Below are positions 1 through 64,000 of a DNA stretch of 64,000 bases, one piece after another. How positions within the stretch are numbered: the first letter of the stretch is position 1; each line of letters starts with the position of its first letter. Both the position numbers and the translations under genes were made by a program. The notes beneath the pieces were generated by a model. The model was given only the letters and a program-made list of their open reading frames with translations, was not told where the DNA came from and did no database searches. Location: positions 45,345,665-45,409,664 of the forward strand of contig NC_068982.1 of assembly GCF_001194135.2 (NCBI RefSeq). The letters run 5' to 3'. The DNA comes from Octopus bimaculoides. Its lineage: Eukaryota.

Positions 1-635
1 TGGGGTTCGACGAGAACCAACTCGCCAACCTGTTTCGTAAGACCTTCAAGCCAGAGTACTTGGATAATTTCCAAAAATCTCTGACTTGGCAGAGTTACAG
101 GAATGCTCTACCTGTTCGCGAAAAGTTATCCAGGCACGGTTTAGCAGTGCCACCGACATGTCCAAGATGCGAGCAGGACAGTGAAACTGTCCAGCACGCC
201 ATCGTACATTGTCGGAAGCTCTCCGGCTTGATGATTTACGTGGAACACGTGTTGTCGCATCTGGGACGAGTACAGCTGTCGGCTGAGTCTATGATAAAGA
301 TGATACCGCCAACTGGACTATCAAAGGAAGGTGAGGCTTGTTTTCTCTGTACGGTAGCAGTATTGAAAGAGTGTATATGGAGGACGAGAATGGAAGGCAT
401 CACGACAGGGTCCGACATATCCGGCCCTGGATTGCTGTTCTACTTCAGATATCACCTGAAGAGCAAGATAGGGCTGGAAAAGAGAACCCTGTCAGAGAAA
501 GTATATGAACGAAGATGGAAGGAAGTAGTGAAAAAGGTGGGTGTAAGTCACCCAAACTAATCATTGAGAAAATAAAAGGCAAACTGCTGGGCCTTATAGG
601 CTGCCGGGTTGAAAAACCCAATCTCCCCTTCTTTT
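1..635 (+). mobile_element. 3' end of an L1/Tx1-like non-LTR retrotransposon (zf-RVT region of ORF2) plus 3' UTR
   Basis: ORF 60-560: WQSYRNALPVREKL...CPRC..DSETVQHAIVHC, a CCHC zinc-binding motif typical of L1/Tx1 ORF2 ends; followed by a microsatellite. Confidence 0.85.
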
Positions 636-671
636 TATAGACATACATGTGTGTAGGTGTATGTATGGGTA

Positions 672-702
<31 letters not shown>

Positions 703-1032
703 ATATATGTGTATATATATATATATTTATATAGATGTGTGTGGGTATNNNNNNNNNNNNNNNNNNNNNNNNNNNNNNNNNNNNNNNNNNNNNNNNNNNN
801 NNNNNNNNNNNNNNNNNNNNNNNNNNNNNNNNNNNNNNNNNNNNNNNNNNNNNNNNNNNNNNNNNNNNNNNNNNNNNNNNNNNNNNNNNNNNNNNNNNNN
901 NNNNNNNNNNNNNNNNNNNNNNNNNNNNNNNNNNNNNNNNNNNNNNNNNNNNNNNNNNNNNNNNNNNNNNNNNNNNNNNNNNNNNNNNNNNATTTGTCTT
1001 TGTATCATCTATGTAAATTAGATCCATAGTGA

Positions 1033-1830
1033 TCATAATAAAAATTTTACGACATTTAACGTTTTCTCGTCCTCCACTTCTATCTGGTAGGGAATTCTTT
1101 CTATGTCCTCGAATGTGGCAAAAAGCCACATTTCGAGTCCAAATCCCCACCATTTGCACACTTTTGTTTTCGCCACTGGTCCCAATTCCGGCTCCTCCTT
1201 GGTTGCAGCCAGCACTGTTGCAACCAACCACTCTGGTTTAATATCTGGTGTAACTCTGGGAATTTGTATTTTTACACTTCTTCTTCCTCTATAACTTGGT
1301 AGCAATGCTATTTTCTCACTTCTTAAAATGTTGGTCGCATGCTTGGTTGCCCCTTCTATAGTGGCGAACCTCACCTCAACCGTACCGAACTTTCTTCCTC
1401 TGTTGATGTACGTGGCTTCATTGACAATTTCACCCAGGCACTCCTCGATTTCTTCTTCCGTCACCATTTCAATTTTACCGGTTTCGACAGCCTGTGTACG
1501 ATACACTACTGTCCTCAGAATCTTATTTTCGTTAGTCTCTTTTGGGGAACACAATTTGTACGAGTCTCTCTCAACTACTATCAAATTCCTGCTTCTGGAC
1601 ACCTCCTCCATATCCAACTTGATTAACTTAGTTTCCAGCGGCACTGGCTTCCTCACCGCAGTGGCCTTGGCGTAGCTCTCCATACTGGAGACACTACCAC
1701 TTGCCATAGATGGGAAAAATGCAGCAGCTCACGTGAAATGCAACCGTAATAATTCCACAAAAATCAGAATTATTCACCGAGACAGTTTTCACAAAGTAAC
1801 ACAACAGTATTCACAATAATTCACGGAGCC
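1033..1830 (-). mobile_element. Probable ORF1 (truncated) and 5' leader of a Tx1/L1-like element
   Basis: 224-aa ORF beginning MASGSVSSMESYAKA (SYA motif) with an RRM-like GTVEVRF segment; it breaks off where a zinc knuckle would be expected; GC richer than its flanks. Confidence 0.5.
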
Positions 1831-2027
1831 GTTATACCGCGAAGCAGTTCGCTCGGCGTGCTAACGATTCTGCCAAAATAACGAAAAGATACAGAATGCA
1901 CCTCAATTCAAATCAACCGGTCGCTAAATCGGAGAAAGGAGAAAGAGGATAGAAAGAAAGAAAAAGATAAACATAAAACAAGAAAATAAATCAGATATTT
2001 TCTGTCACCAAAGGATATATAAATAAT

Positions 2028-2268
2028 TTAACCCATTAGTGCCCGAATATTTTTATTTGATTACCAAATAATTATTACCAAAAATCTTTTTTTAATACAA
2101 CTTTATCTGATACTAAATATATAAAAAAAATTTATTACAATATTTGAAAGACATTTCAGTCTTAATGACTAACTAAAGATATCTTAGAAGAATACAGATG
2201 TTGCAGAAATATGATGGATTATCCTTCTGGTCCTAAAAAAAAAGGACGATGAGCGCTGATAGGTTAAT
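2028..2268. mobile_element. TTAA-bounded MITE-like element
   Basis: ttaacccattagtgccc ... gagcgctgataggttaa form an imperfect TIR pair with TTAA ends. Confidence 0.4.
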
Positions 2269-2647
2269 AGTCTGTTTTCTTAAACTATGATTTTTTTAAA
2301 ACCAGATATTTATTCCATCAGCTACTAAGATAAACTGTGCACATATTTCCGCACCATTATCACAATGCGACGTAGATGGAGGAAACTATCAAAGTACATG
2401 TCGACACAAAGGCCAAAAGTCAACCACCATTAAATTCAGCGACCATGCTCCAACACATGCACGGATGCAAACAGATAAGGAGACAAAGATAAATCTATTA
2501 ATATATTACTTACTATGGAGAGAAAGAAAAAAAAATTCAAAGAAAACACAGTATATTAACAAGCCAAATGATTTATATCTTATGGAAACAGAAAATATTA
2601 TTATCTACTCATTTATTTTCTCGTTTTATGTTTGTTTTCCTTTTTAT

Positions 2648-3250
2648 CTCCCCCCCCCTACTTAAACGTATGTGTTCTGTTACAATAAACTTTACTGCAG
2701 TAGTTACCATGAGAGAAATTATCATATTAGCTTTTGGTGTAAAATGCACACTTGTTTATATTGTTAGCGGGGAGATAAATATTTCAGCAATCCAGCGCCA
2801 AATACACGCACTGTAAAGTTTATTCTAACAGAATATCCACATTTAAGTGGGAATAAATATTACCTCTCGGTATTAATACTGCCTCTGTCGTTTATTTATA
2901 TATTTTTTTAATATGCTCACAGGCTAATCGCGACACCAGTGCCTGTTTAGACACTGATTTTCTATATATTGCTAGCAGGAAGATGAGTCGCTGCTATCAC
3001 TAGCGGTTGAGCGTCCATCACCGATGAGACCAGAGAAAGTCAAAATCGCGTGTTCTGGTGGTCTCGGCGCTAAATTTGGTGGGGATCTATCTCTCCCCAA
3101 GCGATAAAAACAAGCGTGTATTTGGCACCAAAAGCTTTTATGAGAGTTTCTCTCATGGTATCTATCGTAGTATAGTTTGTTCTAACAGAAAATCCACGTT
3201 TAAGTGGGAATAGATATTAGCTCTTGGTATTGTTGCCTCTGTCGCTGATA
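2648..3250. repeat. Composite repeat with internal inverted and direct arms (non-autonomous DNA element-like)
   Basis: About 2706-2780 is the reverse complement of about 3085-3160; about 2815-2890 is a direct repeat of about 3170-3245; a related copy lies near 20933-21000. Confidence 0.55.
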
Positions 3251-3794
3251 TATAAATTTGCACAACTGTATGTCGGTAAGAGTAGACTTAATTACCGTGA
3301 AATTATGATCTCTTCAGACATAATTATCTCTATGTTACAAGAAGTTGAAGGGGAGCAGATGAAGCATGCACAACGGGAACATAGACAGTCCTCAACACGA
3401 AAGCATATTTACAAGAGATCGTGTTTAAAGATTTAAAATATATATATAAAATAAATAAAATAGTTAGGGTTAAAAGCTGTTCTTGTGTGGTGGAGATATG
3501 TGCGTAAATAACATCACCATAATTGTGAGAGTTTGTTTTTCTTAGATGGAAATTATCAGATAAAAGAAAACAGTCTTTTAGTCTTCTTACTGAAGGAAGA
3601 CACAAGTAGAGACCCATGAAGTGCCCGAGAGGTCAGCAAGATTCACTCAATACAATGTATGTATCTCTAAAATTCGTACTAGTTACTGTCTAGTACCCAC
3701 GACCAAATTGAAATCGACACCATGCAGTTTAGTTTCAGTCTAAAACAAACAATGACAAACAAAACAAATTATTAGACATTATTAAGTGCAATGA

Positions 3795-4445
3795 AAGCGG
3801 CGAGCTGGCACATCAAACAAATTGCTTAGTGGCATTTCGTCCATCTTTACGTTCTGAGTTCAAATTCCGTCGAGGTCGACTTTGCCTTTCATCCTTCCAG
3901 GGTCGATAAAATAAGTACCAGCTGAGTACTGGGATTGATGTAATCGACTATCCCCCTTCCCAAAAGTTCACTCTTTGTGCCTATAGTAGAAGGGGTTATT
4001 ATTATTATTAAGGCGGCGAGCTGGCAGAATTGTTAGCATGCCGGGCAAAATGTTTAACGGCATTTTATATCCGTCTTTATGTTCTGAACTCAAATTCTGT
4101 CGAGGTCAACTTTGTTTTCCATCGTTTCAGGGTCGATAAAATAAGTATCAGTTAAGTTCTGGTGTCGATGTAATCGATTTTTCCACTCTCCTGAACTTTC
4201 TGGCTTTGTGCCAAAAATTGAAATCATTATTAAGTGTAATGAAGGTGATGAGCTGGCAGAATTGTTAGCACAGCGGGAAAATTGCTTAACAACATTTCAT
4301 CTGTCTTTATGTTCTGAGTTCAAATTCTGCGAAGGCCGACTTTATTTTTCATCATTTCGAAGTCGATGAAATAAGTAGCAGTCATGATCTGGGGACAAGG
4401 TTATCGACTAGTCCTCTTCTCCAAAATTTCAGGCCTTGTGACTAT
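3795..4445 (+). mobile_element. Three tandem copies of tRNA-related SINE family A (ggcggcgagctggcagaa...)
   Basis: Three repeats of about 200 bp with A-box-like tggcagaat and B-box-like gagttcaaattc; more than 15 copies across the window. Confidence 0.85.
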
Positions 4446-4904
4446 AGCCGAAAGAAAGTTAAAATTAAGGGGGAATGTGTACTTTGAATTCAAGCGTAAA
4501 AAAATGAGGAGCGTGCAACATTTTGAATAAATCGATACCCAATAGAAACGATAAGAATGAATAAAGCGCTAAACCTTATTTCTCAAATCACGCCAATAAA
4601 ACAGAAGGATTTAAATGGAACCGAAAAATAATGTTCCCATACTAGGCACAGGTGTGGCTGTGTGGTTATGAAGCTTGCTTTCTAATCATGCCGTTTTGAG
4701 TTCAGTCCCACTGAGCAACACCTTGGGCAAGTGTCTTTTACGATAGCTTCTGGCCGAGCAAAGCCTGATGAGTGGATTTGGGAGACGGAAACTGAAAGAT
4801 ACGAGAAAAGGTTTTATAGAGAGACAGAGTGGCCGTACGCTGGGATATGCTGGGGCACCATCTTTAAAGGTTTTTGACCCCAATATTTTATATTTTGTTT
4901 AAAG

Positions 4905-5530
4905 CTTGGTACTTAATCTATTGTCACTTGAGCACAAAAAGAAACCAGCATCAGTTGTCAAACAGGAGTTGGGGTTGGCGTGACAAACACACACACACAC
5001 ACACACACACACGCGCATGCACGCGCATGCACGCGCGCGCGCACATATCTCCCGTATATACATATGTACACACACAAACACACCTTCTTGACTTACGACC
5101 TATGCAACTTACGGCCATCCACACTTACGGCCATGATAAATAAATAAATAAATAATCGATTTTCGGACGTCGGGCAGCTGTGCGTACGATAACTATGGCA
5201 GCATCTGGCAATGCAAGCCGCCCTCAGACCCAGGTATCCACTGGCTGCCACTGTCTCTCATGCAGTCGCTTTCAAGCATCAGCTATGTTTGAATAAAAAT
5301 AATGTTGAAAAATATTAATCCGATATACGATCAGATCGATTTACGACCTATCAGTCGGAACGGAACTCAGTTGTAAGTCGAGGAGTAGGTCTATATATAT
5401 ACGGCAGGTTCCTACACAGCTTCCACCTACCAAATACACTCACAAAGCATTGGTCGGCCTGGGGTTATAGTGGAAGACACTTGACTGAACAATGGGACTG
5501 AACTAGACACCACATGGTTGCAAGGCGAAC
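4905..5530 (-). mobile_element. SINE family B copy interrupted by a MITE
   Basis: Matches the reverse complement of the copy at 50110-50516, split at its internal CA/TA microsatellite. Confidence 0.7.
5081..5389. mobile_element. Tigger/pogo-like MITE nested in SINE B
   Basis: TIRs ccttcttgacttacgacc / gttgtaagtcgaggagtag; superfamily inferred from TIR similarity. Confidence 0.6.
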
Positions 5531-6446
5531 TTCTTAACCACACGGATATGCTTTCGCCTACATGCATATTTTACAATTAAACTTTTAATACCAAAAATGG
5601 AACTACCACAAAATGTATTTATAAAACATTCGTTGAGAAAGAAAAAGAGACGTGAAATAAAAGTAAATTTAGATTTCAACACACTTGCCAATTTTAGAAG
5701 ATAAATATGGAATATATCAAGTTTTGAGGTTGTACACTTTATAGTGGTGAATACTTTATAAGTTCAGCTGTTGTATTATTTGGTCTCTGATAATCAAGGA
5801 GAACATCATGCTCTCACATTCTGTCTCTTGAAGATTTGTGTACTGCTGATTTATATCAGCAACACCCATCAAAGGAATGTGGTCCTTGTAGCGCTTTCGC
5901 TTTCAGAATACGGTTTATTTAGGAAGATATAATAATTAAAACCCAAAATATATCAAATATAGAAATAGAATATTTGAATAATGAAAATTTAATGAATAGA
6001 ATATAAACAAGAAGAAATATGAAAAATAAAAAGAAGCATTGAAACTATAAACAGCAAGACCATTAAATCCTGAAAAAATACCTTGCACAAGCAAAATACG
6101 TAAGTGGAATTAATAAAATCCGAATGTATCATACCTGCAAAAAATACGTAGCAAAAACGAAATGTGAACTTGAGGTAGAGGATAATCTATGGGAAGAGAT
6201 AGTTCTTCTTTTACTTCTTTCAGTCATGTGACTCCGGCCATGGTGGAGCACCGCCTTAAAGAGATTTTAGTCGAAGAAATGAACCCCAGGACTTATTCTT
6301 TGTAAGCCTAGTACTTATTCTATCGATGTCTTTTGCCGAACCACCACATCGGTTGTTGTCAAGCGATAGCGGGGAACACCAACACAGACACAAACGCACG
6401 CACACACACACTCATGTATGTACATAAATAAATAAATAAATAAATA

Positions 6447-6481
<35 letters not shown>

Positions 6482-6754
6482 NNNNNNNNNNNNNNNNNNN
6501 NNNNNNNNNNNNNNNNNNNNNNNNNNNNNNNNNNNNNNNNNNNNNNNNNNNNNNNNNNNNNNNNNNNNNNNNNNNNNNNNNNNNNNNNNNNNNNNNNNNN
6601 NNNNNNNNNNNNNNNNNNNNNNNNNNNNNNNNNNNNNNNNNNNNNNNNNNNNNNNNNNNNNNNNNNNNNNNNNNNNNNNNNNNNGAAAAAAAAAAGAAGC
6701 AAAAGTAAAAAAGAAACAAAAATAGTGTTATTTTTTTTTAAACAAAATCCCAAA

Positions 6755-7600
6755 GTTACCCAAAGTGCTCCATTTGTTATTGATATGCATATGAATTCAT
6801 AGTCTGGATATAGAAGCTGGAGGTTTCAAAGCAGTTGTCCATAGATATCCTCTTCTTCTTTGATTTTCTAAGAGATATTTATATCTGCAGCGCAGCTGAC
6901 CTCTATGATGATGCATATCTTTGCCCCTCAGTCCCAAACAACAATATCCGGCCTGTTATGTTTACATTTGACAGAAGTTTTGATGGGAATATTCCACCAA
7001 TATTCCTTGAGTTGGTGTTTATGAATGTATTCCATAACAAAGGGATTTTCTAAGTTTATTTCAGGACAGTCTTTTTTTGCGTATGGCATTGTAAATTGTT
7101 TCAGCAACAACATTGCGCACATAGGGAGGTGGTACCGTGACGACATTTTAGGACAGCTGCTAATTACATGTGTGATGTCTTCTACAGAAACATGACATAG
7201 CCTACACATGCGGTTGCACCTTGGGATTACAAGAGTGTCACTGTCTCTCTTGTTCATCAGGTACTTTGTGGCAATCTCCTGTTCCTGGATTGCAAACGCA
7301 TAGCCTTCAAAGTGTGATGTGATGTAGTGATCTTGTGTCCAAGAGAGGCTGCGCTTCGTGTCAATTCTACTGTCTTCTTCAAGTTTTCGGGCATGCATAG
7401 TCTTTTTTTTTTTTTTTTTTTGTGTGCTGAGTGCTTTTCAACCAGGTCTTCTCTGAGGTAAGAGAACCCAGCTGTTTTGGGGCTGAAAAGGAGATCACTA
7501 GGAAGAGAGTGCTTCTTGAGGAGTTCACTGCCAGCTCGTACAATGTTGCTCACTTCACTTTTCAGCACTGCATTTATGTTTATTTTTGCTGCTGTTGTTT
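6755..7600 (-). mobile_element. Decayed R4/Dong-type non-LTR retrotransposon C-terminus (CCHC plus restriction-like endonuclease)
   Basis: FAIQEQEIATK, CRLC...EDITHVISSC, HNRPDIVVWD, then CIIIEVSC with stops and frameshifts. Confidence 0.8.
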
Positions 7601-7990
7601 AGCAGATGCTATTTGAGTGATACCATACAGAATTCGAAGGTCGTCTGACTGATCTCGGGCCTCTACCACATGTATGTATGTATGTATGTATGTATGTATG
7701 TATGTATGTATGTATGTATGTATGTATTGATCACCACTCTCTGTGAAGCCAGGCGTCTCACTGATCACTTGGAAACTACCTCCTTTGAAGACATACGCAG
7801 GACCATCCTTGCAGAAAATATATACTGGAATAACAAGGACATAGCAACCAGACCTGATCAGCCTACCTTCTCTTGCAGCCTCTGCGGTTGTGCCATTTTG
7901 TCCCAAATCGGACTCGTTGGGCATCTGCAGCCTTGCAATAGACGTAGATATCTCTTCGTAAATCTTCGCTCACGAAGCCAAGCCATGCCA
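7600..7990 (+). mobile_element. RTE/BovB-like LINE 3' end with an (ATGT)n insertion
   Basis: FSCSLCG..LSQIGLVGH..C terminal motif and 3' UTR tcttcgctcacgaagccaagcc. Confidence 0.7.
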
Positions 7991-8022
7991 GTTTTCATGC
8001 ACACACGCACGCATATACACAC

Positions 8023-8077
<55 letters not shown>

Positions 8078-8166
8078 NNNNNNNNNNNNNNNNNNNNNNN
8101 NNNNNNNNNNNNNNNNNNNNNNNNNNNNNNNNNNNNNNNNNNNNNNNNNNNNNNNNNNNNNNNNNN

Positions 8167-8223
<57 letters not shown>

Positions 8224-8716
8224 CCTCTCTCTCTCTACTCGAGTTTCAGTTTCAATAATTTGTTATCGAAGAACGAAAGAATAAAAAAAAGTAACAACAA
8301 ATAAAGGTTGAAAGGAAAATGACTTACTGAAACTAAAACTCGAGTTGTGACAAAGACTATCAATTTGAGTTTTAATAAAGAAAAGCCGCCATGTGTTGTG
8401 CACTCTTAATTTATCCGACATAAATCAACGTACACACACACACACGTCTATATAAGTATGTATGCATGTGTGTTTTGACAATCGGAATATTTGTTTACGT
8501 CGCTGTAAGATAGCAGTTCGACTAAAGACAGACTTAAATAAATCTCAGACTTAAAAACAAATGTATAACAGTCAATTTCATGAACTAAATCCTCCAAGGG
8601 AGTATCACAGCATAGTCACAGTCCAATGATTGAGATGAGTAATAAGTAATATTAGTTGCAGAGGATTTTTTTTTCTCAAACCCTTATCACCAACTTCATA
8701 CAGAAAACTTGAAGAA

Positions 8717-9401
8717 GGCATTCCTACAGATGTGTACCCCACCGACATTGTTTCCTCATTACTTCCAGAAAATTGGATATTTTTTAATGAAATTTTCTAC
8801 GAATACGCTCCAGATGGTGTAGATTCTGATTACTTTGGAATTTATTGTGGAAAAGATTTTCTGTGGGTGGGAATAAGAGTTTCAGGTAATTCACACAGGT
8901 TGGCTTTCTTGACCCATAACTTTCAGAAAAATAGGCATTTTTTCATGAAATTTTCTACAAATACTTTTCTGATTGTGTAGATTAGAATTACATCGGAATT
9001 TGATGTGAAACGTAAAATAGTGAACACACACACATACATATTGACACGCGTCACAATTTTTTTCGAAATTTCAAGTTTCATTTTGTATGACTTGTGTTGT
9101 TATGTATGTGTACAAGTCCACACATTTTTTCATATTAAATTCCGATATAATCATAATCTACCCAATCTGAAAAGTATTTATAGAAAATTTCATAAAAAAT
9201 TACCCATTTTTCTGAAAGTAATGAGTAAAAAAGGTTGTCACATGTGAAAGTTGTCTCGTGAAGTTCCTCGCCCCACCCTCGAAAAACTTTTTTCACTACA
9301 TATTCCGATATAATGAGAATCTACACTATCTGAAGCATACTTGTAGTAAATTTCATTTACAAATATCCATTTTCTGAAAGTACACATCTGTAGGAAATCC
9401 C
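8717..9401. mobile_element. Foldback/MITE with long inverted arms containing subrepeats
   Basis: ttcctacagatgtgtac / gtacacatctgtaggaa at the ends; about 8915-9010 is the reverse complement of about 9125-9240. Confidence 0.7.
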
Positions 9402-9442
9402 TTGAAGAAAACACTGAAAGCTTCGTTAGGACGATAATAATC

Positions 9443-9540
9443 TGGTCTCTTTATTTACTACCTGGTCTCTTTATTTCTTCTCTTTGTTTACTACCTGGTC
9501 TCTTTATTTACTCTTCTGGTCTCATTATTTACTACCACTG
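9443..9540 (+). repeat. Short tandem repeat (ctggtctctttatttacta-like unit, about 4 copies)
   Basis: Visible directly in the sequence. Confidence 0.7.
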
Positions 9541-10129
9541 AAACTATCTTATAAGCTACAAGACAAAATCAAAGAATGGGATGATTTCACAAAAAATATT
9601 GTAATAACATCCTGGATTATATTTAAGACGTAGTACCAACTGATTCGCAACACGAAGGCGTACATGAATTGTTTTTATCAACTTCATCTCAGAGGCGCAT
9701 AGCTTTCCGAATATCCGTGCCTGTAAAAACGCAATAATATAACTAGGATTGGAAGTACCCAGTTACAGGAGTGTTTCGAACATGAACGTGGATTAGCGGC
9801 TGTTCTTTAAGACGGGACACGAATTATGGAATGAAACATTCCTCAAGAGAACGTATCAATTACAAATTTAAAGCTCAAATTTGCAAAGCCACACAAAGAG
9901 CTCAAAGAATTCTTGGATTTATCAATTTTTCAGTTTACTGAAATCTTATGTCGCTTACTTGTTTCAGTTACTAGACTGCGGCCGTTTTGAGGCTTCGTTT
10001 TAACGAATCTGGTCGAGCAAATTGACCGCTGTACTTATCATTATTTTTAGTCTGGTACTTATTCTATCGATGTCTTCTGCCGAACCGCAGATTTACGAGG
10101 GGTTAAACGAACCGACCCTAGTTGTCCAG

Positions 10130-10177
<48 letters not shown>

Positions 10178-10493
10178 NNNNNNNNNNNNNNNNNNNNNNN
10201 NNNNNNNNNNNNNNNNNNNNNNNNNNNNNNNNNNNNNNNNNNNNNNNNNNNNNNNNNNNNNNNNNNNNNNNNNNNNNNNNNNNNNNNNNNNNNNNNNNNN
10301 NNNNNNNNNNNNNNNNNNNNNNNNNNNNNNNNNNNNNNNNNNNNNNNNNNNNNNNNNNNNNNNNNNNNNNNNNNNNNNNNNNNNNNNNNNNNNNNNNNNN
10401 NNNNNNNNNNNNNNNNNNNNNNNNNNNCTCACTTGTTGTAGCCTGATGTTAGGATTCTTTTTGTTTTCAACAGTCTAATCTATTGAGTGTATA

Positions 10494-10580
<87 letters not shown>

Positions 10581-10585
10581 TAATT
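10494..10585. repeat. (TAA)n microsatellite
   Basis: Perfect trinucleotide run. Confidence 0.95.
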
Positions 10586-11194
10586 TTCATATGTCTTCTT
10601 AAACATTCTCTAGAACAATACTATGTGCAAAACCAAATTCCGACCTCGGCAGAATTTTAATTCAGAACGTAGCGGCAGACAAAACACCGCTAAGCATTTT
10701 GCCCAGCGTGTTAACAATTCTGCCAGCTTGCTGTCTTAATAATAATAATCCTTCTTACTATGGGCACAGGACCAGAAATTTTTAAGGGGAGGGATCTTGT
10801 AGATTACTTCGACTCCAGGGCTTCAGTGGTACTTAGTTCACCGACTCCGAAAAGATAAAAGACGTGCACAGATATGCACAGATATACGCACATGCACATA
10901 CTCGAGGAAATAAAGAAACGGAAAAAAATAGCACCCAACACGTTTGTTTGGAGTTACAAGTATTTGATAAGTTTGCACTATACATGAAAGTTTGGAGCTT
11001 TAAGTCACGTGGAGCTTTAAGCCATGACGAAGCTGAGTCAAGCTGTTATCACACTGACAGACAGACATACACACACACTCACACAGACAGACAGACAGAC
11101 ACACGCACACATATACACGCACACATACACACATACCCAGGCACACACATATCTGTTTGAGTATGCTTCTGTGTATGTATGCTTCTGTCAAGTG

Positions 11195-11850
11195 AAGGCT
11201 CGTGGCTTAGTGGTCAGAGTATTGGGCTCATGACTGTAAGGTCATGAGTTCGATTCCCCGCAGCGCATTATGTCCTTGAGCAAAACACTTTATTTCAGAT
11301 TGCTCCAGTCCACTCAGCTTGCAAAACTGAGTCGTACCTGTATTTGAAAGGGCCAGCCTTGTCACACTCTGTATCACATTGAATCTCCCTGAAAACAATG
11401 TTAAGGATGCTTGTGACTGTAGAGCATTGATTCTCAACCAGGGTCCATATGATCCCCGAGAATCAGCATAAGATTTTTGGGGGCCCACAAAGAAATTGGG
11501 GATCCAAATAGTAAATTAATAGTAAATAGTAAATTGGGGGATCCAAATAGTATTTTAAGGGCCCCTGAAAAAATTTTGCTTGAGATATATGCATTAGTAT
11601 GCATTGCAAAAAATTGCTTGGTTTCTTTCTCTAACATTTTACATAGTTCAACCTACACAAGTTAATGTGTGAAAAACAAAATAAGAATTTTGAAAGAAGC
11701 TTCTATAAAACTAGCTTTAAAACATAGGTAAAAAGTGGTCGAGAACCCCTGATGTAGAGTGCTCAGCCACTTGCACATTAATTTCACGAGCAGGCTGTTC
11801 CATTGACCAGATCAGCTAGAACTCTCATCGTCATAACTGATGGAGTGCCA
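11195..11850 (+). mobile_element. tRNA-head SINE family C, interrupted by a hAT MITE
   Basis: gtggcttagtggtcagag...gagttcgattccc head; body shared with copies at 12835-13190, 17245-17560 and 45270-45662. Confidence 0.8.
11425..11750. mobile_element. hAT-type MITE with 8-bp TSD
   Basis: TIR cattgattctcaacc / ggtcgagaacccctg; TSD ctgtagag (11417-11424) / atgtagag (11751-11758). Confidence 0.75.
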
Positions 11851-12354
11851 GTATGCTTCTGTAATTAGGAGTTGCACTGTTTACAGGTCATTAATTTTGT
11901 CTTAATTACGTAATCTAAAACATGATAAGCTTTGAGCTACATTCGTTAAAGACTTGTCTTGAAAAATATATCAACCTACTGATTAAGCTATTCGTCATTA
12001 CTCAAACGAGTCACAGTGCTTGGCCTAGCTTCCTTGCTTACTTCACCATGGTGAAATTTAGGGATTGTGGGGTCCTGTACTGGAAGTACAGTCTTGTATG
12101 TTTGCATCATTGTAATGCAGATGTCATGAATGTAAGTGTTTTCAGGCTGTTTATAAGGTGTTGCAATGTGTGTGTGTGTGTGTGTGTGTGTTATTACGTA
12201 GTAATTTATTGCGTATTTATTGATGTCTGTGAAGTTTCTGTGCTATTTGTTTGGAAATTGGTATCTTGATTATTTTTATTTGTGTTGTTGTTTGTTGCAT
12301 CATGCGAGATAAAATCGTTGGTGGAACTGGAAACATTAACAGAGAAATAATTCT

Positions 12355-12560
12355 TTCTGCTATAGGCACAAGGCCTGACATTTTGTGAGAAGACGCTAGT
12401 CGATTACATTGACATCAGTATACAACTGGTACTTATTTTATCAACTCTGAAAGGATAAGAAGTAAAGTCGACCTTGGTGGAATTTGAACTCAGAACATAA
12501 AGCCGGACGAAATGCCGCTAAACATTTGTCTGGTGTGCTACGTTTTTGTCAATTCGCTGC
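12355..12560 (-). mobile_element. SINE family A copy
   Basis: Reverse complement of the family A sequence. Confidence 0.8.
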
Positions 12561-12664
12561 ATTGTTAACAACGAAATAATGGCAGAAGTTCTGTTTTTTA
12601 TTTCTTGTGTTACGTTTTGTTGTGATTCGAGATACGTTTGATGCTTAGTGTTGTCTGCATGCAT

Positions 12665-12808
<144 letters not shown>

Positions 12809-12834
12809 GATTCTAATATATCAAGTGACACGCA

Positions 12835-13190
12835 CAGGCACTGTTGCTGATTGAAATAATATTGTTTCCATGTACAAAACTGGCACTTGGTCGGTTACGA
12901 CGACAAGGGTTCCAGTTGATCTGATCAACAGAACAGCCTGATCGTGAAATTAACGTGCAAGTGGCTGAGCACTCCACAAACAGGTGTACTCTTAAGGTAG
13001 ATCTCATGGAGATTCACTGTGACAAGGCTGGTCCTTTGAAATACAGGTACTCCTCATTATTGCCAGCTGAGTGGACTGGAGCAACGTGAAATAAAGTGTC
13101 TTGCTCAACGATACAATGTGTCTCCGGGAATTGAACTTACGGCCTTACGATCATGATCCGAATACCTTAACCTCTAAGCCACGTGCCTTC
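12835..13190 (-). mobile_element. SINE family C copy
   Basis: Reverse complement of the 17245-17560 type sequence. Confidence 0.8.
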
Positions 13191-13937
13191 TCTGTTTCAA
13201 TGTAATCCAGTGAAGATGTTTATTTTAAGAAAGTTAAACTTAAGAGATTGTAATGTTCATACCTTTCACAGAATATTTTAGTTGCGAAAGGAAATTAACT
13301 TTGATTCATCAAAGGTTTACTGTTCTAAAACGTCCACGATATTATTGGAAAAGGATAGCACTGGGTAACACAATTTTCGTCCTTGGGTAGTAACTGTTAT
13401 TTCCTATTTACTTACCCCTAGAAAGTATGAAAAATGGCTAATATTTCCTTCAAACTTTACGTTTGTTACCTTTATTCAAACACCAAAGAATCCCTCTCAA
13501 TACATGGCTATGGTGCTCCACCACTACTCCTGCTCATGATCTGATATGCACATATTGTCAGTCACTAAGGGACATACTCAAGTGATTATGGTCAAGCAAC
13601 TGACAAGCAGAATATTTACTATAACGATATTTCTGCTTCATCAACTCAACGCTGAATGTAATGGAAAATAGGTCAGTTTCAAAACATTGATGTTCAGGTG
13701 ACAAAAGCAAAATTTGAAGGGAGTGGTGGTCATTTCCTTTGATTTCTAGTTAGAAGCAAATAGGAAATAACTCTTATTGATCAAAGACAAAACAAAAATT
13801 GTTACACAGTGTGGTTAATTGAATCGGCACTACTATATGACTGGTACTTATTTAGTTGAGGGAAAAAGACAATATCAAAATAAGTGGCACTTGAATTCAA
13901 ATGGATGGAATAAGGCATTTAATCTGACCCTTTACAA

Positions 13938-14211
13938 TAGTGATTCCCAAACTTTTCAGGCTGCCGCCCCCTTGGTGCCCGCACCTCATTCTTACAGCCC
14001 TCATTCACCACCACCACCACCACCACAAACATAAACCACTTTCTGCTGCAAATTGAAAACAACTGTGTTTCACAAATAAAACTTATAATCAATCCTTATA
14101 ATCTTGTTGTTTTTACACCCATTGCCCCTTTATCACCTCACTTTTCTTCAACACTCCCTGGATCTTTCCACTGCCCCAGCGGAGAAGAACCACCCACTTT
14201 GGGAACCACTA
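13938..14211. mobile_element. hAT-type MITE
   Basis: TIR tagtgattcccaaac / tttgggaaccacta; degenerate 8-bp TSD ctttacaa / cttaaaaa. Confidence 0.6.
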
Positions 14212-14329
14212 CTTAAAAACTTCAACCAGCTCATTATCCAGAAAGAGCAAGTAATGTTGACTTGTAAACACAGGTACAAAACCAGAAATTTTATGGGGAG
14301 TGGCGGGGAGTTAATTACAAACAGCTCAG

Positions 14330-15180
14330 TACTTGGTTGGTATTTTATTTTATCGACTCCTGAATGATAAAACGCAAAGTTGACCATGGCAGGATTGGAA
14401 CTTGGAACATAAAGAACAGGAATAAAATACCTCAAGGAACTTTGTCTGACATTCTAACCATTTTGCTAATCCACTGCCAAGAATGTGTATAATACTGGTT
14501 TCAGATTTTGGCACAAGGTCAACAATTTCGGAGGAGGAGATAAGTCGATTACACCAAACACAATGTTCAACTGGTACTTATTTTATTGACTCCGAAAGGA
14601 TGAAAGGTAAAGTCGACCTTGGCAGAATTTGAACCCAGAACGTAAAGACGGAGGAAATGCCGCTAAGCATTTCGTCCAGTGTGTTCGCGATTCTCCCAGC
14701 TCACCGCCTTGAGCATGTGTAATATTGATTTCAAATTTTAGCGCAAGGCCAGCAATTTCAGGGGATAGGTTAAGTCAATTACACTGACCCCAGTGTTCTG
14801 CTGGTACTTATTTTACCGACTCCGAAAGGATGAAAGGCAAAGTCGACTTCAGCGGAATCTGAACTGAGAACATAAAAACGGACGTAAAGCTGCTAAGTAT
14901 TTTGCCTTGCATGCTAACAATTCTTCCAGCTTGCTGCCTTGAGCACATGTAATATTGACTTGAAGAAAGGCAATAAACTGGCAGAAGTGTTAGCACGCCG
15001 GGTGAAATGCTTAGCAGTATTTCGTCTGTCTTTACGTTCTGAGTTCAAATTCCGCCAAGGTCAACTTTGTCTTTCATTCTTTCGGGCTCAATAGATTAAG
15101 AACCAGTTGCATACTGGGGTCAATCTAATCGACTGGACCCTCCCCCAAAATTTCGGACCTTGTGCTAGAGTAGAAAAGAA
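14330..15180. mobile_element. Cluster of four SINE A copies (three minus, one plus)
   Basis: Copies at about 14330-14480(-), 14496-14710(-), 14727-14940(-) and 14965-15178(+). Confidence 0.85.
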
Positions 15181-15354
15181 TATACTAAGTATTTACTTTT
15201 TAAAAAATATAAATGAAGTGATATTTATATATTACAAGAATATGCAATCATTGTAAATCCGTATACCGTTATTGTTTCCATATAAATATCTTTGTATTTA
15301 TAAATGCCTTCTATGAAATTTCTAATGTCTGAATATATATTTTCTGGAAAATAG

Positions 15355-15512
15355 CACCGAATACATGATGTTCATGCCAAAAGTCTTCCGATGCGATGAA
15401 AATGAATCAGTCCTACTGCAATTCTTCGACTATTATAACTTATGTGTGCAAATAGAGTTACTTGATGTTAAGACCGAAAAAATACTGAAGAAATATTTGA
15501 AAGTATTTGAGG
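15355..15512 (+). CDS. C3-like exon (MG1 N-part): TEYMMFMPKVFRCDENESVLLQFFDYYNLCVQIELLDVKTEKILKKYLKVFE
   Basis: aaatag|c...gagg|gtaagt; phase 2 to 1; resembles the C3 N-terminus Y-x-x-x-x-P-x-x-(L/F)R. Confidence 0.8.
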
Positions 15513-16508
15513 GTAAGTACATTTTCAGAAATTATTTCCATATAGTCTATATTCTAAAAGAATACAAAAGAAGGAAACAAATGAGTTCTTTTTCAGATCC
15601 ATCTGTCACCAAAGTCATTGGTGATCTTTCATCTTTTATGTTTTTCTTGTTTGAGTCATTGAACTGCGACCAGCCATGCTGGGGCACTGCCTTGAAGAAT
15701 TTTTAGTTGAATGTATCGACCCCAGTACTTTTTTTTTTTAGCTACGGAAATGTGAATACACCAACACCAATTGTCAAGTGGTGGTTGGGGGGGGGGGGAA
15801 CACACATGTATATACGACGGGATTCTTTCAGTTTCCGTCTACCAAATCCACTCACAAGGCTTTGGTCGGCTCGAGGCTAGAGTGCAAGACACTTGCCCAA
15901 GGTAGCACCCAGTGAGACTGGATTCGGAACTATGTGATTGGGAAGCAAGCTTCTTACCACATGGCCACGTGTGCACCTATACAGCCACACCCGTGCCTGT
16001 GTGTATAACTTTCATGATCATCATCTGGTCGGGTGACTTACGCTAATAAGACTCATTGGTAATTTGATAGCTGAATGTCTGATGTGCACAAGTCACGGCT
16101 TCAAATGATAGCAGTAGTTCATTAACTGAACTGGTTGATCCTAGCTTTTGACAGTCTATTGACTGTTCATCTACTTAGCATCTAGTGATATTCGCCATGG
16201 ACTTAATAAGTTTATCTGCCGAAATAGTTCGCCTCCACCGTGCTACATCCCATGATTTCAACATAACCATGGCTTGGGTGGTTACCAGGTACTTAACCTT
16301 GTCAGGCGGTTTCCCGTAATTTAACCCGGGTTTGTTTATTTCCACATTTAGAACTAACTTCTAATTAATCTGTAGCTGGGACCCCGACAGCTATGGATTA
16401 ATTATATGTAATTTTAAATTAAATTTAAGGGAACCCAGTAACCTCATTTATAAATGCTTTCATTTTTGCATAGATGTTTATTTAAGAAAAAGCTTGTTTC
16501 TTTATAGC

Positions 16509-16539
<31 letters not shown>

Positions 16540-19500
16540 NNNNNNNNNNNNNNNNNNNNNNNNNNNNNNNNNNNNNNNNNNNNNNNNNNNNNNNNNNNNN
16601 NNNNNNNNNNNNNNNNNNNNNNNNNNNNNNNNNNNNNNNNNNNNNNNNNNNNNNNNNNNNNNNNNNNNNNNNNNNNNNNNNNNNNNNNNNNNNNNNNNNN
16701 NNNNNNNNNNNNNNNNNNNNNNNNNNNNNNNNNNNNNNNNNNNATATATGAATGAAAGGTATGTGGCCTAGTGACTCGGCTGTTGCACTTACGATTTAGT
16801 GATCGTGGGTTCGATTCTCAGACTGGGTGGTGCGTTGTGTTCTTGAGCAAAACATTTAGTTTCCCATTGGTCCATTTCCCTCAGCCAATGGAGTGGCATC
16901 ATTTGATGGCTAAAACGATGCAAAGCGCATTGTGACCAGTGATGTGTTACAACATCTGATATTCTGGTCGGTCACATGATCAAGTGAACCAACTGGTTGT
17001 AGCAGTTATAGAAGAATAGGGAGGGAAAGTCCTAGAATCCCGTCAAACTATGTTGGTTTGCCTTGACATTATGCATTGGCTCAGAAAATCCCACTTCCTC
17101 CTTAATTTGACTCTATTTCCACTACGAAACTCATTCTAATAGTATTGCATGAAAATGACGTACAATTAAGAGGAATCTGGGCTTTTTTCAGCAGAAAATT
17201 ATGAAACATTTATTAAAAGATTTATTATTATCAGAATGAATGTGCATGGCTTAGTGTTTAGGGGTATTCGACTCACGATCGCAAGGTCGTGAGTACAATT
17301 GCCGTCGATGTGTTGTGTCCTTGAGCAAGACACTTTATTTCACATTGCTCCAGTCCACTCAGCTAGCAAAAAATGAGTAGTAACTGTATTTCAAAGGACC
17401 AGCCTTGTCACACTCTGTGTCATGCTGAACCTCCCTGAGAACTACGTTAAGGGTACACATGTCTGTGGAGTGCTCAGCATGTTAATTTCAAGAGCAAGTT
17501 GTTCCATTGACTGGATCAACTAGAACCGTCGATGTGGAAACCGATGGAGTGCCGGTATTATCAGAAGGCATGGATCAAACACTATAGTGACTGAAACTAG
17601 TCTAAGAATTAGTGACTCATTGAAATAAGTTCAATAAAATGATCAAAGACATAGACACCATAAATGGTTATAAGCTATTTATTTGCTAAAACTATATTTG
17701 TTCAAATGGGTTTCTTATTTCTTTACTGCCCACAAGGGGCCAAACATAGAGGGGACAAACAAGGGATTAAGTCGATTACATCGACCCCAGTGCATAACTG
17801 GTACTTAATTTATCGACCCCGAAAGGATGAAAGGCAAAGTTGACCTCAGCGGAATTTGAACTCAGAACGTAGCGGCAGACGAAATACCGCTAAGCATTTT
17901 GCCCGGTGTGCAATCGTTTCTGCCAGCTCATTACCTCTTTTGTTCAAATGGGTTTCTGCACCCACTGGAGTTTTATGGGCTACAACTGGAGTAAAGCACA
18001 ACTGTGAATGCTGAGCTTCAACTCCAAACTTTCAGTAAAGGGAATAGCCATATGCATTGCTATACACTACTTTCAGGGGTAAAAAAAACATAATGCCATC
18101 TATTCATTGGATTCAAAAAGAATTAATATAAGCTAATGGGTCTTGATGTGATAGGGAGACACAATGCTATAAAAATTCATGAATAAAGTATCACAGACAT
18201 TTTGTAGTTTATGTACGTCGTGTGATTCGGATAAAACCGTCATGAGGACTGACGTCAGACTTAGGAAGCACCAACAAGTTGGAATTTTTCCGTATTAATG
18301 GGGATTTTTCAGATCTTTTTTCAAGGTGCTCTTGGAGATGCTCTAGATTATCTTTTTAGCAAAAAAATTTTGCAGAAAATAATGGGTTTTTAATCCCTCC
18401 CATACACACACCACATCTTTTCCTCTCTGGACTGAATTTGGTCGATTTTATGGGCACTATGCACGATGATTTTGTGGGGCACTACGCACTTAAAGACTGA
18501 AGGAGAAAGGAGCCTTTTTGGTAACAAAAAAGTAAATATTTTCAAATGAAAAGGTGTGTGATTTAAGGGAGATTTGGTTGTTGTTTCTAGCATATCCCAT
18601 GACCACCTTCCACATTTCTTTCCCACTGTGGCAAATATGGATGTTTTTCAATATTTTCTCCCCATTAATAAACTCATTTATGCAATGAAAAAGAAATTTT
18701 TTTGAAAATTTATGATTTTTATTAACCCTAAACCTTACGAGTCAAGAGATATGTTAGAAACAACGACCAAATCTCCCTTAAATCACACATATTTTCGTCT
18801 GGAAATATTTACTTTTTTTTTTGCCTATAGTTTTTAAGCACGTAGTGCTCCCCTTTGCCCGAATCATCGTGCGTAGTGCCCACAAAATTGACCAAAATCG
18901 GTCCGGAGAGGGGAAGATGGTGGGCAGGGTAAAAAAATTCCATCATTTTTTGCAAATTTTGGTTGATTCTGTGGGCACTACGCATGATAACTATGCACTT
19001 AAAAACTATAGGAGAAGCCTTTTCGGTAAAAAAAAAAAAAGACTTAGAAGATAGTCCTGAGCATTTACAAGAGGATTGTGAAAGAAAATCTGAAAAATCT
19101 GTCAAAACAGAGAAATTCCAACTTGTTGGTTCTTCCCAAGTCCAACGTTCGCCAAAATGAGTTCTGACTGGTCTTATTCTCATACATTGTATATTTTCTA
19201 GTTGTTATAAATATTTTCTTATTTTTCATTGTACGAAGTTTTAAACTCTTTAAGTGTTATATTTTTGTACTTTTTAGGAAACCAAGTTTTATTCAACATC
19301 AGTGTTGAAGGAAATGAATGCCTGAATGATGAAGTGATTTTGAATGTTACTGGATATAAACCGCAACGTATAATTGAAGGAAGACAGTTGTGTAGTGACA
19401 GGATTGATGATTCAATTAATATGAAACAAATACTTCCTATAAAGAGAACATTCGGGCACATTTTCATTCAGACTAATTTGCCCATTTATCGACGAAATGA

Positions 19501-20613
19501 AAAAGGTGAGTAATTACTTTATATTTTATTAAAAATTCAATAAAATAAGTTTAATATTATGATTGATTCAGTTTAAAAGTTTTAATATTTATTGATTTTT
19601 AAGGTGGCGAGCTGGCAGAAACTTTAGCACACCAGGCGAAATGCTTAGCGGTATTTTGTCTGTCTTTGTGCTCTGAGTTCAAATTCTGCCGAGGTCAACT
19701 TTGTCTTTCACACTCTCTGGGTCCATAAAATAAGTACCAGGTGAACACTAGAATCGATTTAGTCAACATAGCCCATCATCAAAAATGTACAATAACACCA
19801 GAGATCAAGAAGATTTATAAGGTATACTTTGACTGTCCACTTGGAGATCAGGACAAGTTATGGGCACTACATTTTATCTGCTCAGCTTGCTCAAATGGCT
19901 TACGTGACTAGTTCAATAATAAGTCCATTCCAGTGATATAGAGTTATTTTTGCAAAGTAAGTCACAGGATTTTCTATGAAGAATAAGCACAAAATTTGTG
20001 TATCTAAATTTGGACTCTGCAATGAGACCTGTGCCCCACAATGGAAGTTTGCCAATTCCAGTTCCACTAGATGATGGTATTGAAACATAAGACGATAATG
20101 CTGACTGTCACGATAGTGCTGCTGTGCTGCCGAGGAAGATTTGCATGGCTGATGATGAACATGGTGAAAGATTTCACCAGAATATTAGTGCTATGGAGAA
20201 ATGGCAGCAAGGCTTCTGGAATGACAGTATGCTGGCTGACTACTACTGGACACATTACTGTGATCAACCAGATCAGGAACACCGCAGGAAATCCAAATCA
20301 CAATGTTTCTTACTCTGTTGTTCTAACTTTGGTTTGTCTGACCCATTTTTTGTGTGTTCACTCTTTGTAGAATGGTAGTAATGATTTTTAACTCAATAAA
20401 CTCATTTACTTTCTAAAAATAATTCCCTTATTTATTACGTTAACGATTTCATATATACGGATATGTAAATATTTGCATGTATCTATCGAAAAACTGATAC
20501 GTGCTGCATACAAATGGAGTGAAATTTTGAAATCAACATATAAAATTAGTCTTAAAAAGTCGTTTGTATTCATAATGAGTATAATACATTTAATTTTGAC
20601 CACCACCACCACC

Positions 20614-20647
<34 letters not shown>

Positions 20648-23600
20648 TCATCTTCTTCTTCTTCTTCTTCATGAAGGCAGCGTGCTGGCAGTATCGTTAG
20701 CATGCTGAACAACATGCTTAGCGGTATTACTTAACATTTTCATTTTACGTATTAACAACGTGCTGCAAAAAAATGTTAATGTGTCAGTGACATTTTATGA
20801 ATGTTACTGGCTCAGTTAATAGTGGAAGAGAAGTTAAACTTCCTTGTTGATGTTGATCCAAGAATGAACTTTGAATTTATACATATTTACAAAAGCCAAT
20901 TTGAGAGTTTCTTTCATGGTAATGGTAACTACCGCAGTATAGTTTGTTCTAAAAGAGCATCCATGTTTAAGTGGGGGATAAATATTAACTATTTATTAGT
21001 TTGCCGATCGCTGTTCAGTTACACTTCTTCAGGTCATTACGAAACAACCTGTCTAATGGTTCTGAGAGGGTCACGTAAAACACCGTTAAGATCTGGCATC
21101 TCTTGAATACAAAATTTGTTATTATTTTTAAATCACTACTTCACTGCATTGAGTGTTGTTTTTGATGACTAATAGCCTGTCATTATACAACACTTGACAA
21201 CTATCTGGATTGGCCCCAGTCAATATTTAGTAGCATAGCTTGGAAATGGGTGGTTATGGGGGAACTCTGCCCTGAACAACGCTTTTATGGAGGCAGCACT
21301 TTTGAATCTACTGTATAAACCAAAATAAAGGGGTGAAAATAGAGGGCCGTCAAACATAAGGGCTACCCCGGGCAGTACACACTCTAGCTACACCACTGTC
21401 GACATTGTTTCTTTCTAGTCATAACAGTCGATACCATTATTTCTGTTTCAGCTACAGTTCAATTTTAAGAGCATTTGGGATTAACTATCAATAGATTCTA
21501 TTTCCTTTTCTGTTTAACCTTGTATGTTGAATGTTTCCGCAAGTATTACTGATATATTGTAGTACATAATAAGAACAATCTAATTGTAAAATCTTTCTGA
21601 ATCCACTGTTATTCTAAAGTTACCTTTACTTTATCATAATCATAGAATGTCTTCTCATCTCTCCTTTGGTATTTGTTGTTCTCAAGTATCGATTAACCTC
21701 TTTTCTTCGAAGTTGCTGGCTTTTTGCCTAAACCAGAGACAAAAAGATAAAACGACAGTGAACTAGTAGAACCGTTAGAGTGTTGGAAAAATTGCTTTGT
21801 GGCATTTGCTTTGACTCCTTACATTCGGAATTCAAATCCTGCCCATGTCAACTTTGCCTTTCATCCCGCCAGGGTTGATAGAATAAAATACCAGTCAAAT
21901 ACTGGGGTCAGTGGTATCGACCCCCATCTCTTCAAAATGACTAGTGTTATGCTTAAATCAGAAATCATTAGTGATAATATGTGTAACCTAGTGACAGAAA
22001 ACAACAACAGTTCAGAGAGTGTATCTTCAAGAAATATTTCTTGTAAGAGATTCATAGTATTTCACTGCCTCTTGTTCAATGACAAAATGGCCGAGCAAAA
22101 TACTTTAATCTTTTAAAGGTAGTAATTTTTCAATGCTACTATTCATTGTTAGACATCAAGAATCTAATTATGATTACTGAACTGAAACGAAAGCATTTTA
22201 TAGTCTACTCATTTTCTTATGAGGTTTCTGAACTTAGAAAACAGTCTATTTTGCTTTTATCTATTAGTTGTTCAGTGTAGTTCCACACTGCTCCTTCTGT
22301 TAGTTTGTTGATAATTATTATGTCATATTTTAAACTGTAATTTTTGCCTAATCAGAGCTATTAGTTTTTTTTTTTTTGGTGTACGTTATGTTAATGTCCA
22401 AAGTAAGAAGAACATCGGGCAAAAATACCGAAATGATTATATGCCTGTGTTTTTGCTTGGTTAGCTTTATATAAGGATGTATGTGATAATGTGTGTGTGT
22501 GTGTGTGTGGTCTTCAGTGTTTATTTCATCGTTTAGTTTTGAGATAATAACTATTGTATATGAGCTTTTTAAATAGTTTCCATATTTGGTGGCACTAAAT
22601 CATGTGCTCTGCAATTTTGTAAAACTCAGCTTCTCAAAATAGGTATCGAGACAATTAGTCTTACATAATGATGTTCCCCAATGGTCACAACTACACCCGC
22701 ATTACACGTTTGCCTTTCCCTATTCTGGTGAGCTCAATTGCGTTTGTAAATTCTGTAAGTAGTGATGTGTACATCCTAGGAATAGTTTTTCTTTTTTTTG
22801 TATGTAAAGTTCTTACATTGTAGCTTCTTGTGTGTCAGTCTTAACATTCATCATAAGACTAAATTCAGTAACCCCCACCTCCTTATATCCCAGTTGTCAG
22901 TCACTGCTTTTTATTTTTTATATTGAGTCTACTTCACATTCATTTAAAATTAGTTCAACCAAAGCTGAAAAAATTTCTCTCTATCTTTATTGTACACTGC
23001 AAGAGTCTTTAAAAGTGCATGGGTCTTGAACTAGAGGACATTTCAGCAAGTGTTCCATAATTTATGTATCTTTGTCGTATTCACACATGGTGGTGTTGGA
23101 GAAGCTGTAACTCCATTTGTTGAGTATCACATTGACTCGTCCAACATCATTCTTGGTCGATTAAAACATTTCCACTTTGCCCAGCTCACATCCACATTAA
23201 GTGGTAACTGTCTTCTTGCTACCCACCAGCATGACACTTTTAGGTCTGCTGTAAGCAATATGTGTTTTTTGTGGGGTCTGGGGGGGGGGCAAACGGAAGG
23301 GCCGCCTTGGGTGGCATACACTTTAGCTACGCTAGTGTTGCTACCACTTCTGTTATTGACGAGAGTGGTAGGATGGTCTTTTCTTTCTTCCCTCAAAACA
23401 AACAGTTTTTTAATCTCAGTACTGGCCTCAAAGAAAGTAATACACTTAAGAAAGATTTTCCTTGACATCAGCTGACTTTGAACTGTTATTTCGTCGAACA
23501 TTTATTTTCTGCCGATTACATTCCTTCATACGGATTCAAAATGGCTGGTGATCTCACACCTGCTGGAATATGAAGGCTGTCAGTTTCTTCTGAAGTAAAC

Positions 23601-26600
23601 TTCCTGTGATCAGTCGACACAAAGCATTAACGATGGGATCTAGCTTCTTACCATTGATTGGTCTTTCCTGTTCTAGTGGACTCAGTCATGGAATACTCAG
23701 CAAAATGTTCAAATAGTTCAACACAGGGTCTGAGGATCATGCTACTGAGAGTTGGCGCAATGTTTCACAGGTTTTCAGTTGGAAGGGGCACAGTTAGGTC
23801 TTAAATGAATTGGATTCTACTCATAATACAGTGTTAGCTGATCAAGAAAATTGATCACTTCTTATACTACCGAGAAATTTTAATCGTATGCAGCAGATCA
23901 TCAGAATGATCATCAGATCATCATAAATCTGCATGAATCACCACTTCCTGTTTGGTAATTGACACAGGTACTGAAAAGCACGAGCAAGCACGTTCGTTCC
24001 CTCGAGGCAGACTATTCTGTGCATTTTTGTCAACAGGAAACAAGTCTATTTTGGTAGCATTTTTGCTGATAGGGAACAACTTCGTTTACATCTCAACTCC
24101 ATAAAAATATGTTCTCCAACATTCTTTCATTCAGCTCTGCAAGCTGGGTGTCCTTAATGCTGGCTGAGCAGATACAATTGATTGTATTGTATTCTGCAGA
24201 GAAATCAACAAAAAGTGTACTGGTTACCATCCATTTTTCAAGGTCATTTTCGATGTGGTGTTTTTTTTTATTTTTTTAGAGAAAGCCTATTTGTCTTGAG
24301 AATAGGCGTTACATCAGCTGCTGGCACTACTCCATTGATGGTTAGGCATTCAAAGAGATTGACTACTGAGTGTGATTGAGAAGTAAGCTCAGCATGTAAC
24401 TTTTGCAGATTAATGTGTCTTCTTTGTTTCAGCTGTACTGTTACACGAATCGTTTTCTAGATCTGATGTAGTTTATATGTTGTCACATAATGATTGTGTA
24501 GCTGTAAGAACTTCGATGACGTGTTCTGATATTGAGGTGACTTCGAGCACAAAGGCTGCCCTTTCAAAATTCACATCATCATATTGAAAAACTCAGTAAG
24601 GACTTCGATATCGTGTATTGATATTGAGGTGACTTCAATTACTGAGGCTGCCCTATAGATCTTCGCATTACCATATAGAAAACTCAGTAAAAACTACAAT
24701 ATCGATATTTTGCTAAAATGTTTATTTCACTTTCAGCAAAGTCATTCTTTTCAACTTCATTTTCTTGTGCTGTATTTTTGTTTTGTTTCTGTTTATTTTT
24801 TCCTGCCAATTTCTTTTATATTTCTATTAGCAATTTTTTAAGACCGGTAATTGTACTATCGGTCTATGTTGTCAAACTGTTAAGTTACTCCTTCCACCCT
24901 CCACCCCCATTTCGAATCGAGCTTGGTGCAAATAATCTTCATGCGCAATTACATATTTTTTCTCGACTGGATATCTTTCGTTAGTATTTTGAATAGACTT
25001 TTTACATTATATATTTTGATTTTTTAGCATATGTTGCGTGATCATTACATCAGTAAATTGTTTTCTCTCCTTTTCCTATATCGTCATACTATCGCAGTAG
25101 ATTTCTTATCAAAAGCAATAATTTTAGAACAAAGCAGCATTTTTCTCAAACTATTCATCGCTACTCTCACTATTAATACTACTTTTGTGTGTAGGGACTT
25201 CCACATAATTGGTTTGTTGCCTCAACCTATTTATACGATATTTTAATATAACGACAGCTATGCATGTCGGGCGAGTTAATGGTCAGGAAAACTTATCTGT
25301 ATAACCATAAATACTAGCATTGTTCATCTTCAGCTTAGCTATTTTTAGTCTTTTAATAATATTTACTTACGAAGGTGTAGAATTATTAGCACACTGGACA
25401 AATGCTTGGCGGAATGTCGTTCATTTTTACATACTGAGTTCAAATTTTGCCGAGGTCGACTTTGCCCCTTCATCCGTTCGGAGTCGATAAAGTAAATACC
25501 ATTTAAACACTGGGGTCGATGTGATCGACTTATCCCCCTCCCGTAAAACTGCTGGCCTTGTACCAACATTTGAAAAGAGACGGTGAATTAGTAGTACCAG
25601 TTAAGTGTCGAACAAAATTTTCTTGCACTGTTTGTTTCGAATCGCTTTGCTCCGAGTTCAACTCTCATCGAGGCCGACTTGTCCTTTCATTCTTTTGAGG
25701 TTGATAAAAAAAAAGAAGTACTAGTTCAGGTAGGGGGATTGACAGACTTGTCAGGGGTATCAGACGAGATACCTTACGGTAGCATCTGCTCAGTGTATTC
25801 TGAGTTCAAGTCCCACTTTCTATTATTCGACAAAATCAAAAGTAAAAAAACAACCCCTACCTCTTCGATCATGCTTCATTACCTTGTCCCATGTCTTCCT
25901 GGATCTACCTCTTCGACAGGTTCCCTCCACAGTTAGAGATCGGCACTTCTTTACAAAGTTGTACTCATCCATACGCATCACCTGGCCATGCCAGTGCAGT
26001 CGTATAGTTTAATAGTAATCAGCTCGATAAGAAAATCGGTTACTATCGTCATTATTAATTTAAAATCTCAAGAAATAAGTATTAATAATCAAAGTGCTAT
26101 TGGAACTTAAAAAGGAAAACCACGTGAATAAATGCAATATTTTATCTAATTCAGCATATTACGGTTTATCTTTTGTCTTGCTTGTTTCAGTTATTAGATT
26201 GCGGCCATGCTGGGGCACCGCTTTGAATAACTTTAGTCAAACGAATCGATCCCAGGACCTATTTTTTTAAAGTATGGTACTTATTTTATCAGTCTCTTTT
26301 GTTGAACCGCTAAGTTACGGGGACGTAAACACACCAGTACTGGTTACAAGCGGTGGTTAGGGAAAGCAAATAAGTGAGAAGAAATATAATTAGTTGCAAT
26401 GACCTTTTATTTTTATTGTCATCGTTACACTGTAAGATACAGTTTCTTCAAGTTGTTGTTATACACAGATTATTTGCCGTTCTGGTTTCGATTCTGTAGG
26501 TAGTTAAATTCATTTTTTGTTGAATGCTAGGAGAACAGATGAAAGAAGGAGAGAGAAAGAGTAAAAGAATTTAGACAAGTAAAGAAAGTGGAAGTTGTGT

Positions 26601-29600
26601 AGTCGCTTGGAGACACCATGTGTGAAGTGTTCCTTTTAGCCAGGAACCAAACGAAAGAGGTAGAACAGAATGTAAACAAGAGCATCGGTTGGGATATTTT
26701 CCATATTTTCCAAGTTAATAAATGTGGGGATTTTGTGGAGTCAGCACATCAAACCAAAACAGTGGCAAAACGGGATTCTTATGTTTTATCATTTACTTGT
26801 TTCAGTCATTGGACTGTGGCCATGCTGGGGCACTGTCTCGAAGGGGTTAGTAAAATAAATTGATCCCAGGACTACTTTTTTTTTAAGAGTGGTAATTATT
26901 CAACCCATACTAGCATGGAAGGTGGACGTTAAACAATGATGATGATGATGTGATGGTCCATATTGTCACTTAGTTGTCTGATTGCCATATAGCTTGGCAT
27001 ATTTAACAATTCATAGCTTTTAATTTGTGATTGTGGTTAGGTGGGAACTGGATTATTTGGTCTGACTGCATGCTGCTTCCAAATAAAACCAACTACAATA
27101 TTCAGATCATATTAGCATGTATATTTACAAACTGATGTTACAATTAATTTACAATACCAGTAGCTGGTGTGTAAGAATGCATGCTTGGCAAGAGGTGAAA
27201 GTGATATGTGTTTGTGCTTGGCAAGAGGTGATCTTTCTAACATGAGGCTGGAGTGGCAATGCTGTCAGCTAACCAAGAAAATCTCTCTGAATCCTCTGCC
27301 TTGTGCATCTTAATTTATAACCATGATTTCTTTGTGAAACTGCTTGGACTTTTCCATTAGTCTTTACAATACACAAATGTATCAATAATGACTGGCTGAA
27401 TAATGGGCCAAGATCACCGAATGAGGATAGTCACCACCAAATATGGAAACTTGATGCACTGTGACCTCTGCTCATTACTGAACTGGCAAGGTTTTGAATG
27501 CTGATTACTGCTGTGTGTTTGTCTTCTGTGCATAGTTGCAATTGGTTGTATAATGTCTTTTACCAGCTGAATCGCTAAACTGACAGATAAAAGATGGTGT
27601 CCATTTCTGTGAAACTTGTGTCTGTTTACATATGATGTGTGTGAAACATCACTAAACAAAAGATATGATGTCCAGTTACCATTGTTGGTAAACCCTTCTA
27701 ATCGCTCCTTACTGGAGAATATCCAACATATAACAAAACTAATAATCATGATAATCATACTTCCTGGGATATATTTATTACAAGTGAATACTAACTGTAG
27801 GTTTAGGACTTAAATCAACTGTTAAACTTTATTCTACAACTTGACTTTCAGTAATAAGATGCAGGATTTTTGGGGGGATTTTTTTTTCAGTAAAAGTAAA
27901 AGTATGTGCAGAAAAAAAAAAAAAAAACCCAAATAAAAATGTAAATTGCTCTCTTTTAAATTTATTCAACACATAACATTTGTTGAGGGAATCATTTTAA
28001 TTAACCAAAAAAATAAAAGAAAGAAAAAATACAAAAATACCCCAAAATGGAATTTGAATGTTTGATTTGGGAGAACTTGTAAGATAAGTAGAGGTCATAA
28101 TTTGGGGCAGCGATTTTAAGTCAACCTGATTATAACATTTATTTATTCTGAATGGAAGAATAGCAAAGTTAGCTTTAATAAAATTTAAATTTAGAATGCT
28201 ATAGGATGTGACTAAATATCTCATAGCAGCCTTTTAGCAATGTCATAGTAAGAGATAAAGTGCTGTTGAGAGTCAACGTCACCATTTATTTTTTGGGAGG
28301 CTGATAAAATTCTAATGAAGTATTGCTGTTATATAATGTGCTTTCAATTCAATTCTGGGGACTGGTATTTATGCTAAAAATCCTCGTTATAAGATACAAG
28401 TAACTTTAAACAACCTTTTTATAAGTGAAACTCATGTATTTGTGTACTATAAAGAAAAGAGCATAAGAATTCAACTTAATTATTTTCTCCTTCTTTTTTC
28501 AGTAACAATACGCATATTCCTTTTAAATGAAACAATGCATATTAACAAGTACCAAGTGCTGGTAACTTTAAAGGTAACTATCTTAAATTAGTTTCTAATG
28601 TTGTTTGTTATTTTGGGCAATTGTCAATTGAGTTTTGTTTGAAATGTTAACTTTTTACGTTTTTATTTAATGTGACCAATGCAATTTAAATTCTTGGACA
28701 ATGAACTACTGACATTACTTCTTTTTCCAAGAAAAACAACATAGAACACATGCACAAGTCAGAATTACATAGCGTAATTAAGGAGAGGATTAACCTTTAC
28801 GAGGTACAAATCAACTTTGTTTCAGGAAGAAGTACTGCTGTTGTTGTCTCATTAGTGAGACAACTGTCTAGCATCTGTTGATATGGTGAAGACTTGACAG
28901 AGTTCCGTGCTCTATATTCTGGTGGTCACTAAGGGAACTAGGAATTGTTTATTTTTAGAATTACATTGTAGGGTAGGTTTGAGAGGCCAAATTTGGCTAG
29001 TTTGAACATAAAACAGGGAGAATATTTGGGCCAGATATGACCGATTTAAATGCTAAAGTGTTAAAAAATGTTGTCATGTGATTGGGGTAGTTTTGGTTAG
29101 TGATCCTCAAATTAATGAATACTAGCCCCCACACAACTAAAATATTAAGGAAATACTTTGCCTATCCCTGCCAATTATTAATGAGAAGATAAAATAAATT
29201 TTGCATCTATATACTTCTTAAGATTATTAAAGATAGTAATTTATGCCATTCCTTTTCAATCTTTACAACATCCCATTCCTTGTCCCTTACCATGGGAAAC
29301 GCTGGTTGAGGTCACTATACACAGTTTATTCATGATTTTTAAAAATTCGATGTGACAGATGACATGTAGTGCCTAGAGCAATAGGTGTAAGTTAAAGCAT
29401 CCAGAAATGGTGATGGAAGATTGAGATTGTGAAGAAGTGCATATTCTAAATAACATATGTTTTCAAGCTTTAAAAAATATGAAAAATGTGATAAGATTTA
29501 AGGATGACATCAAATTTAGCTGGAATGGTTATGTAATCAAAATGGATTTTTTTTTAATGAAATTAGTTTTTAGTAACTAGGTACAGGCATGACTGTGTGG

Positions 29601-29749
29601 TTAAGAAGCTTGCTTTGCAACCACATGGTTTTAGGTTCAGTCTCACTGTATGGCACTTTGGGCAAGTGTCTTGTACTATAGCCCTAGATTGACCAATGCT
29701 TTGTGAGTGAATTTGGTAGACAGAAACTGTGTGAAAGCTTGTCATACAC

Positions 29750-29789
<40 letters not shown>

Positions 29790-30458
29790 AAGTTTGTATT
29801 AGTCCCACACACTGCTTGACAACTGGTGTTGGTTTATTTATGTCATTGTAACTTAGCAGTGCCCCAGTATGGCTACAGTCCAATACCTGAAATAAGTAAA
29901 AGATGAAGGATAAATCACTGACACCATAATTATAAATTTTTGGTGCCTTTTGATGTCAAGAAAGACTCAGTTATCTCAAGCATTTCAACAAGCAAATGAT
30001 AAATTCCATCCTTAACTTCCTTATATTTCAATTTTGCACAATAAAGGCAGCATTATTTGTTTTAGCCAGTCTACATTTCTCAGTTAAATGTTTATCATAT
30101 AAAAATATTATTTTAAAATATCACAAAGAATAAATTATTTTGTCTAAATTATATGAAAGTGTGATATAAAACTTTCCCCAAAAATATATGTTTTGGAATT
30201 TCTATTTTATTTTTTAAATATTTATTTTCAGGATCCATCTAATACTGCAGTTTATTCGAATATTTTTTATGAAACTTCTCCATATTTAAGACTAGCTTAT
30301 TTGTTGAACTCATCGGCCCCGTTTGGTCTTTGGACTGTTTCTGTGAAATATCTTGGAAGACATCTTGAGGTAAATAAACTTTTCTCTTATTTCTTCTTCA
30401 AAATACAAGGTGGGCCTAAAGTCATGCACCAAACGTTTTCCATTTTATTTATATTACC

Positions 30459-30546
<88 letters not shown>

Positions 30547-32130
30547 GGTGGTGAGCTGCCAGAATTGTTAGCACACCAGGCAAAATGCTGCAGAGCATTT
30601 TGTCTGTCTTTATGTTCTGAGTTCAAATTCTGCTGAGGTCAAGGTCAACTTTACCTTTCATCCTTTTTTGGGGTTGATAGAATAAGTACCAGTTGTGTAC
30701 TGGAGTCAGTTGAGTATTGGGATTGATATAATCGACTAGCCCCCTTCTCTAAATTTGCTGACCATGTGCCAAAATATGAAACCATTACTATTACTATTAT
30801 TATTATTGAGTGACAGAGCAGTGCATGCCATCAAAGTGACACGGGTAAAATACATGAAACCCAGTATACCCATCATGACTACCCATATGATATGGGTACA
30901 CCAGGCACATTCATCACAACCATATGTACGTGATATGGTGATCTCATATCAAGATAAACAATGCATGACCTTGCAGGTGGGGCCCAGTTAGAATTTTCTT
31001 CAGTTTGAGTAGTCCATCCTGCTCAAAAGGTTACTAAATAAGAGTTGTTTAAGGATGTTGAACGAAACACCTATGTTTCCAAAGGTGAATTATCCAAACC
31101 CCAAAGAATTCCTCTTAGCATATGGCTAAGATGCTCCCCCACTACTACCACCACCACCACCACCACCACCGCCCCCNNNNNNNNNNNNNNNNNNNNNNNN
31201 NNNNNNNNNNNNNNNNNNNNNNNNNNNNNNNNNNNNNNNNNNNNNNNNNNNNNNNNNNNNNNNNNNNNNNNNNNNNNNNCCTTAGGCAAATGAATCGACC
31301 CCAGAACTTATTTTTGTTTTTTTCTTTTTTTAAAGCCTGGTACTTATTCTATCGAACCCTTTTACTGAACTGCTAAGTTACAGGGGTCTAAGCACACCAA
31401 CACTGGTTGTCAAACAGTGGAGGGGGACAAACACAAACCCAAAGACACACACATATATAGATATATGTACATATATTACAATGGGCTTCTTTCAGTTTCC
31501 ATCTACCAAATCCACTCACAAGGCTTTGGTCGGCCTGAGGCTACAGTGGAAGACACTTGCTCAAAGTGACATGCAGTGGAACTGAACCTGGAACTATATG
31601 GTCGGGAAGCAATCTTATCACACAGCAATACTATTAGGTTTTATTATATAAATATTGTATTATAATTAAGTGGTGACATAAATTATATTATACAAAAGGG
31701 ATGATATAAATTATTATATTATACAGAAAAGGTGTTACTTCACAGTTCACTGACTATACTGTTAAGAAAACATGAGTATTTCCTTAATATGATAAGGAAA
31801 TATGTGGGAAATATTTTTCTAAATTCTCTCAAATCTTTTTTGGAACATTAATACTGAGTTACATGGAGATCTTATTTCACCTTTACATTAAAGTTTTCAT
31901 GAACTCTGCTATAAAAAGAGTGAGAAAATGTATTTCCTCTACACTCCCTCAGAGCAGAGAGGAAGTCTGATGAGAGTTGCAAGATAGGGAGAGTAGGTGG
32001 GTGCTAGCAGAAGAAAGACGATGTTTCATAACTTTAATTACTGGTCCTTTCTAATCTCCATCATCCCTATGCTAACCACAATACCCAATCCTTTCTTCTT
32101 AGAAATGCCACCTCTCATCATCAACATCAT

Positions 32131-32169
<39 letters not shown>

Positions 32170-35100
32170 TATCATTTAATGGATGTTAAATGATGATGAT
32201 GTTCTTGTAATCTAAAAAAAAGAATTTCATGATGTACTTTTCTCTATGGTTACGAACAATAATAATAACATTACAAAAACATATATTTGCCACTTAAATG
32301 TGGCTGACCCCTAAGGGTGGATGTTACTGTTGCTTTTAGCCCCAGGAGAACATCTCCTCCAGCTGGCTATCGACACACATCTGTGTCCTGAATGTATTTG
32401 CAAAGGGAAGTTATCCTTCCCATCTTGATCTGCAATGCCAGCTGGAGGAGATGTTCTCTTGGGGCTAAAAGCAACAGTAACATCCACCCTTAAGGGTCAG
32501 CGACATTTAAGTGGCAAATATACTTCACCTTGTCGTGCTGTTACTGTTAATACCTCGTTCAGAGATTTAACATTGATTACAAAAACATCTTATGCATTTA
32601 CTAATTTCTTGGTAACTTGAAGATGGTGAGCTGACAGAATCATTAGCATGATGGTCAAAATACTTAGCAGCATTTTGTCTGTCCTTACATTCTGAGTTCA
32701 AGTTCCACCGGTGTCAACTGTGCCTTTCAAGTTTTCAGGGTTGATAAAATAAGTGCAAACCAAACAGTGGGGGTTGATGTAATAGACTTACCCCCTCCCC
32801 TGAAATTGCTGGCCTTGTGCCAAAATTTGAAACTAATTTGTAGGTAACTTAAGAAATAAAATCTTTATTTTCCTTGCTTCAATTGCAAGAAAATTCTACC
32901 CTGATCTGCTGCAAATGTGTTAGTTCACTTATCAAATTCTCCATCAGTCAGGCTGGTCATCTATTTGGACATGTATGTGCAGGTCTAGCAATGCTTTCTC
33001 AGGGAAACTGGGAAGTTGCTCATATATGCAAGTCTCCTATCTCCATTCCACGTGTGTTCATCCAAGGGAAAGACTGCTAATGAGGCTGATACAGCTTGTC
33101 ATCAGTGTTGTCTCAGGTGTTGTTGTTGGAATGCAAGAAACTGAAACAGCTACCACAGGGCATCTTGGCTAACTCTCTAATAGTTCTGACAATACACTGC
33201 ACTAGTTTGTTTTGTTTTTACTGTTCCTGAAAGAATAAAAGGCAAAGTTGATGGCAGCAGGATTTGAACTCAGAGCGCAGACAGCCAGAATAAATAGCAC
33301 AAGGCATTCTATTCACCACTCTAACAACTCTGTCAATTCACAGCTGGAGGGGAAATGAAAACTGTGAATGTGTAAATGAGTTCTAACTCAACTGAAATAC
33401 TTTGTCATTGAATATAAAAGCAAAGAAGGTGACGAGCTGGCAGAAATGTTAGGATACCGGATGAAATGCTTAGCAGTATTTCGTCAGTCTTTACATTCTG
33501 AGTTCAAATTCTGCCGAGGTCGACTTTGCTTTTATCTTTTCGGGGTCGATAAATTAAGTACCAGTTGCATACTGAGGTCGATCTAATCGACTGACCCTTT
33601 CCTCCCAACAAAATTTCAGGCCTTGTGCCTAGAGTAGAAAAGAATATAAAAGCAGGGCTTATTAGAGAACTTAATGGATCAATCTGTTACTCTTTTACTC
33701 TTTTACTTGTTTCAGTCTTTTGACTGTGGCCATGCTGGAGCACTAGAAAAAGAAGAAAAAAATGTAGATCACTTTAACTATTTGAACTTGAAATTACCAT
33801 CTAAAACATTTGAAAGCGTGGAAGTAGTAATATTTTACAATTCTCAGAATTAGTGAAATATGAGTACTTCCTAGATGATGAGAAATATTGTTGGGTGCGA
33901 GCGGGAGATGGTTTCAGTATCTAATATGTGTAGGAGGTAAGTCCTTAGTAATCTCTTCAGGAATATTGACGCTGGGTGGCAAGAGTATCTTATTTCAGCT
34001 TTTCATCACAGCTTTTTATGAATTTTTACCACAATGTAAATGAGGTTCTGTATTTCCTGAACACTCCCTCAGAGCTAGAAGAAAGGTTCAGATCAGAATA
34101 TTTTGACTATGAACAAAATTTTAAGAGGGAAGATAGAGGTTTCATGCTTGAAGTAACTACCTTATTTAAAATATTTTAACACTTGCAAATTTTAAGTTGA
34201 TGTTTGAAATGAACTTGTTGAAACTAAGTGAAATTAACATATTTTATTAAGTCAACAGAACACATTCTAAGAATAATTGAACTGTATTTTTATTTGATTT
34301 GAGTTAATCAGATTGGTCACAAAATTAAAAATTCTTTCATTTTCCTTTTCATTAAATATTTTTATGTATGATGCTTTATGCAAAATAGTTGATTTATTAG
34401 AATTTAAAAAAAAACCCCACTTAACACCAAGGAAGTGATTAATAGCTTACATAAAAACAGAGCCACTTATAATAAAAAGAATTTTGGATTCATCTACTCC
34501 AAATAGAATATACATGATGTGTTTTTCTATAAAGTTACTATGGTTACATGAAGAGGAAGGAGAGCTGTGCCTATGATCTTCACTGCACCTCAAAGACTAA
34601 TATAACTGAATGTGATTATGTTTACCGTAAAAGGTTTTTAATTTAATGATGGAACAAAAATTCCAGAGAGGTGACATTTCTAAGAGGAAAGGATTGGGTA
34701 TTGTGGTTAGCATAGGGATGATGGAGGTTAGAAGGGACCAGTAGTTAGAGTTATCCTGATATCTGAGAAACTATCATGTAGTCTACACACAAATAAAACT
34801 AAAAAACAAGTTACTACAAATGCTAGGTCTGATGATCTCTCATAATGTCCTCTGGCAAATTTCACAAACATGAAATACTAAACATTGTGTTAAAAGACTA
34901 ATCCTTTCCTTCTGGGTCAGCCAATGCTTCAGCTCTGGACAGTTGGTGACTTACTACTAAGCTTGTGTGACACTCGCAAAAGAAAAATAAACCTATATTA
35001 AGAACAGTTTGGCTCCTGCACATGTGAATATTCAAGAAAAACATGTAGTTGATTGTCCCACTGCATATTAACCTTGGGCAAGTATCTTCTACTATAGTTC

Positions 35101-35887
35101 CTGGCTGATGAAACTCTTGTGAGTGGATTTGATCAGCAAAAACTGAAAGAAACCCATTGCGTATATATGTGTGTATGTGTATGTGAGTGTGAGTGAGTGT
35201 GTGTGTATCTATGTGTGTGTGTATCTATGTGTGTGTGTATCTATGTGTGTGTGTATCTATGTGTGTGTGTATCTATGTGTGTGTGTATCTATGTGTGTGT
35301 GTATCTATGTGTGTGTGTTTGTCCCCCCTCTCACCACCACTCCTTGACAACTGATGTTGGTTTGTTTACATTCCTATCACTTAGTGGTTTGGCAAAAGAC
35401 ACTGACAGAATAAGTACCAGACGTAAAAATAAGTACTGGAGTTAATATATTTGACTAAAACCCTTCAAAGCAGTGTCCCAGCATGGCTGCAGTCCAATGA
35501 CTTAAGCAAGTAAAAGATAAAAATTTGTACACCAACACACCTCAGCCTCTAGTTTACAGATCTATTGCCTTTCAGCCTGTTTCTTTTACCTCTGTTAAAC
35601 TAGCCTCAGTTTACACTTCCACCCTTATATATTCTCTGGAAGCATGCCACAAAGGTTACTTGTAGCAAATTTAGAATACTTCTATGTAATTTGTATGCTA
35701 TACATGATTATAACTGATTAGAAATATTAAGATCTTTGTAATAAGTAAGCAACTAAAAAAAAAAAATTAATAAATATGTTCAGTCCCACTGCCATGGCAC
35801 CTTGGGCAAGTGTCTTCTACTATAGCCTCAGGTTGACCAAAACCTTGTGAATGGATTTGGTAGATGGGAAACTGAAAGAAGCCCATC

Positions 35888-35919
<32 letters not shown>

Positions 35920-38900
35920 TTGTGTGTTTGTCTCTCCAACATCGCTTGACAACCAATGCTGGTGTGTTTATGTTCCCGTAACTTAGTTGAAAATTTTTTT
36001 GGCCAATGACCACTTCATGGATCCTAAGTAGTGCATGTGTAAAATCTGAATGAAATTGGTTGGGTACTTCTTGAGTTTTAGTGATGCACACAGACAGACA
36101 GACACACATTCTCAGTTTTATATATATAGATTAATATCGTTTTGATATTAATGAATTTTGATATCGTGAATTATCTCATAGCTTTGAGTTTTCAATGATG
36201 TGATTGTTCATTTTTAGAATGAAATTGTAGGGTAAATGTGAGGGGCTTTGGCCAGTTTGAACATAAAATAGGTAGAATATTTTGACTGGATATGGATGGT
36301 CTAAATGCTAAAAGAGTTAAAGAATAATGGAATGTATCTTAGAAATAAATAAATACATTTTTTTAATAATAATTGAAAGAGAAATGCATATAAGGTATTT
36401 TATTATACAGTAGTCCATTTTAACCCTTCAGTACTCAGATTATTCTGTCAAATGTAATGTTTATGTATATTGTTTTGAATCAATCATGTATTTTCTTGTA
36501 GCATCAAGATTTCAGTGATGTGAGTGTATATATTTAGGTTGACAATACAGGGTAGGTGTGAGAGGCCGGAAATAGCCAGTTTTAACGTAAAACGTATAAA
36601 ATATTCAGGCCAGATATGGTCAGTTTAAATTCTAAATGGTTTTCAAAAGGGCCAAAATCTACCCTGACCTGCTATAGAAGAGTTCTCAGCTGGAAAAAAA
36701 GAACACTGCTGTCTTCCTCAATGCACATGGAAACCAAGGCTTATGAAAGAACTTAACAAATCAATCTGTTATTTAGCAAAAAAAGTAGATTGCTTTAACA
36801 ATTAGCACATATATGTATGTATTCATTAGTTTTCTTATTAATTTATAAGGTATTTTCTATTTTAGTTACTTAAAGAAAAGAGTTCAACGTTTATGGTTCA
36901 AGAATATAGTAAGTATAATTTGTTGCCTTCATCAATTCTGTGACTAAATTAAAATAAGTAGATATAGTAATTAGAATTAGGCATTTAAACAACCATATGT
37001 TCATATATGTGCATGTCATCTACATTTGTGTAACAGAAAACTACAGTAAGCATAAGATACAGTGTGAAATATCAGATAAAAATGTTTCAAAGTGTTACCT
37101 CTCAGTGAAGATACTCTTATCCTATTTTCACAGCCCAGGTTAACTTCAGCAGACCCACAATATGAGAATTTTCCATTAAATGCTTCATAATGAACTAGTG
37201 CTACAATACACCTGTTTTTCTGGTGATCTGTGTTGGCAAGAAATATATTAAATGAAAAAAAGTGGCAGAAAGAATACAGAAAAATTGCTGTGGGGAATGG
37301 AATATCCAACATTGTGGACAGAGTTGTTTTTCAAGGTGAAGTTGACAGAAGGAAAATGAAGGATTGCAGAGTTTCAGAGGATGTAAAAGTTTATTGTCTT
37401 TCTTTTATGGCCCTCCCATCAGCTTTACTCTGAAGAAAGTCTCTGTTCAAAATTATTTTAAATATTCTATCCCTATGGTGATTTCACTGTACTCTTTTTA
37501 TGGCATTTTCTAAATCGGTAACAGTAGTAATGAAGCAATTTTCAGTCCAATGCATTATCCAGTGCTTGGAAATAAAAAGCATTTAATAAACACATGTAGT
37601 ATGTGAATTTTATGTAAGCAAGCAATGTTTCATGCACCCTAGCCTACAGTAATTAACTGATTGTTAATGTTGGAGATATTTTTGTGTTTGTGCATATTTT
37701 AGAGAGTTTTAGGAGCTGTTGTTGAGAAATGTTACGTATTTATACATGGTTATATGGTTAACAAGTTTGTTTTGTGGCCAAGTGGTTTTGAGTTGAGTCC
37801 CACTGCACATCACCTTTGGCAAGTGTCCACTACTAGCCTTGAGTCAACCAATACTTTGTGAGTGAATCTGGCAGATGAAAACTGTGTGGAAGCCCTTTGT
37901 GTTTCATATACATGTGTGTGTATGTATATGTATATATGTATGTGTGTATATATATGTACGTGTGTGTAAGTATATATGTGCGTGTGTGTGTGCATGTGTA
38001 TGTATGTGTGTGGGAATGTGTTTTTGTATTTGTTTCCCTCCTCCTACTATTACTTGACATCCTGTGTTAGTTTGTTTTCATTTTCATAACTTACAACATG
38101 GCAAAAAAAAAAAATCTACTGATAGAATAAATACCAGACTTAAAAAAGAGTACTGGGATTGATTTCTTTGACTAAACCCTTCAATGCAGTGCCCCAGTAT
38201 GGTCGCAGTCCAATGATTAGAACAAGAAGAGATTCGAGTATTTAAGAATAGACTCTGTTATTTACAGTCTACTCCTACAATAGATATTTTGGAACAGCAC
38301 AAGCTAAACTAAGATAAGATTATCATTAATTGTATCTCTTTCCTATGAATATTAGCCACTACAGCAAACACAGGCATGACTAACTTTACTTTATAGTTAT
38401 GAAATCCTCAATTTGATCCCACTGTGGAGTGCAGCCTCAAGTAAACCCAAATCTTATGAGTGATAGTGGGTTGGCAGAAATTATGTTATTTTATTATAAT
38501 TTAGTTTTTTTTCCACTTTAAGTTGTACCAAAGTTCCAACTTGAGATTAATACAGAACCAAAGCTTATTGCAGAAGACACTGATGTTGTAAATGTGGCAG
38601 TATCTGCAAGGTAAGTTATTAATTAAACTTTTTCCATCTTCTAGTCTTGAGCAGAAGTGGTACCTGTGGCCATTCACTGGGCCTTCGGACCTGTGGGATG
38701 GAAGAAAGATGGGTTCCTTCACCCTTTAGCATTCAGATTATTCTGTTAAATGTAATACTTATTAATTCAAATTGTTTTAAATTAATCATGCATTATCTCA
38801 TTGCTTCAAGATTTTGATGATGTGATTGTTTAGTTTTAGAATGACATTGTAGCGTAAGTGTGGCCATTTGGAACATAAAGCAGATGGAATATTTTAACTG

Positions 38901-41900
38901 GATATGGCCAGTTTAAATGCTAGAGTTAAATCAGAAACCTTGCTTAAATGCTTGCAACAGAATGGTCTTTGCTAAAGGTTTCCATGTTGCTCTACTGTGC
39001 CGTTAGATCACATGATGCATTAAATTTGTCATATAAGTAGGCTATAGATCATGGAGACAGTGATAAATAATTGAGACCTTTGGTGGTATACCATGCTTGA
39101 GAAGACCTGTCAAGCCATGTGAGATTGTAGTCATTCATGGCCGATGCTGGTGTTGCATAACTGGCATGTAAAAAGCACCCACTACACTCTTGGAGTGGTT
39201 GGAGTTAGGAGGAGCATCCAGCCATAGAAACCATGCCAAATCAGATTGGAACCTGGTACAACTCTCCAGCTTACCAGTTTTTAGTCAAAATGTCCAACTC
39301 ATGGCAACATGGAATATGGATGTTAAATGATGATGATAATAGATTTGAACTCAGAAAGCCAAAACAAATACTGCCAGACATCTGCTTTGACTTTTTTTAC
39401 AGCTCCATCAATCTGTCATCTTGGATCATACTTTTTATGCATCTCAAAAGGATGAAATGTAAAGTTGACCAAAGCAGAATTAGAACTCAGAGAACAGAGA
39501 TTCTGTACAAGTGACACAAAATATTCTATCTAATGCTCTTCTTTTTTTTTTTTTGTGCCTGTTTATCAGCTAATAGTCAAATTGTATCTGTTTTGTGCCA
39601 GACTTTGTAAATATCTGACCATCTCTGTTTCTCATTTTTTTTTCATTCTAGCTTTATACTTTCTCTTTCTTACTCTCATTCTCTCTATTCTCCTCTCCTT
39701 TCCCACCATTACATAAATATATGGTGGATTCTCTTAACATAGAAGACAAATGATAGTTCCTGCAATTTCTTGTTGAACAACCTGCACAGACTTGTTTATA
39801 GTGAACAAATATTTGTGCTGCATATCAGCTCATTCTCACCACCAAATCAACATTTTCCTTGCATGCATGCATAGTGTACCACCTGTTAGAGCCAGATGTT
39901 GAAGTGATTGCAGAGCAATATTAAATGGAAAGGTTTGCTTAAGAACACAATGCACCACCCATAAGTACTAGACTTTAAAAATCAGTACTGAGGACAATTT
40001 ATTTGACCAAATCCTTCAAGGCTGTGCCCCAGTATGGCCACAGTCCAAGGACTGAAACAAGTAAGAGACAAAAGACAAGCATTTTCTCTAAAACTCTAAT
40101 GAGTTAGTTAATCTACCAATAACTACTGGGATCATTGCTATCAATGATTACATACACCTGTTGATATAGCAGTATGCTAATTACTGGTTGACTGAGAAAA
40201 ATTCAGTTAATTTAATCCTTAAACCACTCTCATCATCATCATTTAACATCTGCATTCCAAGCTGGCATGGGTTGGATGGTTTGACAGGAGCTGACCTGGC
40301 AGAAGACTGCACCAGACTTCTGTGTCTGTTTTGGCAGAGTTTTTATGGCTAGATGCCCTTCCTAACACCAACCACCCAGCAGAGTAGACTGAGTGCTTTT
40401 TATGTGGCACAAGCACAGGTGAGGTCAGTTTTGGCATGGTTTTTATAGCTGGATGCCCTTCTAAACACCAACCACTTTACAGTGTGGACTAGATGCTTTC
40501 TAAGTAGCAGTCCATGCAATTTTACATCGCTGATATGCTTTGAATGTAAATGTAGTTCACTCTTTTATCAGGAGAGATTTATTATATATTTACAATTTCA
40601 CCCTGTTTTCAGTTGATAAATTGTACAAAATAATGATTTTTATATATTTCAGATACATGTACAATAAACCAGTAGTTGGCCAGGTGTATATGGAAGCTAG
40701 TTATGGCAGAAGTTACTTTGATTCAATGCAGGTAAAGTGTTTTACAATTATTCTAAGTTTGCTGAAGCTTTTATCCATCTACTTTACACCCAACAATTTA
40801 TATCTTTGTTTGTTTTTGTGTCTGATTTTCATGTATTAACATGGATTAGATGAATATATTGTTGAGACTTTGTATTTGCAGCTGGATACCTTTCCTGTCA
40901 TTAATCCTTATCTGTTTTATAAGTAAGGGATCACTTACCCTATACATCTTTGTAAGTGCAAAGTCAGTGGATGATGTGATGATAGGGGAAAAGAAAAAAC
41001 AACAGCACTGCTTGTTGCTCAGCAAATGTAAACAAGCATACAAACACATAAAATGAAATGATGTCACTTCCTCAATGGGTTTTCTTCTACTCTTGTTTTA
41101 TTCTTGTCTTACCTTACTAGTGCCAGTGACGAAAAAAAAAAGTACCCAGTATATGCTGTAAGGTGGTAGGCATTGGAAAGGGCATCTAGCTATAGAAACC
41201 ATGTCAAAGTTGACGTTGGAGCTTGGTGTAACCCTGCAGCTTGCCAGATACTGTTAAATCGTACTACCCATGCTAGTACAGAAAATGGATACTAAGTGAT
41301 TGTTGTGGAGATTGCTAGCATCTAAATCTGTCCAATAGAAATTGCTGGCATGCGAATCTGTCCAATAGAATTGAATGGAAAGTTGTAGAACTCTCCAGAA
41401 TGTTCTAATGGCTTACTGCTATATAAGCAGAGCTGGTAGAGGGGCGTTTCTCTTTTTGCCTTTGTCTTTCCTGTTATATACTGTTTGGGAGACAGATAAT
41501 AAATCTATCTGGAGTATAACTGTGTTCTTCTTTGCAAGTGAACAAGAGAAGCACAACAGTGATGATGATTTTATATATATATATATTTATATAATATAGT
41601 TAGTATATAAGAGTTTATACATGGAGAGGACACCATCATGTGGATTCCTTACAGGCTAGAAAGGGCAGTCAAAACCCAAACCACAAAAAAGATATTGTTA
41701 CATTGTACGTTGCCTGTAGGACACTTAAATGAATAAAAATCTCTGTTAACCCTATACCAATGAATTTCACCATTGATGATCAAATAAATCAATTAATTAG
41801 TAAATCAATTGACTAATTAACCATCTGTGGCTTGTCGCTGGAAAATGCATAATTATGAAACTATAATACACACCGAAAACACAAAGTTTACACATGCGCA

Positions 41901-43148
41901 CTTAATTTGATTGTTATACATCAAAAATTCAAATTGAATGCTGCCAAACAACGTACAGAGTCAGAGTAGTACAGCAGTGATCACATGACCACGTATTCTG
42001 ATCCGATGTATTCAAATTTTATGGTCATCTTGTATTTCTGGCTACAATGCTTTTAGAAAACCTTTTTGCATATATGAGTTCCCATAAGCAACTTGTCTTA
42101 AAACCCACTGTTATGATCTTCAGAATTATAATAAGTAGGAAGGTATTGAGAATCAAGTCTTGATGGATACTTACTTGCACTCCAGATTGCTCATGGAATT
42201 CATTATCAACCCTCTCTGACTGCATAGCATGGCTAAAAGTTTGTGGCTGGTGCTCATTCTGACACTGAAGTTGCACCCATTCTGGGGGTTGATGTAGTAG
42301 TAACCTTTTTTAATAGGGAACCTCTGTGTTAACTTTGAGAGTTTTGTTGTAGAACTTGTCCTTTGTATTTTAAGTAGAATTGTGGGTTGGAGAATTAACA
42401 CTGACAAGGTTCACTGGACCTTTGGCTATGTGAATCCAAAGTGAAAAATCTGGATGGCCTTCTTGCTAAAAACCTTTTTTGCTACCTCTTTCAACAAGCC
42501 AGAATACTGTGTACCTATCCTAAAACCTTAGATACATATTCAATTCATTGTTAACCTTTTGATACAAACCAACCAGAGACTGCTCCTGCTTCTATGATAC
42601 AAACTTTGTTTTAAAGTGAAATGAATTGGATAAGGTAAATGTCTCCTAAAATTATATTATATTTACCTTAATTCAACCTTTGCCACCTGTTACATTCTTA
42701 TTTTCTTATCAAGGTAACAACATCTGTTCTTATTACATTTTTATATAAAAATTTAAACCTAATATTTAGATTTTCTATTTATGATTTCATTAAAGTTAGA
42801 AAATGGTAAGAGCAATTTCAGTATAAGATTGATGGAGAAACCTGCAAATCTTCACATGTTCCATGTTAAAGTTCGAGTTATTGAAAGCAACACAAGAGTG
42901 ACAGAATATAAAACTGATAACACAGCAACTTTTGTCAGTGTAAAAGAAAGTGATCCCAAATACAAAGTAAGTATTACATAAAAAATATATTCACAAAATA
43001 ATATTTAATTACTGTTTAAACAAGCATCTCCATTTCATCTTTCTTTCCCTTAACCCCATAGTGTTCAGATTATTCTGTTAAATGTAATACTTATTAATTC
43101 ATATTGTTTCAAACTAATCAAACATTATCTTGTCACTTTGAGATTTTG

Positions 43149-43189
<41 letters not shown>

Positions 43190-46100
43190 TTAATGTTCAT
43201 TGTCCATGCTGGCATGGGTTGGACGGTTTCACCAGGGCTGATAAGCTGATTGCTGCGCCAGACTCCAGTCTGATTCGGCATGGTTTCTATGGCTGGATGC
43301 CCTTCCTAATACCAACCTGTCCAAGAGTGTAATGGGTGCTTTTGCATGCCACCAGCACAGATGCCAGTTGTGTGACACCAGCACAGATGCCAGTTGTGTG
43401 ACACCAGCACAGATGCCAGTGGCATGATGCCAGCATCTGTCACAACTACTATTACATTTGGCTCGATGGGTCTTCTCAAGCACAGCATATTGCCAAAGGT
43501 CTCAGATGGAAAATATGAGAGAGAGAGAGAAAGAGAGAGAGAGAGGAGAGGGAGAGAGAGGTGAAGAGGGGATGGGAGATAAGGTGCTAAAGATGTGTCA
43601 AGATCCTATTTCACATGACTACATATTCTGATCCTATGTATTCATATTTCATTATTGCCCACAAGGGGCTAAACATAGAGGGGACAAACAAGGACAGACA
43701 AAGGGATTAAGTCGATTACATCGACCCCAGTGCGTAACTGGTACTTAATTTATCGACCCCGAAAGGATGAAAGGCAAAGTCGACCTCGGCGGAATTTGAA
43801 CTCAGAACGTAGCGGTAGACGAAATACTGCTAAGCATTTCGCTCGGCGTGCTAATGTTTCTGCCAGCTCGCCGCCTTGATCCTATGTATTCAGATCTGAG
43901 AGTTTTGTTGTAGAACTATTTAAGCACTGATTTGTAAGTAAATTTCTATTTTTAGGAGTTACAAGATGCCAATGAAAACAAATATTTTGAAGATTTATTA
44001 AGCAATCAAGAAAATGGGAATGTTTCAATTGCATTAACTCTAAGCGAAAAAGAAGTTTTAACAGTAAGTAAATATTTTCAACTGATGATTAATTGATGAT
44101 TATTTTCTTTTAGAAAATTGTTGTTGCTACCATGTAGTTCTGGTGTGACCTGGTCAATCCCTGATAAAGCGAATCTAATGTTTCAGTAGGAAAACTTATT
44201 TAAGAATTCTATTGCAATAACAAGTTACCTTTTACTTGATTCAGTCCTTTGACTGTGACCATGCTGGAGCACCACCTTTAGTCGTGCAAATCAACCCCAG
44301 GACTTATTCTTTGGAAGCCTAGTATTTATTCTATCGGTCTCTTTTGCCGAACCGCTAAGTTACGGGGACGTAAACACATCAGCATCGGTTGTCAAGCAAT
44401 GTTGGGGGACAAACATACACATGCACATACATATATATATATATACATACATACGACGGGCTTCTTTCAGTTTCTGTCTACCAAATCCACTCACAAGACT
44501 TTGGTCGGCCCCAGGCTATAGTAGAAGACACTTACCCAAGGTGCCACGCAGTGGGACTGAACCCGGAACCATGTGGTTCGTAAGCAAGCTACTTACCACA
44601 CAGCCACTCCTACGCCTATATTTAAAGTTTGTTACTTGTTCTGTTGGTCTCTTTTGCTGAACTGCTGAGTTATGAGGATGTAAACAAACCAACACCACAT
44701 GTCAAGTGCTTTGGGCTGACATACACAAACTCAAAGACACACACACATACATATATACCTACATAAATACATACATATTATATATAGGTAGTTAGGGTAA
44801 ATTCCAGCTGTTTCCTCTTGAAGCTCATCTGCTTCTTCTATTATTACAATACAATATGTGGTCACAGATGCTGCAGTATGTTTGTCAAAATACATATTAC
44901 ATATTGAAATTCTTTCTTCTGTCTGAAGAATTCTTCATAGGAAACTTATTACATGTCTATCTAACATGTAAAAGTTTGTAATTCCTATTAGCAAATGAAA
45001 CATGTGTAATGCAGAATAAATAATTGCAAAAAATTCCACTTTTCTGTTTTGTTATAAATAATACATGCTTGTGCGTGCGCACACGCGCGCGCATTCTGTC
45101 CCTCACAAAGCATTGCTTGTTCTACTATAAGTGGAAAACACTTGCCCAAGGTCTGTTCAGTCTTAGCTGATTTGGTTGTAAGCGAAGCAACAGTTTTGCA
45201 ATAACAATTTTACTATATTTGTTAAGCTGCTTTGTCAAATATCTTTGAACATTATAATGTTACTGAAGTCGTGGAGGCATAATGGCACAGTGGTTAGGGC
45301 AGCGGACTCGCGGTCATAGGATCGCAGTTTCGATTCCCAGACCAGGCGTTATGAGTGTTTATTGAGCAAAAACACCTAAAAGCTCCACGAGGCTCCGGCA
45401 GGGGATGGTGGCGAACCCTGCTGTACTCTTTCACCACAACTTTCTCTCACTCTTACTTCCTGTTTTTGTTGTGCCTGTAATTCAAAGGGTCAGCCTTGTC
45501 ACACCGTGTCACACTGAATATCCCCGAGAACTACGTTAAGGGTACACATGTCTGTGGAGTGCTCAGCTACTTGCATGTTAATTTCATGAGCAGGCTGTTC
45601 CGTTGATCGGATCGACTGGAACCCTCGTCATCGTAAGCGACGGAGTGCCAACAACAGCAACAGTTACTGAAGTGTTATTAACAATCACCTATTAGTAACA
45701 CAGTTAAGAAATGTCCTTCCATTTAAGTTTATTTGTAGATATTTTCTTTTTTTTAAATAAACAGTACTTTTTCAGTTAAAAAATTCCTTTGCTGACTTAG
45801 AAATTTATCTCTAATTTCATATTTTGTACAGGCTGGAATGAAAGTGAGAATCACTGCACAACCAACAGATACATCTGTGAGGACGCTTTATTATATGGTA
45901 AGAAAAATACTAAAACTTTATTTTTTTATACTTTATTCTTATATTAGTTTCAGTCATCAGTCTGAGACCATGCTGGGGCACAAACTTTTAGGGTATTAGT
46001 CACTCCCAATTGTTATCAGTAAAATTTTCTTTTTCTTTAAAATATACTGCTGCAGAGATTTTTGTTTCTGAAATCCTTCAATGAAACAATCCATCTATCT

Positions 46101-49100
46101 AATATTTCAAATTAATTAATTAACAAGTTAGATATTTTATTCTAATCTTTGGCTGAACTAGAATTCTATGCAGATAATTCTACAGCACATTAAATACGTT
46201 TCTATTCTTTTTTCTGCAATATTTTAATGGTATATGCTAGAATTTGACAAGGAATTCTATTTTTTGTCTTTGATAGGATGATGGAACACATAGCTTTAGC
46301 TTATGTTGTTATATGCTTCTATTTTTATGTGTTGAAACAAACAAGTTTAGTTTATGTTGATAAATGGTTCATCCTTTTGTATTGAAGCTCATGGGTTTGG
46401 TTTAATTTAATTTATATACACCTTGTCTTGCATGTCGAAGCACACAAGCTTGGTTTTTCTTCTTCCTCCTCTGTCTTGCCATTTTCTATGCTGGCATGAA
46501 TTGGATGGTTTGACAGGATTCTGCAAGGTGTAAGGATGTGTTGAGCTCTAATGCCAGCTTTGGTATGGTTCCTTTGGTTGGATTTCTTTCCGAATGCCAA
46601 CCACTCTACAGGTACAAGTGAGGTTACCAAATTAACTTGCTAGGCAATAAAAGAAAGGAATGAGAAGAAAGGGGAACAAAAGCAAAAAAAAAGGGGAAAG
46701 GAAAAGAAGGGAAAAACCTCCTTGAGAGAGCGAAGGGCAATGATTCTATGCAAGATGTTGAGAGACTAGAGTATGGTAGAAGAACAAGCACAGATGGCTT
46801 GTCATTGAGATACAAATATTTTTTCCATATCAGCCATCACTGAAGAGCATGTGATGTTACTCAACTATTTTGATATATAATATCTGGTTAGCTTATATCC
46901 AGTGCAAAACTGGTTGTTAAGATCAGTTGAAATAGATCTGTTATACTTCATACTTTGACTCACACTCCACCTTATGTGCTGAAGCATGCAGGTTTGGTTT
47001 ATGTTAATATATACTTCAGTCCTTGTATGTTGAAATACACAAATTTTCTTTCAACTCTTATCTATTTGTAAGTTGTGTTGACAATGATGGTGTTTATAAT
47101 AATGATGACCATATTATTTATAGCCTTCAAACAACATGGTAATTACTCTCTTGCTTCCTTCTTTAGAATCTTTATACAGTTAAAACCTATTGTTTTTTTT
47201 TTGGTACTTTAATCACCTGCTGCCATGAAAATATGTTGCCAAAAAATGGAAAACCCAAAAGTCTGTCTCAGACATGTAGTGTTTCTGCAGAATTATACAT
47301 GATAATCTCTGTCTGTTCAGAAATGCGGCAGATAAAAACCTAGTTTTAGTCAGGCTTTGATCAATTTATATCAGTCAACAGCATTTAATAGGGTAAAGCA
47401 GAAATATCTCCTTGTTGTACTTGTAATGTTAAGATATATATATGTGTGTGTAAGTGCAGGTTTATGTATGTTTGTGTTTTGTCTTGATAGTCATAAATGA
47501 ATGTTACTGTCATACAATTGGCATCATTCATTTCCAATATTCAGTCCAGTCTATGTAAGCATGGAAACCTGGATATTAATATGACAACGATGACGACAAT
47601 GACAACAGCAGTGGTGTTGACAGTGATGATAATGATGATGATAGCATCAAACTGCTTAAATATCATCTGTTTTCTGGAAAAAGAAAATCTCTTGTAAAGA
47701 TGGAGCATGTGTTTTTTAATATTTTTATGAAGAACTTTTGTGGGAAAAAGATCCATTGGTTACCATCAAATGTAGTCACAGAATGCTAAGTCCAAATTTG
47801 TGTAGGCATGATACGAGGCTAAGATGTCTGCAGAAATCTCTATGCAGTGGGAAGTTTTGGAAATCAATGGAGAGGGAAAGACGCCCTTTTAACATCGAGA
47901 GTTGTTGTTGTTGTTGTTGTTGCTAATGTTGAGTAACTCTAGGGCATTCCTGATTGAATAGATGTGATAAAACTAATTTAAAAAAAAAAATTAGGCTGAC
48001 CTTTGGTGTATGCTGTGCTTGAGAAGACCTGTCAAGCTAAGTGACATCACAGTCATGGCCGGTGCTAGTGTTGCGTCACTGGCATGTAAAAAGCACCCTG
48101 GAACATTGGGCAATATACTGTGCTTGGGAAGACCCATCAAACCATGTGAAATCATAGTCATGGCTGATGCCAGTGTTGTGTAACTGGCACCTGTGCCAGT
48201 GGTGAGTAAAAAGTATCATTCAACTGTTAGGTCTCACAGAGGCAGTGACAAGTGACTGAGATCTTTGGCGTTATATTGTGCTTGAGAAGATCTGTCAATG
48301 CAAGTGAGATCATAGTCATGGCCGATGCCAGTGCTGCATAACTGGTACCCATGCTAGTGGCATGTAAAAAGCACCCACTACGCTCTTGGAGTGGTTGGTA
48401 TTAGGAAGGGCATCCAGCTAAAGAATCCATGCCAAATGAGATTGGTGCAGCTCCCTAGCTTACCAGTTTTCAGTCAAACTGTCCAACCCATGCCAGCATA
48501 GAAAGCGGACGTTAAATGATGATGACGATGATGATGATGAGTTTATCTAGAATTACATCATTCAATGTGTCGTTTTTTAAAAATAAAGTTAGCAGCATAT
48601 GATTTGAAGGAGATTTCACTGCCATTTCTAGCAAATTGAATGACTATGTAAAAGCTTCCTTGTTGCCTTGAGTTTTTTCATCGACTGGGATTCCCTTGCT
48701 GGCCAGGTGGCATTTATATAAGAGTATGCGCAAGTATATGCATGTGTCTATATTTATGCATATGTGCATATGAGGACTGACAATTTAATTATTTCTGCAT
48801 GCATATAGCATCAAATATCTTGCAGAATTATAAACTAACCTCTGTTATTTATTTTTAATTTTTGCAGATTATTTCTAAAGGGAAAATTTTGCTATTGGAT
48901 AAAAAATCAAGCGGTCAGAAAGTTTGGAACTTTGAGGTGAACATCATAAGACACATGATCCCTACAGCCAAATTTTTAGTCTATTATTTTCAGAACGAAA
49001 GGATAATTACAGCATCTATAAACCTTAATGTATATGACATTTGTCCATATAAGGTAAAACTCACATGGCTTTAACTCCTTTGACCCCACTCTTTTTTTTA

Positions 49101-51473
49101 ACTATACATCCTTTTGAGTATTTGTATACACTTGCATTTACACTGACATGTATATATAATTACTGTCTAATTATAGAAGGCATATATATGTATACACACA
49201 CACACGTACACACACATATACATGCATGCATGTACACAATCACATACATACAGAGTGGACCTCTGAATAGTTTTCATGTAGAAAATTCCATTCACAAGAT
49301 ATTAGTCTACTCTGTGGTTATAGTAGAAGACATTTACTCAATGTACCATTTCCGACAATATATATATATTAAGTTTATGTATCTCTCTAGACTTAAGAGC
49401 TATATGTTTAGATATTTAAGTTCACTCAAACTTACCCTTCAAATTGAGATGGTAAATAACCCAAGATGTGTATATTATGCACTCCATCTAAAATAATTTT
49501 TTACCCCAAAATGGGATGATATTTAAGTAGTTCAGCTCCCACTCTCTAAGTAACTGTTTCTGCTTTAATTCTTGTTAATTCTCATTCTATTTCTCTCCCT
49601 CTCTTCCCCTCTCTCTCTCTCCCTTTCTCCGGTTGGGTAACCATGGACCTTCTCTACAGCAAGACATCTGTTTCTGCCTCTCTGTCACAATTCTAATTTT
49701 TCATCATCTGACAAAATATCACCTCCTCCAATGTACCCAGCCCTCTCAAAGACTCTTTGTCATGCAAAGTCACTTAGTGACCCCACCAGAGCTGGTGCCA
49801 CTTAAAAAACACCCAGTCCACACTGTAAAGTGGTTGACATTTGGAAGGGCATTCAGCTGTAAAAACTACACCAAAACTGACCTCATCTGTGTGAGTTCCA
49901 TGTAGAGAGCAAGTTGATACGAGTTTCCAAATATATTGTTTGATAATGTCAGATATAATCATTTTTACATTAATTTATCTTTTTCACATCCACTCATTCC
50001 ATGCTAGTATGTGTTGGACACGACTTCTTAGGGCTAAATTCAATAGCAGAATGCCCCTTTTGATGGTATATTCCATTCTTGATGACATCCCTTAATTGCT
50101 TTTTCATTAGCGTGGGCATGGCTGTGTGGTAAGTAGCTTGCTTACCAACCACATGGTTCCAGGTTCAGTCCCACTACGTGGCATCTTGGGCAAGTGTCTT
50201 CTACTATAGCCTTGGACCAACCAAAGCCTTGTGAGTGGATTTGGTAGACGGAATCTGAAAGAAGCCCGTCGTATATATGTATATATATATGTGTGTGTGT
50301 GTGTGTTTGTGTGTCTATGTTTGTCCCTATAGCATTGCTTGACAACCAATGCTGGTGTGTTTCTGTCCTCGTAACTTAGCGGTTCGGCAAAAGAGATCGA
50401 TAGAATAAGTACTAGGCTTACAAAGACTAAGTCCCAGGGTGAATTTGCTTGACTAAAGGTGGTGCTCCAGCATGGTCACAATCAAATGACTGAAACAAGT
50501 AAAAGAGTAAAAGAGTACCATATTTGATGGTATATATGGTGCAATTTTTCCTTCCCCAAAAATGACTTTAAAACATCATTCTGGGTCCCATATGTGAAGT
50601 AGGGTCTCCCATAAGCTTTAATGCTCTCATGACATTTTTTTTTCATGAATATGCACTATTGAAATTGGTGGGGCAGGTGCTTTATTTTGCTGGTCATCAT
50701 ACTTTGAAGGGGGACACAAGCAAACATCATTGTCAAGCTGTGTCAATATGAAGACACGTAGAGATAAACATGCAGAGATAACTGGGAGAGACAATAATGG
50801 CAGAATGTGATGAGAGTGATATTTATTACAGAGTTGAATAATGGAAGAAAAATGCTAATGGCAGTTGATATCTTTTGCTGGCAAGAGAGGAAGTGTGCAT
50901 GATGAATTATTGTAGAAATGATTGGTGGTAAGAGTGAGTAATGGATGGTCGCTGCCACCACCACCACCACCATCACCACTACCATCACTACCACCACCAC
51001 CACCATCACCACCATCACCACTACCATCACTACCACCACCACCATCACCACCACTACCATCACTACCACCATCACTACCACCACCACCATCATCATCACC
51101 ACCANNNNNNNNNNNNNNNNNNNNNNNNNNNNNNNNNNNNNNNNNNNNNNNNNNNNNNNNNNNNNNNNNNNNNNNNNNNNNNNNNNNNNNNNNNNNNNNN
51201 NNNNNNNNNNNNNNNNNNNNNNNNNNNNNNNNNNNNNNNNNNNNNNNNNNNNNNNNNNNNNNNNNNNNNNNNNNNNNNNNNNNNNNNNNNNNNNNNNNNN
51301 NNNNNNNNNNNNNNNNNNNNNNNNNNNNNNNNNNNNNNNNNNNNNNNNNNNNNNNNNNNNNNNNNNNNNNNNNNNNNNNNNNNNTGCTTGAATAACAGTG
51401 ATGCTACTTTACATATGTTGTCAGGACATCATATGTTGTCAGGACATGGGTATAAACTCACACACACACACAT

Positions 51474-51507
<34 letters not shown>

Positions 51508-53464
51508 TTGCACACACATTCATATATGCACACACATACACAAACACATATGCACACACATACACAAACACACACACACACACATTCACATATACACACA
51601 CACACACACACAAACACACACATGACGAACTTCTTTCAGTTTTCGTCTACCAAATTTACTTACAAGGTTTTGATCATCCTGGAAATATAATAGAAGACGC
51701 ATGCCCAAGGTGCCATGAGGTGGGATTGAACCTAAGACAACATGGTTGAGAAACAAGCTTTCCATTCACTCATCCATGAAGAAATGAAGAGCGATAGTAA
51801 ATGGCCTGTGAGAGAGGGATGGTGGTTAGAAGTAGGGAAAAAGTAATGGTTACCAGCAGGGCTGGATTAAGACTCATAGAAGCTCTAAGCACTTAAAAAT
51901 AATCTTAAACTGGAAGCATCCAAATTAGTCTTGCAGAACTCACTTCATGGTGATGTAAGAAAAGGGAAATGTCGTCACATTTACATCAACAACTTCATTG
52001 CAGATACTGGCCTGGAATATATCCAGGACCTTGAGGTAGTGATAATAAACAGAGAAGTGTGGTGGATGGGCAGTTGCTGCAGCACAAGTTGGAACCCAGC
52101 GATAATAAATATAACTTACTAATTAATGTATTATATAGTTCATTCAACTGGCTATAACTCTTCTTTTACAAATTTGTACTTATGTACCAAATTTGTATAT
52201 TATTTAAAATTATTTTTTTAGATGCTAATAGTATTTTAAGTGCAAGAATTATTTTATTTACTCACTCCTTAGTAGTCATTTAAAAATTTTCAGCATTTAG
52301 AAAATGAAAAGGTCATCTATGTAATTTTCAAAAATCTTTGCTATCACATTCTTCAATGGCTGTAGTGAAAAAAATAGTTGGAAAGAAATCCATTTCTCTT
52401 CAAAAAAAAAAAAAAAGAAAGAATATGTTCTTTGAGTTGCTACTTTTTGGTATATATGTGTTTGCATATTTTTATATGTATATTATTTGTATAAAATTAC
52501 TGAAGTTATATTTATTGTTGGTCTTGTAAAAGACTGAACGACACTTCTACACATACACAACACACACACAGATACTCTCTTTCTCTTCCCCCTCTCTCCC
52601 TCCACACATACACACACACTCTCTCTCTCTCTCTCTCTCCCTCAGTTATTTGTACCTCTTATGTCTGCATGTTTCATTATTGTTCAACATGTTTACGCGT
52701 CTCTTACAGTTTACATGCAGAAGTAAAGTACTCAGATCACTCCTGTTGGGTGGCGGGTGTGGGAAGTGGTAAGAGAGAGAGAGGGAAAGGAAGGAGTGAG
52801 AGACAGATAGAGAGAGAGATTGATAAGCAGAGAAAGAGAGAAAGAGAGTAGTTGTGTAGGGATGAGTTTACGGAAGAGAAGAAAGGCATGTGAAAGAAGC
52901 AGAAGTATCTTGGAAGAAGATGAGAGAAAGAGTCAGGTAAATAAATAAATGGACAAATGAAAATATAGACAAATGAGTGGCTGTGTTATTTCTTTACTGC
53001 CCACAAGGGGCTACACACAGAAGGGACAAACAAGGACAGACAAACGGATTAAGTCGATTATAGCGACTCCAGTGCGTAACTGGTACTTATTTAATCGACC
53101 CCGAAAGGTTGAAAGGCAAAGTCGACCTCAGCGAAATTTGAACTCAGAACGTAGCGGCAGACGAAATACCGCTAAGCATTTCGCCCGGCGTGCTAACGTT
53201 TCTGCCAGCTCGCCGCCTATGAGTGGCTGTGTGGTAAATAGCTTGCTTACCAACCACATGGTTCCGAGTTCATTCTCATTNNNNNNNNNNNNNNNNNNNN
53301 NNNNNNNNNNNNNNNNNNNNNNNNNNNNNNNNNNNNNNNNNNNNNNNNNNNNNNNNNNNNNNNNNNNNNNNNNNNNNNNNNNNNNNNNNNNNNNNNNNNN
53401 NNNNNNNNNNNNNNNNNNNNNNNNNNNNNNNNNNNNNNNNNNNNNNNNNNNNNNNNNNNNNNNN

Positions 53465-53497
<33 letters not shown>

Positions 53498-54255
53498 TTG
53501 TGTTTGTGTGTCTGTGTTTGTTCCCCCAACATCGCTTGACAACCGATGCTGGTGTGTTTACGTCCCCGTAACTTAGCGGTTCGGTGAAAGAGACCAATAA
53601 AATAAGTACTAGGCTTCCAAAGTATAAGTCCTGGGTCGATTTGCTCAACTAAAGGCAGTGCTCCAGCATGGCCGCAGTCAAATGACTGAAACAAGTAAAA
53701 GTAAAAGAGAAAAGAGAAATATAAATAAACATACAAGTGAATTTTTTTTTACTACAGGCATGGTGATGATGGTGGTGGTGGTGGTGATGCTTTGACATTA
53801 GGGAGAGGGGGTTAGTCAGCACTTCAGTGCTCTTTTATCAACCCAGAAAGGATGAAAGGCAAAGTTGTCCTCATTGGCATTTGAACTCAGAATGTAAAGA
53901 CTCCACAGAAATATCACTAAGCATTTTGTCGCATATGCTAATGAGTCTGTCAGCTTGATGGGAAGGCAGATAGGTAAATCAGTACAATATGAGAGGGTGC
54001 TGAGAAGTTCCTTGCTTTAAGGGTGTCACGAAAGGCTTGGTTGGAGGACCAACCTTCTGAGTTCTTTTACAGGGCTTAGGAAAACTGAAGGTCCACTGCA
54101 ACAAGTGTGTGAATCTGAGAGGGGAATATGTTGAATAAAAAACATAATTAGATGAAGCTCTTGTATTTTTTTTTACCCAAACCCAGGAACATTTCAACAC
54201 CCTCTCATGAGTATGTGTACATATATATATATTATGTGTGTACATATATATATTA

Positions 54256-54312
<57 letters not shown>

Positions 54313-55333
54313 GAGTTAGNNNNNNNNNNNNNNNNNNNNNNNNNNNNNNNNNNNNNNNNNNNNNNNNNNNNNNNNNNNNNNNNNNNNNNNNNNNNNNNNN
54401 NNNNNNNNNNNNNNNNNNNNNNNNNNNNNNNNNNNNNNNNNNNNNNNNNNNNNNNNNNNNNNNNNNNNNNNNNNNNNNNNNNNNNNNNNNNNNNNNNNNN
54501 NNNNNNNNNNNNNNNNNNNNNNNNNNNNNNNNNNNNNNNNNNNNNNNNNNNNNNNNNNNNNNNNNNNNNNNNNNNNNNNNNNNNNNNNNNNNNNNNNNNN
54601 NNNNNNNNNNNNNNNNNNNNNNNNNNNNNNNNNNNNNNNNNNNNNNNNNNNNNNNNNNNNNNNNNNNNNNNNNNNNNNNNNNNNNNNNNNNNNNNNNNNN
54701 NNNNNNNNNNNNNNNNNNNNNNNNNNNNNNNNNNNNNNNNNNNNNNNNNNNNNNNNNNNNNNNNNNNNNNNNNNNNNNNNNNNNNNNNNNNNNNNNNNNN
54801 NNNNNNNNNNNNNNNNNNNNNNNNNNNNNNNNNNNNNNNNNNNNNNNNNNNNNNNNNNNNNNNNNNNNNNNNNNNNNNNNNNNNNNNNNNNNNNNNNNNN
54901 NNNNNNNNNNNNNNNNNNNNNNNNNNNNNNNNNNNNNNNNNNNNNNNNNNNNNNNNNNNNNNNNNNNNNNNNNNNNNNNNNNNNNNNNNNNNNNNNNNNN
55001 NNNNNNNNNNNNNNNNNNNNNNNNNNNNNNNNNNNNNNNNNNNNNNNNNNNNNNNNNNNNNNNNNNNNNNNNNNNNNNNNNNNNNNNNNNNNNNNNNNNN
55101 NNNNNNNNNNNNNNNNNNNNNNNNNNNNNNNNNNNNNNNNNNNNNNNNNNNNNNNNNNNNNNNNNNNNNNNNNNNNNNNNNNNNNNNNNNNNNNNATACC
55201 CCACATTAGTTCTGCAGGAATATAAATAAAACATAAAAAACAGACAGTGTTGGAACTCTTTTAAGCAAAATAATATATTCCTCTATACACAATCATACAA
55301 AAAAATCCACCTTTGTTTGTATTTATTTTTACT

Positions 55334-55388
<55 letters not shown>

Positions 55389-58300
55389 GAGTTAGTGTGT
55401 GTGAGTGTATATCAAATAAAGAACTTAAAATAGGTACATCAAGCATAAAAGAAGAAAATTGAAATTATCCAGATACTGTCTGAATGATGAATGACAGCTA
55501 AGTGTTTTGTCATTTCCTGTGTCATTTAGGATGTTAAACGAATTTAAAAATTTTAAAATATCTAACTCACCAGTCCATATGGTTATCACAGTAATGATTT
55601 TTGAATAGTTGAACATTTAGTATTTGTTAATGTGTTTAGTTGATTCTATTTTTGCTTTTTGTTTTTAGATTCACACTAATAAAATGGAATACCTTCCCAA
55701 TGAAAACATTGAAGTTGAGATATCTGGTTCACCAGGCCAACATGTTGTGCTATTATTTATGGACAAGGCTATGGGTTACATTGACAGCCGACCCAAAATT
55801 ACAAAAGAATTTGTAAGTAATCTTGCTTTTGTATTTGGTTTGCAAGGTTCTTGATGTGAAACTATGTGCTGAAACTGATATTATTATATTTTGGGAGGGA
55901 CATTATACCAATAATAAACACACACACCGATTCTGTTTTACTACGTTCTTCATTCAAACCTGGAACAGATCTGGAGGAGAGAGGGCATGTATGTCATTGA
56001 TGAGGTCACAAATGACAATGAAAGAACTCTGTCAGACATAACTGATTGATTGATTGATTGATTAACCATATGATTAATCAAACAATTCATTAGTTAATTG
56101 TTAACTGGTTAATTAGTCAATCACTAATAATCAAAAATGTCCAATAGAACCACTGCATATGTATATTATTGTAAATAATTATTTGTTAAAATTAAAATAA
56201 GTCAATGTAGCAAATACTTTTCTGTATTACAAAATTCTACAGTTTCCTTGATATTAAACAGATGAGAGATAAATATCCCTTTGGATAGAAAACTGTTCTA
56301 CTTCAGGTAGTTTTTCAGTGAGGAAGATTAAACATGCTCTGCAAGCCAATGATTTCTGCAGTAATTTCACAAAAATGCTGTGGTTTATAGTGGTTATCAG
56401 ATTTGCAATATCTACATATAGCTAGGTAGACTTTGCCATCAACAGTTAAAAAGACTTAACCATGAACAGTGTCTGGTGGGATTGGAAAGGAATTTCTGTA
56501 CTATGAGCTTCTCCCAAGTAACCAGACAATTAATTCTGAGAAATACTGCACACAACTGGATGAGTTAAAAGCAGCAATTCAAGAGAAACGTCCTGAATTG
56601 GCCAACAGGAAGGGTGTTGTTTTCCAACATGATAATGCAAGACTGTAAGTTTCTTTGGGAACCAGACAAAAATTACTGCAGCTCGGCTGGAATGTGTTAG
56701 CTCACCCTCCATATTCATCAGATATTGCTCCTTCGAATTTCCACTTATTCATGTCTCTGCAGAATAGTCTTAATGGTAAAAATTTCAATTCCTTGGATGA
56801 GGTAAAAAGATACCTTGATTATTTCTTTGCCATGAAACCACCTCAGTTCTGGGAAGAGGGTATTTTCAAGTTAAAGGAAAGATGGAGACGCATTGTGCAA
56901 CAAAATGGTTCATATTTGGTTGATTAAAAATGTAATGGCAAGTATTTATTGACCTTTTTCTTTCCTTTAAAAATCAGCAAGAACTTTCCGGACAACCCAA
57001 TATATATATAGATATGTATGTATGTCTATATTTATGTGTATGTGTCTTTGTATTGGTGTTTGTTCCTCAACCATCACTTGACAACTGATGTTGGTGTGTT
57101 TACATCCCTGTGACTTAGCAGTTCGGCAAAAGAGGATGATAGAATAAGTACTAGGCTTACAAAGAATAAGTTCTGAGGTTGATTTCTCTAACTAAAAACC
57201 CTTTAAGGTGGTTCTCCAGCATGGCTACAGTCAAATGACTGAAACAAGTAAAAGAGTAAAAGAGTACAATATAACTAAACAATGCATTTTTGGAATGAAC
57301 TGTACATGAAATTAATTTCTAAAATATAATATATTTTATTGTCTATGTTTGTTATTAAACAGCATATTGCTAATTTTGTTCTCTCTATGGATTATAACAT
57401 TTCTAGATAAGAGATGAAATGCTTTTGAATCTCCAAACTGATAGAATGCTGAATGTAAGTTTGCATTTTGTCATTTCATTTTGTTTTATTTAATTTTTAT
57501 TTAATTTAATTTTATTTTTATAAGCTCTTTACAGCAAGATGCCTGTTCTTTTCCCTTTATCATATCTTGTCACCTGGCATAGAGTCACTTCTCTCAATAT
57601 TACTTCCCACCTCAGCTGAGGGTGTCTTTGTCTTGCAAGTTACTTGGTGACCCTGCTTGGAGCTGCTGCCACATAAAAAGCACCCAGGACATTCTGTACA
57701 GTTAGGAAAAACATCCAGCTATAGAAACCCTGACAGGAGAGCTTCACAAAGACTTGTACCTTGCCAGCTCCTGTCAAACTGTCTAACCCATGCCATCATG
57801 GAAATGAATGTTAAATGATATTGATGATTTCAAAATGAATGTTAAATGATATTGATGATTTCAAAAGCTCTGTGGAGTGGTTGGCATTTAAGGAGGGCAT
57901 CCAGCCATAGAAACCAAGCCAAGACAGACTGGAGCCTGGTGCAGCTCTGCAGCTCACCAGCTCCAGTCACACCATCTTACCCATTCAAGCATGGAAAATG
58001 GATGTTAAATGATGATGAATATATTTTAGATTTATTTCAATGCAGGCATAGCTATGTGGTTAAGAATTTTTTTTGCAACAACGTGGTTTTAGTTGAGTCC
58101 CATTGTGAGATACCTTGGGCAAGTATCTTCCACTATACCCCCAAGCTAACCAAGCCTTGTTGTAAATTTGGCAGATGGAAACAGAATAGAAGCATCTCTG
58201 TGCGGTAGTTGGTGCTAGGAAGGGCATCCAGCCAAAAAAACCATGCCAAAATGGACACGGAAGCCTGGTGTAGTCTTCTACCTGGCCAGCTCCTGTCAAA

Positions 58301-61300
58301 CCATTCAACACATGCCAGCATGGAAGGCAGACATTAAATGATGATGTATGATGCGGACATATTCTATGCCCATGAAATGTCAAATAATACCAAGCTGAAT
58401 CAAACTGTTACTATATATCCTCATTGTCATTTAACATCCACTTTTCCATGCTTGCATGGGTCAGAGAGAATTTATTGAGGCAGATTTTGTATGGCTGGAT
58501 GCTTTTCCCATCACCAACCCTCACCATTTTCCAAGCAAGGTTACATTTTGCCATCACTGGACATGTCTTTCCACAGAAGTGCGGAAATAAACAGCATTGT
58601 TTATATGTTGGTGATGCTCATTTACAAGAATCTTGTGATGTTAAGACAAAGGTACACACAAATATACATACACACACTATGCACACACAGCACACAACAT
58701 CATCTACAAGAGTAGTTTAGATGTATTTGTACTTAGCATTTCTCATATTCATTTTTTCAATCTTTTAATGTTGAATATTTCAAATGAAATTCATTAACTA
58801 CTGTTTTTATTTTTCCTTTACAGAATTTCAAGCTCTCTTTAATTGGGAATAGTGACAAAAAGAGAAGAGATGCAACAGTTGCAAAAGAAAATGTGCTCAA
58901 TTCTCGTGCTGTTCCTTCTACCATTCCTAAGGAATCTAATTTTTTGGTATCTTATACATTTTAACTATTTAACTTAACATAAAGGCTTTTAAATGTACAT
59001 GTGCTCTTCTACTGCTGATTTACTTCCTAAATTACAATATTAACCCATTCACATTTAAACCAGCCATATCCAGCTCAAATATTCTACATATTTTAGGTTA
59101 AAACTGACCAGCTCCAACCTCTCACACCAAACCTACAATGTCATTTTGAAAATATATAAACACACCATTGAAATCTTGAAGCTACAAGATAATGTGAGAT
59201 TAATTCAAAACAAAGTGAATAAATAAGAAACATTTGACAAAGAAATCTGGATGTAGATATGAAATTGTAATGTCCCAAACTTAGCACAAATGTTATATTG
59301 TATATTCACATGCAAGTTGAATTTTATTTGAAAAATGCTTAGCCTTTTTAATAAATTTATTTTTTAAAAAATATGACCATAAAAATTAATTCAAATTAAA
59401 TTATATATTCATTTCAGCATATAAAAAAAGAAAAAGAACCATACAATTCTTAATAATTAAATTTCTAAAAAATATTGGAATTAACTTTATTTCTTATCTC
59501 TTATTCCATTCTGTTTGTATCTGCAGGCAGAGCCTTCCCCTATGTCTCAAAGTTTGTTCAATGCTAATGTTGCTGAAGACTGTAAGTCTAAATTTATATT
59601 TATATATATATCTAACCTTCATATATTGCTTCATTTGATAGTTTTTATTTGCTTTTTCCTGAAATATTTTTCAAGGTGTTTCAAAATGTTTTTATTATTA
59701 TTATTTTTTTTCTTTTTAAGAATCTCTTTTATTGTTTAGTCTGAAGAGAAGGCACTGCTCAGGAGATCCTTTAGAAGGCTCCTGAAGCTGGTAGGAGGGA
59801 AGGAGAAAGGTATCCTCAAAGTGGAGACTAGGTTTCAATGCTTGCAATAGAGTGGACTTCACTAAAGGCTCTTAAGAACTGGTGGTGGTGTTAAACTGGT
59901 CCTTGAGTGGCATTAGAAGAGCCCACTTTTAAGCTTTTATGCTAGGTCTCTGGTTTCAGGATATTTCTGACACCTACCTTCCTCCCATTAATTTTTAGAA
60001 GTCATATAAAATATTTTGAGTATTGCCTGAATGTTATGTAAATTAAAATGTTGCTAATTATTTGAATTAATATTTTAAATAATTTAAGGTAGTGAGCTGG
60101 CAGAATCGTTAGCATTCCAGGCAAAATACTTAGCAATATTTCGTCTGTCTTTACATTCTAAGTTCAAATTCTGCTGAGGTTGATTCTGCCTTTCATCCCT
60201 TTAGGATCAATAGAATAAGTACCAGTTGAGTACTGGGATTGATGTCATTGAATTTCTTCCCCTGAAATTGCTGGCCTTGAGCCAAAATTTGAAAGCGACA
60301 TCTTAAATAATTTATATCAAGCATTTATGACTCCATCAATTTTATTTATATCATTTTGTCTTCTTTTGTTTTCAGACTCGACTGATTCTTTATCTGGAAT
60401 GTTTTATGATCTAACATTGAGGTAATGTATATTTTCTGAAACTCTTTGTGAGAAATTGTTTTGAAGGGATATGCAGTTTTTTTTTTATTGGGTTATTCAA
60501 TGCAGTTATAATACTAATGAGAACCACAGATGTCTTAGTTGATAGCTCAGTGGTTCTCAACCATTTTCTGCCTATGGATCCCTTTGATTCCTATTCTACT
60601 CTACTGGACCCCCATAGCTATTCAATGTATATAAAAACCATCCTACTGGATTTTTGTAATTTAATGTTATTAGGAGTTGTATTAAAAATTAAAATATTCT
60701 GTGTATTAAAGAAGTATAGCCAATTTATTGTACATAAATTTTAACAATAAAATCCTATATGAACCCCGGTTGAGAACTACTGTAGCTAAAGGTTTAATTC
60801 TTTAGCATTCAAATCTGCCATATCTGGCCTAAATACTTTACCTGTTCTATGTTCAAATCAGCCAAATTCAGCCTCTTACATCTACCCCACAATATCATTA
60901 CCAAAGTAAAGAGTCACATCACAGAAATCTCATAGCTATGAGATAATGCATAACTGATTCAAAATAATGTGATTAAGTAAACATTACGTTTCAGAGTTCT
61001 TCTCACTCAACTCATGTGGTACCCAAACATCGGAGTGATTTGTGTACCCAAGCTTTACCAGGTGCTCATGAAGAATGGATTTTGATAGCTTGTGTATATA
61101 TATATATATATATATACACACACATTATTCTCCACTCTTACTGTGCTCTCTACACCTTCTGATTGATTCTTACATGTGTTAACAAGTACCTCCTTGCAAC
61201 AATGTAAACTTTCATTCAGTTAAGATACCCTTGGCCTGAAGAGTAGCCTACGGTGTACACCTCACTTGGATATTTACCACTTCCAAGGTTCTGCTTGCTA

Positions 61301-63926
61301 TGAAACATATGTAGCCCAGATCTTATCTACTCCATTCCTTAACTCTTGTATTCATATTCGCATACTTGGCAACCCTGATCACCGACCATGAAATATAAAA
61401 AAGAGACCTTTTTATAGTTTATCGTACTTTGATGTGAAAAAATCCACACTCTCCTATCTCAATGAACCACTATTGTCCTTGAAAGTTGTTTATTATATTT
61501 ACTATGGATTGGTTGAAGCTAACTTTCTTCCTACACCTTGATCCTTGGATTGATCCTGGTGTCATGTAACTGGCACCTGTGCCAGTGGCATGTGGATATA
61601 GCACCTTTCAAAAGTTGAGCCTCATGGAGGCACAGTGATTGATGCTGGTGTCTCATAACTGGCACCCATGCTGGCGGCATGTAAAAAGCACCTTTCAAGC
61701 ATTTGGGCCTCATGGAGGCAAAGTGGCCGATGCCGGTGACACGTGAAAAGCACTTTCCAAGTTTTGGGCCTCACAGAGGCAATGGTGAATGACCAAGGCA
61801 TTATGGCGTGAGGAAAGGCAAAGTCAACCTCAATAGAATTTGAACTCTAAGCATAATGGGTTGGTACAAATACCATAAAGTACTTTTCTGACACTTCTGT
61901 TGGCTTGCTGACCTTACTGTGAGGTGACTGTCGTTATCGTTAGACCTAACTCATCATAAATAAATACCACTATGAGTGCGCAATGATGCCATCAACAGGT
62001 TGGTCCTGAAACAACATGTATTCTGTCTTCATGACCCCATAAACTTGCTAGCATCCAGTATGTGAAGCTTTCAACTGGTAACACTTGCAACTGCGAGTTG
62101 TTTGCAAAAAAAATCCAATAGTAATAACATTTATATAATTTGTTCTAAAATCACACTATATATATATATATATATTTTTTTTTTGTCTTTCAACAGAAAT
62201 GATGGTATGCAGAAGATAAATTTCTCTTTACCAGATAATCTTACCACTTGGGAGATTCAAGGTTTCGGAATTATTGATAATACACATTTCTGTGTAGCTG
62301 AAATAGCTGAAGTGAAAACTTTCAAAAGTTTTGTTGTCAAAATGAATTTCCCTAAAGTTGTAAAGCAATTTAATTTTACAATGGTTACGGTTCTTCTATA
62401 TAACTATAAGAATACAGCTCTACGAGTAAGTTCCAGCATTACATTTATATGTTTTCCATTCAGTTTCATCATCATCCACATCATCGTTGTCATCATCTTG
62501 TGATCATATTTCATCATCATTGTCCTGCTCCTCCTCTTCATCATCATTATCATCATTATTATTGCCAATACTATCATCATCATCATCATCATCATCATAT
62601 TATTATCATCATTATTGTCCTTGCTGTCATCATCATCATATTCAATCACATTGTCATCATCACCACTGTCATTATTACCATTGTCATCATCGTTATTATC
62701 ATCATCGTTGTTGTTGTCATCATCATCATTATCATTTATTTCTGCTTCCCATGCTAGAATGGGTTGGTATGGGTTAGACCATGTCAGTTCGTATTTATTT
62801 GGAGTTATTTGTGTATGTGTGTTATTGTGTTGTGTTGTGTGTGTGTATATGGTGTTTAATGTGTGTGTGTGTGTGCATGCATGCACGTCAGTGTATACAT
62901 TTGTTCACATGCATGTGTGTTTATGCAGGTGTTTACATTTTGTGCTTCTCATGAAAATTACTGAGCTGTAAATAGTGACGTTTGCTGACATTTCCCAGTC
63001 AACAAATCCTTTAGTAGTTCTGTGCTTTCAAAGAGGAGTAAAATAAAACTCCCTTACTCGAAAAACAGGTATGGATCAGTAACAGGAAGGTTGTCCAGCT
63101 ATAAGACAATGCCTCAATAATGTTTATTTGTTTAACTTTTGTTAGTATGGAAAAATGGACCAGCTGTAAAACCCATGCCAAAACCCACCTTACCAGTACT
63201 GGTGCCACATAAAATGCACTCAATCCACATTGTAAAGTGGTTGGTGTTAGAAAGGGCATCCAGCCATAAAAACCATGTAAAAACAGACATTGAGACCTGG
63301 TGCAGTCTTCTGGTGATCCAGCTACTGTCAAACCTTCTAATCCAATGGTTCTCAACTATTTTTTGCTTGTGAACCTTGATTCCTCTTTTACTTGGGTGGA
63401 CTCCCATAGCCATTTGTTGTTTTTAAAAATCCCATATTTTTATATTTAAATACCATTGGGAATCATATATAAAAAGAATTTGTTAAAATACTTTGTGTAT
63501 TGTAGAAGTATAAGCAATATATTGTAGATAAATTTTAATTATATCTTATATGGACCCTGCAAGGGCCAATTAGACCCCAGTTGAGAACCACTGATCCAAT
63601 CTGTGCCAGCATGAAAAATGGACATTAAGTGATGGTGGTGGTGACGACGATGATATGTTTTGTTTTGTCTTACAAATTAAACCATTTTTATTTTCCTTTT
63701 TTGTTCCTAGGTACAAGTTACACTTCATGAATCAGCAGATGTTTGCTCATATGTCAATAGAAATGGACATCATTATGAAACAAGTGTTGATATTGAAGCA
63801 AATGAGTCTAAATCTATCTTTTTTGTTATTCGGCCTCTTAATTTAGGAAAATTTCCCCTTAAGGTCTCTGCAAGAGATACTGGATCAAATGATATAGAAA
63901 TCATTGAAGAAGAAATGTTTGTTCAA
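15355..63926 (+). CDS. C3-like: Complement C3-like thioester-family (A2M/C3/TEP) gene, partial: 18 exons covering MG1-MG7; 5' signal exon not found, 3' part beyond the window
   Basis: Manually joined GT-AG exons give one open frame of about 732 aa. It carries family motifs in the correct order: IFIQTNLPIY (cf. FIQTDKxIY), QEYIVPKF (cf. EYVLPxF), YMYNKPV (cf. YxYGKxV), YYMIISKGKIL, IPTAKFLVYY, DICPY, LLFMDKA (cf. AVDKG), KKRR, LPDNLTTWE, FCVAE, LYNY, DVCS, IRPLNLG. The family assignment is from recalled C3/A2M sequences, not a database search. Confidence 0.9.
15620..15995 (-). mobile_element. SINE family B copy
   Basis: cagtttccgtctaccaaatccactcacaaggctttggtcgg core. Confidence 0.8.
17245..17560 (+). 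mobile_element. SINE family C copy
   Basis: tRNA-like head, ccttgagcaagacactttattt core. Confidence 0.8.
17715..17935 (-). mobile_element. SINE family A copy (low divergence)
   Basis: Nearly identical to 43645-43876 and 52987-53218. Confidence 0.85.
18258..19142. mobile_element. About 885-bp foldback element with long inverted arms
   Basis: gacttaggaagcaccaacaagttggaattt / aaattccaacttgttggttcttcccaagtc; internal arms about 18410-18600 and 18755-18935 are reverse complements. Confidence 0.75.
19278..19505 (+). CDS. C3-like exon (MG1/MG2): NQVLFNISVEG...GHIFIQTNLPIYRRNEK
   Basis: tttttag|ga...aaag|gtgagt; phase 1 to 1; FIQTxxPIY motif. Confidence 0.9.
19805..20580 (+). mobile_element. Internally deleted DNA transposon remnant, CMC/Chapaev3-like transposase
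   Basis: Fragments YFDCPLGDQDKLWA.H.IC..C, YLNLDSAMRPVPH..SLPIP and DEHGERFHQNI..MEK..QG.W..SMLADY.W; superfamily name is from recall. Confidence 0.6.
22990..24420 (-). mobile_element. Highly decayed LINE ORF2 3' region
   Basis: Minus-strand fragments KKLDPIVNALCRLITG and GRVNVILNKW...C with many frameshifts. Confidence 0.45.
24509..24705 (+). repeat. About 92-bp tandem repeat, about 2.1 copies
   Basis: acttcgat..gtg...gatattgaggtgacttc...ggctgccct...aaaactcagtaa recurs at an offset of 91-92 bp. Confidence 0.8.
28503..28573 (+). CDS. C3-like exon (MG2): VTIRIFLLNETMHINKYQVLVTLK
   Basis: ttttttcag|ta...aag|gtaact; phase 1 to 0; fills the expected VxxRI segment between neighbouring exons. 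Confidence 0.85.
29580..29905 (+). mobile_element. SINE family B copy
   Basis: gactgtgtggttaagaagcttgc...ttgggcaagtgtctt head and core. Confidence 0.8.
30232..30369 (+). CDS. C3-like exon (MG2): DPSNTAVYSNIFYETSPYLRLAYLLNSSAPFGLWTVSVKYLGRHLE
   Basis: ttttcag|gat...gag|gtaaat; phase 0 to 0; DP-x-(G/N) and G-x-W-x-(I/V) motifs. Confidence 0.9.
30461..30544. repeat. (TAT)n microsatellite preceding a SINE A copy at about 30545-30780
   Basis: Visible directly in the sequence. Confidence 0.95.
32282..32522. repeat. Near-perfect inverted repeat: 86-bp arms with a loop of about 69 bp
   Basis: 32282-32367 versus the reverse complement of 32437-32522: 3 mismatches in 86 bp. Confidence 0.95.
35196..35318. 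repeat. (GTGTGT..ATCTAT) 14-16-bp minisatellite inside a SINE B copy at about 35070-35520
   Basis: Visible directly in the sequence. Confidence 0.85.
36420..36643 (+). mobile_element. TTAA-ended (piggyBac-like) MITE family E; other copies near 28940-29063, 36165-36320, 38721-38929, 43050-43150, 59040-59250 and 60795-60990
   Basis: ttaacccttNagNaNtcagatt... at the start and ...gtttaaatgctaaagNgttaa at the end; shared internal ggccagtttgaacataaaa. Confidence 0.65.
36866..36908 (+). CDS. C3-like exon (MG2/MG3 junction): LLKEKSSTFMVQEY
   Basis: ttttag|tta...tata|gtaagt; phase 0 to 1; F-x-V-x-EY motif. Confidence 0.85.
38523..38610 (+). CDS. C3-like exon (MG3): IVPKFQLEINTEPKLIAEDTDVVNVAVSAR
   Basis: ctttaag|tt...gcaag|gtaagt; phase 1 to 2; completes EY-IVPKF. 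Confidence 0.9.
40232..40500. mobile_element. Short retroelement family D ((CAT)n-terminated); many copies, e.g. 39080-39335, 43150-43500, 48000-48540, 57600-58350, 63130-63655
   Basis: Shared ggctggatgcccttcctaacaccaaccac core and catcatcatcatttaa end. Confidence 0.75.
40653..40731 (+). CDS. C3-like exon (MG3): YMYNKPVVGQVYMEASYGRSYFDSMQ
   Basis: atttcag|a...cag|gtaaag; phase 2 to 0; Y-x-Y-x-KPV-x-G motif. Confidence 0.9.
42796..42966 (+). CDS. C3-like exon (MG3 C-part): LENGKSNFSIRLMEKPANLHMFHVKVRVIES...ESDPKYK
   Basis: cattaaag|tta...aaa|gtaagt; phase 0 to 0; (I/L)xNG and V-x-V-x-E pattern. Confidence 0.8.
43645..43876 (-). mobile_element. Young SINE A with a perfect 16-bp TSD
   Basis: tgatcctatgtattca at both 43629-43644 and 43877-43892. 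Confidence 0.92.
43956..44063 (+). CDS. C3-like exon (MG4 end/MG5 start): ELQDANENKYFEDLLSNQENGNVSIALTLSEKEVLT
   Basis: atttttag|gag...aca|gtaagt; phase 0 to 0; open frame; aligns by eye to the C3 NSNNYLHLSV region. Confidence 0.75.
44230..44617 (-). mobile_element. Full-length SINE family B
   Basis: Ends cagccactcctacgcct (5' head on the minus strand), with an internal TA/CA microsatellite. Confidence 0.85.
45270..45662 (+). mobile_element. SINE family C variant with an 11-bp TSD
   Basis: gttactgaagt flanks both sides; tRNA-like head tggcacagtggttagggcagcggactc...tttcgattccc. Confidence 0.85.
45832..45897 (+). CDS. C3-like exon (MG5): AGMKVRITAQPTDTSVRTLYYM
   Basis: ttttgtacag|gct...atg|gtaaga; phase 0 to 0; cf. 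C3 PGETLNV...IRYYTY. Confidence 0.85.
48868..49053 (+). CDS. C3-like exon (MG5): IISKGKILLL...HMIPTAKFLVYYFQNERIITASINLNVYDICPYK
   Basis: ttttgcag|att...aag|gtaaaa; phase 0 to 0; I-x-S-K-G-x-I and P-x-x-x-(F/L)-x-x-YY motifs. Confidence 0.92.
50110..50516 (+). mobile_element. Full-length SINE family B
   Basis: A-box tggctgtgtggtaag, B-box ggttcagtccc, (aaagagta)n tail. Confidence 0.88.
50955..51103. repeat. (ACC/ATC)n low-complexity tract next to an N gap
   Basis: Visible directly; source of the spurious poly-His/Thr/Pro ORFs. Confidence 0.9.
52987..53218 (-). mobile_element. Young SINE A inserted into the head of a SINE B, 14-bp TSD
   Basis: atgagtggctgtgt at both 52973-52986 and 53219-53232. 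Confidence 0.9.
53988..54208. mobile_element. Mariner-like MITE
   Basis: TIR atgagagggtgctgagaagttcct / aggaacatttcaacaccctctcat. Confidence 0.7.
55669..55812 (+). CDS. C3-like exon (MG6a): IHTNKMEYLPNENIEVEISGSPGQHVVLLFMDKAMGYIDSRPKITKEF
   Basis: gtttttag|att...ttt|gtaagt; phase 0 to 0; cf. PGQ...V-x-L-x-AVDK. Confidence 0.9.
56465..57000 (+). mobile_element. Tc1/mariner (DD34D) transposase 3' half with right TIR, frameshifted
   Basis: VWWDWKG, FQHDNAR, HPPYSSDIAPSNFHLF, W..IV..NG.Y; ends gaactttccggacaacccaata followed by TA. Confidence 0.92.
57407..57454 (+). CDS. C3-like small exon (linker position): IRDEMLLNLQTDRMLN
   Basis: tttctag|ata...aat|gtaagt; 48 nt, phase 0 to 0. It has little family motif, so it is less certain and could be skipped in frame. 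Confidence 0.6.
58824..58946 (+). CDS. C3-like exon with tetrabasic site: NFKLSLIGNSDKKRRDATVAKENVLNSRAVPSTIPKESNFL
   Basis: cctttacag|aat...ttg|gtatct; phase 0 to 0; KKRR lies at the beta/alpha chain boundary position. Confidence 0.8.
59527..59581 (+). CDS. C3-like exon (bait/alpha-NT-like): AEPSPMSQSLFNANVAED
   Basis: tatctgcag|gca...gact|gtaagt; phase 0 to 1. Confidence 0.75.
60376..60421 (+). CDS. C3-like exon: YSTDSLSGMFYDLTL(R)
   Basis: gttttcag|ac...tgag|gtaatg; phase 1 to 2, which bridges exactly the phases of the two flanking exons. Confidence 0.75.
60548..60782. mobile_element. hAT-type MITE (second copy at 63343-63593, nested in a family D element)
   Basis: TIR cagtggttctcaacc / ggttgagaactactg; both copies share the internal AT-rich sequence. 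Confidence 0.75.
62197..62425 (+). CDS. C3-like exon (MG6b/MG7): NDGMQKINFSLPDNLTTWEIQGFGIIDNTHFCVAE...TVLLYNYKNTALR
   Basis: tttcaacag|a...cga|gtaagt; phase 2 to 0; PD-x-(L/I)TTW, CVA and LYNY motifs typical of the A2M/C3 family. Confidence 0.95.
62460..62740. repeat. Degenerate (ATC)n low-complexity tract
   Basis: Visible directly; source of the His/Ile/Ser/Asp-rich spurious ORFs. Confidence 0.9.
63711..63926 (+). CDS. C3-like exon (MG7): VQVTLHESADVCSYVNRNGHHYETSVDIEANESKSIFFVIRPLNLGKFPLKVSARDTGSNDIEIIEEEMFVQ
   Basis: ttcctag|gta...caa|gtgaat; phase 0 to 0; cf. C3 VELLHNPAFCS...VPYVIVPLKTG. Confidence 0.9.
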
Positions 63927-64000
63927 GTGAATACTCCAAAAGTAAATAATATATTAATCTATCTTCTATCTTTTACTTGTTTCAGTCATTAGATTGTACC

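Follow-up and report, generated by a model that had tools for sequence, protein, structure and literature searches.

The 64,000-nt stretch of the Octopus bimaculoides genome analysed here (hereafter the window) carries, on its + strand, the first 18 assembled coding exons of what we consider, with a probability of about 0.72, to be a second, duplicated and fast-evolving C3-type gene of this species, devoid of the ANATO domain, the LNK cysteine pair, the thioester and the catalytic histidine. The gene is referred to below by the working name C3L2. Protein-to-DNA mapping gives an exact match between these exons and residues 40-777 of the RefSeq protein XP_052832929.1 (boundaries within 2 nt); residues 1-39, corresponding to the start codon and signal peptide exon, are absent from every frame of the window. 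The gene continues past the window end, where CUB, TED, MG8 and C345C are encoded, and the C345C, the TED and the thioester region were read from the identical RefSeq protein, not from window DNA.

The exons and the annotation of C3L2

All exons described here lie on the + strand, and those upstream of the processing site are exact matches to the RefSeq protein. MG1 begins with exon 15353..15514 (STEYMMFMPKVF..KVFEG, residues 40-93 of XP_052832929.1, with a weak Pfam MG1 match), followed by 19280..19504 (NQVLFNISVEGN..PIYRRNEK), which covers the end of MG1 and the start of MG2, and by two MG2 exons at 28502..28573 (VTIRIFLLNETMHINKYQVLVTLK) and 30232..30369 (DPSNTAVYSN..KYLGRHLE). The MG2/MG3 junction is found at 36866..36907 (LLKEKSSTFMVQEY), MG3 at 38525..38611 (VPKFQLEINTEP..VAVSAR) and 40654..40731 (YMYNKPVVGQVYMEASYGRSYFDSMQ), MG3/MG4 at 42796..42966 (LENGKSNF..DPKYK), MG4 at 43956..44063 (ELQDANENKYFE..EKEVLT) and MG4/MG5 at 45832..45897 (AGMKVRITAQPTDTSVRTLYYM), while MG5 and the start of the beta-half of MG6 are encoded by 48868..49053 (IISKGK..VYDICPYK). 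The MG6 beta-half is completed by 55669..55812 (IHTNKMEYLPNE..RPKITKEF), which is bounded by AG/GT sites and aligns with residues 575-618 of human C3. A shortened LNK remnant, also identified by alignment, follows at 57407..57454 (IRDEMLLNLQTDRMLN); it is missing the cysteine pair of the canonical C3 LNK, and is predicted to form a helix (fragment residues 107-117, pLDDT <50). Scanning concatenated ORF pieces for the upstream exons with Pfam gave the weak MG1 match only, and phmmer searches of hand-picked upstream pieces against the PDB gave E values of 0.4-1.1 only, to CVF and C4.

In RefSeq, the products of the gene (XP_014770265/6 and XP_052832929) are variously called 'complement C3', 'complement C3-like' and 'CD109 antigen-like'. 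The layout and the intact ORF recur in orthologues from O. sinensis, O. vulgaris and also Argonauta hians, so that gene models from four octopod genomes are available in all, with a protein of ~1465-1474 aa versus ~1680-1700 aa for the canonical cephalopod C3. The latter corresponds in O. bimaculoides to a separate gene (XP_014786592, 'complement C4-B-like'), and in each of the four octopods the two genes are on separate chromosomes or scaffolds. No squid or cuttlefish (decapodiform) orthologue appeared among the matches listed, in which the coverage of decapodiform proteomes is uncertain, and a literature search for a description of the octopus paralogue found none.

A cysteine-free linker at the position of ANATO

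The exon 58824-58946 (phase 0-0, exact match) runs from the end of LNK through a tetrabasic site into a cysteine-free linker, of which it encodes the first 26 aa. The site is written by the codons AAA AAG AGA AGA (KKRR, 58857..58868) and occupies the same alignment columns as the beta-alpha site of canonical C3 (RTKR/RYKR/RRKR), in support of the first-pass annotation of a tetrabasic processing site in a C3-type protein; it is a putative proprotein-convertase site. O. sinensis and O. vulgaris have KKKR here and Argonauta has RKRR, and the K-K-[R/K]-R of Octopus is a weaker furin motif than R-K-R-R, lysine at P4 being suboptimal. Two-chain processing of C3L2 would take place at this predicted site. 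The protein also keeps two cysteines that match, in the alignment, those of the interchain disulfide of human C3: one codon at 49042-49044 (DIC), conserved in C3L2 and canonical C3, aligns with the cysteine of human C3 'KDSC', which we regard as the beta-chain partner in this bond, and the other, at 62291-62293 (FCVAE), is found in every C3-clade row shown but in none of the CD109 or A2M rows.

Downstream, the linker continues through a micro-exon at 59527-59581 (AEPSPMSQSLFNANVAED plus 1 nt), flanked by AG/GT and included in all isoforms of the three Octopus species, and ends in a second micro-exon at 60376-60421, (Y)STDSLSGMFYDLTL(R), which alignment identifies as also encoding the first beta-strand of the MG6 alpha-half. 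This strand, predicted by AlphaFold2 at fragment residues 192-198, is the counterpart of FPESW[LI]W (aligning with FPESELY/FPESWLW), and its Argonauta version is ESLSGVFYDVKLR. The MG6 alpha-half and the start of MG7 occupy 62197-62425 (NDGMQKINFSLPDNLTTWEIQ..YKNTALR), an exon supported by alignment, by a Pfam A2M match at 7e-21 and by pLDDT values of 80-92, and MG7 is extended by 63711..63941 (VQVTLHESADVCSY..FVQVNTPK), again an exact RefSeq match.

The spliced translation reads NFKLSLIGNSDKKRR / DATVAKENVLNSRAVPSTIPKESNFL / AEPSPMSQSLFNANVAED / Y / STDSLSGMFYDLTL / R / NDGMQKINFSLP / DNLTTW. Splicing the four focal exons, all with AG acceptors and GT donors, joins them in frame and reproduces the 72 aa and zero cysteines between KKRR and DNLTTW initially described; the equivalent stretch of human C3 (residues 672-796) does measure 125 aa, as had been approximated, and the absence of any N gap in 55813-63710 was confirmed, since the last N run of the window ends at 55195. 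Because this splice model is identical to residues 550-701 of XP_052832929.1, the reading of the KKRR-linker-DNLTTW stretch stands above chance.

The same cysteine-free junction is found in all RefSeq/ENA isoforms of the three Octopus species and in the Argonauta gene model. In the 170 aa upstream of DxxTxW, the four octopod orthologues contain 0-1 cysteines versus 6-13 in canonical C3/C4/C5. An additional cysteine-rich exon between 58946 and 62197, which the first reading of the sequence had left room for, is absent both from the isoforms of the four species and from the intron DNA: no ANATO-type cysteine pattern occurs on the + strand of 58947-62196, and tblastn queries with ANATO segments taken from eight C3/C5 proteins, the O. 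bimaculoides canonical C3 among them, left no ANATO trace in the window, the top match (E 0.07) being an unrelated repeat and those within 55.8-63.7 kb having E values of at least 3.8. The Pfam ANATO model (PF01821) is blind to cephalopod ANATO domains, as it also fails on the true six-cysteine ANATO of canonical cephalopod C3, which calls for caution; it is therefore uninformative here, and the cysteine motif is the valid test.

The cysteine-free segment that separates the basic site from the first MG6 alpha-half strand is 48 aa long in Octopus and 67 aa in Argonauta, and varies strongly between species; canonical cephalopod C3 has in this place an ANATO of ~55 aa with six cysteines. The earlier description of a short Ser/Pro/Asn-rich replacement for ANATO thus holds, the segment being rich in Ser, Ala, Asn and Pro. 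Its identity between Octopus and Argonauta is 34% versus 77% for the TED; between two Octopus species it reaches 84%, the second lowest of eight regions after the C345C (79%). AlphaFold2 assigned the linker pLDDT values of 25-37 (mid-linker micro-exon included) and no secondary structure, versus 80-92 for MG6/MG7, in a model that was built with a 17-row alignment, has a mean pLDDT of 64 and is good for MG6/MG7 only (pLDDT 33 when no alignment was given).

Lost chemistry, retained body and possible modes of action

Outside the window, the thioester motif has changed from GCGEQ to GSGEQ (SYGSGEQ in all four octopod C3L2 proteins versus PYGCGEQ in canonical C3), and the catalytic histidine is replaced by tyrosine (IIYKEMMG, again in four out of four, versus VIHKEMMGG). 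With the thioester cysteine and the catalytic histidine both lost, covalent tagging of C3b type and covalent trapping of A2M type are ruled out, and the absence of ANATO means that no C3a-like peptide can be released from C3L2. The TED is nevertheless about as conserved as its canonical counterpart (77% identity vs 79%), in contrast to the MG, CUB and C345C regions (34-60% vs 68-94%), which evolve faster in C3L2. This conservation of the TED, together with an ORF kept intact in four species, speaks for selection on C3L2. Above their Pfam cut-offs are MG2, MG3, A2M_BRD, A2M, TED_complement and A2M_recep; MG1 scores 17.4-17.5, below its cut-off of 23.6, and MG4 and CUB have no match. The NTR/C345C module (PF01759, cut-off 21.9) scores 32.9 bits on the isolated C-terminus of O. 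sinensis and 26.6 bits on that of O. bimaculoides, and 18.3 bits, under the cut-off, on that of Argonauta; its cysteine skeleton in C3L2 aligns with that of canonical C3. Judged from its sequence, C3L2 keeps the MG1-8/CUB/TED/C345C body. Compared with the canonical cephalopod set (Es-C3 of Euprymna scolopes, ACF04700.1; O. sinensis XP_029649275.1; Argonauta GAB1607029.1), it shares the MG/CUB/TED/MG8/C345C order, the columns of the basic site, the MG6 cysteine pair and the C345C skeleton, whereas the LNK pair, the six-cysteine ANATO (CC..C..C..CC), GCGEQ and the catalytic histidine belong to the canonical proteins only.

How could such a protein work on its own? One sequence of events, which we advance tentatively and at somewhat less than even odds as a whole, is that a furin-type convertase would cleave secreted C3L2 at KKRR, leaving a beta and an alpha chain joined by disulfide bonding, and that the new alpha N-terminus, a thin flexible tail and not a folded ANA plug, would cross the MG ring unhindered. 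Mature C3L2 would then be constitutively open, in the manner of C3b, C5b or cobra venom factor (CVF), and its strongly conserved TED, together with the C345C module, would let it act as a scaffold that binds without covalent attachment. Non-covalent scaffolds that use the C345C are represented by C5, which has no thioester, and by CVF, from which the C3a and C3d parts are removed by processing; C5 keeps ANATO, however, whose release is the activating step, and the CVF precursor is C3-like and contains it. Both proteins are among the best sequence matches for MG6b-MG7 of C3L2, and neither is its orthologue. In human C3, the ANA end can pass across the MG ring to give a C3b-like form only after furin cleavage, a step closed to uncleaved pro-C3 (bioRxiv 10.1101/2024.04.15.589532). 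A broader proposal, in which cleavage at KKRR would by itself turn octopod C3L2 into a permanent C3b/CVF-like, soluble and non-covalent platform (serving, for instance, a factor-B-like protease or a receptor) and, with parallel forms in a venerid clam and in gastropods, make it part of a recurrent and unrecognised second arm of mollusc complement, is speculative and in our opinion improbable.

The linker may instead be bait-like or protease-sensitive, as in A2M and mosquito TEP1, with C3L2 remaining closed after furin processing until a foreign or cascade protease cuts the linker and the molecule rearranges into a non-covalent protease trap or sensor. Bait regions of the A2M-type family typically evolve fast, and the linker, the fastest-evolving part of C3L2, with its very low model confidence, its exposure by analogy and its 34% identity between Octopus and Argonauta, would fit this behaviour; it also sits at the position of the A2M bait region and of the LDLa insert of MCR (PMC9363628). 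We nonetheless regard this as unlikely: covalent capture is impossible without a thioester, and monomeric A2ML1 is reported to depend on its thioester to inhibit (PMC9156758). Moreover, C3L2 descends from C3 and not from A2M, it retains a C345C that has no role in trapping, and its conserved basic site suggests a constitutive cleavage, not a pathogen-triggered one.

Relatives of C3L2 and ANATO loss in molluscs

A neighbour-joining (distance-based) tree of 42 TEPs (1282 columns, 200 bootstraps) groups C3L2, on a long branch, with canonical cephalopod C3 (100% bootstrap), within mollusc C3 (83%) and the C3/C4/C5 clade (100%), and leaves A2M and CD109/iTEP (mollusc, vertebrate and arthropod CD109) outside the latter. 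Each half of the alignment taken separately gives the same seven-member cephalopod clade. The nearest non-orthologue is Argonauta C3, at a distance of 1.55, all others being at 1.9 or more, and the top matches of the exon 62198-62425 (MG6b) in a library of 1.84 billion proteins are C3/C4 proteins. The tree, the C345C/NTR module, the beta-alpha basic site and the FCVAE cysteine thus agree with the C3 lineage assigned in the first-pass annotation, which had named a firm placement in A2M/iTEP/CD109 as an outcome that would speak against it; the 42-protein tree gives no such placement. These relationships indicate that a duplication of the C3 gene of cephalopods gave rise to C3L2. Alpha-2-macroglobulin membership was rejected, C3L2 lying outside the A2M clade and being bait-like by the position and low model confidence of its linker only.

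CD109, insect TEPs and A2M do resemble C3L2 in having no ANATO, in the flexible, protease-sensitive or bait segment that splits MG6 at the same position, and in overall sequence scores and fold. If C3L2 were a CD109/iTEP-type protein, ANATO absence would be normal and the finding trivial, and several observations go in this direction: the NCBI name 'CD109 antigen-like' in O. sinensis and Argonauta, a mite CD109 as the next full-length match after the orthologues, and human CD109 as the top match both in Foldseek and in a whole-protein phmmer search of the PDB (253 bits, slightly above C3 at 239 bits). The lead of CD109 over C3 in the PDB ranking may be attributable, as a conjecture, to the uninterrupted alignment of an ANATO-less query, and Foldseek matched all TEP classes in the PDB about equally. 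We consider this reading very improbable and reject CD109 membership, given the position of C3L2 in the tree, an NTR/C345C of which the CD109 and A2M entries examined showed no match, and the FCVAE cysteine and beta-alpha basic site, both of which CD109 and A2M lack at these positions. C3L2 also has GSGEQ where an intact thioester would be expected of a CD109/iTEP protein, and other releases call the same gene 'complement C3' or 'complement C3-like'; the name 'CD109 antigen-like' is thus misleading. An assembly or annotation artefact, by which a normal ANATO exon would be missing or skipped, is scarcely credible even in a gap-rich assembly (nine N runs in the window, from which exon 1 is missing), as no N run lies past 55195, four separate species records share the cysteine-free junction in all isoforms, no cysteine-rich ORF or ANATO tblastn trace was found, and the joint loss of the LNK pair, the thioester cysteine and the histidine shows a coherent derived state.

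Taking C3L2 as a duplicated C3, the possibility first raised of an undescribed cephalopod complement branch is overstated, as the gene is in RefSeq, the literature already describes gastropod C3-like genes without ANATO (PMC8960428, PMC7016707), and Mercenaria and Patella have similar ones; C3L2 adds to an already known class of ANATO-less mollusc C3-like genes. Gastropod C3-like type I proteins (Peng et al. 2022, PMC8960428) have a C345C but have lost ANATO and the alpha-beta cleavage site, and their thioester is non-conserved; likewise, the Biomphalaria C3 paralogues BgC3-1 and BgC3-3 (Duval et al. 2020, PMC7016707) have a C345C, a lost ANATO and a non-conserved thioester. ANATO loss and a non-conserved thioester are therefore shared between type I and C3L2, which differs in having kept the basic site in four species. 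The same survey gives one C3-like gene per cephalopod, the canonical one (PMC8960428), in place of the two C3-type genes found here. The limpet (Patella) 'complement C3' P0029 fits the type I traits (C345C, ANATO lost, non-conserved thioester) and falls elsewhere in our tree; since C3L2 groups with cephalopod C3 and not with the gastropod sequences of this tree, the losses look parallel in the two lineages.

By its predicted layout, the closest architecture match to C3L2 is the 'complement C5-like' protein XP_053379890.1 of Mercenaria mercenaria, in which RAKR is followed by ~60 cysteine-free residues, with no ANATO and with an NTR above the Pfam cut-off. No GCGEQ-type motif was found in it, nor any published description of it. 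Unlike C3L2, it retains the LNK cysteine pair, and its position in the bivalve C3 group of the tree argues for an independent origin of this ANATO-less form.

Complement C3 is usually described as having one and the same set of domains from corals to humans. Within this set, ANA gives rise to C3a and is also a steric element, which has to be removed or moved for C3 to become active. C3L2, conserved and under selection, represents a natural deletion experiment in this respect, ANA, the thioester and the catalytic histidine having been dropped while the processing site, the highly conserved TED and the C345C were kept, and it shows which parts of C3 can be of use when neither covalent tagging nor anaphylatoxin signalling is available. 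Such stripped-down forms of C3 appear to have evolved more than once in molluscs, in snails, in a clam and in octopods.

Gene model and the segment downstream of the basic site

An exhaustive HMMER search with exon 62198-62425 as query retrieved the Argonauta hians orthologue (P0001), which is 53% identical and, from MG3 on, runs colinear with the exons of the window. Used as query in turn, P0001 led to O. sinensis XP_029658479.2 and O. bimaculoides XP_014770266.1, and a cluster look-up added XP_014770265.1 ('complement C3-like isoform X1'), XP_052832929.1 ('complement C3') and O. vulgaris CAI9718465-7 ('complement component 3'). Residues 40-777 of XP_052832929.1 match exactly on 18 exons (15353-63941), and this RefSeq model is identical to the splice model of the first-pass annotation. 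Residues 1-39 (start codon and signal peptide MVLLKVWLYFMVVQLVS) are absent from every frame of the window; the first coding exon lies either upstream of the window or inside an N gap (N runs upstream of 15353 are at 749-991, 6482-6684, 8078-8166 and 10178-10427), and its absence probably accounts for the N-truncated older models XP_014770265/6. The window starts with a retroelement fragment (3-557, + strand), whose open frame encodes a reverse-transcriptase zinc-binding domain (Pfam zf-RVT, E 3e-10).

The splice model was rebuilt over 55600-64000, where forward-strand exons at 55669-55812, 57407-57454, 58824-58946, 59527-59581, 60376-60421, 62197-62425 and 63711-63941 are each in frame, with AG acceptors and GT donors. 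The KKRR codons occupy 58857-58868 (+), and the frame 3' of them reads DATVAKENVLNSRAVPSTIPKESNFL / AEPSPMSQSLFNANVAED / Y / STDSLSGMFYDLTL / R / NDGMQKINFSLP, followed by DNLTTW. The spliced translation thus gives the same 72 residues with zero Cys that had been claimed, and the final N run stops at 55195, in agreement with the reported lack of a gap; the equivalent stretch of human C3 is 125 aa long (residues 672-796, alignment numbering). This Cys-free junction is common to all isoforms of the three Octopus species, which differ only by the N-terminus, the skipping of the MG5 exon (gene model of O. vulgaris CAI9718466.1, 1412 aa, without the orthologue of 48868-49053) or five residues of C345C (a FLDTD insertion of 5 aa in the gene models of other isoforms). 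In Argonauta, RKRR precedes a longer, proline-rich linker, also without Cys.

A concealed exon encoding the six-Cys anaphylatoxin domain (ANATO) was ruled out: no CC-x-C / C-x-CC pattern occurs in any + strand frame of 58947-62196, and a tblastn search in which eight C3/C5 proteins, O. bimaculoides canonical C3 among them, supplied the ANATO queries gave no match below E 3.8 within 55.8-63.7 kb (best E 0.07, in an unrelated repeat 3.8 kb into the window), while no isoform carries an additional Cys-rich exon between 58946 and 62197. The only full ANATO-like Cys pattern of the all-frame scan ('CC..C..C..CC') is spurious, and originates 3' of the MG6 exon from a long (ATC/CAT)n-type microsatellite block with His/Ser/Cys-rich low-complexity frames (62440-62760, +, in the intron after the MG6b exon). 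The intron between 55669-55812 and 57407-57454 harbors a mariner-type transposase remnant with an internal stop (56466-56924, +; Pfam Transposase_1, E 3e-11).

Descent of the paralogue

Whole-protein scores are ambiguous between classes (CD109 253 bits, C3 239, C5 231, A2M 193), and Foldseek with the MG5-MG7 model did not tell thioester protein (TEP) classes apart, while MG6b-MG7 scores favour C3/C5 (54 bits) over CD109 (42) and A2M (30). A neighbour-joining tree was built from 42 TEPs, including vertebrate, mollusc and arthropod CD109, insect TEPs, vertebrate A2M, bacterial outgroups, and canonical cephalopod C3 from Argonauta, O. vulgaris and clusters holding Es-C3 and a Sepia protein. The octopod paralogue joined canonical cephalopod C3 with 100% support, nested in mollusc C3 (83%) and in the C3/C4/C5 clade (100%), and the same seven-member clade was recovered from each alignment half. 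Isolated C-termini score above the curated Pfam NTR/C345C cut-off of 21.9 bits (O. sinensis 32.9, O. bimaculoides 26.6), with a C345C Cys skeleton that aligns with canonical C3. In the alignment, the basic site coincides with the canonical C3 beta-alpha site, and the FCVAE Cys is common to the C3-clade rows shown and missing from CD109 and A2M rows. These three independent lines (tree, C-terminal module, basic site with FCVAE Cys) decide, at the sequence level, for descent from C3 and not CD109, as first proposed.

Pfam ANATO (PF01821) missed the compact six-Cys domain of canonical octopus and Euprymna C3 (P0179, P0180, P0004; E up to 1), and NTR is at or under the cut-off in full-length scans of canonical cephalopod C3. 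Surveys that rely on domain models may thus give a wrong architecture for cephalopod C3, a possible example being the E. scolopes architecture reported as A2M..A2MR without C345C (PMC11312191).

Losses, predicted structure and a possible mechanism

Canonical cephalopod C3 has a Cys pair in LNK (the region before the basic site), then RTKR or RYKR, and a compact ANATO (DFCC..C..C..CC). All eight of these Cys are missing from the paralogue, and the DNA holds no trace of ANATO, which bears out its claimed absence from a C3-lineage protein. Beyond the window, SYGSGEQ stands where canonical C3 has the thioester motif PYGCGEQ, and the catalytic His is replaced by Tyr (IIYKEMMG versus VIHKEMMGG), both in 4/4 octopods. 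The basic site, the MG6 Cys pair, the thioester domain (TED) and C345C are nevertheless kept, and ORFs are intact in the four species. Between Octopus and Argonauta, MG/CUB/C345C regions have diverged faster in the paralogue than in canonical C3 (34-60% versus 68-94% identity), whereas the paralogue TED is as conserved as the canonical one (77% versus 79%; 97% between two Octopus species). The TED (residues 813-1105 of XP_052832929.1, outside the window) is the most conserved part, and the linker (34%) the least, a position it shares with the short first CUB segment. Such conservation despite loss of the thioester Cys and His points to a conserved non-covalent function.

In an AlphaFold2 run with a 17-row alignment, both halves of MG6 and MG7 were modelled at pLDDT 80-92, with GMFYDLT, from the micro-exon, forming the opening strand of the alpha-half of MG6, and the LNK remnant, KKRR and linker at pLDDT 25-37 without secondary structure. 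Having lost ANATO, the thioester Cys and the His, the protein can therefore neither release a C3a-like peptide nor attach covalently. Convertase cleavage at KKRR would yield a disulfide-linked two-chain protein, although the Octopus site, with K at P4, reads as a weaker furin motif than Argonauta RKRR. Human C3 reaches the C3b-like form only if its furin-freed ANA end crosses the MG ring, a passage that is impossible in uncleaved pro-C3 (bioRxiv 10.1101/2024.04.15.589532); because of this requirement, a thin flexible tail replacing ANA should cross freely. By this analogy we tentatively favour (probability about 0.35-0.4) a mature paralogue that would be a constitutively open, C3b/C5b/CVF-like non-covalent scaffold. 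The main alternative, a bait-like linker acting as a protease-triggered switch, seems rather unlikely.

ANATO-less C3-like proteins in molluscs

Gastropod 'type I' C3-like proteins have lost the alpha-beta site, ANATO and thioester, and isoforms without ANATO are stated for several gastropods (Peng et al. 2022, PMC8960428); BgC3-1 and BgC3-3 possess C345C and lack ANATO and the Arg-rich site (Duval et al. 2020, PMC7016707). The Patella vulgata 'complement C3' (P0029, XP_050417000.1) matches type I, with C345C and no ANATO, GCGEQ motif or basic site. The Mercenaria mercenaria 'complement C5-like' protein (P0019, XP_053379890.1) combines RAKR with a 60-aa Cys-free linker, and keeps NTR/C345C and the LNK Cys pair without ANATO or a GCGEQ/thioester motif. 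Compared to type I and BgC3-1/BgC3-3, the octopod paralogue is unusual in retaining the processing site.

The suggestion of a possibly undescribed cephalopod complement branch holds in part: the gene already carries a RefSeq annotation and other molluscs are known to show the phenomenon, but the paralogue is undescribed in the literature that could be searched (Peng et al. 2022 tabulate one C3-like gene per cephalopod, the canonical one; PMC8960428), where the cephalopod case, the joint loss of thioester and His, and the strong TED conservation are all unreported. The octopod gene is a further, apparently independently derived ANATO-less member of the mollusc C3-like proteins.
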